A stretch of 64,000 nucleotides of DNA from Eledone cirrhosa. Its lineage: Eukaryota. Below the pieces are notes generated by a model. The model saw only the letters and a program-made list of their open reading frames with translations. It searched no databases and was not told where the DNA came from. The DNA lies in assembly GCA_964016885.1 (NCBI GenBank), contig OZ024748.1, forward strand, positions 32,984,001 through 33,048,000. The letters are read 5' to 3'. A program made the position numbers and the translations under genes. Positions 1 through 64,000 of the stretch are shown here, one piece after another (within the stretch, counting starts at the first letter, position 1; each line of letters begins with the position of its first letter).

Positions 1-158
1 GTATATGTCTATGTATTTATATGTGTATATGTATGTGTCTCTATATGTATGCGTGTGTGTATGTATATGTGTATTTATATGGTGTGTGTATGTATATGTA
101 TGTGTATGTATGTGTTTGTGTATATGTGTATGTATATGTATATGTATGTATATGTATG

Positions 159-215
<57 letters not shown>

Positions 216-320
216 ATCGATGTATATTTTATATTTTACTTGTTTATATATGTGTGTATGTATAAATATATGTGTATATATATATATGTGTGTGTGTATG
301 TATATATATTATATATATAT
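1..320. repeat. (TA)n/(TG)n compound microsatellite
   Basis: Directly visible; the ORFs here are YI/CV low-complexity artefacts. Confidence 0.95.
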
Positions 321-1134
321 ATTTTCTTGATATATTTCTTTTTTCTTTTTCTTTTCTTTTTATTTCTAAGTTTATAGATACATTTATAAATAGGCAGTCT
401 GCTGACACCGGTGAATACTGACCTCTCCCCCCCCCACCTACTTTCTGTATCTGGATCTAAATGTGTGTGGCAGTGTTTATGTGCGCGCATTAATATCCAT
501 ATGCTTATGATAATAGTATATACACACATATATATGTGTGTGGGGGTGTATGTGTGTATGTATGTTCGTGGTTGTGTGTATGTGTATGCGTATACGCGCG
601 TGTGTGTGTGAATGTACGTATATGTGTGACTATATGAATGTGTGTATATATTTATTTTATATTTATATATGTGTGTACGTATTTTATCTGTAGATTATAA
701 ACATACAGAGACATTAGCCTTGAATTTTTGTATTTACATACATCTTTTTGGCAAGCGTATGCATGTGAACATATATCTTTATGCATATCTGTGAACGAAG
801 TTACTTATATGCATTTTATACACACACCTAACTGTATAAACTTTTTGTATTTTCATTGGTCAATTTGAACTCTGTTCCCAAACAGACCTGTAATTTTGAA
901 TTGTTGTTATTATCAATAAATATATTTCATTATTCCTGAAGACGGCATATATATGTGTTTGGTATGTATATTTAATTTTGATAGTTTGTATAATTTTGTA
1001 TAATTTTGTACATAGATCTGTTGAATATGCATGCCAATTCTAACACATATATATCCTAGAAACGATCGTTAAATAATGAACTTTTTTTGTTTAATATAAG
1101 GAACTGTTTCATTGTTTTATTCATTATTTTTTTA

Positions 1135-1141
<7 letters not shown>
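321..1141 (+). mobile_element. Probable 3' remnant (UTR/pLTR) of a Penelope-like element
   Basis: Non-coding segment bounded by (TA)n and ending in an HHR plus short tail, the same layout as the PLE 3' ends elsewhere in the window. Confidence 0.5.
926..1080 (+). ncRNA. Type I hammerhead ribozyme with very long stem II (decayed)
   Basis: Stem I ttcattatt/aataatgaa; CTGAAGA 936-942; stem II atatatatgtgtt/aacacatatatat plus tggtatgtatatttaa/ttgaatatgcatgcca (G-U pairs); GAAAC 1059-1063; palindromic stem III AACGATCGTT. Confidence 0.75.
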
Positions 1142-1170
<29 letters not shown>

Positions 1171-1173
<3 letters not shown>

Positions 1174-2062
1174 GGTGCTGACGATATGTGTTCGCAATTT
1201 TCAACTGCTACTCTTATGCAAATTTTTTTAACTTCCGTTGTCAGTCTTGTCTTCATAAAAACAGTGACTATATTTCCATTATTTATTTTCAAAATAATTG
1301 ATTATGAATAATTTTGAACCTCCAAATTTGTGGAAGAGACACGGACTTCTTCTTGGAATCCGCGCCGAGAGGACAAATAAGGCCAGAAGATCAACTCCCA
1401 GAACAACAGGTGGCTCGCTGTCTCATCCAAAGACGTGCCCTGAGTCATGCAGACAAAGTTTCCAGCGACAACATTGGTCTTAGGTGTCATCAGCGGTCAA
1501 GTTGACGTCGTGCCACCTCACTTCTTCCCTGAGGGCCTCAAGCTGAACACCAATGGCTACATCCGCGTTCTGAGCGAGGTAGTAAAGCCCTGGATCGACG
1601 AGGTAGCTGCAGGTTAGCCGTACGTATGGCAGCAAGACTCAGCGCCCTGCCATACCAGCCGAAAGACCCAAGCCTGGTTGTCAGAGAACTTCGTCGACCA
1701 CACTTCACTTGACATCTGGCCTCCCAGCTCGCCTGACTGCAACCCCCTCGACTTCTTTGTGTGGAGCGCAGTGGAACGGGACACTAACAGATCTAGGTGC
1801 AATACGAAAGACGATCTGAAGGCCAGGATCACAAGTGCCTTTAGGGGCCTAAGTCGGGGGACAGTGACGAAGGACTGTAGCCGGTTCCGAGGCCGCCTTG
1901 AGGCCATCACTAAAGCCAATGGTGGGTTTATCGAGTGAGATCGAAAGAACAAGTCATGAAGACAAACTGACCCGAGTTTGATAAATAAATCTTAAAAAAT
2001 AAAACTACTGTGTTACTTTTTCCTAGACAGTAATCTTGCGAACAGATATTGTCCGCACCCTG
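1171..2062 (+). mobile_element. Tc1/mariner DD37D (maT-type) DNA transposon, internally deleted
   Basis: TIRs cagggtgctgacgatatgtgttcgcaa / ttgcgaacagatattgtccgcaccctg, flanked by TA; carries a transposase remnant. Confidence 0.9.
1304..1938 (+). pseudogene. DD37D transposase remnant
   Basis: QQDSAPCH...WPPSSPDCNPLD with 37 residues between the last two Asp; ends GGFIE. The N-terminus is joined to the catalytic domain by a deletion and there are in-frame stops. Confidence 0.85.
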
Positions 2063-2323
2063 TATATATATACACACACAATTTTCTCTCCCCTACATCA
2101 GTCTTACACTGTCATATCTATTCTTACTTTACAATTGTGTCTACTAAGAGTTCCATTACAATCTGCAGTAGTAAAACTACTATTTCACCAGAACATCTGT
2201 TATCAGTCATATATGTATATACATATCTATATGTATATAAAAGCTAAACAGAATTAACAACACAATCGGTACAGTATATGGAAGGGATATATTAGGTTAA
2301 CACTTGATATAGCAGGAAGAGGG

Positions 2324-2359
2324 TCTTAACGTTTTGGACGCTAGTCCTTCATCAGAAGA
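2324..2359 (-). ncRNA. Minimal hammerhead-like motif, degenerate (G12>A)
   Basis: Minus strand reads tctt-CTGATGA-a-ggac-tagc-gtcc-AAAAC-GTT-aaga. Confidence 0.5.
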
Positions 2360-2803
2360 AAGAATGAGAAATAAAATAGATTGAGCAGATGGGTTGGAAT
2401 TGGGAAAATGTCTTTAGGTAAAAATATCTATATAACGTAATGTAATACAGCCAAAAGGGCACATATTGGGAAAATATTTTGAAAGGAAGTTGACCCTGAA
2501 ATGGGAATACAAATGGAATAAAACAAGTTTTGAGTAAATCGGAGCAGGTGTTCCCGAGATATGGGGTTTCTGGGGTACCTTCATAAACAGAGAGAGAGAG
2601 AGAGAGTGATAGAGAGGAAGAAAGAGTTGTTGTGACAGAATAGATTGAAAGAGAGACAAAGAGAGAAGGAGAGCTGGAGTGTTGTGTATATATATATATA
2701 TATGAGTTTGTGTGTGTATGTGTGTATGACCAGTATATTTCGATCACAGACACCCACATATATATATACACACATATTTATATATATGTATATACACACA
2801 CAC

Positions 2804-2856
<53 letters not shown>

Positions 2857-2956
2857 CCTTACAGTTTCACATTATATACATGTCTGTATAAAATTATTTT
2901 GAGGTGAACGTTACCCAAAGGGTCACTGGTGGTCTACATACATATATATATATATA

Positions 2957-3296
2957 TGTAGCAGGAGTTGTCTCCCTGGTTGTGACACTCACAACCTCAA
3001 TAGATTAACACCATCTAGACAGGAAGTAGCACCCTTTCTGTAATTTCCGTTTAGAACCCTATAAAACTAACAACTTTAAGTTCTCACTCTCTCATTTTGC
3101 CTTCCGGCGCCTGGCCTTTGCCAGGCGTCTTCTGCCAGCCGCGTTTGCCTGGCAATCAAAACGGTAACTACTAACTTTGCTTCATTCTTTCGTTTATTCA
3201 TTGACATGTCAACTATACTGTTAAATTGTTGATTAAATATTATACACACAAACCATGTCTCCTTGTTACATTCATACAACCCAGTTTTCCGCTATA
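2957..3296 (+). mobile_element. Probable solo LTR
   Basis: Starts TGTAGCA; a diverged homologous copy lies on the minus strand at 45727-46074 with TG...CA termini. Confidence 0.6.
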
Positions 3297-4107
3297 TATA
3301 TATATATATGTAGAGGTTATATTTAATTTGTTAGGATACAACAAGCAAAATATTTTTATAACTGATATATAGCACTCAACAAATTATTGGAGTAAATATA
3401 CAATATATTAACAAATGGAAACTATATTTATAAAACCATATTTATTTCATTATACATATTTGGTGTGCTTTCATCAGATAAAATATAATATAGGTTAGTT
3501 TTATAAATAAATATTGACATACACTGAAAAAATGCAACCATTCTGGTTGGAATCTCCTGGATAGTGGAGTTATTAGATTTATTGTTGGTTTATTATGCAA
3601 ATTAGTGTCGGAAAGGTTTAAATAACAGTATATTTAAATTAAGCCGTTGGAATAGGGAAAAAAGAAAGAAAGAGAAAAAAACCTGAGTATATTTAAGTGA
3701 GAGAGAATAGCGTAATTTTGAGAGAAGATGCGAAGAAATGAATATAGCGTGGATGAATACCGTAGCATGGATAAACAATAAATAATAAAGCGTGGATAAA
3801 TAATAATATCCGGATTCATTATAATGATAAGTTGAAGAATTTTATCTAATGTTTAATTAATAAATTTGATTAAATGTTTAATTAATAATTTATCAATTCA
3901 ATCCGTAGTTTAAATGTTTAAATGTGTATGTTAGATTATTAAAATTGAGACCTATATATTATTAAAGAATATATATTATTAAAATATATATTATTACAAA
4001 ATATGTTATTATTACAAAACCATATATAATTTTATTAATTATTAATTAATTATTTTAAAAAATTTGTAAGTTTAAAATATCCGAATATTCCTAAGCCCAT
4101 GGAAATT

Positions 4108-5202
4108 CCATTTCACAAAATAAACGAGAACTTAAACTACGTTAATTTTAATTCCAATCACCCCAGATCCGTTAAAAACACTATAGTAAAATCTGTGCAG
4201 CAACGTATTTCTAGAATTTCAGCTAATAAGAATATTTTTGAAGATAAAGTGCAATATTATAACGAAGCGTTAGGTAGAGCTGGATATAGTAATAAAATTA
4301 AATACATTGATAATAATTGTTTCTACTTTTTGTCACAAGGCCAGCAATTACTCAGTGTATTACTGGTACTTTATTTTATCGACCCCGTAAGGATGAAAGG
4401 CAAAGTTAACCTCGGCGGGAATGATATGACAAATAACCATAATTTTAACAACTATAATAGAAAACCTTACAATAATTCAAAAAACCAAAAAAGAAACAGA
4501 ACTAGGAATATATTATGGTTCGCTCCTCCTTTCTCATTAAGTATTAAAACTCCTATTGCTAAATTATTCTTTAAAGCTCTATGCTTCCCTAGAACACATA
4601 GGTATTACTCAATATTTAATAGACATACTATAAAATTAACGTATTCAACCACCAGTAATTTAGCGCAGAATATTAATAGAATTAATAATAGAAACTTAAA
4701 ACCTAACCAGAATACCATTAATAACCCCAGCAATATCCAACTGAATAATACGGCTCATAGAAACTTAAATTTTGATAAATGTAACTGTAGAAATAAATCT
4801 AACTGTCCGTTAAATAACAATTGTTTTGTTAAAAATATAGTATATAATTGTAATGTAAAAACTAATTTAAATTCATTTAATTACATAGGCTCTACCTCCA
4901 CAGGTTTTAAATCCCGTTTTAATAACCATAAATGTTCTTTTACGAATATAAATAAAAAATCTTCAACTTCTCTATCTAATTTACTATGGGACCTAAAATC
5001 AAAGAACACTAACTATTCTTTACTTTGGAATATTATCTCCAAAGCTCCTCCATTCAATGCCTCTTCTGAAAATTGTGCTCTTTGTATAGAGGAAATATTC
5101 TTTATATTAAAAAGTAAGAATTCTGTTAATTTAAGGAATAATCTTTTCAGTTCTTGCAAACATAGATTGAACTCAACGTTTAAATATATATATAAAATGT
5201 AA
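4108..5202 (+). pseudogene. PLE RT C-terminus + GIY-YIG endonuclease (truncated)
   Basis: SNHPRS, FNRHTIKLTYS, CNCRNKSNCPL, IVY...YIGST...RF..HK, CALCIEE, CKH. Confidence 0.9.
4318..4422 (-). mobile_element. SINE family A fragment inserted in the PLE ORF
   Basis: Matches 11205-11388 (actggtactttattttatcgaccccgtaaggatgaaaggcaaag). Confidence 0.85.
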
Positions 5203-5530
5203 TACATAACTCCTCTTTATTAAACCTATCGATAATTCATTAGATTCCTTCAAACGACTGCTTATAACTCTCTTAAAAGAACATTTTTTTCTTGAAAAAC
5301 TTTTCTTGATAAAGGTACTGTAAGATTTGAAGAAGGATTTTTTTGAAAATTCCTATGATGGGTATAAGGAAACTATAATTCAGAATTCATATTTTATACT
5401 GGGTATTTTATTTTCTATATTCTTATATTTTTAAAAATTATAGTTCATATTTTACATTGTATATTTTATATTTATATATTTTTTCAAATGCTTAATATAT
5501 ATATATATATATATAGTTTTAATATAGATG

Positions 5531-5581
5531 AGATTCTACAGGACTAGAACTGTTTCATTCATTAGAAATCATCAGGAATCT
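5531..5581 (-). ncRNA. Type I hammerhead ribozyme, core intact
   Basis: agattc-CTGATGA-tttc-taat-gaat-GAAA-cag-ttctagtc-ctg-TA-gaatct; GUA cleavage triplet. Confidence 0.85.
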
Positions 5582-6039
5582 GGGTATCAAAAAATAAATA
5601 TGGTATTTATAGGTCTCTACAAGTGGTAGGAGAGGGTGGGGAGTGGGATGGGTGCAGGTCATTGGTTGATAGAAAAGGGAATTCATTAAAAGCTAATTCT
5701 ACAAAGCTATAGTTTATTTTTATTTATTTATGTTTTTAGAGTAACAAGGGCAGACAGAATTCTATAAACAGGTTCCGGATGGCATACCATTCCTTGTCAT
5801 TAAGTTTCTCTTAAGCTAACAGATGTCTATAAAATCAGTGGGGGGTCGATAGAATTAAAGAAAAGGGAGATTCTTTAAAAGCTAAAATCATTAATGACAA
5901 AGGTCTAGAGAATTCTGCAGACAGATTCAAAATACTGAGTGCATATCTTACTATTATCTTCGAACTTCTCTTAAACTAATCAACTATATTCCAAAAATCA
6001 ACAGACACATTCACAAAAAAACAAAAAAACCACATACTC

Positions 6040-7436
<1,397 letters not shown>

Positions 7437-7489
7437 TCCGGAGTTATTAATATTAAAATACAAATATTAATAAAATAGATGTTCTTTTG

Positions 7490-7559
7490 ATCAATTACAT
7501 TTTATTATACATATTTCGGATTTACAACAGTACGTCCTCATCAGACAAAATATAATGAT
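7490..7559 (-). ncRNA. Type I hammerhead ribozyme (inverted pLTR copy)
   Basis: Reverse complement of 12513-12582 with one stem II difference. Confidence 0.8.
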
Positions 7560-8390
7560 ACATGACATACCCTGAGATGTTAAATGGTTAAGATTTAATC
7601 AAGGTAGTGATTAACCTAAGAGAAAATTTGACATATATACCCTAATTATGAGAAAATGAGAAAACGTAATAAATTCAATAGAGAATTAGTGAGTAAGAAA
7701 AACGTTGCTTAATGTAACAGTTATAGAGATTTTAAAATGTATGATACTACAATTTATCTAGGAAAACATCTCATGAATCATAACAGCCAGTGATAGCCCC
7801 TGGAAAAGGATTTATAGAGAGGGAAAGATAAAAGGGGGGGGGGTGATATATGCAGAAGGAGATTTTTCCCGAAAGTTAAACAGTTAATTTTGAAAATATT
7901 TAATTTATAATTTTAGGGTGAAGAATCAAGATTTCGGGATTTTTTTGCTGGTTATTTATATATTAGTTTTATAAATTCTATAAGTATCTTTACATTTCTA
8001 AGCTTCTGATTTTTATGAGGGTAACATTTAAAGGATTTAGCTGGTACATCAAGAATGAAATTTTATACTGTTGATTATTTTCCTAAATTTAAACTTTAAC
8101 AAAGATACCAACATATTAGGTATGTAAAGCTTTTGAAGTACTTATTGTTAGAAATATTTAAATAACGATTATGTATATAGATATATATTAATGAGCCAGT
8201 ATATTTTAGGTAAATAATAACGACGAAGATAAAAATAAAATAATAGATTGAGGCATGTTAAGGTTAAATATACACCTATATATAACTGGGTGTAAATGCA
8301 TTAATTATTCTTTAACGAAGATACCAACATATACATTGCTCCCAACTGGTTGAGCGCTTTTCTATACAATAGATTGCATATTCAATAAAT

Positions 8391-10665
8391 ATGGATTTCT
8401 TAAACTACCCGACTTCCCTCAAAGATATACCCATACATTCAAATGAAGAATACATGAAGAAAACTATCGAACAGACAAACTCTTTTATTAGAAGATTGAG
8501 ATGGAGAGCTTTTCATTTCGAAAATAAAGATGCTGAAAGAAAAACCAACAACAATCATTTTGAATCCTTATTTAAATCAAGAATAATTCCTCCATACAAC
8601 AAACTTCTGGGGGTTTTTGAAACAGAAATGCTCGATATAATCAAAAAAATTAAATTTAGGAAAAACCCATATATAGGTCACCAATACCTCAGAACTCTAA
8701 AAGATAAAATCACTGAAATAAAAAATGTTAACAAAGTACTGGGTAAATCGGACAAACCTAATAATTTATATGGGATAGGCAAAGATGAATATAACAACCT
8801 TTTGAAAGAACTTAGGAAAAACTACAAAAAAGCCCCGGCTGTGGATCTTACTGAAATTAATGAAGAAGCCTACAAATTAATTACCAATTTAGGAATAGAA
8901 GGAAGAACTGAGCCATTCTTACCTAGACAGCCGAGGATTAACCTGAAGGATCATAAAAGAAACTTTAAGGAAGAGATGCCAGTTAGACTGATTGCTCCAT
9001 CGAAATCGGATATAGGAGTAATCAGTAAAAACATCATAGATAGAATATTACCCACTCTTAAATTGAGATCTAATTTGAGATTATGGAAAGATACAAACGA
9101 GGTCATAGAATGATACACGAATATTGAAGATAAGAAAAACCATAAATTCATCCAGATGGACATTATTAGCTACTATTCTTCCATAACACCTAACCTTCTA
9201 AATAAGGCACTTTCATATGCTTATAAGCATACTGATCTAACCACGGATGAAATAGATATAATACTAACAGCCAGAAGAACTCTTATTAACTTCAATAACG
9301 AATATTGGATACGCTCAGATAGAGATAGAAACTTTGATATCACTATGGGGGCATCCGATTCCGCGCAAATCACAGATCTTCTGGGAATTTTCATATTAAA
9401 CATGATAAATAGAAAACTGCCGGAGATTACCGGTGGTTTATATAGGGAGGACATTTTATTTACGGTGGTCAAACACAACAATATAGAACTAAATAGAGTA
9501 AAGAAAAGTATAATAGAATTCTTTAAAACGTACGACCTTAAATTAGAAGTAGAAAATGGTACCAAAATAGTTAATTTCCTAGACGTTACCTTTAACTTAA
9601 ACACTGGCTTCTATTACCATTTTCATAGGCCCAATGAAAACTTAAACTATGTTAGTAACTATTCAAATCACCCTAGATCTGTAAAAAAAAGCTATAGTAA
9701 ATAGTGTGCAAAAACGTATTTATAAAATATCAGCCAATAAAGATATATTTGATGAAAACGTACAACAACGCATTAAAAAGAGCAGGATATATGAATAATA
9801 TAGAATATGTAGATAATAATAATCCAAGTATTATTCCTAATAATAATAATAAAAATAATAACATATAAGAGAAACTCTAATAATTATAATTCAAACACCC
9901 ATACGCCAAATAAATCGAGAATATGAACTAGATCTAAATCAGTCATATGGTTTGCACCCCCTCCCCCTGCTTCGTTCGCAGTTAAAACACCAATTGCAAG
10001 ATTATTCTTTAACGCTCTTGACACCTCTTTCCCTACTCAACATAAATACCATTCCATTTTTAATAGACATACCATTAAATTCTCACATTCTACAACTATG
10101 AACATGGCTCAAAACATTGCCAAATTAAACACTAAAATCCTAAAACCAAACCAGCATAATGATCCTAATAATAGAGTTAACATAAACAATACTAAACCAA
10201 AATGTAATTGTAGAAATAAAACTGATTGCCCTTTGCAAAATAATTGTCTAGATAGTAATTTCGTTTATAAATGCACCGTAAAAACTGATCACAACACATA
10301 CAACTACATAAGATCGACCTCTTCGACATTCAAAGCCCGATTTGCGAACCATAAATGCTCATTCTCGAACTCTAAGAGGAAATCATCCACGTCTTTATCA
10401 CAGTTCATATGGTCATTAAAAGAGAAAAATTTAAAATACTCCATTCTTTGGACAAAACTTCGGAACTATGGAATTTACCGCAACTCTAGTATATCAAATA
10501 ACTGCGCGCTATGTACAATGGAGACCCTGTTGATTATTAATAAATATGAGACCCTAATTAACAAAAAAAAGTGAATTATTCTCTAGTTGCCTCCATAAAG
10601 CTACGTCCACTTTTTTAGCCTCCCATAAAACGAGAAAAAAAGAGAGAATAACATTAAACCATTAA
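8391..10665 (+). pseudogene. PLE polyprotein (RT + GIY-YIG), disrupted
   Basis: SLKDIP, RLRWRAFHF, KSDK, MDIISYYSSI, FDITMGASDSA, GGLYRED, NFLDVTF, CNCRNKTDCPL; in-frame TGA at 9111 and frameshifts after about 9690. Confidence 0.9.
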
Positions 10666-11204
10666 TAACTTGGTTGCCAGGAATATATAATCAACAGGGA
10701 AAAACATTAATGGCCTTTAATATTGCTTTATCTTATAGCTATCTATAGAAGAAATAACGTTCGAATGAAAGACACTTGTTCAATAACATGCCGGAACATT
10801 GATACACATAACATTATTTTATTAACTTTTAACAATACCATTATTTCTTTATTCTCTATCTATCTTCCTATCTATGTTTTAAAGTTTAGTTTAATACCCA
10901 ACCCATACATCTTTACGGAACTTATCTATAACTGTGAATTTTTAATGCATTTTTGATCTCTTTTAAATTTTAGTTTAATACCCAACCCATACATCTATAC
11001 GGAACTTATCTATAACTGTGAATTTTTAATGCGTTTTTGATCTCTTATTTATAGTATAATATAATATAGTATATTATAATATGTATATAATTATAGTTTT
11101 ATATATTTTTAAATATACCTACTGCACTTTAAAATCTAAAATTTAAAACAGATTCAAACTTATATATAAATGTGAATTTTTGATCTCTTATTTATAATAT
11201 AATT

Positions 11205-11388
11205 GTTTCTACTTTAGGAACAAGGCCAGCAATAACCCAGTGCATTACTGGTACTTTATTTTATCGACCCCGTAAGGATGAAAGGCAAAGTCAACCTCGG
11301 CAGGATTTGAACTCAGATCGTAAAGGCACGTAACTATGCTGGAAAGCATGGCGTCCGACCCTCTACCGATACTGCCAATCCACCGCCC
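11205..11388 (-). mobile_element. tRNA-derived SINE family A, full length
   Basis: Minus-strand A box tggcagtatcgg, B box gagttcaaatcc, central gcctttcatcc...ggggtcgataaa...gtaccag domain; many fragments elsewhere (15620, 16555, 46255, 49390-49862, 51616). Confidence 0.85.
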
Positions 11389-12512
11389 CATGGTTTATTT
11401 ATAATATAATGTATTATAATATGTATGTAATTATATATTATATTTTATATATTTTTAAATATATCTACCGCATTTCTATATCCATGATTCAAATATAGAG
11501 AAAATATCCAAACTAAAAATTATTATAGACATTATTTTGAACTCTGAATTATCCATGCACTTATTATTGTTTTTCTTATATATATGTATTTAAATGTAAG
11601 ACGTTAAACTCTATTTTATAAAATTATAACCGTTATCATTTACCTAAAGTATACTGCACCACTAATACCTAAAATATATCTATATATACCTCCCTATATC
11701 TTCTTATACATAATTTTTAGTTAACTTCTAAATTTCTTGATTATGTATACTCTGAACTAAGAATAATTAATGCATTTACACCCTGTTATATATAGGTGTA
11801 TATTTAACCTTAACATGCCTCAATCTATTATTTTATTTTTATCTTCGTCGTTATTATTTACCTAAAATATACTGGCTCATTAATATATATCTATATACAT
11901 AATCGTTATTTAAATATTTCTAACAATAAGTACTTCAAAAGCTTTACATACCTAATATGTTGGTATCTTTGTTAAAGTTTAAATTTAGGAAAATAATCAA
12001 CAGTATAAAATTTCATTCTTGATGTGCCAGCTAAATCCTTTAAATGTTACCCTCATAAAAATCAGAAGCTTAGAAATGTAAAGACACTTATAGAATTTAT
12101 AAAACTAATATATAAATAACCAGCAAAAAAATCCCGAAATCTTGATTCTTCACCCTAAAATTATAAATTAAATATTTTCAAAATTAACTGTTTAACTTTC
12201 GGGAAAAATCTCCTTCTGCATATATCACCCCCCCCCCCTTTTATCTTTCCCTCTCTATAAATCCTTTTCCAGGGGCTATCACTGGCTGTTATGATTCATG
12301 AGATGTTTTCCTAGATAAATTGTAGTATCATACATTTTAAAATCTCTATAACTGTTACATTAAGCAACGTTTTTCTTACTCACACATTCTCTATTGAATT
12401 TATTACGTTTTCGCATTTTCTCATAATTAGGGTATAAATGTTAAATTTTCTCTTAGGTTAATCACTACCTTGATTAAATCTTAACCATTTAACATCTCAG
12501 AGTATGTCATGT

Positions 12513-12582
12513 ATCATTATATTTTGTCTGATGAGGACGTACTGTTGTACATCCGAAATATGTATAATAAAATGTAATTGAT
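12513..12582 (+). ncRNA. Type I hammerhead ribozyme in PLE pLTR
   Basis: atcattatattttgt-CTGATGA-ggacgtac-tgtt-gtacatcc-GAAA-tatgta-TA-ataaaatgtaattgat. Confidence 0.85.
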
Positions 12583-12637
12583 CAAAAGAACATCTATTTT
12601 ATTAATATTTGTATTTTAATATATATATATGTGTATA

Positions 12638-13108
12638 TGTATACATATATGTATGTACGTATACATACTTATATTTAAGCAACAGCCGTACTAAGAGTGG
12701 GAAATGAAATTTCGTTTCATTTTTTCCGTTTATCGTTTTCGGTGCACCCGGCCGATTAACCCACTCGATATGCAAATTGGGCTACTCAGCCGTTAATATG
12801 CATACGTTCAACAATCTGGCAGGAAGGTATGCGTTGCTGACGATAGCTAATAAGCTTGAAACTAGTACAGCCTTCCTTTGTCAGTGTTGAACAAACGAGC
12901 AACGATGGTTGCTAGACACTACGGCTTAATACGGGATGTTTGTTTACAAACACACCGAGCATTATAATAAATGTTCGGTGAATCCATACGTACATATATA
13001 TATATGTGTGCATGTATGTATATATACATACTACTGTACGTCTGTATACATATATTTAAGTAACATCCGTACTAAGAGTGGGAAATGAAATTTCGTTTCA
13101 TTTTTTCC

Positions 13109-13113
<5 letters not shown>
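12638..13113 (+). mobile_element. Retrozyme-like non-coding HHR repeat (about 381-bp period, about 1.2 units)
   Basis: Terminal redundancy (ccgtactaagagtgggaaatgaaatttcgtttcat at 12686 and 13067); diverged homologue of the 472-bp unit at 47 kb; ends in (TA)n. Confidence 0.75.
12821..12877 (+). ncRNA. Minimal type I hammerhead ribozyme, core intact
   Basis: aggaag..gttg-CTGACGA-t-agct-aata-agct-t-GAAA-ctag-TA-cagc-cttcct. Confidence 0.85.
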
Positions 13114-13159
<46 letters not shown>

Positions 13160-13180
<21 letters not shown>

Positions 13181-14074
13181 AAATGTTTATATATATATGA
13201 AATTTATACTTTAAATATATTCTATAGATATACTCTTATGAAATAATTTTTTTATGGTTTATGCTTTATATATATTCCTATGGAAAAAATGTTAAATGTT
13301 AAGACGTTATAGCAAACAAATTTATGTTTTAACAGTCATAACTGTATAACAGGTAGATTTATAAATTTATAAAATGATAACTTGCCATAAAATAACATAA
13401 GATTCATACTCTATTTACATTTTTTAACATCTTAACTTTATACCATTTAATCCTTAGAGCTATCTAAATTATTAATAAATCGCTAGCAATTTCCTTTACG
13501 CTCTACTGCTATTACAAATAAGGGATTATTCTTCTGTAAACTCTCGGAATTTCCATGGGCTTAGAAATATTCGGATATTTTAAACTTACAAATTTATTTT
13601 AAATAATTAATTAATAATTAATAAAATTATATATGGTTTTGTAATAATAACATATTTTCTAATAATATATATTTTAATCATTTATATTCTTTAATAATAT
13701 ATAGGACTCAATTTTAATAATCTAGCATACATATTTAAACATTTAAACTACGGATTGAATTGATAAATTATTAATTAAACATTTAATCAAATTTATTAAT
13801 TAAACATTAGATAAAATTCTTCAACTTATCATTATAATGAATCCGGATATTATTATTTATCCACGCTTTATTATTTATTGTTTATCCATGCTACGGTATT
13901 CATCCACGCTATATTCATTTCTTCGCCTCTTCTCTCAAAATTACGTTATTTATCCACGCTATATTCATTTCTTCGCCTCCTCTCTCAAAATTACGCTATT
14001 CTCTCTCACTTAAATATACTCAGGTTTTTTCTCTTTCTTTCTTTCTTTTTTCCTTTTCCAACGGCTTAATTTAA
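13160..14074 (+). mobile_element. PLE 3' UTR, left part (continues at 17599)
   Basis: 13546-14074 is the reverse complement of about 3634-4108. Confidence 0.75.
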
Positions 14075-15031
14075 ACTAGACATGAAAAATACGCAAGCTC
14101 AAAAGTGCCACAGAATGTTATAATAAACCTTCAAAAGTGTGGGACTAGAGTTGTTGCTAAAAAATATTGTAATCATTATATATCGTACATTCTGTGGCAT
14201 CCTTTATAAAAATAGCTTAAACCAACGAAGCCTTTATTTTTACGCTATTTCACTTAGTTAATTCTTAGAGTGTAACATATAAAAATATCATTTACAACTA
14301 TAAAATAAATTAATTAATATAATAACAGAGCTGCGGAGCTGAAATTTAGGAAATAATGGAGTATCGGATCCTGAGTTGGAGCCAGTCAATTTTTGGCCGA
14401 CTCCGCAGCCCTGTATAATACATTTCATATTAAAGTTATTAATAAACCTATTTTACACTTCATGCAAATTACCACGAGATATTGATATTAGATATAAGAT
14501 ACAGCGCAATATCTACAGCTGTAAAAGTACGAAAGCGAAGTAATAATAAGTGGCTTAAGGTAATTCCAATATGAAAGTTTGTAGTGATAAAAATTTGATA
14601 ATGCAATACGATTGTTAATATTATAGTTCTATGAAAATGTAACAATAGATAACTAAATTATTTTACTATTAGTATATTTAAGAAATTATCATTATAGATT
14701 TGATCGTTCATATAAGCATCATATTAAGTTTCAACACAATTATTTTGTTACTATGAGTATATGATAATAATATTACGTAATTATTTATAGCTGTTATTAC
14801 ATTAAACATAGATGTATTTATTTTTATATGTTACACTCTAAGAATTAACTAAGTGAAATAGCGTAAAAATAAAGGCTTCGTTGGTTTAAGCTATTTTTAT
14901 AAAGGATGCCACAGAATGTACGATATATAATGATTACAATATTTTTTAGCAACAACTCTAGTCCCACACTTTTGAAGGTTTATTATAACATTCTGTGGCA
15001 CTTTTGAGCTTGCGCATTTTTCATGTCTAGT
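14075..15031. mobile_element. Non-autonomous DNA transposon with 213-bp TIRs, flanked by TTAA
   Basis: 14075-14287 is a near-perfect reverse complement of 14819-15031; TTAA at 14071-14074 and 15032-15035. Confidence 0.8.
14326..14413. mobile_element. Tiny hAT-like MITE
   Basis: cagagctgcggag / ctccgcagccctg termini; 8-bp flanks tataataa / tataatac. Confidence 0.65.
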
Positions 15032-16148
15032 TTAATATTTTTTTAAGGCAACGCTTGTAATAACTCTAGTTAAACAGGATATATATTAATAATAAATTAT
15101 CGTTGTAATGTAATTAGATTATGTAATTGTTATTATAAATTATCTTATAAATATTAGTGTAAGATGTATAAAAATATTTTCAGACTTTTAATATAAACAA
15201 CTACAAAAAACAATCAATATTAAATCAATATATTATACATAATAGAAAACATAAAATATACAATACAAAAACAAAATATTTACATACAATTGCAATTATC
15301 AGTGTATATACATTTTCTTTATATTCCCTGAGCAAATTAATAAGATTTGTTTTTATTGTACATAATTTGATGACTTGTTGGAGTGTATTAAAAGATAGCA
15401 ACAATTTGTGATTAAATTGTTATCTTAAGCAACTCACTTTTTAATAGTTGTTGGCTGAGCGAAATTGTAAAAGCCTATGAGCAAATATAAAAAAAAATAC
15501 ACAAACAACATTTCCTTGTGTTATTACAACATTAGATAAAATAATTGAGCAATGTCGTTATATTTTGCTCTTATTGCACATTAATAGTGTTACTATTTTT
15601 CGGCACAAATCCATTACGGCAGTCCATTACTGGTACTTTATTTTATCGAATTAGTAAGTATGAAAGTCGAAGTTAACCTCGGCAGGATTTGAACTTAGAA
15701 TGCAAAGGACCATAACAATACTGCAAAGCATGGTGTCTGACGCTCTACCAATACTTGTGTTGAGCTGGTCATTAATTTATGGTGGTCGTGCGTGGAGTAG
15801 AGCAATCGCTAGTTGAAATATTATGAACAAAACATTTTTATTTGCCGAAGAACATATTTTTAATACTGTTTGTGAATGTGACGAAGGAAATACATTCTGA
15901 TATGGAACAGTGTACAAAGTGTGTCTGTGAATAACATAATGTTACCTCATGTTGTTGTCAAGACATAATGGATTTCGTATATCCAGTTAGAAGATGAAAC
16001 CTAGCCATCTCGGATTAGTTATATTTCATGCCATGTGTAAACGTGTTTGAGGATAGCAAAATATGCGCGTTAATTATAATAATTAGTTAATAATATTACA
16101 AAATATACCTAATTAAACTCTTTGCTTGAAATTTTATCATTCTTCGTT

Positions 16149-16183
<35 letters not shown>

Positions 16184-16807
16184 GGAGAGAGATTTATCTA
16201 GTCCTTCGCTCAAGATTAATCTATAAGTTTAGATGTTTGCCTTCGTTTAAGTAAATATTACAGTAAGATTTTTAATATAAACAACTACAAAAAACAATTA
16301 ATATTAAAACGAAAAAATTATCAATGATAAAAGAAGCGGATGCAACTTTTTTTTTTATAAAGTTATATTCCTGTTTCTTTAAAGAACATTTCATTTTTGT
16401 TCTATTGTAGGCGAAATAATGCAATGGTTTAATAGGGAAGATATAACTTACGAATTATGTCTCTAACCGTGTAACGCTTTTTAAGTAGATAACTACAATT
16501 GAAAATACTAAAGAAATGGAACCAACAATTCAATTTGAAAGTCGTCTAGTGACAGTGTATTACTGGTACTTTATTTTATCGACCCCGTAACGATGAAAGG
16601 CAAAAATGCAAATGCTTAAAATTTAAATTGCCTTAATTCTATCGTCTGCTGTTTCATTAAAGGGAGATTATCGTCTGTATTTAATTCTATCGTCTACTGT
16701 TCCACTAAACAGATATACCTCCACTATCGTCTCTATTTATACATTTTAACTTATAACTTAAACACATTTGATTTGAAATATTTTATCTAGTCCCCCCTCT
16801 CAATATT

Positions 16808-16850
16808 ATGATGATTTCTTTCGAATGAAACAGTTCTAGTCCTGTAGAAA
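16808..16850 (+). ncRNA. Degenerate hammerhead (same family as 5531)
   Basis: aTGATGA-tttc..gaat-GAAAcagttctagtcctGTA; C3 lost and stem I poor. Confidence 0.55.
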
Positions 16851-17598
16851 CCATTTATATATATAATTGAACTGAGTTAAAAATTCACAATATTTATAAT
16901 TAAATAAGCTCATATATATATGTGTGTATTTATCTGTTTATTGTATTATATATAATGTGTGTATATACAGGATGTCCCCCCAAAATATATACACACTTCA
17001 ACAGCATTCTAATAACTATTGCCTGTACAGGTAATCAAAGTGTCAATCGAATGTTAGTTTCGTGTTTTAACAGTACAAATTTACAATACACACATAAAAC
17101 CAGTGTATATACATACATGAGTGTGTATACACATACATGAATGTGTATATACAATATATATGTATATATATATAGACACATATATTCACGGTGCAACGGT
17201 ACATTAAAATATAGATGCGGGAGAGGGGGGGGTGTATATATAGGGGCGCTGGGGATAAAGGAGTGTAAAGCGTGTGTAATTGATATATTGAAGGAGAGGA
17301 GCGTGCAGCGATAGAGTAACAAATATATAGAGAGGGGGAGAGATGGTATTGAAGGGGAGGAGTGCAAAGCGAAAGAGTAAGAGATATATATAGAGACGGA
17401 ACAGATAGAGAGAAACAGGCGTAAGTAACAGTGGAAGAGATATAGAGAGAGGTACTCTGATTGGTTGAAAATTAGCCAATGACATACGATCACCACCACC
17501 ACGGCTATCCCTGAAAAATTTTTTAAGAAGCTACGCATATATGTTAGAACACGAAAAGTGAACATTCTGTTGTTTCACACTTTTCGTGTTCTAACAGA

Positions 17599-17860
17599 TA
17601 TACTGTTATTTAAACCTTTCCGACACTAATTTGCATAATAAACCAACAACAAATCTAATAACTCCACTGTCCAGAAGATTCCAACCAGAATGGTTGCATT
17701 TTTTCAGTGTATGTCAATATTTATTTATAAAACTAACCTATATTATATTTTATCTGATCAAAGCGCACCATAGTTTGCCTTGGTGGCCCTTGAAATATGT
17801 AAAAAGAAATAAATATGGTTTTATAAATATAGTTTCCATTTGTTAATATATTGTATATAT
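17599..17860 (+). mobile_element. PLE 3' UTR, right part, with mutated HHR (CTGATCA at 17754)
   Basis: Reverse complement of about 3400-3634; resumes where 14074 stops. Confidence 0.8.
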
Positions 17861-17883
17861 AAATATATATATATATATAAATA

Positions 17884-18090
17884 TCATCATCACCATCATC
17901 ATCATCATTTTACGTCCACTTTTCCCTACTTGCAAGGGTGGGACGGGAACTGATTCTGGGTTGATTTATACAGCTGGATGCCCTTCCTAACATCAACCTC
18001 ATTTACAATGAGTGCTGTGTGATTTTTTGAGGCACCTCCACATCCACTTTACAGTGTGGGCTGGATGCTTTTTTGCCGTGGCACCTCCAC
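17884..18090 (-). mobile_element. SINE family B, 3' part
   Basis: Matches 52222-52586. Confidence 0.8.
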
Positions 18091-18093
18091 TAT

Positions 18094-18301
18094 TGACTAC
18101 CTCAACACCAACGATCATCTCACAGGTAAGTACATATCCATCAAAGCTGGAGGTGAACTAATTATCAAAGTACTTCAACATCTTTTAAACTCATTTATCA
18201 CTCCAGGAAAAAAGCCCAGACATGTTCAAGAAAGCATTGATAGTTGTACTCTACAAAAAGGTAGCAGACTTGATTGTGGGAACTATTGTACTATCAGCCT
18301 A
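18094..18301 (+). pseudogene. Old LINE (RTE-like) RT fragment; second copy at about 35413-35622
   Basis: IKAGGE...KGSRLDCGNYCTISLL resembles the KG...CxNYRxISLL RT domain 1-2 motif. Confidence 0.65.
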
Positions 18302-18430
18302 TTAACCCTTTAATGTTCAAACCGGCCAAAATTCTCTACCTCTTTCTGTTGAAACTGGCTTTAACTGGCCACTCAAACTGATGTTATGGTATTGTTCTCA
18401 AAATAAATACTTTCAAAATCTCATAGATGC
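18302..18430 (+). mobile_element. TTAA-CCCTTT (piggyBac-like) MITE end abutting the satellite; second copy at about 35623-35748
   Basis: ttaa|ccctttaatgttcaaaccggcc; no partner TIR found. Confidence 0.45.
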
Positions 18431-19086
18431 GATATTATGTAAGATAAAGCCTTTACTGTGAAAATACAATAGTATATATAGAGTTATGTAAATGTTATGT
18501 GAGATATTATGTAAGATAAAGCCTTTACTGTGAAAATACAATAGTATATGTAGAGTAGTGTAAATGTTATGTGACATATTATCTGAGGTAAACCCTTTAC
18601 TGTGAAAATATAAAAGTATAGATAGAGTAATGTAAATGTTTTGTGAGATATTATGTGAGGTAAAGACTTTACTGTGAAAATACAATAGTATATATAGAGT
18701 AATGTAAATGTTATGTGAGATATTATGTAAGATAAAGCCTGTACTTCCAAATACAATAGTATATATAGAGGAACGTAAATGTTATATGAGGTATTATGTG
18801 ATGTAAAGCCTTTACTCTGAAAATACAATAGATTATATATAGAGTAATGTAAATGTTATGTGAGATATTATGTAAGGTAAAGCCTTTACTTTGAAAATAC
18901 AATAGTATATATAGAGTAATGTAAATGTTATGTGAGATATTATCTGAGGTATAGACTTTACTGTGAAAATATAATAGTATATATAGAGTAATGTAAATGT
19001 TATGTGAGATATTATGTGAGGTAAAGACTTTACTGTGAAAATATAATAGTATATATAGAGTAATGTAACTGTTATGTGAGGTAAAG
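18430..19086. repeat. 72-bp satellite array
   Basis: Unit atgttatgtgagatattatgtgaggtaaagactttactgtgaaaatacaatagtatatatagagtaatgtaa. Confidence 0.95.
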
Positions 19087-19409
19087 CTTCTTCTTCGTCT
19101 GTCTCTCTCTCACACATTTTCTCTTCCTCTCTCTAGAATGCCAGATCATTTCTCAACCATGGAACCATGTATTACTTGATGTCCGGTTTAGTGGTCACAA
19201 ACTGTCAGATTTCTCTGACCCTATATTTTTGCTTATCATCAAGGTAAGATCTCCCTTTATACATATCCTGCTTTGTGGGGTTGGTGTTAGGAAGGGTCTC
19301 CAGCTGTAAAATACCCAACAGTCCTCACCGGAACAAAGCACAATGGGGGCCAACTATGACCAGACTTGACCCAGACTCTGCCTCCTTCACTGTGTTTATC
19401 ACCAGAACT

Positions 19410-19791
19410 ATTATATCATAATCATTTTACATCCGCTTTTCCCTGCTTGCAAGGGTGGGATGGGAACTGATTCTGGGTTGATTTCTACAGCTGGATGCCC
19501 TTCTTAACACCAACCTCATTTACAGTGAGTGCTGGGTGCTTTTTTGCCGTTGCACCTCCACGACCACTTTGCAGTGAGTGCTGGGTGCTTTTTTGCCGTT
19601 GCACCTCCACGACCACTTTGCAGTGGAATGATGGGGACCCCAGTCCTATCATCTCATTTCTACAGCTGAGTAAACTGGAGCAATGTGAAATAAAGTGTCT
19701 TGCTCAAGGAAACAACACATCACCCGGTCTGAGAATTGAACTCACAACCTTTCGATTGCAAGGCCAATGCTCTAACCTTTAAGCCATGTGC
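19410..19791 (-). mobile_element. SINE family B
   Basis: tRNA-like head, ccttgagcaagacactt core, (ATG)n tail; head cut by the inversion breakpoint. Confidence 0.85.
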
Positions 19792-20081
19792 TGAAGGAGG
19801 CAGAGTCTGGGTCAAGTCTGGCCATAGTTGGCCCCCATTGTGCTTTGCTCCGATGAGGACTGTTGGGTATTTTACAGCTGGAGACCCTTCCTAACACCAA
19901 CCACACAAAGCAGGATATGAATAAAGGGAGAACTTACCTTGATGATGTTCAGAGAAATCTGACAGTTTGTGACCCTAAACAGGACATCAAGTACTACATT
20001 GTTCCATGGTTGAGAAAGGATCTGGCATTCTAGAGAGAGAGGAAGAGAAAATGTGTGAGAGAGACACAGAAGAAGAAGAAG

Positions 20082-20332
20082 CTTTACCTCACATAACATT
20101 TACATTACACTATATATACTATTGTATTCTCACAGTAAAGGCTCTACCTCACATAACATTTACATTACATGTTTACGTTTATAATTTGCTTGTTTATTAC
20201 TTTATATATACTATTGCGTTTTCACAATAAAGTTTACCTCACATAATATCTCATATACCATTTACATTACTCTATATATACTATTGTACTTGGAAGTACA
20301 GGCTTTACCTCAGATAATATCTCACATAACAT
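20082..20332. repeat. 72-bp satellite, inverted and degenerate
   Basis: Reverse complement of the unit above. Confidence 0.85.
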
Positions 20333-20542
20333 CTCGTATACGAGAGACATGTGTTGACTTGTGTGAACAAGATCGGCTACCGAGTTGGATTTACTTACTC
20401 AAAAGTGAGTTTTGATTAATTTTTTTATACTGTAATATACGTTAACCCCTTGCCTTGGTCGTCAAACTTTGAGTTTATTTATTTTCGCCCCTGTTTGGGG
20501 CGAATTTTCCAGTTAAAAATTTATTACGGCAAACTAATAGAA

Positions 20543-22252
20543 ATGGACGGAATTTTCACATCTCATCCTAACGAGAAAGCCACGCCCCCTAAGAAAGGTG
20601 ATACAGAGAAGCTAGAAGCACAATGCTCTAAGTCTTCCCTCCTCACTTCTGCAAAAGAAACATGGAACACGGAATTAAAAGAAAAATTTGTAAAAATGGG
20701 TGAAAACCCAGAAAGTCACATAAACGCAGACAAAAACAACAATGACAATAACAGCAATAGTCACAACACCAACCAAGGAAAAAATAACGATAACACCAAA
20801 CAAAGCGAACCCACTACTGGTGCCTCCTTTGCACAGGCGGTCCGGAAAACACAGACCTGCAAGCAACTGGACATTACAACTCTGAGAGAAAAGATGAAGG
20901 AAGAAAAACAGTATGTAACTTTCAAAGAAGGAGGAGACTTCACAATCACCTCCCCACAAGAAATCAAAAGAGACACGACACTAAGAACGATATCTTTCAG
21001 AACAATTTCCAACATAACAAGGAAACCAGCTCAATTATCCCAAAAAGAGATTGAGCTGGTCCTAAAAAATGTGTGGAGTGATATATCGTTCATACAAAAA
21101 GGGCCACTCTATGGGAATATAACGGTGCTAATGAAGGATCAATTGACGGCCAGGAAATACTCTGTGGCGCCAATTGTTTCCAAGCTACACACATTTTTTC
21201 CCACATATTAAGGGAAAAGAACGCAGAAAATAAGAGTCTCCGGAATCCGGCCAAATGCATGCATTTCCTGGGTACTAACAGGATTTTTAGAAGACGAGGA
21301 CGGAATCCTCTCAGTAGGAGAAGTCACCACAGACGTTTTCGGCGGTTTGAGCGCGGAGGTTCTGGTCCAAATGAGACCAGAACGAATAGCTAGAATACCA
21401 CAGAGGGTGTCCCTCGATGGAGAAACATTTATATTCATTTCAGCCGAGGGTAGGAGGCCCATATGTTACTACTGTTCAAGCAGGAGTCATCTAAGGGCTG
21501 CCTGTCCTCAATTGACAAAAAAAAGCTCTTTTGCCTACACCCCACACACCACCACCACCACCACAACAACAACAAAAACAATACGGAAAAATAACACAAT
21601 ACACGGCCCCACCCAAAACAACTCCCAAAACACACACAAACACAACAAAACCCCAAAATACACCACTACCCGACAGCACGGACGAGGACCCAGCTGAAAC
21701 GGCACCTAGTGACGAAGAGGGGGGGACCCTTCCAACCTGTAAAAAGGAAAAAAAAGAAAGCACCACATGAACATAAACGAAACAAACACACAACCACCAA
21801 CAAAAACAAAACAAACAGAACAAACAAAATCCGCCCCACCCCAAAACATAACACATACAACAAAACGTAAGCACACACAAGAACAACAAACAAACACAAC
21901 ACAAATAAAACAGTATACATACATTAACACAAATAACAAAGAACTAGTAAAAACAATACACAAAGACACTTCAGTGGAAACTGAAGGGCAATTCTTTGCA
22001 AGCGCAGCCAACAAACCGCATTTAAAAATGATAAGACTCCCAATGGACACCTATGCAAAACTAAGAGAGAACTTTCCTGAGGACGTGGGGAAAACATGTA
22101 CTCGACCCTATAACCGCGTCCTCTTGAAACGTTTCCCCACCCACACCTCACCAAACACCCCCACTCCACCACAGAACAACACCCCACCAAACAACCCCTC
22201 CAATACGCCCATGGATATTGTGCAACCTGTTCCTCAGGAGCCGAACAGGTAG
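20543..22252 (+). pseudogene. LINE ORF1 (CCHC knuckle), disrupted
   Basis: SFAQAV, CYYCSSRSHLRAAC; stop at 21209 and frameshifts. Confidence 0.85.
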
Positions 22253-22273
22253 GTCCTTCCTCTTTTAACCAAC

Positions 22274-25200
22274 ATGGCTGATATAAGAGTTGGGTGTCTG
22301 AATGTACGCGGCCTGGGACTGTCTTGGAAACAAGGCAAACTTTTAAACGATCTCAGGTCGCATAGAATGGATGTAATGGCTATTTGGGAGTCCAGGATCA
22401 GCAGCGAGCACCAACTGGCGCCCCTCTTCGATGACTTTGAGATCTTCGCATCTATCTGTCAACCGGTGGGTGGGGGTGGAGTTGTCGTTCTGCTGCGAAA
22501 ACACCTGGGCCTCGCCATACAGAAGGTGCACCTGGACCCGGAGGGTCGACTGGTGGTTTTAGACGTCGGCAGTAGTGAAAGTGGAGCCCTTAGACTAATT
22601 GGGCAGCACGGCCGGAATACTTCCAACGTCTGGAAACTTTTCTGGGAACGTCCCGCTCCTTGCTTTTAGTGGGGGACTGGAATGGTATCCTGGATGCACG
22701 TTGGGACTATGTAGAGGCATGTGCCAATAGAGGGGGGTGTAAAAGCCTCAAAAGGTTAATCGGCCGATTTGACCTGGCCGATAGATATCGACTAGATTTT
22801 CCGACTGTACCACTATGGACGTGGACCAATCGCAGCGGAACATCTAGGTTGAACCTAGATAGGGTCCTAGTTAGAGAGAAGGATAGGGACACATTTAGCT
22901 GTCCAAAAATGTTCATGGTTGACTATTCGGATCACAAGTTAGTGACCTGCATAGCCAACCTTGATAGAATCCATAGACAGGGACCCGGTTACTGGAAGCT
23001 GAACTTGTCCTTACCGACAAGCAAAGCTTACAGTAAACGGATTAGCACGTTAGTTAAGCAGAGTTTGACAGGGGCAATTGTCAACAACAGGTGGTGGAGC
23101 TCCCTTAAGAGAGCAATTAGAATAGAATCGATAGGTTTTAGTCAGGAATTAGCAAGGGATAGGAACAAGACGGAAAGGGAATTAGTAGATAGAGTAGAAG
23201 AGGCGATTAGGAGTGGCAATGTAGCCGGCGTGCTGGCATCAAGAATGGCCTTAGACCAGTTCTTTGAGGTGAAGCCTGAAGGCTGCGTTGTCAGGAGTAA
23301 AATACGTGCTCTGGGTAATGAGGGAGCCAAAGCTGTTAGCTGGGCCCGAGTGACAGAGGCAAAAAGTGGGAACAAGTCCACGATTCGGTCTTTGAAGGAC
23401 CAGGATGGGCGTGTGATCCTTGAACCTGGGCAGATGTGTGCGGCCTTTCAGCGGCACTTTGCACGACTGTTCGAGAGGGGCGCCGCGCCGGGTGAGACTA
23501 TGGATTTTAATCCATACCTCGACGGTCTGCCGCGCCTCTCGGTCGCGGAGGCGAAGTCCTGCGAAAGGACGATTTCAGCTGCTGAGATAGGGGCGGCGCT
23601 GAACCAATGCGGCAAACGCAAGTCCCCGGGTCTCGATGGGCTACCATACGAGCTATATGTAGCGATGCCGGACTTGTTCTCCGATATCCTCGAAGCGGTC
23701 TACTGCAACTGTCAGCAAAACGGGAGAATTCCCAGTTCTGTGACCAAGGGCGTAGTTACGCTGGTGAGGAAGGATGAGAACAAGGGGGATGTCATAAGTA
23801 ACTTCAGGCCCATAACTCTGCTAAATACAGAGTTAAAGATTTTGGCCAAGGTGTTAGCGAAGAGGTTGGCGCTTGTCGTCGGAAACCTGGTGGGAGAAGC
23901 GCAGACATGTGCAATCCCGTCCAGGTCCATTCACGACAATCTCCACCTTATGCGATACATCATAGAGAGGGTAGGGAATGAACCCGGCTTTGGTGGGGCC
24001 CTGATCAACTTGGATCAATCTAAAGCTTTCGATAGGGTTGACCATCGTTACCTGGATGCGGTGCTCGCGGCGGCAGGCTTCGGACCCGTTTTCAGGGGTT
24101 GGATTGCTGCGATGCACAGCAGCAACGTCTGCTCAAGGTTCAAGGTGAACGGCCACCTCTCGGAGCCGTTCCAAATCATGCGATCCATCCGACAGGGATG
24201 CCCTCTCTCCTCCCTTCTGTATGTGCTGGCTCTTGACCCACTACTGCGGAAGTTGGAGCGGTTGCAGGGCATCCCTTTGGAACCGGGATTGCAGAAAGCG
24301 GCGTCGGCCTACGCCGATGACGTGACAGTAATGGTGTCGAAAACCTCGCAAATCGGTGAGATCGGCACCTTACTGGAGGAATATGAAAGGTTTACAGGAG
24401 CCAAGCTGAACCGGGACAAGTCCGTCGGTTTGCAACTCGGAACATGGAGAGGCAAACCGATGCCCTCCAACGACGTCGTCGGACGCTGGACGGAGGGCCC
24501 GGTGAAGCTGCTTGGGGTCTGGTTCGGACCAGACCTCCAGGTGGAGAAAAACTGGAATGAGGTAACGGCCAGGGTGTTTTCACTCACCCAGAAGTGGGCC
24601 CAGTGCAAACTATCCCTGAAAGGTCGAGCGGAGGTGGCGAATACTTATATAGCATCCGTCATCTACTACCGCTTGACCGTCGTGCCTTGCCCAGTGAAAA
24701 GACTCGCCAAAATGGAGTGCGCGCTGTTCCAATTTCTTTGGAACAAGCGGACCCCTTTGGTGAGGAGATCCATCTGCTGTCAACACCCTTCGAAAGGAGG
24801 GCTGGGGATGCCGTGGCTACAGATGCGTAAACACGCATTAAGGCTACGGCACCTCCAGGTATTCCTCACCGGTCAACCGGTGTCGGCCCCGTTTGTGAGG
24901 CGAGCCTTTCCCAGACTCGTCTCGCTCACCGAGCTGCAATCCTGGGTCAAGCAAAGACCGAGAAAAGTGGGCGACTGGCACATTGAATGTGCCCAGGCGC
25001 TCACGGCCCTCTGGAAAGCGGACCTGGCAATCAGTGGAGACTCCACCTCGACATTCTATAGAGGGTTGGTACGCAACAGGTGCGACGATGCTCTCGGAGA
25101 AGCTCTAGGCATGGAGGAAGATGAACTGGCCAGTCTGTTCGGTAGGACGTTTGGCCCTGGGCCGATGGACAACTTCCAAAAGTCCCTGGCTTGGCAGTGC

Positions 25201-25690
25201 TACCGAGGGGCTCTACCCGTTCGAGACAAGCTCCACAGGCATGGGAGCCTGGGTAGGGATCCTTGGAATAAGATCTGTCCGAGATGCGTGCATGACGACG
25301 AAACCGTTGCGCACGCATTCGTACACTGCCCAGGCATTGCTGACCTGTGGGGCTATGTGGAACGACTACTGTCGAGGGTGGCACCAATCCGGTTGACCAC
25401 CGAGTCCATTGTCACGATCAAACCGCCTCCCCTTTTCAAAAACGAAGGAGAGTCGGTTTTTCTGTGTGATAGCCATGGCTAAAGAAGTTGTATGGTGGAC
25501 GAGGCTGAAAGGGCTGAGGTCAGACACCTTTCTCTCCGGCCAACAACTGGTCCCCTTTTTCAAATACCATTTTAAAAGAAGGATCAGAATGGAGAGAGAG
25601 GTGCTCTACCCCAGCAAGTTTTATGAAAGGTGGGTGAAAGTAGGGAGAATGGCCAGAGTGAATGGGTCTTCTCTCTATATCAGCCTGTAG
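22274..25690 (+). pseudogene. LINE ORF2 (APE endonuclease + RT + C-terminal zinc finger), two frameshifts
   Basis: LNVRGL, GDWN, SDH, GPGYWKLN, KSPGLDGL, FRPITLLN, DQSKAFDRV, IRQGCPLS, AYADDV, CPRC...ETVAHAFVHC. Confidence 0.93.
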
Positions 25691-25925
25691 GTGAAAGAAG
25701 AGGAAAAAGAGGAGACGAGGGAAGCACCTAATCTTTGTGCTCCTGAGGAGAAGGCTTGCACATTTTTTCCGGGGTGTGTGCGACCCATGTTAATGCCCCC
25801 TCCCTATTGAGGACTTCGTTTGTTGTTGTTATTTCATTGTTATATTTTTGTACTCGTTAATTATATGTAAACTTCACCCCTTGTATCTGTCCCTACCTTT
25901 TGTGCCCTAGTGGCAAATAAAGAAA

Positions 25926-26336
25926 TCACTCTATATATACTATTGTATTTTCACAGCAAAGACTTTACTGTGAAAATACAATAGTATATATAGAGTAATG
26001 TAAATGTTATGTGAGATATTATATGAGGGGAAGCCTTTACTGTGAAAATACAATAGTATATATAGAGTAATGTAAATGTTATGTGAGATATTATGTAAGA
26101 TAAAGACTTTACTGTGAAAATACAATAGTATATATAAAGTAATGTAAATGTTCTGTGAGATATTATGTGAGGTAAAGAATTTACTGTGAAAATATAATAG
26201 TATATATAGTGTAATGTAAATGTTATGTGAGATATTATGTGAGATAAAGATTTTACTGTGAAAATATAATAGTATATATAGAGTAATGTAAATGTTATCT
26301 GAGATATTATGTAAGATAAAGCCTTTACTTTGAAAA
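25926..26336. repeat. 72-bp satellite with strand switch at 25962
   Basis: Foldback palindrome 25926-25998, then direct units. Confidence 0.92.
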
Positions 26337-28422
26337 TGCGACCTGAGATCGTTTAAAAGTTTGCCTTGTTTCCAAGACAGTACCAGGCCACGTACATTCA
26401 GACAACCAACTCTTATATCAGCCATGTTGGTTAAAAGAGGAAGGACTTACCTGTTCGGCTCCTGGGGAACAGGTTGCACAATATCCATGGGCGTATTGGA
26501 GGGGTTGTTTGGTGGGGTGTTGTTTTGTGGTGGGGTGGGGGTGTTTGGTGAGGTGTGGGTGTCTTGGGTGTGTGTGGGGAAACGTTTCAAGAGGACGCGG
26601 TTATAGGGTTGAGTACATGTTTTCCCCACGTCCTCAGGAAAGTTCTCTCTTAGTTTTGCATAGGTGTCCATTGGGAGTCTTATCATTTTTAAATGCGGTT
26701 TGTTGGCCGCGCTTGCAAAGAATTGCCCTTCAGTTTCCACCGAAGGGTCTTTGTGTATTGTTTTTACTAGTTCTTTGTTATTTGTGTTAATGTATGTATA
26801 CTGTTTTATTTGTGTTGTCTTTGTGTTTGTTTGTTGTTCTTGTGTGTGCTTGCGTTTTGTTGTATGTGTTATGTTTTGGGGTGGGGTGGTTTTTGTTTGT
26901 TCTGTTTGTTTTGTTTTTGTTGGTGGTTGTGTGTTTGTTTCGTTTATGTTCATGTGGTGTTTTCTTTTTTTTCTTTTTACAGGTTGGAAGGGTTCCCCCT
27001 CTTCATCACTAGGTGCCGTTTCAGCTGGGTCCTCGTCCGTGCTGTCGGGTAGTGGTGTATTTTGGGGTTTTGTTGTGTTTGTGTGTGTTTTTGGAGTTGT
27101 TTTGGGTGGGACCGTGTCTTGTATTGTTTATTCGTGTTGTTTTTGTTGTTGTTGCTTTTGTTGTTGTTGTGGTCGTGGTAGTGGTGGTGGTGGTGGCGGT
27201 GGTGGTGTGTGGGGTGTAGGCAAAAGAGCCTTTTTTTTGTCAATTGAGCACAGGCAGCCCTTAGATGACCCCTGCTTGAACAGTAGTAACATATGGGCCT
27301 CCTACCCTCGGCTGAAATGTATACAAATGTTTCTCCATCGAGGGACACCCTCTGTGGTATTCTTGCTATTCGTTCTGGTCTCATTTGGACCAGAACCTCC
27401 ATGCTCAAACCGCCGAAAACGTGTGGTGACTTCTCCTACTGAGAGGATTCCGTCCTCGTCTTCTAAAAATCCTGTTAGTACCCAGGAAATGCATGCGTTT
27501 GGCCGGATTCCGGAGACTCTTATTTTTAGCATTCTTTTCCCCAAGTATGTGGGGAAAAATATGTGTAGCTTGGAAACAATTGGCGACACAGAGTATTTCC
27601 TGGCCGTCAATTGATCCTTCATTAGCACCGTTATATTCCCATAGAGTAGCCCTTTTTGTATGAACGATATATCACTCCACACATTTTTTAGGACCAGCTC
27701 AATCTCTTTTTGGGATAATTGAGCTGGTTTCCTTGTTATGTTGGAAATTGTTCTGAAGGATATCGTTCTTAGTGTCGTGTCTCTTTTGATTTCTTGGGGG
27801 GAGGTGATTGTGAAGTCTCCTCCTTCTTTGAAAGTTACATACTGTTTTGCTTCCTTCATCTTTTCTCTCAGAGTTGTAATGTCCAGTTGCTTGCAGGTCT
27901 GTGTTTTTCGGACCGCCTGTGCAAAGGAGGCACCAGTAGTGTGTTCGCTTTGTTTGGTGTTATCGTTATTTTTTCCTTTTTTTCTTGGTTGGTGTTGTGA
28001 CTATTGCTGTTGTTTGTCGTGCTGTTATTGTCATTGTTGTTTTTGTCTGCGTTTATGTGACTTTCTGGGTTTTCACCCATTTTAACAAATTTTTCTTTTA
28101 ATTCCATGTTCCATGTTTCTTTTGCAGAAGTGAGGAGGGAAGACTTAGAGCATTGTGCTTCTAGCTTCTCTGTATCACCTTTCTTAGGGGGCGTGGCTTT
28201 CACGTTAGGATGAGATGTGAAAATTCCGTCCATTTCTATCAGTTTGTCGTAATAAATTTTTAAATGTAAAATTAAATAAACTCAAAGTCTGACGACCCAG
28301 GCAAGGGGTTAACGTATATTACAGTACAAAAATAATAAATCAAAACTCACTTTTGAGTAAGTAAATCCAACTCGGTAGCCGAGCTTGTTCACACACGTCA
28401 ACACACATCTCTCGTATACGAG
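26337..28422 (-). mobile_element. Tx1-like LINE copy B (5' UTR + ORF1 + first ~30 codons of ORF2)
   Basis: High identity to 20333-22362. Confidence 0.92.
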
Positions 28423-28767
28423 ATGTTATGTGAGATATTATGTGAGGTAAAGACTTTACTGTGAAAATACAATAGTATATATAGAGTAATGTAAATATTA
28501 TGTGAGGTAAAGCCTTTACTATGAAAATATAATAGTATATATAGAGTAATGTAAATGTTATGTGAGATATTATGTGAGGTAAAGACTTTACTGTGAAAAT
28601 ACAATAGTATATATAGAGAAACGTAAAGGTTATGTGAGATATTATGTGAGGTAAAGCTTTTACTGTGAAAATACAATAGATTATATATAGAGTAATGTAA
28701 ATGGTATGTGAGATATTATGTGAGGTAAAGACTTTACTGTGAATATACAATAGTATATATAGAGTAA
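28423..28767. repeat. 72-bp satellite array
   Basis: About 5 units between LINE copies B and C. Confidence 0.95.
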
Positions 28768-29003
28768 TTTCTTTATTTGCCACCAGGGCACAAAAGATAA
28801 GAACAGATACAAAGGGGGGAAGTTTACATATAATTAACGAGTACAAAAATATAACAATGAAATAACAACAACAAACGAAGTCCTCAATGGGGAGGGGGCA
28901 TTAACATGGGTCGCACACACCCCGGAAAAAATGTGCAAGCCTTCTCCTCAGGAGCACAAAAAGTAGGTGCTTCCCTCGTCTCCTCTTTTTCCTCTTCTTT
29001 CAC

Positions 29004-32000
29004 CTACAGGCTGATATAGAGAGAAGACCCATTCACTCTGGCCATTCTCCCTACTTTCACCCACCTTTCATAAAACTTGCTGGGGTAGAGCACCTCTCTC
29101 TCCATTCTGATCCTTCTTTTAAAATGGTATTTGAAAAAGGGGACCAGTTGTTGGCCGGAGAGAAAGGTGTCTGACCTCAGCCCTTTCAGCCTCGGCCACC
29201 ATACAACTTCTTTAGCCATGGCTATCACACAGAGAAAAACCGCCTCTCCTTCGTTTTTGAAAGGGGGAGGCGGTTTGATCGTGACAATGGACTCGGTGGT
29301 CAACCGGATTGGTGCCACCCTCGACAGTAGTCGTTCCACATAGCCCCACAGGTCAGCAATGCCTGGGGAGTGTACGAATGCGTGCGCAACGGTTTCGTCG
29401 TCATGCACGCATCTCGGACAGATCTTATTCAAAGGATCCCTACCCAGGCTCCCATGCCTGTGGAGCTTGTCTCGAACGGGTAGAGCCCCTCGGTAGCACT
29501 GCCAAGCCAGGGACTTTTGGAAGTTGTCCATCGGTCCAGAGCCAAACGTCCTAACGAACAGACTGGCCAGTTCATCTTCCTCCATGCCTAGAGCTTCTCC
29601 GAGAGCATCGTCGCACCTGCTGCGTACCAAACCTCTATAGAATGTCAAGGTGGAGTCTCCACTGATTTCCGGGTCCGCTTTCCAGAGGGCCGTGAGCGCC
29701 TGGGCACATTCAATGTGCCAGTCGCCCACTTTTCTCGGTCTTTGCTTGACCCAGGATTGCAGCTCGGTGAGCGAAACGAGTCTGGGAAAGGCTCGCCTCA
29801 CAAACGGGGCCCACACCGGTTGACCGGTGAGGAATACCTGGAGGTGCCGTAGCCTTAATACGTGTTTATGCATCTGTAGCCACGGCATCCCCAGCTCTCC
29901 TTTCGCTGGGTGTTGACAGCAGATGGATCTCCTCACCAAAGGGGTCCGCTTGTTCCAAAGAAATTGGAACAGCACGCACTCCATTTTGGCGAGTCTTTTC
30001 ACTGAGCAAGGCACGACGGTCAAGCGGTAGTAGATGACGGATGCTATATAAGCGTTCGGCACCTCCGCTCGACCTTTCAGGGATAGCTTGCACTGGGCCC
30101 ACTTCTGGGCGAGTGAAAACACCCTGGCCGTTACCTCATTCCAGTTTTTCTCCATCTGGAGGTCTGGTCCGAACCAGACCCTAAGCAGCTTCACCGGGCC
30201 CTCCATCCAGCGTCCGACGACATCGTTGGAGGGCATCGGTTTGCCTCTCCATGTTCCGAGTTGCAAACCGACGGACTTGTCCCGGTTCAGCTTGGCTCCT
30301 GTAAACCTTTCATATTCCTCCAGTAAGGTGCCAATCTCACCGATTTGCGAGGTTCTCGACACCATTACTGTCACGTCATCGGCGAAGGCCGACGCCGCTT
30401 TCTGCAATCCCGGTTCCAAAGGGATGCCCTGCAACCGCTCCAACTTCCGCAGTAGTGGGTCAAGAGCCAGCACATACAGAAGGGTGGAGAGAGGGCATCC
30501 CTGTCGGATGGATCGCATGATTTGGAACGGCTCCGAGAGGTGGCCGTTCACCTTGACCCTTGAGCAGACGTTGCTGCTGTGCATCGCAGCAATCCGACCC
30601 CTGAAAACGGGTCCGAAGCCTGCCGCCGCGAGCACCGCATCCAGGTAACGATGGTCAACCCTATCGAAAGCTTTAGATTGATCCAAGTTGATCAGGGCCC
30701 CACCAAAGCCGGGTTCATTCCCTACCCTCTCTATGATGTATCGCATAAGGTGGAGATTGTCGTGAATGGACCTGGACGGGATTGCACATGTCTGCGCTTC
30801 TCCCACCAGGTTTTCGACGACAAGCGCCAACCTCTTCACTAAGACCTTGGCCAAAATCTTTAACTCTGCATTTAGCAGAGTTATGTGCCTGAAGTTACTT
30901 ATGTCCTCCCCCTTGTTCTCGTCGTTCCTCACCAGCGTAACTACGCCCTTGGCCACAGAACTGGGAATTCTCCCGTTCTGCTGCCAGTTGCAGTAGACCG
31001 CTTCGAGGATATCGGAGAACAAGTCCGGCATCGCTACATATAGCTCGTATAGTAGACCATCGAGACCCGGGGATTTGCGTTTGCCGCATTGGCTCAGCGC
31101 CGCCCCTATCTCAGCAGCTGAAATCGTCCTTTCGCAGGACTTCGCCTCCGCGACCGAGAGGCGCGGCAGACCGTCGAGGTATGGATTGAAATCCATAGTC
31201 TCACCCGGCGCACCGCCCCTCCCGAACAGTCGTCCAAAGTGCCGATGAAAGGCCGCACACATCTGCCCAGGTTCAAGGATCACACACCCATCCTGGTCCT
31301 TGAAAGACCGAATCGTGGACTTGTTCCCATTTTTTGCCTCTGTCACTCAGGCCCAGCTAACAGCTTTGGCTCCCTCATTACCCAGAGCACGTATTTTACT
31401 CCTGACAATGCAGCCCTCGTGCTTCACATCAAAGAACTGGTCTAAGGCCATTCTTGATGCCAGCACGCTGGCTATATTGCCACTCCTAATCGCCTCTTCT
31501 ACTCTATCTACTAATTCCCTTTCCATCTTGTTCCTATCCCTTGCTAATTCCTGACTAAAACCTATCGATTCTATTCTAATTGCTCTCTTAAGACTGCTCC
31601 ACCACCTGTTGTTGACAATTGCCCCTGTCAAACTCTGCTTAACTAACGTTCTAATCCGTTTACTGTAAGCTTTGCTTGTCGGTAAGGACAAGTTCAGCTT
31701 CCAGTAACCGGGTCCCTGTCTATGGGTTCTATCAAGGTTGACTATGCAGGTCACTAACTTGTGATCAGAATAGTCAACCATGAACATTTTTGGACAGCTA
31801 AATGTGTCCCTATCCTTATCTCTAACTAGGACCCTATCTAGGTATGACCTAAATGTTCTGCTACGATTGGTGCACGTCCAATGTGGTACAGTCGGAAAAT
31901 CTAGACGATATCTATCGGACAGGTCAAATCGGCCGATTAACCTTTTGAGGCTTTTACACCCCCCCCCCCCCTCTATTGGCACATGCCCCTACATAGTCCC

Positions 32001-32450
32001 AACGTGCATCCAGGATACCATTCCAGTCACCCACTAAAAGCAAGGAGCGGGATGTTCCCAGAAAAGTCTCCAGACGTTGGAAGTAGTCCGGCCGTGCTGC
32101 CCAAAAAGGGGCGTACACAGCAATTAGTCTAAGGGCTCCACTTTCACTACTGCCGACGTCTAAAACCACCAGTCGACCCTCCGGGTCCAGGTGCACCTTC
32201 TGTATGGCGAGGCCCAGGTGTTTTCGCTGCAGAACAACAACCCCACCCCCACCCACCCCCGGTTGACAGAGAGATGCGAATATCTCAAAGTCGTCGAATA
32301 GGGGCGCCAGTTGGCGCTCACTGCTGATCCTGGACTCGCAAATAGCCATTACATCCATTCTATGTGACCTGAGATCGTTTAAAAGTTTGCCTTGTTTCCA
32401 AGACAGTCCCAGGCCGCGTACATTCAGACACCCAATCTTATATCAACCAT
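29004..32450 (-). pseudogene. LINE ORF2 (APE-RT), disrupted
   Basis: 780-aa open RT portion (FADD); CGA>TGA stop at 31347; frameshifts near 31970 and 32435. Confidence 0.92.
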
Positions 32451-32471
32451 GTTGGTTAAAAGAGGAAGGAC

Positions 32472-33914
32472 CTACCTGTTCGGCTCCTGAGGAACAGGTT
32501 GCACAATATCCATGGGCGTATTGGAGGGGTTGTTTGGTGGGGTGTTGTTCTGTGGGGGTGTTTGGTGAGGTGTGGGTGTCTTGGGTGTGGGTGGGGAAAC
32601 GTTTCAAGAGGACGCGGTTATAGGGTCGAGTACATGTTTTCCCCACGTCCTCAGGAAAGTTCTCTCTTAGTTTTGCATAGGTGTGCATTGGGAGTCTTAT
32701 CATTTTTAAATGCGGTTTGTTGGCCGCGCTTGCAAAGAATTGCCCTTCAGTTTCCACCGAAGGGTCTTTGTGTATTGTTTTTACTAGTTCTTTGTTATTT
32801 GTGTTAATGTATGTATACTGTTTTATTTGTGTTGTGTTTGTTTGTTGTTCTTGTATGTGCTTGCATTTTGTTGTATGTGTTATGTTTTGGGGTGGGGTGG
32901 TTTTTGTTTGTTCTGTTTGTTTTGTTTTTGTTGGTGGTTGTGTGTTTGTTTCGTTTATGTTCATGTGGTGTTTTCTTTTTTTTCTTTTTACAGGTTAGAA
33001 GGGTTCCCCCTCTTCGTCACTATGTGCCGTTTCAGCTGGGTCCTCGTCCGTGCTGTCGGGTAGTGGTGTATTTTGGGGTTTTGTTGTTTGTGTGTGTTTT
33101 TGGAGTTGTTTTGGGTGGGACCGTGTCTTGTGTTGTTTATTCGTGTTGTTTTTGTTGTTGTTGTTGTTGTTTTTGTTGTTGTTGTGGTAGTGGTAGTGGT
33201 GGTGGTGGTGGTGGTGGTGGCGGTGGTGGTGTGTGGGGTGTAGGCAAAAGAGCTTTTTTTTGTCAATTGAGGACAGGCAGCCCTTAGATGACCCCTGCTT
33301 GAACAGTAGTAACATATGGGCCTCCTACCCTCGGCTGAAATGTATACAAATGTTTCTCCATCGAGGGACACCCTCTGTGGTATTCTTGCTATTCGTTCTG
33401 GTCTCATTTGGACCAGAACCTCCACGTTCAAATCGCCGAAAACGTGTGGTGACTTCTCCTAATGAGAGTATTCCGTCCTCGTCTTCTAAAAATCCTGTTA
33501 GTACCCAGGAAATGCATGCATTTGGCCGGATTCCGGAGACTCTTATTTTTTGCGTTCTTTTCCCCAAGTATGTGGGGAAAAATGTGTGTAGCTTGGAAAC
33601 AATTGGCTTGGAAACCAGTAGTGGGTTCGCTTTGTTTGGTGTTATCGTTATTTTTTTCCTTTTTTTCTTGGTTGGTGTTGTGACTATTGCTGTTGTTTGT
33701 CGTGCTGTTAATGTCATTGTTGTTTTTGTCTGCGTTTATGTGACTTTCTGGGTTTTCACCCATTTTTACAAATTTTTCTTTTAATTCCGTGTTTCATGTT
33801 TCTTTTGCAGAAGTGAGGAGGGAAGACTTAGAGCATTGTGCTTCTAGCTTCTCTGTATCACCTTTCTTAGGGGTCGTGGCTTTCGTTAGGATGAGATGTG
33901 AAAATTCCGTCCAT
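32472..33914 (-). pseudogene. LINE ORF1, disrupted
   Basis: CYYCSSRGHLRAAC; matches copy A. Confidence 0.85.
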
Positions 33915-34125
33915 TTCTATCAGTTTGCCGTAATAAATTTTTTAATGTAAAATTCGCCCCAAAAAGGGGCGAAAATAAATAAACTCAAAGTCTGACTATC
34001 CAGGCAAGGGGTTAACGTATATTACAGTACAAAAACAAAAAATCAAAACTCACTTTTGAGTAGGTATATCCAACTCGGTAGCCGAGCTTGTTAACACACG
34101 TCAACACACGTCTCTTGTATACGAC

Positions 34126-34646
34126 ATGTTATGTGAGATATTATGTGAGGTAAAGAATTTACTGTGACAATACAATAGTATATATAGAGTAATGTAAATG
34201 TTATGTGAGATAATTATGTGAGGTAAAGCCTTTACTGTGAAAATACAATAGTATATATAGAGTAATGTAAATATTAAGTGAGATATGTGAGGTAAAGCCT
34301 TTACTATGAAAATATAATAGTATATATAGAGTAATGTAAATGTTATGTGAGATATTATGTGAGGTAAAGACTTTACTGTGAAAATACAATAGTATATATA
34401 GAGTAATGTATATGTTATGTGAGATATTATGTGAGGTAAATCCTTTACTGTGAAAATACAATAGTATATATAGAGAAACGTAAAGGTTATGTGAGATATT
34501 ATGTGAGGTAAAGACTTTACTGTGAAAATACAATAGTATATATAGAGTAATGAACATGTTATGTGAGATAATTATGTGAGGTAGAGCCTTTACTGTGAAA
34601 ATACAATAGTATATATAGTGTAATGTAAATGTTATGTGAGGTAAAG
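34126..34646. repeat. 72-bp satellite array
   Basis: About 7 units. Confidence 0.95.
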
Positions 34647-34967
34647 CTTCTTCTTCTGTCTCTCTCTCACACATTATCTCTTCCTATCTCTATAGAAAGC
34701 CAGATCCTTTCTCAACCATGAAACCACGTATTACTTGATGTCCTGTTTAGGGGTCACAAAATGTCAGATTTCTCTGACCCTATACTTTCGCTCATAATCA
34801 AGGTAAGATCTCCCTTAATTCATATCCTTGCTTTGTGTGGTAGGTGTTAGGAAGGGCCTCCAGCTGTAAAATACCAACAGTCCTCACCGGAGCAAAGCAC
34901 AATGGGGGCCAACTATGCTAGACTTGACCCAGACTCTGCCTCCTTCACTGTGATTATCACCAGAACT

Positions 34968-35302
34968 ATCATCATCATCATTTTAAGTCCACTTTTCTCT
35001 GCTTCCAAGGGTGGGATGGGAACTGATTATGGGTTGATTTCTACAGCTAGATACCCTTGCTAACACCAACCTCATTTACAGTGAGTGCTGGGTGCTTTTT
35101 TGCCGTGGCACCTCCATGACCACTTTGCAGTGGAATGCTAGGGATGCCAGTCCTATCATCTCATTTCTACAGCTGAGTAAGCTGGAGCAATGTGAAATAA
35201 AGTGTCTTGCTCAAGGAAACAACACATCACCCGGTTTGAGAATTGAAATCACAACCTTTCGATTACAAGGTTAATGCTCTAACCACTAAGCCATGTGCCT
35301 CC
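34968..35302 (-). mobile_element. SINE family B
   Basis: Matches 52222-52586. Confidence 0.85.
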
Positions 35303-35747
35303 ATATATATATATATATTTATATCAAGCAAGAATTTGTTGGTGATTCCTCTCTCTTCCACAGAATCTCTGTATTGGACAATAAGACTCAGGACAGTGTC
35401 TCCTTCATATGTTGGACTACCTCAACTCCAACGATCCTCTCACAGGTAAGTACATATCAATCAAAGGTGGAGGTGAACTAATTATCAAAGTACTTCAACA
35501 TCTTTTTAACTGTTTTATCACTACAGGAAAAAAGCCCAGACATGTTCAAGAAGGCATTGATAGTTGTACTCTACAAAAAGGTAGCAGACTTGATTGTGGG
35601 AACTATTGTCCTATCAGCCTACTAACCCTTTAATGTTCAAACCGGCCAGACTTCTCTACCTCTTTCTGTTGAAACTGGCTGTAACTGGCCACTCAAACTG
35701 ATGTTATGGTATTGTTCTCAAAATAAATACTTTCAAAATCTCATAGA

Positions 35748-36380
35748 TGTGATATTATGTGAGGTAAAGACTTTACTATGAAAATACAATAGTATATATA
35801 GAGTAATGTAAATGTTCTGGGAGATATTATGTAAGATAAAGCCTTTACTGTGAAAATACAATAGTATATATAGAGTAGTGTAAATGTTATGTGAGATATT
35901 ATCCGAGGTAAAGCCTTTACTGTGAAAATATAATAGTATATATAGAGTAATGTAAATGTTTTGTGAGATATTATGTGTGATACAGACTTTACTGTGAAAA
36001 TATAATAGTATATATAGAGTAATGTAAATGTCATGTGAGATATTATGTGAGGTAAAGACTTTACTGTGAAAATACAATAGTATATATAGTGTAATGTAAA
36101 TGTTGTGGGATATTATGTAAGATAAAGCCTTTACTTTGAAAATACAATAGTATATCTAGAGTAATGTAAATGTTATGTGAGATATTATGTGAGGTAAAGC
36201 CTTTACTCTGAAAATACTATAGATTATATATAGAGTAATGTAAATGGTATGTGAGACATTATGTGAGGTAAAGACTTTACTGTGAATATACAATAGTATA
36301 TATAGAGTAATGTAAATGTTATGTGAGATAATTATGTGAGGTAGACCCTTTGCTGTGAAAATACAATAGTATATATAGTG
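35748..36380. repeat. 72-bp satellite array, interrupted by Gypsy and resuming at 42233
   Basis: Direct units. Confidence 0.95.
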
Positions 36381-37083
36381 TGTAACGGAATATTATATGT
36401 GGTTGTAACGATAAGTGGATGGATGGATGTAACTGTTGGTATGGTGGTTTCGATGTAAAGAAAAATACCAGGATTGTGTTGTTACAAAGTTTATTTTATT
36501 ACAACAATATCTAATTTGAATATTGAATGATAAAATAATTGACACAAAATATTCATACAATAATTTGGTGGCTCTTCGAGCCACGTAAATTCAAGTATCA
36601 CAGAATACGATTATAATATGTGTAAACAGAAATGAATGGTGCGTGTACAAATGCTGGACAACCTATGAATTGCGTGTGTGCGGCGTATCAGTATATTTAC
36701 TTATTTGTATTGCAGGAGTCAGCGATCAGCCAGGAAGGTGAGAATAAGTGGCAGACTGGTTTTTCGTGACGAGAGTTTAAAAACGACTTGTCTTGTCTCT
36801 ATCCCACTTCTTTTCTGTCGGGGCGTGAACAACCCCTGTATTTATAAGAGTTGAAGTTAGAAGGATAGATATATCCTCTGAACTTTGGTTAGTCTCCCAA
36901 GGGATTAGTTTGCCAAGCGTAAACAAGTCAGACCTCTGACCTATTTTCTGTCAGGCGTAAACACCTCTGACCTGTGTTTTGCCTCTCCCAAGAGGTTAGT
37001 CTCTTACGCGTAAACAAGTTACCACGGCTTATCCCAGAGGCGGCAAAGCTCAGATTCGGTTTCGAATCTTCGCCGCCGTTATA
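36381..37083 (-). repeat. Gypsy 3' LTR
   Basis: Direct repeat of 41518-42232; PPT (ggagggagggggggggg) at about 37087-37103. Confidence 0.93.
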
Positions 37084-37551
37084 GTACCCCCCCCCCTCCC
37101 TCCAGTGAGAAAGCTAAGATTGAACGATCTAGGTGCATGTGAAATGAAGATAGGTATGACTAGGTGTGTTGTTGAAGAAAATCAGTAAAAATAAAAAAAC
37201 ACATGAAAGTCATTTACAAACAGGAGACTTGCAAAGCAAAAGAAATTTACACACAGGAAAATGTACGGTGATTTTACATAAAACTGAAAATGTTCGTACG
37301 AAAAGTTTGTTGATTAAAAGTTCGTTCATTTCATAGAAACGGAAAAATGTTCTTTTGTCTGTTCTTTTGATGTGGGTGATGCACAGAGTTAATTGATTTG
37401 TGTGTAACAATAGTTCATGACCACAGAAATTGGCCGATTCGTTGAAACGTACAAATTAGCTGAAATGTCGACCAGATGCATAATTTGTACTTACCCGATA
37501 AACTTGTACGTATCGCGTGGACCATCGGACTGTTCTTCCAGATTTGGTGTG

Positions 37552-40500
37552 TCAGGGTTGTGCAGAATTTGCTGTGTTTGTGTCGGGCAAAGTTATTGGT
37601 GAGTCTGCTGGAGAAACGGTGGGTACTGGTGGCAATTCCTGTTCTATGAACGCTTTTTTTAAACGATCAATGGAGACAGTATTTCGTTTCCCGTTCAAGT
37701 CGAGGACGAAATACTTAGGGCATTTCTGTATCACCTTATAGGGCCCGGAATACGGCGGACGAAGTTGCGATGGAATACCGTCATTTCTAACGAAAACATG
37801 CGTCCATGTATCGATGTCTTTTGGTATGTGTGAAGTAACGTGCTGTTGTTTAGGGGCTGAAGGAGACAGATGCGACATCGATGACCGTAAACGGTGCACA
37901 TATTTTGTAGGGTCTGGAAGTTCTTGTGGCGAAACAGGAGCAATCATTTGTCCGGGTAGAGTGAGTACGGTGCCATACACCATTTCAGCCGGAGAATGTC
38001 CGACTCCCTCCTTAACAGTGGAACAAATACCAAGAAGAATGAGTGGGAGGTATTCAAACCAGTTAGTGGAGTCTTCGTAAGCCTTGATAGATGATTTTAG
38101 CTGGCGGTGTAAGCGTTCTACCATGCCGTTAGCGACAGGGTGATATGCTGTTGTACGGATGTGTTTGCACCCGAGGAGACGAGTCAGCTCGGTAAATAGG
38201 TGCGAATCGAACTGACGTCCTCTATCCCTAGTGATGGTCGCGGGTGTGCCGAAACGCAAAACCCAGTGAAACACTAGCGTTTTGGCGACAGTTTCCGCAG
38301 TAATATCCGTCAGGGGAAAAGCTTCTGCCCAGCGAGAAAATCGGTCAACACAGGTGAGAAGATGAGTGTAGTTGTGAGAAGGAGGCAAAGGTCCAACGAT
38401 GTCTATATGCACATGTTGGAACCGTGCATCAGGTGTTGCGAAAGAACCGATTGGGGCTTTGATGTGCCGGTGAATTTTTTCGCCTTCTGGCACGCGATAC
38501 AGTTCCTATCCCATTCGCGGGTGTCCTTGTTGATGTTGGGCCACACAAAGCGGGCAACCAACAGTTTCTGCGTGGCGCGGACGCCAGGATGTGCCAGAGA
38601 ATGCAGTGCCGAGAAAACGTTGCGTCGATGTTTCCGGGGCACGTATGGAAACTCCTGGCCTGTGGAGATGTCGCACCAAATATAACCCGAAGAAGAGGGC
38701 AGCGGGCATTCCTTCAATTTCAAGGATGATTTCCGGAGTTGCAGCAGTTCCTCGTCATTCTGTTGATCTGCTGCAATCTTCTGGAGGTCGATAGTGGCAG
38801 TGGTGTGGATTGCGTTAATCTCCATGCGCGATAGGGCATCAGCTGCTGAGTTGGTTTCACCCTTAATGTACCGAATATCAGTAGTGTACTGAGAAATGAA
38901 GTCCATGTCGGACCTCCCTGGGTGAGTGTCGGTCTGACTTGGCATTGAACGCGAACACTAGTGGTTTGTGGTCGGTGTATATAGAGAACACACGACCTTC
39001 TAGCATGTGGCGAAAATGCTTGACAACAAGGTATGCTGCCAATAATTCACGACTGAATGTGCTGTACTTAGTTTCGGCGGGTTTTAATCGCTTAGAGAAA
39101 AAAGATACAGGTCGCCAAATATCGCAAGAGAGTTGGTGAAGCACACCTCCAACTCCGAAATCGGATGCATCAGTCAATAAACACATTAGGGCGTCACGTT
39201 TGGGGTAACTCAGCATTGTAGCCTCGGACAACATTTTCTTCAACTCAGCGAAAGCGGTACATTCTTTTTCGCTGAGCTTGATGTTTGCGTTTTTGGTTGT
39301 ACGCTGCCGCAGCAAATCTGTGAGGGGTTGGGCTGTCTCTGCACAGTGGGGTATAAATCTTCTGTAGAAGTTTACCAGGCCAAGAAATTCTCGCAGTTTG
39401 CGGAGAGATGTAGGTTGTGGAAAATCAATGATGGATTTGACTTTCTCCTTAAGTGGGCGAATACCATCTTTGTCAATGATGTGTCCCAGAAAATGAAGGG
39501 ACGCAACTCCGAACTCACATTTGCTGGGGTTGATAACAATTCCGTATTCACGCAAACGTGTGAATAGGAGATCCAGGTGTTTCTCATATTCTTCATCGGA
39601 GCTGCTGGCCACCAGTAAGTCGTCAATGTATGCGTATACAAAAGGTAGACCTCTGGTGACTGTATCGATGAATCGCTGGAATGTCTGCGCTGCATTTCGC
39701 AAACCGAAAGGCATACGCAGAAATTCGAACATTCCAAAGGGTGTTGTGACTGCGGTCTTTGGAATATCTGCGGGCTCAACGGGTATCTGATTGTAAGCTC
39801 GCACAAGATCGATCTTCGAAAATATGCGAGCCCCGTGCAGTGAGCTAGAGAAGTCCTGTAGATGAGGCGCTGGATAAGAGTCAGGAACGGTGCAGTTGTT
39901 TAGTGCATGGTAGTCGCCACAGATTCGCCAGTTGTTCGACGACTTCTTGGGTACACAGTGTATGGGTGAGGACCAGTTGCTGCTGGACGGACGTATGATG
40001 CCGAGATCCAGCATGTGCTGAAATTCTTGTTTGACGGACTTCAGCCGGTCTGGTGGTAGCCTTCTAGGTCGTGCAGCGACAGGTGGGCCGTGTGTTTTTA
40101 TGTGGTGTGTGACGTCATGTTTTACAGGGCAAGCGTTGAATAGTGGTCGAGTTACGTCTGGGTATTTGTTGATGATGTGGTTGTGCCGAGTTGTTGTCGA
40201 TCGTGAAATGACTGGACTGACTGTGGCTGTCCTAGCGGCTATGCTGCGCACAGCGAGACCAGTGGAGTTGTCAACGAGTCGTTGGTTTTTCAGATCCACT
40301 AGCAGCGAGAAGTACTGAAGAAAATCAGCTCCTAAAATAGAGGTCGGCAGCTTAGCCACAACGAATACCCACTGGAAAGTGCGGCGTAGTCCCAAATTTA
40401 GTGTCAGGGACTGTTCTCTGTAGGTCGGAATATCTGAGTGATTCACCGCCTGGAGCCAGGCTGGTGTCTCTCTCCTTTTTCCAGGAACGCAGGAAACCGG

Positions 40501-40620
40501 GATGATGCTCACTTCAGCACCGGTGTCGACCAGGAAACGCGTGCCTGTGACGCGATCCTGAATAAAAAATAGGCGACTTTGGTTATGAGGGCCAGAAACG
40601 TCTGTCGCATTCAGTTTCTG
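37552..40620 (-). pseudogene. Gypsy pol (protease, RT, RNase H, integrase), frameshifted
   Basis: [40 protein letters not shown]...[28 protein letters not shown]. Confidence 0.95.
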
Positions 40621-41464
40621 GCTGTGTCGTTTCCCTGATTTGTTTTCGAAACAAAGGAACAGGGATGGCTGCACTTTTGCGCTTATCTCCCGAATCTTTG
40701 GTGGTACCAACACATTTCTGGTGAATCTCGAGATGCGCTGGGACTTCTTGAGCGACCACCAAATCGGCGAGTTCGACTGTTGGACCGACGCGTGGCAGGG
40801 TAGCCCAGTGACAAGGCCTGAATTTGTTGCATCAAGGCCTGTATCTGTGTTGCTTGCTGTGCCAGTAACTGGTGTAGATCGGGCATCTCTGTGGCACTGG
40901 AGGGCTGAAGGAAAGGATTGGCGGAAGGCACGGCTGGCGTCACATTCGCTATTTTTGAGTGCGGATGTGGTACCTCCATGATCTTATCTGCCAGCTCAGC
41001 GAGTTCTTCTATGGTGGTGGACTCCCTGGTGGATGCTAGTACAACTTGTGTGGCAGAAGGTAAACGCTGGAGGAAGAGTTGCTTGAACATTTCATCCGGG
41101 AGTTTATGTTCACCCAGAAGCTGCTTCATTCTCCGTAGGAGTTGCGTCGGCTTTTTATCTCCTAATTCCTCCGATATGAGGAGCTGGTGCAAACGTTTCT
41201 GCTGCGACTCCGACGTCCGCTTAACTAATGTTCTTTTAAATGTGTCATATGACACAGAGCCTGGTGGTGCTAAAATGAGGTCTGGAACCTCATTCATAAT
41301 CTCCGGAGACATCGAATCGATGAGATGTGTGAAACGGGATGCCTCGCTAACGATCCGGTTCGATGCGAACTGCGCTTTGATGTGCAGAATGGTGGAATCC
41401 TTAATATAAATGCCGCCCTGACTGCCATTTCTGCTGCTGATGAATCTTCGTGTGCTAGAGACAT
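40620..41464 (-). pseudogene. Gypsy gag, disrupted
   Basis: [37 protein letters not shown] (CHCC-type knuckle). Confidence 0.88.
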
Positions 41465-41503
41465 TGTTTGTAGAGGATGATCAGAAGGTTGTGTGTCTGT
41501 TTT

Positions 41504-41515
41504 ACGGGGTCACCA
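41504..41515 (-). other. Primer-binding site (tRNA-Trp type)
   Basis: TGGTGACCCCGT 2 nt after the 5' LTR. Confidence 0.8.
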
Positions 41516-41517
41516 GT

Positions 41518-42232
41518 TGTAACGGAATATTATGTGTGGTTGTAACGATAAGTGGATGGATGGATGCAACTGTTGGTATGGTGGTTTCGATGTAAAGAAA
41601 AATACCAGGATTGTGTTGTTACAAAGTTTATTTTATTACAACAATATTCAATTTGAATATTGAATGATAAAATAATTGACACAAAATATTCATACAATAA
41701 TTTGGTGGCTCTTCGAGCCACGTAAATTCAAATAACACAGAATATGATTATAATATGTGTAAACAGAAACGAATGGTGCGTGTACAAATGCTGGACTCAC
41801 TATAAATTGTGTGTGTGCGGCATATCAGTATATTTACTTATTTGTAATGCAGGAGTCAGCGATTAGACAGGAAGGTGAGAATAAGTGGCAGACTGGTTTT
41901 TCATGACGAGAGTATAAAAACGACTTGTCTTGTCTCTATCCCACTTCTTTTCTGTCGGGGCATGAACAACCCCTGTATTTATAAGATTTGAAGTTAGAAG
42001 GATAGATATATCCTCTGAACTTTGGTTAGTCTCCCAAGGGATTAGTTTGCCAAGCGTAAACAAGTCAGAAAGATGGTTATATCCTCTGACCTATTTTCTG
42101 TCAGGCGTAAACACCTCTGACCTGTGTTTAGCCTCTCCCAAGGGGTTAGTCTCTTAAGTGTAAACAAGTTATACGGCTTTTCCCAGAGGCGGGAAAGCTC
42201 AGATTCGGTTTTGAATCTTCGCCGCCGTTATA
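41518..42232 (-). repeat. Gypsy 5' LTR
   Basis: Direct repeat of 36381-37083. Confidence 0.93.
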
Positions 42233-42586
42233 AGTGTAATGTAAATGTTATGTGAGGTAAAGCTTCTTCTTCTGTCTCTCTCTCACACATTTTCTCTTCC
42301 TATCTGTCTAGAAAGCCAGATCCTTTCTCAACCATGGAACCATGTATTACTTGATGTCCTGTTTAGGGGTCACAAAATGTCAGATTTCTCTGACCCTATA
42401 CTTTCGCTTATCATCAAGGTAAGATCTCCCTTAATTCATATCCCTGCTTTGTGTGGTTGGTGTTAGGAAGGGCCTCCAGCTGCAAAATACCCAACAGTCC
42501 TCATCGGAGCAAAGCACAATGGGGGCCAACTATGGCTAGACTTGACCCAGACTCTGCCTCCTTCACTGTGTTTATCACCAGAACTA

Positions 42587-42855
42587 TCATCATCATCATT
42601 TTACGTTCACTTTTCTCTGCTTGCAAGGGTGGGATGGAACTGATTATGGGTTGATTTCTACAGCTGGATGCCCTTCCTAACACCAACCTCATTTACAGTG
42701 CTTTTTTTGCCGTGGCACCTCCACGACCACTTTGCAGTGGAATGATAGGGACCCCAGTCCTATCATCTCATTTCTACAGCTGAGTAAACTGGAGCAATGT
42801 GAAATAAAGTGTCTTGCTCAAGGAAACAACACATCACCCGGTTTGAGAATTGAAA
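42587..42855 (-). mobile_element. SINE family B, head truncated by the junction with LINE copy D
   Basis: Sequence match. Confidence 0.8.
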
Positions 42856-43899
42856 TCCGTCCTCGTCTTCTAAAAATCCTGTTAGTACCCAGGAAATGCA
42901 TGCATTTGGATGGATTCCGGAGACCCTTATTTTCTGCGTTCTTTTCCCTAAATATGTGGGGGAAAATGTATGTAGCTTGGAAACAATTGACGCCACAGAG
43001 TATTTCCTGGCCGTCAATTGATCCTTCATTAGGACCGTTATATTCCCATAGAGTGGCCCTTTTTGTATGAACGACATATCACTCCACACATTTTTTAGGA
43101 CCAGCTCAATCTCTTTTTGGGATAATTGAGTTGGTTTCCTTGTTATGTTGGAAATTGTTCTGAAAGATATCGTTCTTAGCGTCGTGTCTCTTTTGATTTC
43201 TTGTGGGGAGGTGATTGTGAAGTCTCCCCTTCTTTGAAAGTTACATACTGTTTCGCTTCCTTCATCTTTTCTCTCAGAGTTGTAATGTCCAGTTGCTTGC
43301 AGGTTTGTGTTTTCCGGACCGCCTGTGCAAAGGAGGCACCAGTAGTGGGTTCGCTTTATTTGGTGTTATCGTTATTTTTCCTTGGTTGGTGTTGTGACTA
43401 TTGCTGTTATTGTCGTTGTTGTTTTTGTCTGCGTTTATGTGACTTTCTGGGTTTTCACCCATTTTTATTTGGTGTTATCGTTATTTTTCCTTGGTTGGTG
43501 TTGTGACTATTGCTGTTATTGTCGTTGTTGTTTTTGTCTGCGTTTATGTGACTTTCTGGGTTTTCACCCACTTTCTTTTGCAGAAGTGAGGAGGGAAGAC
43601 TTAGAGCCTTGTGCTTCTAGCTTCTCTGTATCACCTTTCTTAGGGGGCGTGGCTTTCACGTTAGGATGAGATGTGAAAATTCCGTCCATTTCTATTAGTT
43701 TGACGTAATAAGTTTTTAACTGGAAAATTCGCCCCAAAAAGGGGCGAAAATAAATAAACTCAAAGTTTGACGACCAAGGCAAGGGGTTAACGTATATTAC
43801 AGTATAAAAAAATTAATCAAAACTCACTTTTGAGTAAGTAAATCCGACTCGGTAGCCGAGCTTGTTCACACACGTCAACACACGTCAATCGTATACGAG
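42855..43899 (-). mobile_element. Tx1-like LINE copy D (5' portion only)
   Basis: Matches 20333-21307; internal ~100-bp tandem duplication. Confidence 0.9.
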
Positions 43900-44429
43900 A
43901 TGTTATGTGAGATATTATGTGAGGTAAAGACTTTACTGTGAAAATACAATACTATATATAGAGTAATGTAAATGTTATGTGAGATATTATGTAAGATAAA
44001 GCCTTTAGTTTGAAAATACAGTCGTATATATAGAGTAATGTAAATGTTATGCGAGATATTATGTGAGGTAAAGCCTTTACTGTGAAAATACAATAGATTA
44101 TATATAGAGTAATGTAAATGTTATGTGAGATATTATGTGAGGTATAGCCTTTACTGTGAAAATACAATAGATTATATATAGAGTAATGTAAATGGTATGT
44201 GAGATATTATGTGAGGTAAAGTCTTTACTGCGAATATACAATAGTATAGATAGAGTAATGTAAATGGTATGTTAGATATTATGTGAGGTAAAGACTTTAC
44301 TGTGAAAATACAATAGTATATATATAGAGTAATGTAAATGCTATGTGAGATAATTATGTGAGGTAAAGACTTTACTGTGAAAATACAATAGTATATATAG
44401 TGTAATATAAATGTTATGTGAGGTAAAGC
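43900..44429. repeat. 72-bp satellite array
   Basis: About 7 units. Confidence 0.95.
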
Positions 44430-44744
44430 TTCTTCTTCTTCTCTCTCTCTCTCACACATTTTCTCTTCCCCTCTCTCTAGAAAGTCAGATCCTTTCTCAA
44501 CCATGGAACCATGTATTACTTGATGTCCCGTTTAGGAATCACAAAATGTCAGATTTCTCTGACCCTATACTTTCACTCATCATCAAGGTAAAGTCTCCCT
44601 TTATTTATATCCCTGCTTTGTGTGGTTGGTGTTAGGAAGGGCCTACAGCTGTAAAATACCCAACAGTCCTCACCGGAGCAAAGCACAATGGGGGCTAACT
44701 ATGGCCAGACTCTGCCTCCTTCACTGTGTTTATCACCAGAACTA

Positions 44745-45087
44745 TTATCATCATTAACATCATCATTTTACGTCCGCTTTTCTCTGCTTGCAAGGGTGGG
44801 ATGGGAACTGATTCTGGGTTGATTTCTACAGCTAGACGCCTTTCCTAACACCAACCTCATTTACAGTGAGTGCTGGGTGCTTTTTTGCCGTGGCACCTCC
44901 ACGACCACTTTGTAGTGGAAGATAGGGACCCCAGTCCTATCATTTCATTTCTACAGCTGAGTACATTGGGGCAATGTGAAATAAAGTGTCTTGCTCAAGG
45001 AAACAACACATTACCCGGTCTGAGAATTGAACTCACAACCTTTCGATTGCAAGGCCAATGCTCTAACCACTAAGCCATGTGCTTCCA
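44745..45087 (-). mobile_element. SINE family B
   Basis: Sequence match. Confidence 0.85.
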
Positions 45088-45171
45088 TATAATATATATA
45101 TATATATACATAAAAGATTAAAAAAAAAGATGGTATGTTCACAGCCACTCTATGAAGATCTGTAGAATAGA

Positions 45172-45250
45172 GAACTCAACAACGCTGGCTAATAAAATCT
45201 GGCAGCTTAAGGACACAAAACAGGAAGATGGGATTAGCTGGTCGAAATTT
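45172..45250 (+). pseudogene. Small PLE endonuclease fragment
   Basis: Translates NSTTLANKIWQLKDTKQEDGISWSK, similar to STSLSNLLWDLK...W in the other PLEs. Confidence 0.5.
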
Positions 45251-45609
45251 AATTACCGCCAACCTCCACATCTTGTGTATATAACATAGCCATTTGTTTC
45301 TCTATATATGCCTGTGTCTACTGTTCGTTCATAAACCAGTTCCTAGGTCATGATCACAACACCGTCATCCTGAAATAGCACATCCACCAGATGCTGAAGT
45401 ATACACACGTCATGTTAAAAGCTGGTCAAATCCAATCAGATCAAATCCTCATGAAGAGTCTGTTGCAAAAGGTAAATAGTATGTGTGTGTGTGTGTATAT
45501 ATATGTGTGTGTGTGTGTATGTGTGTATATATGTCTGTTTGTGTGTGTATATATATATATGTGTGTGTATATGTGTGTGTATATATATATATGTGAGTGT
45601 GTGTATATA

Positions 45610-46752
45610 CAATCCGCTTAAGAGTATATCGGATAAGAGTATAATCAATTCCCGTTTACATATTTTCTATATAATTTCGTCTGAATAAGAGTATAATGAA
45701 TACGGTAAAGTAAATTGGTCTTATAATGTAACATAACTATTACAAAATACTGGTGTGTATGAATATAACAAATGAACGTGGTTTGTGTGTATAATATTTA
45801 ATAAACAATTTGTGGTTATATAGAACAGTATAGTTAACATGTCAATGAATAGATGAAAGAATGAAACAAAGTTATTAGTTACCGTTTGGTTGCCAGGCGA
45901 ACGCGCCTGGCCGAAGGCCAGGAGTAGAAAAGGCAAATGAGAGATAGGGAGGTGAAAATTATTCGTTTTATAGGGTTGGAACGGAAGTTACAGAAAGGGT
46001 TCTACTTCCTATCTAGAGAGAGTTAATCTATTGGTGATGTGAGTGTCACAACAAGGGAGGCAACTCCTGCTACATAACCATCTTAAAACAATTCAACATG
46101 AAATGCGATGATGTCATTTATACAACCATTCTAAAAGCAATTTAAAGTTTAATATATGCAAATACAAAAATAATAATTCATTGTGTCATAAAAATGTATT
46201 TGAAACGCTCTGCTTTATCCATTACTCAAAGGTTAGTATGTATTATTTTTATATTGCTGGCCTTGTGCCTAAAGTAGAAACAATTATTTTTATATTCATA
46301 ATATGAATATGCATAGGTACCTAACATAACTTTAATCATTTATCAATATTTTAGATCTCTGGAAGGAATACTTTACTGTACGGTCCTATGTGATGCAATC
46401 GTTTGAAAGTTTTGAAAATTATACTCTATCTGAGATGGAGGAATTGATTCAAAAAAACATTGCGAGCAATCGATTGCAAAAAAGCATTTTGGACTATTTT
46501 TAGGAAATAAAAATTGTATACCAATATGTTGAAATATTGCTTAATTTATCTATAATTTGCAAACATTCTTGTTGAATTTGTTGGTGTAACTTTCATTTTT
46601 TTTACTTATAAATGCATTTTAAACGATAATAAAGCGATTTTTAATCATTGAAAGACTCAAAATAATAATACTATGGAATATTTGTACTTAGTCCGGTTAA
46701 GAGTATACTATTTTCCATTCCCGAGGGTATACTCTTAAGCAGACTCGAGGGT
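45610..46752 (+). mobile_element. pogo/Tigger-like non-autonomous DNA transposon
   Basis: TIR-like aatccgcttaagagtata / tatactcttaagcagact; C-terminal remnant RLQKSILDYF* at 46471-46503. Confidence 0.65.
45727..46074 (-). mobile_element. Probable solo LTR nested in the pogo-like element
   Basis: TGTAGCA...TGTTACA; homologous to 2957-3296; no clear TSD. Confidence 0.6.
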
Positions 46753-47279
46753 ATCTATATACATACATATATCTATAAATGCATACATATATCTATATAT
46801 ACATACATATATCTATATATACATACATATATCTATATATACAAATATATATATATATATCTATATATACATGCATATATCTATATACATACATATATCT
46901 ATATACATATATACATATATCTATATATACATACATATATCTATATATACATACATATATCTATAAATACATAAGTTGAAAAAAATGAAAACGAAATTTC
47001 ATTTCTCACTCTTAGTATGGCACTTACTTAAATGTAAGTATGTATGTATACGTACATACATATATGTATACAAACGTACAGTAGCATGCATATATATATA
47101 TATCCATATATATATATATATATATACATACAGGTACACATACATATATGCACGCATCAGTTTAGCGGACGCTTATTATAACGCCGCTTTGTTCGTTTGT
47201 AAACAAACTGAACAGCCTGAATTTATGCCATACGGTGTTAAGGCAACCACGTCACCTTTTTGTTCAACACTGACACAGG

Positions 47280-47324
47280 AACGATGTACTAGTTTCAAGC
47301 TTGTTAGCTATCATCAGCACCGTT
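47280..47324 (-). ncRNA. Minimal type I hammerhead ribozyme, intact
   Basis: aacggtg-CTGATGA-t-agct-aaca-agct-t-GAAA-ctag-TA-catcgtt. Confidence 0.9.
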
Positions 47325-47751
47325 TACCCATCTGCCAGATAGTTGAACGTTCGAAAGTATATACTTTCCTTATGAAAATTAACGGCTGAGCAGCCTAATT
47401 TGCATAATGAGTGAGTTAAATCGGTCAGGCATACCGAAAACGATAAGTTGAAAAAAATGAAAACGAAATTTCATTTCTCACTCTTAGTATGGCACTTACT
47501 TAAATGTAAGTATGTATGTATACGTACATACATATATGTATACAAACGTACAGTAGCATGCATATATATATATATCCATATATATATATATATATATACA
47601 TACAGGTACACATACATATATGCACGCATCAGTTTAGCGGACGCTTATTATAACGCCGCTTTGTTCGTTTGTAAACAAACTGAACAGCCTGAATTTATGC
47701 CATACGGTGTTAAGGCAACCACGTCACCTTTTTGTTCAACACTGACACAGG

Positions 47752-47796
47752 AACGATGTACTAGTTTCAAGCTTGTTAGCTATCATCAGCACCGTT
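47752..47796 (-). ncRNA. Minimal type I hammerhead ribozyme, intact
   Basis: Identical to 47280-47324. Confidence 0.9.
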
Positions 47797-48070
47797 TACC
47801 CATCTGCCAGATAGTTGAACGCTCGAAAGTATATACTTTCCTTATGAAAATTAACGGCTGAGCAGCCTAATTTGCATAATGAGTGAGTTAAATCGGTCAG
47901 TGCCATACTAAGAGTGAGAAATGAAATTTCGTTTTCATTTTTTTCAACTTATCGTTTTCGGTATGCCTGACCGATTTAACTCACTCATTATGCAAATTAG
48001 GCTGCTCAGCCGTTAATTTTCATAAGGAAAGTATATACTTTCGAACGTTCAACTATCTGGCAGATGGGTA

Positions 48071-48115
48071 AACGGTGCTGATGATAGCTAACAAGCTTGA
48101 AACTAGTACATCGTT
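48071..48115 (+). ncRNA. Minimal type I hammerhead ribozyme, intact
   Basis: CTGATGA 48078-48084; GTA 48106-48108. Confidence 0.9.
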
Positions 48116-49389
48116 CCTGTGTCAGTGTTGAACAAAAAGGTGACGTGGTTGCCTTAACACCGTATGGCATAAATTCAGGCTGTTCAGTTTGTTTACAAAC
48201 GAACAAAGCGGCGTTATAATAAGCGTCCGCTAAACTGATGCGTGCATATATGTATGTGTACCTGTATGTATATATATATATATATGGATATATATATATA
48301 TGCATGCTACTGTACGTTTGTATACATATATGTATGTACGTATACATACATACTTACATATAAATACATACATATATCTATATATACATACATGGCTGCC
48401 AACTCGTTTTCGCGTACGGCCACTACATTATATCCATGTAGGAGAACTCCTACGGATGCGCTGAACGAGTATGACTTTTTAGTCCAGCCAGCAACTTGAA
48501 AACTCTGGTACAAACACTACACTTGTGACAATTATTGACACATAGTGCTGGGCCCATGGTACCATGTGACGACAAGTGCAGAGAGATATCCAGATATAAA
48601 GCAATGCCTGTGTCATGAAGCTTTTATAGTGAGCAAAGGCACTGCACAAAGCCAGTCCCACTCTCTTAACCAAGATGATATTTACCAAAAAGAAGAACAA
48701 GTCAACATCATTGGATACCATCAGGGTTGCAGGTGTTATATCAGAGTTTTCCTTCTCCTAGAATTCTGCCTTGACAAAGGCTAAGGGGTCATCTCATACA
48801 TATATCTATAAATACATACATATATCTATATATACATACATATATCTATATATACATACATATATCTATATACATACATATATCTACATACATATATACA
48901 TGTGCGCGTATATCTGTGTATATATAATGACCCATAAACTGTTCACTTTCCTGACATTTGTACATTATTCTATGTACTATACATGCACCTTTGATGAGTT
49001 GTAGTGCATCTGAGCACTGTACACAATAATTTTGTTTACTACAAGACACCGGCAGGTGCAAACTACCCCCTCTCCCCAACTACCGACCCGTGGGGTCAGT
49101 TCGCTTTCATTCTCGACGTACCTATACAGAAATTTAGCCTGACAGACCCACCCCACCTTCAAAAACCCTGTAAAATCTACTCACAATAGCCGGATAATCA
49201 GTTGGTCATTCCCCTCCACTGGAAAGAACGATTGATTTTTCCTCTTCGCCGCCATCTTGCAGAACAACACAGACTTGCAACGACACCTATAAACACGGGT
49301 TCTGAAACCGGTTACCTCCCCTTACGCTTACTGGCTGGCTTACCGGTCGGTTGATATGCTAGAAATAGCAGTCAAATCTCCATCATAAT

Positions 49390-49862
49390 AACAGTTTCTG
49401 CTTTAGGCACAAGGCCAGCAATTACTCCAGTGTATTACTGGTACTTTATTTGACTGACTCTGTAATAATTGTTTCTACTTTAGGCACAAGGCTAGCAATT
49501 ATCTCTGTATTACTGGTACTTTTTTTTATTGACCTCGTAATAATTGTTTCTATTCTTGGCATAAGGCCAGCAAATACCCCAGTGTATTACTGGTACTTTA
49601 TATTTATTGACCCCTTAACGATTAAAGGCAAAGCTAACCTATCGGGATTTAATTTCAGAATCTAAAGGGCCGAAACTCAATGCCGCGAAGCACGGTGTCA
49701 GGCGCTCTACGGATTACTGCTAATCCACCCATAATAGTGGTTTCTGGTTTAGACACAAGGACAAAAAGTTTTGGGGAGGGGAAAGTTGATTAAATCGAAC
49801 CCAGTGTATTACTGGTACTTTATTTGATCGACTCCGTAAGGATGAAAGTCAAAGTTAACCTC
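49390..49862 (-). mobile_element. Cluster of SINE family A copies and fragments
   Basis: Repeated gtttctactttaggcacaaggccagcaat...actggtacttt. Confidence 0.8.
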
Positions 49863-49961
49863 ATAAATATCACTGCGGATCCACTGTAGACTCTTTTGAC
49901 CTCCACCCGCTTTCCTTTCGCCACACTGCCAGACACCTTCCACGCCATGCTGCCCTCAACG

Positions 49962-50218
49962 AGGTCATAGAGCATGGCTCTGACGCTGCAGGCTTTTCTT
50001 CCCAGGTCAAGCCGGTGGGGCTGGACCGAGGGGACGGCAAAAGGCCAGGTCATAAAGCATGGCTTGGACGCTGCAGCCTTCCCTTCCCAGGTCGAGCCGG
50101 TGGCGCTGGACCGAGGGGACAGCAAAAGGCCAAGTCATAAAGCATGGCTTGGATGCTGCAGGCTTCCCTTCCCAGGCCGAGCCAGTGGGGATGGACCGAG
50201 GGGACGGCAAAAGGCCAG
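49962..50218. repeat. GC-rich 85-bp minisatellite, 3 units
   Basis: agcatggct at 49971, 50056 and 50141. Confidence 0.9.
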
Positions 50219-50404
50219 ATGGTATGACCATCTTCCCGTTCCGCGGTGGCAAACCCCTCGTCCAGGATGCCACTGACAGCGACACTTTCTCCAGCCACAA
50301 CCTGGTGCAATCTGCGACTAACCCAGGTACTGCTGCTCTTCGAGCTGAGGAGGGCAAACTCTCCAGGTAACGACCGTACTCCAACAGGTTTGCAGGCGAG
50401 CCCT

Positions 50405-51002
50405 TAGCAGTCGAGACTTCTGGTGTCCTTGGCCATAGGGCTACCTCCCTGTTCACCATCATAGGCACTGAGCTGGCTACCCCTAGCAGTGGAGACTTCT
50501 GGTGTCCTTGGCCCTAGGGCTACCTCTCTACTTACCACCATAGGCACAGACCTGGCTACCTGTAGCAGTGGAGACTTATGGTGTCCTTGGCCCTAGGGCT
50601 ACTTCCCTACTTGCTACCATAGGCACAGACCTGGCTACCTGTAGCAGTGGAGACTTCTGGTGTCCTTGGCCCTAGGGCCACCTCCCTACTTACCACCATA
50701 GGTACAAACCTGGCTACCTGTAGCAGTGGAGACTTCTGGTGCCCTAGGGCTACCTCCCTACTCACCACCATAGGCGCTGAACTGGCTACCCGTAGCAGTA
50801 GAGACTTCTGGTGTCCTTGGGTCTAGGGCTACCCACCTACTCAGCACCATAGGTACAGACCTGGTTACCTGTAGCAGTGGAGACTTCTGGTGTCCTAGGG
50901 CTACCTCCCTACTTACCACCATAGGTACAGACCTGGCTACCTGTAGCAGTGGAGACTTCTGATGTCCTTGGCTCTAGAGCTACCTCCCTACTTACCACCA
51001 TG
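50405..51002. repeat. GC-rich 79/72-bp minisatellite, about 8 units
   Basis: tagcagt at 50405, 50484, 50563, 50642, 50721, 50793, 50872 and 50944. Confidence 0.92.
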
Positions 51003-51241
51003 GCCAGCCGCAGGTGTGAGCCTCGCAATATGGAATAGTTCTTCCAGCGTATCTCCCTTACCATCCTCCGAGGAAACACCTTCTCCATTCTGACCACCGG
51101 AGCTCTGGGGAGGCCAGCACGTAGAACCCCATTTGCTCACCATACAGAGAGATGGGGAGGGTGAGAGAGATGGAGGCGATGACAGTGGGAGTTCGGCTGA
51201 TCTTTCACGATTACTTAAGTTTCTATTTTCTATTATATATA

Positions 51242-51779
51242 CTAGCAGAAAACCCACCCTTCGTGTTGTTTTCTACTTGCATGTGTAGTGTGTATATTGA
51301 TATTATACGCAGGTATATATACATATATACATGTAGATATGATACATCAAATAAAATCGTAATTGACAATATACATGGAAATTGAACGAAAACTGTGTTA
51401 CACTGTCTTATTTAATCAGTAACATAATCCATGATACATTAAAAAACGACGATATTATATAACTGCATTAGGAGAAAATTAGTGACGGAAATATATGAAT
51501 GTTGATTTAAGCGATCGCTAACCGGAAGTGTTGACATTTGAACATTTTAAAGAAGTGAATCTTTAAATAAACAAAATATATTTAATCAACAGCCACAAAA
51601 TTTAGTAGATAAATTATGGGGTCGATAAAATAAAGTGCCAGTAATACACTGGGATAATTGCTGGCCTTGTGCCAAAAGTAGAAACAATTATTTATTATAG
51701 TAATCCAACTTATTTTACAAACGGGATAATAAAAAAAAGCGTACGCAATCCGGCAGACCTTGCTTTATAATAGTTTAGA
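51242..51779 (-). mobile_element. Non-autonomous Helitron-like element
   Basis: Minus strand A|TCTAAACTATTATAAAGC...GGGTTTTCTGCTAG|T; contains a SINE A fragment. Confidence 0.6.
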
Positions 51780-52157
51780 TTATTTCAATGCATTACACAA
51801 GTTTTCCATTGAAATAATGTGTAATGATACAAATTAAACCCTATAATATTCTCGTAGATTTCAAGAAAAGATCAACATCATCGGTAACTACTGAGCAGAA
51901 GGTTTTATATCGGAGTTTTCCGAGTTTCCTGAGTTGCCCTCTCCTAGAAGAATGCCCTGACATAGGTTAAGGGTCCTTCACTCCCAGTGGTTTAACCGCG
52001 CAATCGGGTGTCCAGCCCGACTATTTCTACGTCCCTGCGCATATACATACGCATGCACCCATGTATATACACATATACATACATATGTACATGTGTATAT
52101 ACATATTTACACACTTTTGGATGGCCGTTGACTCTTATGAGTTATTCCGCCCTTTGT

Positions 52158-52221
<64 letters not shown>

Positions 52222-52586
52222 TCATCATCACATATCATATATCATCATCACATATCATCATCATTTTATGTCCGCTTTTCCCTGCTTGCAAGGGCGGGAT
52301 GGGAACTGATTCTGGGTTGATTTCTACAGCTGGATGCCCTTCCTAACACCAACCTCATTTACAGTGAGTGCTAGGTGCTTTTTTGCCGTGGCACCTCCAC
52401 AACCACTTTGCAGTGGAATGATAGGGACCCCAGTTCCTATCATCTCATTTCTACAGCTGAGTAAACTGGAGCAATGTGAAATAAAGTGTCTTGCAAAAGG
52501 AAATAACACATCACTCGGTCTGATATTTGAACTCACAACCTTTCGATTGCAAGGCCAATGCTCTAACCACTAAGCCATGTGCTTCC
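52222..52586 (-). mobile_element. SINE family B, full length (tRNA head, CORE-like centre, RTE-type tail)
   Basis: A box tggcttagtgg, B box gagttcaaat, (ATG)n tail. Confidence 0.88.
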
Positions 52587-52597
52587 ATAAAAGTAAA

Positions 52598-52711
52598 CGC
52601 TTACAGCACCTAGGGTTCCCAAGCGGTCACCAATCTAAGTAATAACTAGGCTCGACGTTGCTTAACTTCGGTGATCAGACAAGAACTGGTGTTTTCAGCG
52701 TAATATGGCCG
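52598..52711 (-). pseudogene. 5S rRNA pseudogene (lacks the first ~5 nt)
   Basis: cggccatattacgctgaaaacacc...gatcaccgaagttaagcaacgtcgagcc...gtgaccgcttgggaa...gtgctgtaagc followed by a T run; several substitutions. Confidence 0.88.
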
Positions 52712-52803
52712 ATATATATATATATAACGAAGGAAATGTGGTAAGGAAACAGGTGGACCATAACGCACCAAAGTACTCAATACTTAGGGTAGTAGAGTGG
52801 GTA

Positions 52804-52920
52804 ATAGGAACAAGTAGGACCCCGACGGCTAAGCTCAAGCCGCTTCGATGGCTAATTCTGGTCCAGAATTAGCCGTCGAAACGGCTTGAGCTCAGCCGTC
52901 GGGGTCCTACTCGTTCCTAT
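52804..52920. repeat. 117-bp palindrome built from the 3' half of a hammerhead
   Basis: Centre 52862; right arm GAAAC-ggct-tgagctc-agcc-GTC-ggggtcc. Confidence 0.85.
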
Positions 52921-52926
52921 ATATAT

Positions 52927-53040
52927 AAGTTTTAATATAGATGAGATTCTACAGGACTAGAACTGTTTCATTCTTTAGAAAACATCAGCTAAAGAATGAA
53001 ACAGTTCTAGTCCTGTAGAATCTCATCTATATTAAAACTT
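52927..53040. repeat. 52-bp inverted repeat of the 5531-family HHR 3' half
   Basis: Arms 52927-52978 and 52989-53040, 10-nt spacer. Confidence 0.88.
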
Positions 53041-53105
53041 TTATACTCTGCAATGTATTGAGTACCTTACTTACTGTGGTTACCTCCGATTCAACCTGGA
53101 ATAAC

Positions 53106-53361
<256 letters not shown>

Positions 53362-53395
53362 GATATTAAATAAATGGAAACTATACTTATAAAAC

Positions 53396-53474
53396 CATAT
53401 TTATTTCATTATATATATTTCAGGGATATCATATTAAAAATATGTTATGCCTTCTTCAGACAAAATACAATATA
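53396..53474 (-). ncRNA. Type I hammerhead ribozyme (inverted pLTR copy)
   Basis: Reverse complement of 56526-56604. Confidence 0.8.
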
Positions 53475-53850
53475 AACAGTCTTATAAATAGATAGATTCG
53501 ACATACCTTTCAACTTCGACTTCTATTTGAAAAGTTGATTTGGTAGTGAAAACATATTAGGGACAGTTATAAAAAGAAAGAAAGAAAAACGAAGAAAAAG
53601 AAGAAATGCATGCAACTAAATAGAGAGAGATAGATATAGAGAGATAGATAGAGAGAAGAAATTCATGTAAAGAAACAGAGAGAGATATATAGAGAGAGGA
53701 AAAAAACACAGAGGGAGATAGATAGAGAGAGAGAGAGAGAAGAGAGGAGAGAGAGAGAAAATATAGAGAGATAGATATAGATAGAGATAGAGAGAAAGAA
53801 ACTAGGTAATTGGGCACCAGTTGAATGACGTATCAATGATATATTTATTT

Positions 53851-55094
53851 CAGGTAACTGACCTTGTAGGCCTAATTATAATCAATTCGCTGCATAGGAA
53901 AATACCCGGTGCTACCGGAGGTTTATATAGAGATGACATGCTTTTACTTATTGAAAATAATAACTCTGAACTAAATAGAAAAATAAAACAAATTACACAA
54001 TTTTTTAATTACTTTAATCTAAAAATAGAAATTGAGAATAACCATAGAATAGTCAATTTCCTAGACGTAACATTAAATCTCAACACATGTCTTCACTATC
54101 CATTTCACAAGTTGAATGAAAACTTAAACTATGTCAGTTTTAACTCTAACCACCCCAGATCTGTTAAAAATACTATAGTGAACTCTGTTCAAAAACGTAT
54201 CTCTAGAATCTCTTCCAATAAAAAGATTTTCGACGAAAAAGCCCAGTATTACAATGAAGCGTTAGCTAGAGCAGGATATAGTGATAAAATTATGTACATA
54301 GATAATAATAGACAAACTAACCAAAATAACAACAATTTTAATTACGGCAACAACTTTAACAACTATAATAGAAAGCATTACAATAATTCCAAAAGCCAAA
54401 AAAGAAATAGAACTAGGAATATAATATGGTTTGCCCCCCCTTTCTCACTAAACATTAAAACCCACATCGCTAAACTATTTTTTAATGCTCTTGATAATCG
54501 CTTCCCTAGAACACATAGGTATCACTCAATTTTCAATAGACATACTATAAAATTAACTTACTCATCCACCAAAAATTTAGCACAAAATATTAATAGAATA
54601 AATAATAAGAATCTAAAACCTAGCCAAAATACCGATAATAGCATAAATAATATCCAAGTAAACAAATGTAACTGTAGAGATAGATCTAAATGTCCGTTAA
54701 ATAACAATTGCTTAGTTAAAAATATAATATACAACTGTAATGTTAAAACGGACTTAAATTCTTTTAACTATGTTGGTTCCACCTCGACAGAATTTAAACT
54801 TCGCTATAATAACCACAAGAATTCTTTCACAGATCCAAGCAAAAATCCTCAACATCACTATCAGGCCTACTCTGGCAACTTAGGCATGATAACGTTGGAT
54901 ATTCAACGGCTTGGAATATAGTCTCAAGAGGGATTCCTTTTAATTCATCCTCTGAGACATATGACCTCTGCGCGGAGGAGATATTCTTTATACTAAAATC
55001 TAAAAATTCCCTTAATTTACGGACAAATTTATTCAGTTGCTGCAGACATAGATTGAACTCAACTTTTAAATATAAATATAAATTTAAAATGTAG
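53851..55094 (+). pseudogene. PLE RT (from motif B/C) + GIY-YIG, frameshift near 54845
   Basis: GGLYRDD, NFLDVTL, SNHPRS, CNCRDRSKCPL, IIY...YVGST...RYNNHK. Confidence 0.92.
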
Positions 55095-56173
55095 TATATT
55101 TAATTTGATTTATAATTATTTATGAAACTCGCCGATAAATCTTTCGATTCCTTTTTATTTTAAACATTCTTCATGAATAATTAAACTACCCTAAAAGCTG
55201 ATGCTCCAAATATATCGAATAAATTTTACACTAGATAAACTTCTATATTAAATATAAGACCATCTGTAGATCAAATGGGTATCCTAAACTTTTGGAATGT
55301 TTTCTGCTAGACAGGATTTGGTAAATAATTTTTGGTTTTGTTTGCTTTTGATTCTGATGCTTATAACGAACTTGGCATTATATTGTCAATTAACTTTGAA
55401 GGGTTGATCTCTGTGGTTGATTTGCGGGGCATACTATGTTTTATTTTTATTTTAATATTTTTAATATTTTTAATATTTTTATTTTTAATATTTTTTTGAT
55501 TTTTTGTTTTTTATTTACTTTTTTTTATTTTTTTATTTACTTTTTGTTTCTGATATTTTTATTGATATATTGATATCTGTTCTCTATTTATGCTTGAACG
55601 ATAATCATGTAGAGTAAAGACATGAATAGTATTGTTAAAATTAATGTAGACTCTATATATATTTGTGTGTATGTACACATATATGTATACTTAAATTTTT
55701 ATAGCACAATGAGAATGTTTTCGTGTGAAATATGAATTTGCAGAGCTGATCACGTAAATTCACATGGATGTATATAGTATAAAATCTGGGATAACCTTCT
55801 ATTTTATCTCAACTCTAATATAAACCTAGGAATTTTAAACTAGACATATGATCATTATTTTTCACACATTATTGATACGTGTCTCATTCATGAATACTGA
55901 TATTTACATTATAATGCCTGTTTTATACGAATTGATATTTTTTACATTGATGAAACATAGTGTTTTAAATCTGCCTCGTTTTTGTCTGGATATTTTTCTT
56001 TTCTCTCTATGTAACGGCTGTTTTCTCTCTTAACCACATATATCTCTCTCTACATTAATACTAGAGCTAAATAAATAAATAAATAAATAAATATATCATT
56101 GATACGTCATTCAACTGGTGCCCAATTACCTAGTTTCTTTCTCTCTATCTCTATCTATATCTATCTCTCTATA

Positions 56174-56256
<83 letters not shown>

Positions 56257-56525
56257 CTTCTCTCTCTCTCTCTCTATCTATCTCCCTCTGTGTTTTTTTT
56301 CCTCTCTCTATATATCTCTCTCTGTTTCTTTACATGAATTTCTTCTCTCTATCTATCTCTCTATATCTATCTCTCTCTATTTAGTTGCATGCATTTCTTC
56401 TTTTTCTTCGTTTTTCTTTCTTTCTTTTTATAACTGTCCCTAATATGTTTTCACTACCAAATCAACTTTTCAAATAGAAGTCGAAGTTGAAAGGTATGTC
56501 GAATCTATCTATTTATAAGACTGTT

Positions 56526-56604
56526 TATATTGTATTTTGTCTGAAGAAGGCATAACATATTTTTAATATGATATCCCTGAAATATATATAATGAAATAAA
56601 TATG
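56526..56604 (+). ncRNA. Type I hammerhead ribozyme in PLE pLTR
   Basis: tattttgt-CTGAAGA-agg..catatt/aatatg..cct-GAAA-tatata-TA-atgaaata. Confidence 0.82.
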
Positions 56605-56725
56605 GTTTTATAAGTATAGTTTCCATTTATTTAATATCGTAAATATACTCCAAATACTTGTTGAGTGCTTTTATATCAGTTATAAATATTTACTCGTTGT
56701 TAACCCAACAATTTAAATAAAACTT

Positions 56726-56865
<140 letters not shown>

Positions 56866-56878
56866 TATATATATATAT

Positions 56879-56963
<85 letters not shown>

Positions 56964-56966
<3 letters not shown>

Positions 56967-57510
56967 GATTCTACAGGACTAGAACTCTTTCATTCTTTAG
57001 AAATCATCAGGAATCTGGGTATCAAAAAATAAGTATGGTATTTATAGGTCTCTTCAGGTGGTAGGAGAGGGTAGGGAGTTGGATGGGTGTAGGTCGTTGG
57101 TTGATAGAAAAGGGAATTCATTAAAAGCTAATTCTTCAAAGCTATAGTTTATTTTTATTTTTAGAGTAACAAAGGCAGAAAAAATTCTGTAAACAAGTTC
57201 AGGATGGGGTGCCACTCCTTATTTTTAAGTTTCTCTTAAGCTAACAGGTGTCTATAAGATTATTGGGGGTCAGTCATGGTTGATGGATTTAAAGAAAAGG
57301 GAGATTCTTTAAAAGCTAAATTCTTTAAGGTTCTACTAAGTGACAAAGGCCTAGAGAATTCTATAGACCAATTCAAAATATTGAGTGCATATCATACGAT
57401 TATCTTCAAATTTCTCTTAAACTATTCAACTATATGCCAAAAATCAACAGACACAATTACAAACACACTCACTCACACACTCATGCGCACCCACACACAC
57501 ACATATATAC
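56964..57510 (-). mobile_element. PLE 3' remnant with HHR (56966-57016, stem III mismatch)
   Basis: Homologous to about 5531-6070. Confidence 0.7.
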
Positions 57511-57519
57511 ATATATATT

Positions 57520-58208
57520 GGAGTGAAATTTTAGTAATTTAATTTTATAATTTTCTTATTTTACGTCTCTCATATTATTGTTCTGCATCCCCATGCATTG
57601 AACCACAAAGTTACTAAGACAAAACCTATATATTTGCTAGCATAGGTATGCATCTGTGTATATATATGTTACTAGATATACTAATTCTTTATAATTATCT
57701 CCAAATTATTTTGTCGAGCAAAAATTGGCCAAAACTGCTACTATTGTAACGGTCCGGCTGCTGTCTTCTTAACAAACAACTCTTCACTGATTGACCTCGA
57801 TGTCACGTGATTGATTCTTTTGAATTTGCCACCGACGCAGTAGGCAGTGATTTTTTCAATGGCTTGGAACTTAGTCCACGCTTTGCTTTTTTCCATCCAC
57901 TGAATTATTTTTGTATAAGTTCCCTGTGTCCACGTATTGCCTGGAAACTTAGCTGAGAATAGACTTCCCTGATGACGAAAGGCTTCTCCGTACGTTTCTT
58001 CGGAAACTATGTTTATTCCCTTTCAGAAACTAATTAGTTGGAGTGAAATTTTAGTAAGTTAATTTTATAATTTTCTTATTTTACGTCTCTCATATTATTG
58101 TTCTGCAACCCCATGCATTGAACCACAAAGTTACTAAGACAAAACGTATATATTTGCTAGCATAGGTATGCATCTGTGTATATATATGTTACTAGATATA
58201 CTAAATCT

Positions 58209-58215
<7 letters not shown>
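57520..58215 (+). mobile_element. Second retrozyme-like element: 520-bp unit plus 176-bp terminal repeat
   Basis: 57520-57695 is repeated at 58040-58215; HHR at the unit junction; (TA)n flanks. Confidence 0.7.
57963..58044 (+). ncRNA. Type I hammerhead with extended stem II
   Basis: acttcc-CTGATGA-c-gaaagg...(gtttc-TTCG-gaaac)...cctttc-a-GAAAC-taatta-GTT-ggagt. Confidence 0.75.
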
Positions 58216-58302
<87 letters not shown>

Positions 58303-58578
58303 CATATATACATATACACACACATATATATACACATACACATACATACATTCATTTTACATTCATTTAATTTATTAATTTATTATTTGTGTGACCCGAA
58401 TTTTCCTGGTCGTTTTTTCGGCTGTGCGAATGATTTTAAGCATTGTCTCTATGTGTTGGTATTTAAACGATAGTTATAGCTCTGGTTTACCCAAACTTTT
58501 GAGCCCTCTACCACACATTTCGAAGATTGTGTCTCGTGATTTCGTGGGCCGAGATTCCGATTCTCGATTATTTATTTG

Positions 58579-58635
<57 letters not shown>

Positions 58636-58769
58636 ATCAGAAGAAAGAAGAATACTGCGTGGTTTGCACATGGGTTACATATGATAAAAATAGTCCTTCG
58701 TCAGTGATTTTCCAACCATCATTGGTATATCATCGCATTAAAAATCAGATACCTCAGGTTGGTGCGAGC

Positions 58770-59034
58770 AATATATATATACATATACATGTATATATAC
58801 ACACATATATACACACATATATACGTACACACATACACACACACATATACATATATATATATATACACACACACACACATACATACATACACCTACATAT
58901 ACACATATACACACATACACACATATATACACATATACATGTACACATACATATATACACATACATTTATACACACATACAAATATATATATGTACACAC
59001 ATATATATACACACATATATATATATACACACAT

Positions 59035-59095
<61 letters not shown>

Positions 59096-59130
59096 TACAC
59101 ACATATATATACATACACATACACATACAG

Positions 59131-59207
<77 letters not shown>
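58770..59207. repeat. (CA)n/(TA)n microsatellite
   Basis: Directly visible. Confidence 0.95.
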
Positions 59208-59209
<2 letters not shown>

Positions 59210-59508
59210 AAAAAAACAAAAGGAATGAATTCACTTGTAGTGTTAACAAATTTTTGATTTAATTTTATCTTATAATATTATGAGTTGGTAGATCTAGTAA
59301 GTTCTTTGTTAACTTCGGTGGGAAGAATTTTAAAGATTCCTGGTTAACCTGGGATGGAGAACTTTCTCGCATTCATCTGTGGCGATTGTCAAACTGAGAT
59401 TTCATGCTAGCGTGGAAGATGGACATTAAACGATGATGATAATGTTGATGATATATATATATAGGGAAATTAGACAGTAGAAGTTGCATTGATAGACACA
59501 TTTTTCAA

Positions 59509-60177
59509 ATGCAGGCAGGTGCTATAGAAGTGGTGGATAGCTTCCGGTACCTAGGAGATCAGATTAGCATGGGAGGGGAGTGTTGTGAGGCCATAGTATC
59601 TAGAATAAAGACGGGTTGGAAGAAGATTAGCGAGCCGCTTCTTCTTCTGACGAAGAAGGGTTTCTCCCTGCGTACGAAAGGCCGGTTATATGATGCCTGT
59701 GTGAGGAACGCGATGCTGCATGGTAGTGAGCCATGGGCAGCAACTGCAGAGGATATGTGACGGCTGGAGAGAAATGAGGCAAGGATGCTCCATTGGATGT
59801 CCAATGTCAATGTGCGTGAATGACCCAGCATGGATGTGTTGAGAGAGAAACTGTGTCTGAGAAGAATAGAATTTAATGTACGAGAGAGGAGACTGCAGTG
59901 GTGTGGACATGTGATGCGCATGGAGGATAACCGATGGGTAAAGAAGTGCCAGGAAATGCCAGTTGAAGGAAGACGTTGTAGAGGTAGACTACGAAAAACA
60001 TGGGTGGAGGTGGTGAGAACAGACCTCAGATCGCTGAAGCTCACGGTGGAGATGACGAAGGACCGTGACAAGTGGAGAGATGCTGCGCTGAATAAGACCC
60101 GTCCCACCCTTGCAAGCAGGGAAAAGCAGACGTAAAATGATGATGATGAAAATGATGATGATGAAAATGATGATGAT
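59509..60177 (+). mobile_element. RTE-clade LINE 3' fragment
   Basis: EVVDSFRYLG, KGRLYDACVR..MLHGSE, RRLQWCGHVMRM, GRRCRGRLRKTW, DRDKW; (ATG)n tail. Confidence 0.88.
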
Positions 60178-60467
60178 ATACATATTTATAATGTACTAGC
60201 ATTAAAGCCCGGCGTTGCTCGGGGTCATTAAGTTACCAAAGTTAGGTTGCAGCACTTTTTTGTCTGCCAGGCACTGGGTGAATGAATTGCAGACCTGGAA
60301 GCATGAGCTGCGCCAGCAGTGACAATTGTAGTTTCGCCTATGGATATTATCTCTGTGCAAAAAAGTGTTGAAATTTATTGTTTCACAGTACTTGCGTAAC
60401 ACGCGAGTAGACGATGCCAGCCGAACAACAGAGCTGCGATGGAGTTGTTCTGCATGGTTGTCTGTGT

Positions 60468-61307
60468 GTTTTCTAAATTTAAGACAGTAGGGAGGGTTGT
60501 GATATGAGGGAGAGTTAGCTGTTGTTTCTAGCAGGTTTAGTGACCTCATAGAGGATATGTGTTTTCTAAATTTAAGACAGTAGGGAGTGGTGTGATATGA
60601 GGGAGAGTTAGCTGCTGTTTCTAGCAGGTTTAGTGACCTCATAGAGGATATGTGTTTTCTAAATTTAAGACAGTAGGGAGTGGTGTGATATGAGGGAGAG
60701 TTAGCTGCTGTTTCTAGCAGGCTTAGTGACCTCATAGAAGATATGTTTTCTAAATTTAAGACAGTAGAGAGGGAGTAGAGAGGGGTGTGATATGGGGGAG
60801 AGTTAGCTGCTGTTTCTAGCAGGTTTAGTGACCTCATAGAGGATATGTTTTCTAAATTTAAGACAGTAGGGAGGGGTGTGATATGAGGGAGAGTTAGCTG
60901 CTGTTTCTAGCAGGTTTAGTGACCTCATAGAAGATATGTTTTCTAAATTTAAGACAGTAGGGAGGGGTATGATATGGGGGAGAGTTAGCTGCTGTTTCTA
61001 GCAGGTTTAGTAACCTCATAGAGGATATGTGTTTTCTAAATTTAAGACAGTAGGGAGTGGTGTGATATGAGGGAGAGTTAGCTGCTGTTTCTAGCAGGTT
61101 TAGTAACCTCATAGAGGATATGTGTTTTCTAAATTTAAGACAGTAGGGAGTGGTGTGATATGAGGGAGAGTTAGCTGCTGTTTCTAGCAGGTTTAGTAAC
61201 CTCATAGAGGATATGTGTTTTCTAAATTTAAGACAGTAGGGAGTGGTGTGATATGAGGGAGAGTTAGCTGCTGTTTCTAGCAGGTTTAGTGACCTCATAG
61301 AGGATAT
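60468..61307. repeat. 93-bp tandem repeat, about 9 units
   Basis: gttttctaaatttaagacagtagggagtggtgtgatatgagggagagttagctgctgtttctagcaggtttagtgacctcatagaggatatgt. Confidence 0.95.
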
Positions 61308-61319
61308 TATTGTTTATCA

Positions 61320-62257
61320 TCTATATATATAAAACTGACTGCACGCGTAACGAAATTTACAGATTCATATATCTATATATATAAAACTGTGGTTGTCTGT
61401 CTGTCTATCGATTTTTGGCACACATCTCCTCTTACAATCTCTCACAGAATTGCACCGAAATTGCTATACTTGTACATTGAGCCCTAGCGAAGACATCGGA
61501 AAAAAAAAATTTCAAATTGACCCACCCTATGTGACGAAATCGAATATAATGTATCGATTTTTGAGCGTAAGTGATCAGTTATTTCCCTTTGTTCTGTTTA
61601 CATTGAGCGTCTTACGTAAAAAATTACGCTGGCTTTAACAGTTGTCGAGCCAGCAAAATATTGACCTGCAAAAATAATCAGTTCGAACACTAAGCTTCCG
61701 TTTTGCTTCATTTCCATTTAAAAGCATTTTAAAACAATATTTTTACTTGAAAACAAGTCTATTTAAAGACTACGTAAAACAAGCAAATATTTCGTCGTTA
61801 GGCGTGCAGACAGACAGTCGTGCAGACAGACAGTCGTGCAGACAGACAGTCGTGCAGAGAGGTGATATAGGCGTGCAGACAGACAGTCGTGCAGAGAGGT
61901 GATATAGGCGTGCAGACAGACAGTCGTGCAGAGAGGTGATATAGGCGTGCAGACAGACATAACTGATAATTTGGTTACGCTAATGTTTTTCTCTGCGTTG
62001 CAGTGTTTACATTTTCAATCTTTGTTAATAAATAACCAGTGCAGTTTCTATCCCCAGCATCCTCTTTTGTTATAACATTCGGGTTATCGTTATGTTTTCT
62101 TAACTTCATAAGGCATATTGTTGGTGGATTAATCAAAAACACCACATGCAAGTCTGCACAGTAGACACTACAGTTTTTAAGCCAAGAAAGAAACTTAACA
62201 TTGTAACTTTAACACAGCTACTGAGCGACCCCGAGCAACGCCGGGCTTTACTGCTAG
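61320..62257 (+). mobile_element. Non-autonomous Helitron (inner)
   Basis: A|TCTATATATATAAAACTG at 61320 and again at 61372; (gtct)n; internal 16/21-bp minisatellite 61803-61958; 3' hairpin + CTAG|T. Confidence 0.8.
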
Positions 62258-63099
62258 TTTTAAATAAACTTATATAATTTTTGCTTTTTTTTACGAAATA
62301 TTTGCTTGTTTTACGTAGTCTTTAAATAGACTTGTTTTCAAGTAAAATTATTGTGTTAATGTCATTTTAAACGCTGAGAAAGCCAGCGTAATTTTTTTAA
62401 TTTTTGCACGCAGACGCTCAATGTAAACAGAACAAAGGGAAATAACTGATCACTTACGCTCAAAAATCGATACATTATATTCGATTTCGTCAGATAGGGC
62501 GGGTCAATTTGAAATATTTTTTTTCCGATGTCTTCGCTAGGGCTCAATGTACAAGTATAGCAATTTCGGTGCAATTCCGTGAGAGATTCTAAGAGGAGAT
62601 GTGTGCCAAAAATCGATAGACAGACAGACAACCACAGTTTTATATATATAGATTTATATATACACATATAGCTTGCTATCGCGCTATATGAACCAAGAAG
62701 AGACAACACCAAAATGTGTGTTTTGTAGACAAGATATTTATTCAAAACTAATCTATTTTAGCAGTTAACTTTCAGGAGTTTCCCTTTTCTCTCTTTGCAT
62801 TATGGGAGTAACTGGTGCAGTAACACATTTGCTGAATATCTTCAATATCTCCACTTGCTTCAGTGGAGCTCACATGTATGTGTGACCATTGGTTTCCAGG
62901 TCCAGTTATGGCCACCACTGTTTAATGGGGAGGTACTTCAAAAACTGACCCTTCACTGGTCATGCTGACAAATATATTAAAAGGAAGTTCTTTCCTCCAA
63001 CAATTTTCACCCCAAACAGAGAAGAGTTTCATATTATCAAAAAGGGAGGTAAATCTTTAGTGGTGGAATTGTCAGGCTTAATTATATATGTAATTAGAC

Positions 63100-63730
63100 A
63101 CACATAGAAGTGGTTGATAGCTTTTACAATCCAGGTGACTTAATTAGCAGTGGAGAAGGCTGCCCTGAAAGATGAATAGCTAGAATAAGGATAGGATGGA
63201 AAAAGTTTAGAGAGCTACTGCAACAGTTGACCACAAAAGGTTTCTCTCTCTGTACAAAAGGATGACTGTATGACACATGTGGGCGATGCATGTTAACTAA
63301 ACAAGGTCTGTGACTGCAGAGGATATCTAGACTGGAGAGAAATGAAACAACCATGCTTTGTAGGATATGTTATGAAAGTGTGAGAGAAAGGCAGAGTTTG
63401 GACAAGTTCAAGAAGAAGCTGGGTTTAAGAGTGATCTGAAGTGGTGTGTAAGAAAAAAGACTGCGTTTGTACGACATGTGATGCACATGGATAATGACCA
63501 CTGGATGATGAAGTGCCAGGAAATCCCAGTAGAAGGAAGCCATAGTAGAGGCAGCCCAAGAAAGACCTGGACAGAGGGTGTGTGAACTGACTTCAAATCA
63601 CTGACTCTCACAGAGGAGATGACAAAGGAGCACGACAAGTGGAAAGATGCCATGTTGAGAAGGACCTGTCCAACCAAGCAAGCATGGAAAAACGGACATA
63701 AAAACAGTGATGATGTTGGTGAAGATGACG
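63100..63730 (+). mobile_element. Older RTE LINE 3' fragment
   Basis: Diverged homologue of 59509-60177. Confidence 0.8.
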
Positions 63731-64000
63731 TACATGTACACACATACATAATCAAACACAGATTTGCATATACTTATATACAAACATATACATGGACACA
63801 CATTTCTACACACATACATTCACATATATATAGTGTATGTCAATTCTGAACAATAGTTTTCTCAGCACAAGTCTTGGTTACAACTTCTACAAATAAAATG
63901 AAAGGAGAAGAATTTCTCAGTAAAACAGTTTTATTCGAAATATTAACATTGGTGGCACTATTTTGGGTGAGTGATATGGTTTTTATCTTGTCTAATTGTG

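Follow-up and report, generated by a model that had tools for sequence, protein, structure and literature searches.

Which enzyme spreads the retrozymes of animals, and are circular RNAs the templates that it copies? Both questions are raised by a group of hammerhead-bearing repeats in a 64,000-nucleotide stretch of Eledone cirrhosa DNA (assembly GCA_964016885.1, contig OZ024748.1, positions 32,984,001 to 33,048,000; hereafter the window). Having compared this locus with its relatives in the 3.0-Gb genome, we favor, at a probability of roughly 0.6, the reading that the repeats are a high-copy non-coding retrozyme, likely spread by the enzyme of a Penelope-like element (PLE) copying repeatedly round a predicted monomer circle. 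The retrozyme class is known, and a link to PLEs has already been proposed (PMC7229834; bioRxiv 10.64898/2026.07.22.740005). Four things are added to the initial annotation of the window: a pair of fixed 3' ends, the number of copies, related families and the sequence barcodes of individual arrays.

Structure of the insertion

The locus had been annotated as three near-identical 472-bp units, two in tandem and one inverted. This arrangement was confirmed, but only the first copy reaches the full 472 nt; the second measures 458 nt and the third ~460 nt, with a TA tract that is 4 nt shorter. The two minus-strand copies (at 46971 and 47443) lie exactly 472 nt apart and are distinguished by one mismatch (47350/47822) over 458 nt. 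The inverted plus-strand copy is 98.5% identical to the others over 475 alignment columns. The copies form two arms (Table 1). When unit positions are numbered from the ribozyme cut, the left arm has its 5' boundary at position 331 and its 3' boundary at position 316, while the right arm extends from position 263-265 to a short 3' end at about 256-258. The tail that separates the two 3' ends includes a hairpin and also contributes the 3' strand of a long-range stem, in which compensatory changes are seen. The cut-to-cut monomer of the insertion is the predicted circular RNA.

A putative target-site duplication of 8-12 bp flanks the insertion. It lies inside a minisatellite and is only probable, because the same 12-mer is found a third time, at 48807, in this minisatellite. 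At other loci, target duplications are masked by TA flanks. In animal non-LTR retrozymes, target duplications exceed 4 bp where they are present. The minisatellite also contains a high-copy 400-bp repeat (48394-48793), 35 bases from the right arm. Elsewhere in the window, several LINE copies with endonuclease and RT frames (20400-33800) are inverted, with 2.7-kb arms that are 97% alike, and alternate with a 72-bp minisatellite. The minus strand carries an LTR-retroelement-like gag-pol region, split over several frames, at 37550-41480 and a lone 5S rRNA-like sequence (75 bits) at 52599-52716.

Table 1. Positions of the insertion, its parts and related elements in the window.
Feature	Position	Strand	Description
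Whole insertion	46971-48359		Left and right arm head to head; 2-nt overlap at the inversion junction
Left arm	46971..47900	-	930 bp, nearly two units; ends at the long 3' end
Right arm	47901..48359	+	About one unit, ~460 bp
Tail between short and long 3' ends	46971..47028	-	58 nt
Sole complete cut-to-cut monomer	47287..47758	-	472 nt, 35% GC
Probable target-site duplication, left copy	46962..46973	+	Last 3 nt common to the element
Probable target-site duplication, right copy	48359..48370	+
Hammerhead with extended stem I	48056..48125	+	Core from 48078; predicted cut after 48108
Hammerhead copy	47742..47811	-	Core from 47789; predicted cut after 47759
Hammerhead copy	47270..47339	-	Core from 47317; predicted cut after 47287
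Internal TA microsatellite with GG interruption (barcode)	48277..48316; also 47075-47114, 47547-47586	+ (48277..48316)
Subfamily B copy	12642..13114	+	~420-nt unit type; core from 12837, stem I weakened
Broken PLEs with inverted terminal repeats	4039-5500; 7250-12620; 53353-56720

The hammerhead motif

Each unit carries a type I hammerhead, as annotated, although the description of the motif as minimal had to be revised: the layout of stems I and II is canonical, by the definitions of the two layouts in PMC4209133. Stem I comprises 6-7 bp and continues via an internal loop, and stem II consists of a U.U pair and 3 bp with a 6-nt loop. According to the same source, the hammerheads of PLE terminal repeats (pLTRs) have a long helix II of 7-8 bp, a helix I of 4-5 bp and a poorly defined loop 1. 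In contrast, helix II of the unit has 4 positions, helix I has 6-7 bp and the internal loop is conserved. Judged by its sequence, the hammerhead has the canonical layout, as type I hammerheads of non-LTR retrozymes do.

Conservation of the fold was analyzed in 12 hammerhead variants from four subfamilies. Common to all are a 6-bp stem Ia, the conserved internal loop, a further stem and a stem II that has four positions and a 6-nt loop. Stem III has one or two pairs, and its loop is palindromic in 11 of the 12 variants. In the alignment, which represents few independent lineages, 93% of the cells are paired and two-sided changes occur at 6 of 15 pairs.

In the Rfam scan that had been proposed with the annotation as a check, no hammerhead match was obtained for the whole window at E values up to 1, and a 121-nt stretch gave an HH9 match of 18.5 bits, the gathering score being 52. 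Family C, a young family of 466-nt retrozymes with arrays of more than 30 units (for example at L045:9020-9480, minus strand, and L143-L167), has a stronger ribozyme with a G-C pair at the base of stem II; its hammerhead matched HH9 with 38.6 bits (E 5.8e-9), likewise below that score. The isolated 66-nt hammerhead stretch of the unit folded no better than shuffled sequences (z -0.27). Given a stem II that begins with U.U and a sub-threshold Rfam score, the predicted ribozyme looks weak. Two axolotl ribozymes that share the U.U stem II base and have comparable stem III features cleaved poorly alone and well as dimers (PMC7229834), and the activity predicted for the unit is probably slow and dimer-dependent. 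Note that of nine predicted frog retrozyme dimers, only one showed cleavage (bioRxiv 10.64898/2026.07.22.740005).

Copy number, relatives and coding capacity

The 67-nt hammerhead of subfamily A is present in 7,676 exact copies in the 3.0-Gb genome. Exact matches to the hammerhead core of subfamilies A and B number 24,001, with 0 for the reversed control, indicating that the core is not a chance occurrence. A pattern that mostly recovers subfamily D gave 1,688 matches (control, 20), and a hairpin motif shared with family C was matched exactly 30,484 times genome-wide. The units thus constitute a high-copy dispersed family, a point that the initial annotation had left to a genome-wide count. 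The genome is very rich in hammerhead families: at least 8 further ones were seen in ~0.5 Mb (loci L011-L113), most with palindromic stem III loops that differ in sequence. An unrelated 310-nt tandem hammerhead repeat is found at L076:2274-2894 and L128:5911-6287; its core resembles that of a minus-strand element ending near window position 5516 (core at 5575).

Families A, B and C have pairwise identities of 81%, 62% and 64% (A versus C, 62%), and unit sizes across families range from 420 to 530 nt. The three are colinear round the entire unit, including the stretch that joins the tail to the ribozyme, indicating that the ORF-less unit predates their divergence. The subfamily B copy in the window has one arm with the same long end and lies in the TA run that terminates a PLE.

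The absence of a credible protein, noted at first inspection, held up. The 134-aa antisense frame of the unit has no Pfam match and is not kept in families B and C, and no ORF common to families A, B and C was detected. No tRNA was found in the unit, the GC content of which (35%) is under 50%. An ORF combining RT and GIY-YIG between terminal repeats was not found at the loci examined, so that the units do not class as autonomous PLEs. Together, the motif in the unit, the genome-wide dispersal and the lack of a protein bear out the assignment as a non-coding hammerhead tandem repeat of the retrozyme type.

When folded as circles, units of families A, B and C adopted the same branched structure, with z scores of -9.4, -8.7 and -10.2, respectively (40 shuffles each; values inflated by TA hairpins). 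Compensatory changes were seen at 2 of 7 pairs of the long-range stem that ends in the tail, and a consensus fold by RNAalifold restricted to the tail segment yielded no covariation bonus (+1.27); these covariation counts reflect few independent lineages. The comparison suggests that the units evolve with the ribozyme fold kept across families that are 62% identical.

We also considered an snRNA-type promoter, suggested by a conserved octamer-like word in the unit and by the precedent of newt satellite 2 (PMC2220036). This candidate was rejected, as inspection by eye of 400 bases of upstream sequence from each of three U2 copies revealed no octamer. The octamer-like word is one arm of a conserved hairpin. 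The best alignments between the three U2 upstream regions and the units reached 14-16 of 20 positions, in AT-rich DNA and with no shuffle control. At G000:C3:307.35-307.45 Mb, U2 snRNA genes are arrayed in tandem with a 2.2-kb period.

Insertion ends and target sites

Copies of the unit stop at two fixed 3' sites, ~258 and ~316 nt past the cut and 58 nt apart, and have variable 5' ends. We analyzed 85 non-overlapping loci, which were top or first-listed matches and not a random sample. At these loci, 123 of 131 called ends run into TA-type repeats, and 36 of 40 two-arm head-to-head insertions combine one long with one short end. The exceptions are two long-long and two short-short insertions, and two of the 36 long/short pairs have one end outside the TA run. 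Overlapping loci were excluded from the counts (L046 was left out as a duplicate of L045), and the end count allows for the palindromic tail hairpin, which matches both strands. Insertions of family C have the same two ends and follow the same pattern. An 18-unit array (L049 and L127; G000:C8:24183300-24192000) with both arms at the short end and the same flank is perhaps a later inverted duplication.

PLE insertions have a layout of inverted arm plus tail (PMC8557442; PMC3846280). In vitro, purified PLE protein cuts both strands of AT-rich DNA and starts reverse transcription at two internal sites of the RNA (PMC11167929). Because the paired fixed ends, the tail and the TA targets of the unit match this layout and the two-start chemistry, we infer that the unit is mobilised by a PLE protein. 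The link to PLEs drawn in the initial annotation is thus retained as far as the inverted insertion in TA-rich DNA is concerned, but not with the PLEs of the window as partners. The latter carry frameshifts and have terminal repeats without any sequence in common with the unit, so that a role in mobilising it in trans is not supported. Their own hammerheads (at 7544, 12528, 53459 and 56541) are of the long-helix-II type, and their own long and short ends are about 75-100 nt apart. These PLEs fit the Hydra clade by their TA target and by motifs described in PMC8557442, and Pfam did not recognize the PLE fragments of the window. A perfect palindrome at 7294-7391 consists of two PLE tails that meet tail to tail across a TA run.

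Search for a coding parent

PLE ORF fragments occur near some unit copies among the matches listed, and several PLE types occupy the same TA runs as the units. At no locus examined was the unit the pLTR of a coding PLE, in line with the ribozyme-only element originally envisaged: what follows the long end is a further unit or TA, and never an ORF. Profile searches with the tail and the stretch following it covered 267 records (1.11 Mb, partly redundant, of 3.0 Gb) and detected no homolog other than members of the family. Insertions that appeared to be chimeras of a retrozyme arm and a PLE arm (L040, L045, L057, L070, L071, L093 and L110) were rejected as such. On reading by eye, six proved to be independent insertions within or next to a common TA run, and L110 resembles a later deletion.

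Variant patterns within and between arrays

The internal TA microsatellite provides a natural barcode. The version interrupted by GG occurs three times in the 3.0-Gb genome, corresponding to all three units of this insertion in both arms. A looser GG pattern adds one match, which was rejected as the parent of the barcode because it comes from one unit with a different haplotype. Two other variants, apparently private within the sample, belong to small lineages of 39 and 195 copies genome-wide.

These lineages supplied sister arrays, and barcodes were compared by eye in 12 of them, nine from one micro-lineage and 3 from the second. The nine sister arrays display eight different microsatellite patterns, and 78 of their 86 readable units match the pattern of their own array. 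Both arms have the same pattern in all 4 two-arm cases, and sister insertions have a new barcode fixed in as many as 19 units, on both arms. Most arrays are nearly mutation-free, with 0-2 singletons. The presence of one variant per array, in both arms, suggests that usually one monomer variant was multiplied at or near insertion.

Arms contain 1-18 hammerheads. Junctions across the cut site are exact in 255 of 266 cases, with 1 indel, similar to five control positions. The 5' ends do not accumulate at the cut: 2 of 97 arms of family A (which include a few short microsatellite-only matches) end within 8 nt of it, with 3.5 expected, as do 2 of 45 arms of family C, with 1.6 expected. The clean passage through the cut site and the lack of a 5'-end pile-up argue against a cut linear template.

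In some arrays, minority variants are common to several units: 3 of 19 units in L119, in both arms, 2 of 3 in L126, 3 of 18 in L273 and 2 of 6 in both L275 and L128, with several such variants in L049. Variant tags that were indel-alignment artefacts or mixtures of two insertions were left out. These shared minority variants, in one case periodic and across both arms, need either oligomeric templates or later exchange. They suggest that a pure monomer circle does not fit all arrays and that some templates were oligomeric.

Proposed mechanism and alternatives

Based on these results, spread of the family would proceed as follows. Tandem units would be transcribed, and two hammerheads would associate by their palindromic stem III loops and slowly release the 472-nt monomer, which a host ligase would close, both steps by analogy with axolotl (PMC7229834). 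The PLE reverse transcriptase/GIY-YIG protein, likely as a dimer, would bind the structured tail (PMC11167929), nick both strands of the TA target and start cDNA at unit positions ~258 and ~316, one on each strand. In this priming step the end positions are observed, and the enzyme is deduced from PMC11167929. Each cDNA would then run through the ribozyme site, for up to 18 rounds and with a variable stop; the scar-free read-through is observed, whereas the circle is presumed. Finally, two cDNAs would join head to head, or one would join the target, structures that are both found among the insertions. Some templates were likely dimer or trimer circles or uncleaved multimers. A rolling-circle model for retrozymes was proposed in PMC7229834.

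The same PLE-mediated insertion could use a different template, namely a linear multimer that is transcribed from a pre-existing array and left uncleaved, with a ribozyme that is slow or dispensable and with uniform arrays that were inherited from uniform sources or homogenised later. We regard this as rather unlikely. In vitro, unprocessed RNA was the dominant and preferred substrate of the PLE protein and ribozyme mutants were still inserted (PMC11167929), and the ribozyme of the unit has weakening features. Moreover, a linear multimer explains the scar-free read-through equally well and accounts for unit variants that are shared between arms (L119, L126) or periodic (L275, L128). However, it cannot spread a new one-unit variant to all units of a longer array. 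Frequent additional homogenisation would be needed, given the barcodes fixed over up to 19 units and the GG case. Nor does a dispensable ribozyme agree with the conservation of core and stems, with compensatory changes, across families 62% identical.

Two further explanations were considered. The units might be tandem solo pLTRs shed by an unsampled coding PLE family, which we consider very improbable. Their ends are those of a pLTR with a tail, frog retrozymes are homologous to PLE pLTRs (bioRxiv 10.64898/2026.07.22.740005), and the DNA examined amounts to ~1.1 Mb, partly redundant, of 3.0 Gb. Against this stand the absence of any ORF beyond the long end at the loci examined, the colinearity of A, B and C round a whole ORF-less unit that is older than their divergence, and a canonical ribozyme unlike the long-helix-II type of pLTRs and of the window PLEs. 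Least credible of all is a dispersed minisatellite, the arrays of which grew by unequal exchange after single insertions, with the ribozyme as a relic. Some long arrays (L049, L116, L273) do have variants arranged in blocks or periodically, as would be expected from such growth, and local amplification after insertion has been proposed (bioRxiv 10.64898/2026.07.22.740005). Yet it leaves unexplained the fixed paired ends, the conserved RNA fold, the nearly mutation-free arrays and the inverted arms that are both multi-unit and carry one barcode.

Copying round a predicted monomer circle by a PLE enzyme therefore remains our preferred reading. In a more comprehensive form, to which we give slightly less than even odds, the arrays would be the direct genomic record of a PLE enzyme using ribozyme-made circles as rolling-circle templates, with two internal start sites in use simultaneously, and the units an old, ORF-less, viroid-like lineage. 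This lineage would comprise at least 4 families and more than 30,000 units under RNA-structure constraint, with no surviving homologous coding parent.

Significance and comparison with known systems

The family presents the PLE two-start signature on a canonical retrozyme and gives exact predicted start sites, and its natural barcode allows parent and daughter arrays to be traced. Unlike the dispensable ribozyme tested in a PLE, the full-layout ribozyme of the unit may have a job, which the data suggest is making the circle. If the more comprehensive reading above is true, the tail signature would also reveal which partner retrozymes use in other animals. In a literature search, with Dfam and Repbase outside its scope, neither this family nor tails or paired inverted arms in retrozymes came to light. 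In the part of the octopus repeat paper covered (PMC13282606), ribozymes are not mentioned.

In animal non-LTR retrozymes (coral, mussel and axolotl; PMC7229834), units range from 150 to 450 nt. The 472-nt unit is slightly above this range and lies within the wider retrozyme size range of 51-972 nt. A tail, paired ends and inverted arms, which are features of the present unit, are not described in the text of PMC7229834 covered. For the present unit, circles and cleavage are predictions from genomic sequence. As summarized in a 2020 review (PMC7761336, in the part covered), the repeats of animal retrozymes have no motif that points to a partner.

With PLE/PAc elements (PMC11167929; PMC8557442; PMC3846280) the unit shares two fixed 3' ends downstream of the ribozyme, an inverted 5'-truncated arm, an AT-rich target and, probably, a short target duplication. 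It differs from PLEs in the lack of an ORF, in a tail of 58 nt compared to 30-40 nt, and in the many full units per arm. Non-autonomous Chlamys elements such as MRC1, known from algae (PMC8557442), are likewise non-coding PLE dependants with multicopy head-to-tail insertions. As described there, they mostly lack canonical hammerheads and are usually similar at their 3' ends to an autonomous family; in contrast, the present unit has a hammerhead and no matched family. The vertebrate retrozymes (bioRxiv 10.64898/2026.07.22.740005) belong to the same class and have the same proposed PLE partner. While the evidence in the preprint consists of co-occurrence and pLTR homology, no homologous pLTR was found here in 1.11 Mb, and the case for a PLE partner is built on the anatomy of the insertions and the barcodes of their arrays.

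Follow-up and report, generated by a model that had tools for sequence, protein, structure and literature searches.

Positions 57520–58215 of the window hold an element that is best read as a non-autonomous Penelope-like, retrozyme-type insertion in a TA tract, the RNA template of which likely began at an end cut by its own ribozyme (probability about 0.6). The window is the whole stretch of Eledone cirrhosa DNA that was analysed, with a length of 64,000 nucleotides (contig OZ024748.1, positions 32,984,001 to 33,048,000), an AT-rich, animal-type DNA that is rich in TA/CA microsatellites and retroelements. What is directly observed is the repeat structure, the hammerhead motif, a left end in register with the predicted cut, the TA target and a very large family. 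The coordinates of the features are collected in Table 1.

Table 1. Features of the element, its flanks and the Penelope-like element (PLE) regions of the window.
Feature	Position	Strand	Basis or remark
Left target piece, CA/TA tract of ~19 nt	57500..57518	.	adjoins hammerhead-bearing repeat 56961-57517
TT at left junction, common with U16-U17 at 58038-58039	57518..57519	+	sequence
5' copy of 176-nt repeat (pseudo-LTR)	57520..57695	+	first base is the base after the predicted cut
Unique non-coding middle of 520-nt unit	57696..57962	+	stops in six frames
Type I hammerhead motif	57963..58044	+	core, stems, descriptor search
Hammerhead stem I, 5' strand	57963-57968	+	3' strand 58040-58044
Hammerhead core CTGATGA	57969-57975	+	followed by C.A mismatch
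Hammerhead stem II GAAAGG/CCTTTC	57977-57982/58019-58024	+	6 bp around 36-nt insert
5-bp cUUCGg hairpin (gtttc-TTCG-gaaac) within loop II insert	57994..58007	+	
Hammerhead GAAA	58026-58029	+	second core half
Hammerhead stem III, perfect palindrome ACTAATTAGT	58029-58038	+	sequence
Hammerhead GTT, U17 at 58039	58037-58039	+	predicted cut 58039^58040; sequence
3' copy of 176-nt repeat	58040..58215	+	extends 176 nt beyond the predicted cut
Right target piece: (TA)n, then mixed CA/TA	58216..58346	.	sequence
Decayed Hydra-clade-like PLE ORF regions	4039-5202, 8373-10574, 53806-55082		mutual resemblance

The element (696 nt) consists of one 520-bp unit followed by a 176-bp repeat, corresponding to 1.34 units, which confirms what an earlier note on this DNA had described. 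The direct repeats (57518–57695 and 58038–58215, 178 nt including a common TT) have a spacing of 520 nt and are 98% alike, with four differences over the 176 nt (57538/58058, 57588/58108, 57626/58146 and 57685/58205), and the internal junction between the repeat units is seamless. The GC content is 35.6%. Stops are present in all six frames, neither of the two element peptides tested has a Pfam match, and the element contains no open reading frame (ORF) for a reverse transcriptase (RT) with a GIY-YIG endonuclease. The 3' end of the second repeat copy is likely the point where reverse transcription started, a role suggested by analogy with the system described in PMC11167929.

Two LTR-like direct repeats with 98% identity might in principle be left by a tandem duplication at the DNA level, or by an LTR-type element made up of a solo unit with 176-bp LTRs, in either case without ribozyme processing. 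Such an origin is very improbable, as the repeats show no TG...CA ends, both ends of the element lie within a split microsatellite, and the hammerhead straddles the repeat boundary. In addition, other copies of the family end elsewhere into (AT)n, and a second family in the window (12620–13113 and 46971–48366) has the same partial-tandem layout.

By sequence, the ribozyme candidate conforms to the type I hammerhead definition (CUGANGA, GAA, NUH and three helices, with stem I open). Stem I comprises 4 bp, or 3+2 bp with a bulge, the two core halves are 50 nt apart, and the usual first pair of stem II is a C.A mismatch, as it is in PLE-X1_cBra. A search with a hammerhead descriptor detects the motif in the element but in 0 of 3000 dinucleotide shuffles of it, and gives 10 matches in the window versus none in 40 shuffles. 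The Rfam hammerhead models do not detect it, either at the gathering threshold or at E≤10; Rfam returns 12 sub-threshold matches, chiefly of microRNA models on TA runs. The octamer at 58037–58044, to which the hammerhead had been assigned earlier, is the cut-site part of a motif that extends over 82 nt from 57963, and the stem II that had been called long is a helix of only 6 bp, behind the mismatch, although the UUCG hairpin reported with it is indeed present in the insert that this helix closes. When the 50-nt insert is shuffled 20000 times, the hairpin arises twice, a frequency that applies to a hairpin picked post hoc, and the loop II insert differs between family contigs. Positions 57995–58013 in this insert resemble 58021–58039 (ttc-g/a-gaaacta...gtt), in a manner suggestive of a partial duplication of the 3' half of the ribozyme. 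An 8-bp helix of 57957–57964 with loop II was considered as a pseudoknot or switch and was rejected, as it occurs at chance level (1129 of 2000 shuffles).

In the folding predictions the active hammerhead fold is a minor state. The predicted pair probability of stem I is 0.19 in the local fold and 0.001 in the whole element, and the stability of the local 96-nt fold is not unusual (z 0.13). The palindrome of stem III is predicted to form a duplex at -9.0 kcal/mol. Dimeric action has been proposed for PLE hammerheads in which the palindromic stem III is short (PMC4209133, PMC6765202), and one PLE hammerhead is protein-assisted (PMC11167929). Action as a dimer or with the help of a protein would fit the prediction that the active fold is seldom occupied. 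The activity of PLE hammerheads in vitro is described as low (PMC4209133) and their function has been called unclear (PMC8557442); for Xenopus retrozyme dimers, eight of nine are reported to show no cleavage in vitro.

The proposal of the earlier note that GUU represents CpG decay of GUC finds no support. Such decay is possible at the cut site because a G comes next, but it is unneeded, because 10 of the 26 Hydra ribozymes in the published set are cleaved 3' of a U. This figure is from our own tally over the Hydra-clade hammerhead rows in File S2 of PMC8557442 (26 rows, one of them a duplicate, in the available part of the source), in which the cut position is occupied by T in 10 rows, by A in 12 and by C in 4; in 9 of the 10 rows with T, the next base is not G. 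The 520-nt unit contains 14 CpG dinucleotides with an observed/expected ratio of 0.86. Among the family variants listed (40 of 94 rows), 13 are C>T or G>A changes, of which 2 are in a CpG context, and no listed variant is located at 58039.

The target is a microsatellite. To the left of the element lies a different hammerhead-bearing repeat (56961–57517, minus strand). The second copy of this repeat, at 5526–6086 (82% alike), enters a CA/TA tract at the corresponding position, so that a tract was likely present before the element inserted and was split by it. No target-site duplication is discernible at the element. The placement between (TA)n tracts given earlier is correct for the long (TA)n on the right, whereas the left side offers just the short mixed tract.

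At the left junction, position 57520 corresponds exactly to 58040, the base directly 3' of the predicted cut. Of the two preceding bases, T57518 extends the TA alternation and T57519 does not, while both match the two U's that precede the cut. Since this TT is common to both sides, the true start lies at -2 to 0 (an ambiguity of 0–2 nt), so that the start right after GTT put forward earlier holds for the register and less strictly for the base itself. The TT may reflect either microhomology or an untemplated base. Reverse transcriptases tend to add untemplated bases. T57519 matches U17, a base that is absent from the cleaved 3' product, and would be either untemplated or a sign that copying passed the scissile bond.

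Because its start lies within two bases of the predicted cut, the element is likely a copy of self-cut RNA. If starts were uniform over 520 positions, the chance of such a coincidence would be 0.002, 0.006 and 0.010 for one end at tolerances of 1, 3 and 5 nt, and 0.02, 0.06 and 0.10 over 11 ends at the same tolerances. Apart from the element, the 5' side was traced by eye for 11 copies or fragments in the window that bear a hammerhead, and none of them starts at its own cut; nine start at about -28, -38, -141, -210, -247, -440, -545, -549 and -806, and two ORF-linked copies at -505 and -807 or beyond. These copies belong to other families and therefore lower the prior without refuting a start set by cleavage. 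A single copy cannot show that the cut set the start of the element. The earlier view that cleavage had set the 5' end is thus plausible at the chance level of this one end, but it is weakened by the larger chance over the 11 ends, by T57519, by the starts of the other copies and by weak signs of family starts at +11 to +28.

The same points bear on an ordinary PLE 5' truncation of uncut RNA, in which the enzyme stalled at a folded or protein-bound hammerhead or the end was joined to the TA tract through the TT microhomology, in which case the coincidence of start and cut would be uninformative on cleavage. T57518 and T57519 match the template upstream of the cut, the chance over 11 ends is ~0.06, and the other window copies and the weak family signs place starts elsewhere. 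Moreover, partial tandems that are truncated at the 5' end are common among PLE insertions (PMC8557442), and uncut RNA is the main substrate of PAc (PMC11167929). Against this stand the chance of just ~0.6% for the single junction and a superior TA microhomology (TAATTA) a few bases further upstream of the cut, which has been left unused. We therefore regard truncation of an uncut template as unlikely, though a possibility of some weight.

For a template that began at the cut, the following course of events can be envisaged. A source locus with at least two units would be transcribed, and the upstream hammerhead site would be cut, with the palindromic stem III pairing two hammerheads or with a PLE protein helping the folding, while the downstream site would be left uncut. 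The endonuclease/reverse transcriptase of a Hydra-type PLE would nick the (TA)n target, and copying would start inside the RNA, ~176 nt into the second unit, by analogy with PAc (PMC11167929). The enzyme would then pass the uncut ribozyme and run off the 5'-OH end, and an untemplated base or 1–2 nt of microhomology would yield the junction TT. Since a single ribozyme is left, the resulting copy is likely a dead end that would give no RNA of unit length. Against this course of events stands Anolis PAc, for which PMC11167929 describes insertion without a need for hammerhead cleavage and no RNA reads that start or end at the cut; the Xenopus dimers that did not cleave in vitro, the rarity of the active fold in prediction and the failure to find an autonomous partner in the sequences searched count against it as well. 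The difference between T at 57588 and A at 58108 is a family polymorphism, T>A making up 35–40% of the summed depth at 57588, which weakly hints at a template in which the two units were already different.

A unit-length RNA of 520 nt, cut at both ends, could also have served, either as a circle copied 1.34 times or through a template jump between monomers from a 5' end to a 3' end. The seamless internal junction accords with this possibility, animal retrozymes make abundant circles (PMC7229834), and the model has been put forward for PLE tandems (PMC4209133). However, a closed circle offers no reason to stop at the junction, an end-to-end copy of a unit-length RNA gives 520 bp and not 696, and the repeats differ at the family-polymorphic site, although this last point is weak. 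Furthermore, the circular unit folds only ~1 SD better than 40 shuffles (-98.7 versus -92.1 ± 5.9 kcal/mol), and with 520 nt it exceeds the 170–400 nt of animal circles (PMC7229834). A unit-length template is accordingly improbable. As a closed circle has no end at the cut site, the coincidence would favour a linear cut RNA, if anything, over the circular RNA that the earlier note had considered. Its broader claim of a retrotransposed copy of a ribozyme-bearing RNA is supported by the partial tandem, the (TA)n target, the ribozyme resembling those of Hydra PLEs and the large family. The relative weights given here to the three readings of the template are a matter of judgement.

Four public sequencing runs carry the sequence, three from one sample (X1–X3) and one from a second organism (X4), none of which is recorded as RNA. 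The contigs gathered on 57440–58062 number 2887 in X1, 2826 in X2, 2734 in X3 and 2 in X4, figures that are not copy numbers. In X1, 757 contigs are at least 99% identical, 822 are at 95–99%, 979 at 90–95% and 329 below 90%, which shows that the family is very large and moderately diverged. Among the loose-end rows listed (19 of 392), all five readable loose ends from 57965/57968 in X1–X3 (six rows) keep TGATGACG and have a diverged insert. In X3, 17 contigs leave the family sequence at +56 into (AT)n, which is an alternative 3' end of the family. The loose-end consensus of X1 has TA-like letters before ~+14 (18 contigs, agreement 0.69), a weak sign; the counterpart row of X2 reads as family sequence. 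In X4, a head-to-head junction of two family copies, at ~+14 and +28, is present in one contig of depth 2.5. Together these ends weakly suggest family copies that start at ~+11 to +28. An X4 contig of depth 2 contains an extra A after the cut, with which stem I would be a perfect 6-bp helix if the upstream strand is unchanged. Contig joints that go back 520 nt were considered as circle junctions and rejected, being continuations into the second repeat beyond the stretch compared. Scans of metagenomes gave no match with one pattern and two with another, viral contigs gave none and prokaryote genomes one; these three matches, of 23–25 nt and devoid of further similarity, were rejected as relatives and attributed to chance.

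The element works like an animal non-LTR retrozyme or a non-autonomous PLE. With animal non-LTR retrozymes (PMC7229834; bioRxiv 10.64898/2026.07.22.740005) it shares the absence of coding capacity, a low GC content (below 45–50%), a type I hammerhead, a unit of a few hundred nucleotides, a high copy number and the coexistence with PLEs. Its unit is above the range of 170–400 nt given in PMC7229834 and within that of 51–972 bp given in the preprint. Unlike those retrozymes, the element spans 1.34 units, carries one complete ribozyme, has 50 nt between the core halves and is known from DNA alone. Active non-LTR retrozymes have two or more tandem units, every one with its own complete hammerhead; because a single complete hammerhead is present at the element, it does not have the status of an active two-ribozyme retrozyme at this locus.

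The resemblance to the Hydra-clade PLEs (PMC8557442; PMC4209133) includes the partial tandem with its pseudo-LTR, the hammerhead close to the 3' end, the (TA)n insertion and the variable 3' ends, features that characterize a non-autonomous PLE derivative. The hammerheads of that clade likewise have a mismatch flanking stem II, a palindromic stem III of 3–4 bp and frequently GUU, and their cut site lies ~100–210 nt from the 3' end, compared with 176 nt here (PMC8557442). In contrast to the Hydra-clade PLEs, the element is devoid of an RT or endonuclease ORF, and its loop II has 36 nt versus about 3–10 nt in the Hydra rows (PMC8557442). PLE-X1_cBra also has the core CTGATGAC...AGAA, and loops II that are long are found in PLE-X rows and in two rows from Selaginella (PMC8557442 File S2). 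A link to Naiad through the published 'half-core' spacing of 35–50 nt was rejected, as no similarity to two octopus Naiad 3' ends is apparent by eye in the available sequences.

R2 (PMC3774820) is a precedent for a retrotransposed copy with a 5' junction set by self-cleavage, the joints showing variable microhomology, although R2 is an autonomous LINE with an rDNA target and an HDV-like ribozyme downstream of its cut. Plant LTR retrozymes are also hammerhead-based and have two direct repeats around a non-coding middle; as described, both of their LTRs contain a complete type III hammerhead, and they carry a primer-binding site, a polypurine tract and 4-bp duplications, whereas the element has no type III hammerhead in its repeats but one type I motif across the repeat boundary.

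Taken as a single locus, the element is nothing out of the ordinary within a known class. As it belongs to a very large family with at least one copy that starts at the predicted cut, the cleavage of PLE hammerheads in vivo becomes testable through junction counts in one assembly, for which the element is a good test case. In the open literature, seen largely below full text, we found no animal PLE or retrozyme for which genomic 5' ends coinciding with the hammerhead cut are reported; the supplements of the 2026 preprint may bear on this. It is conceivable, though rather doubtful, that the family is a hyper-abundant PLE parasite with starts in excess at the cut, so that thousands of junctions would record self-cleavage, in the germline in vivo, of a PLE-type hammerhead with an unusual 36-nt loop II, and would show that the cut sets the 5' end of a linear template copied from an internal start.

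The three PLE ORF regions of the window bear the marks RWR, DKP and CxCX5C (by eye against the Hydra-1_Obim protein), which are listed for the Hydra clade in section 11 of PMC8557442; none of the five PLE ORFs submitted to Pfam scores above the cut-off. Two of the ORFs are flanked by inverted hammerhead-bearing repeats (7450–8312/11759–12622 and 53353–53850/56085–56647), which have different 3' tails within one insertion (+49 and +138). The element has no sequence in common with the three regions, tblastx against the PLE ORFs gives no match, and no similarity to an autonomous PLE terminus is found within the window. The available part of the consensus supplement of PMC8557442, compared with nine short motifs and in one part by eye, likewise shows no similarity; an autonomous partner that shares the sequence of the element was thus not found in the window or in that supplement.

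The second non-coding hammerhead family comprises a 472-bp tandem with two motifs and an inverted third copy (46971–48366) and a partial tandem that is 70–74% alike (12620–13113). Its starts are not at the cut, and it fits an active two-ribozyme retrozyme better than the element does. At 52918–53045, two hammerhead fragments of the 5526/56961 family form a head-to-head inversion, in which the first base of one fragment is precisely the C of the CTGA core. Long near-perfect inverted duplications are present at 7250–7436, centred on (TA)n, and at ~52820–52910. A CTGACGA...CGAAA match at 59647 fails the descriptor and was rejected as a hammerhead; it lies inside one of two decayed LINE 3' fragments (59524–60169 and 63104–63736), which are 68% alike and have (TGA)n-type tails. 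A match to 5S rRNA (52599–52716, minus strand, 75 bits) lies beside a TA run, and the adjoining 52240–52592 is repeated at 34971–35305 and 44743–45092. A nested cluster extends over 18095–45108; it includes L1/Tx1-like elements with ORFs at 22594–25482 and 29004–31346 (motifs by eye), a Gypsy-like element (37552–41480, minus strand, motifs by eye) and a 72-bp minisatellite that recurs at six places or more.
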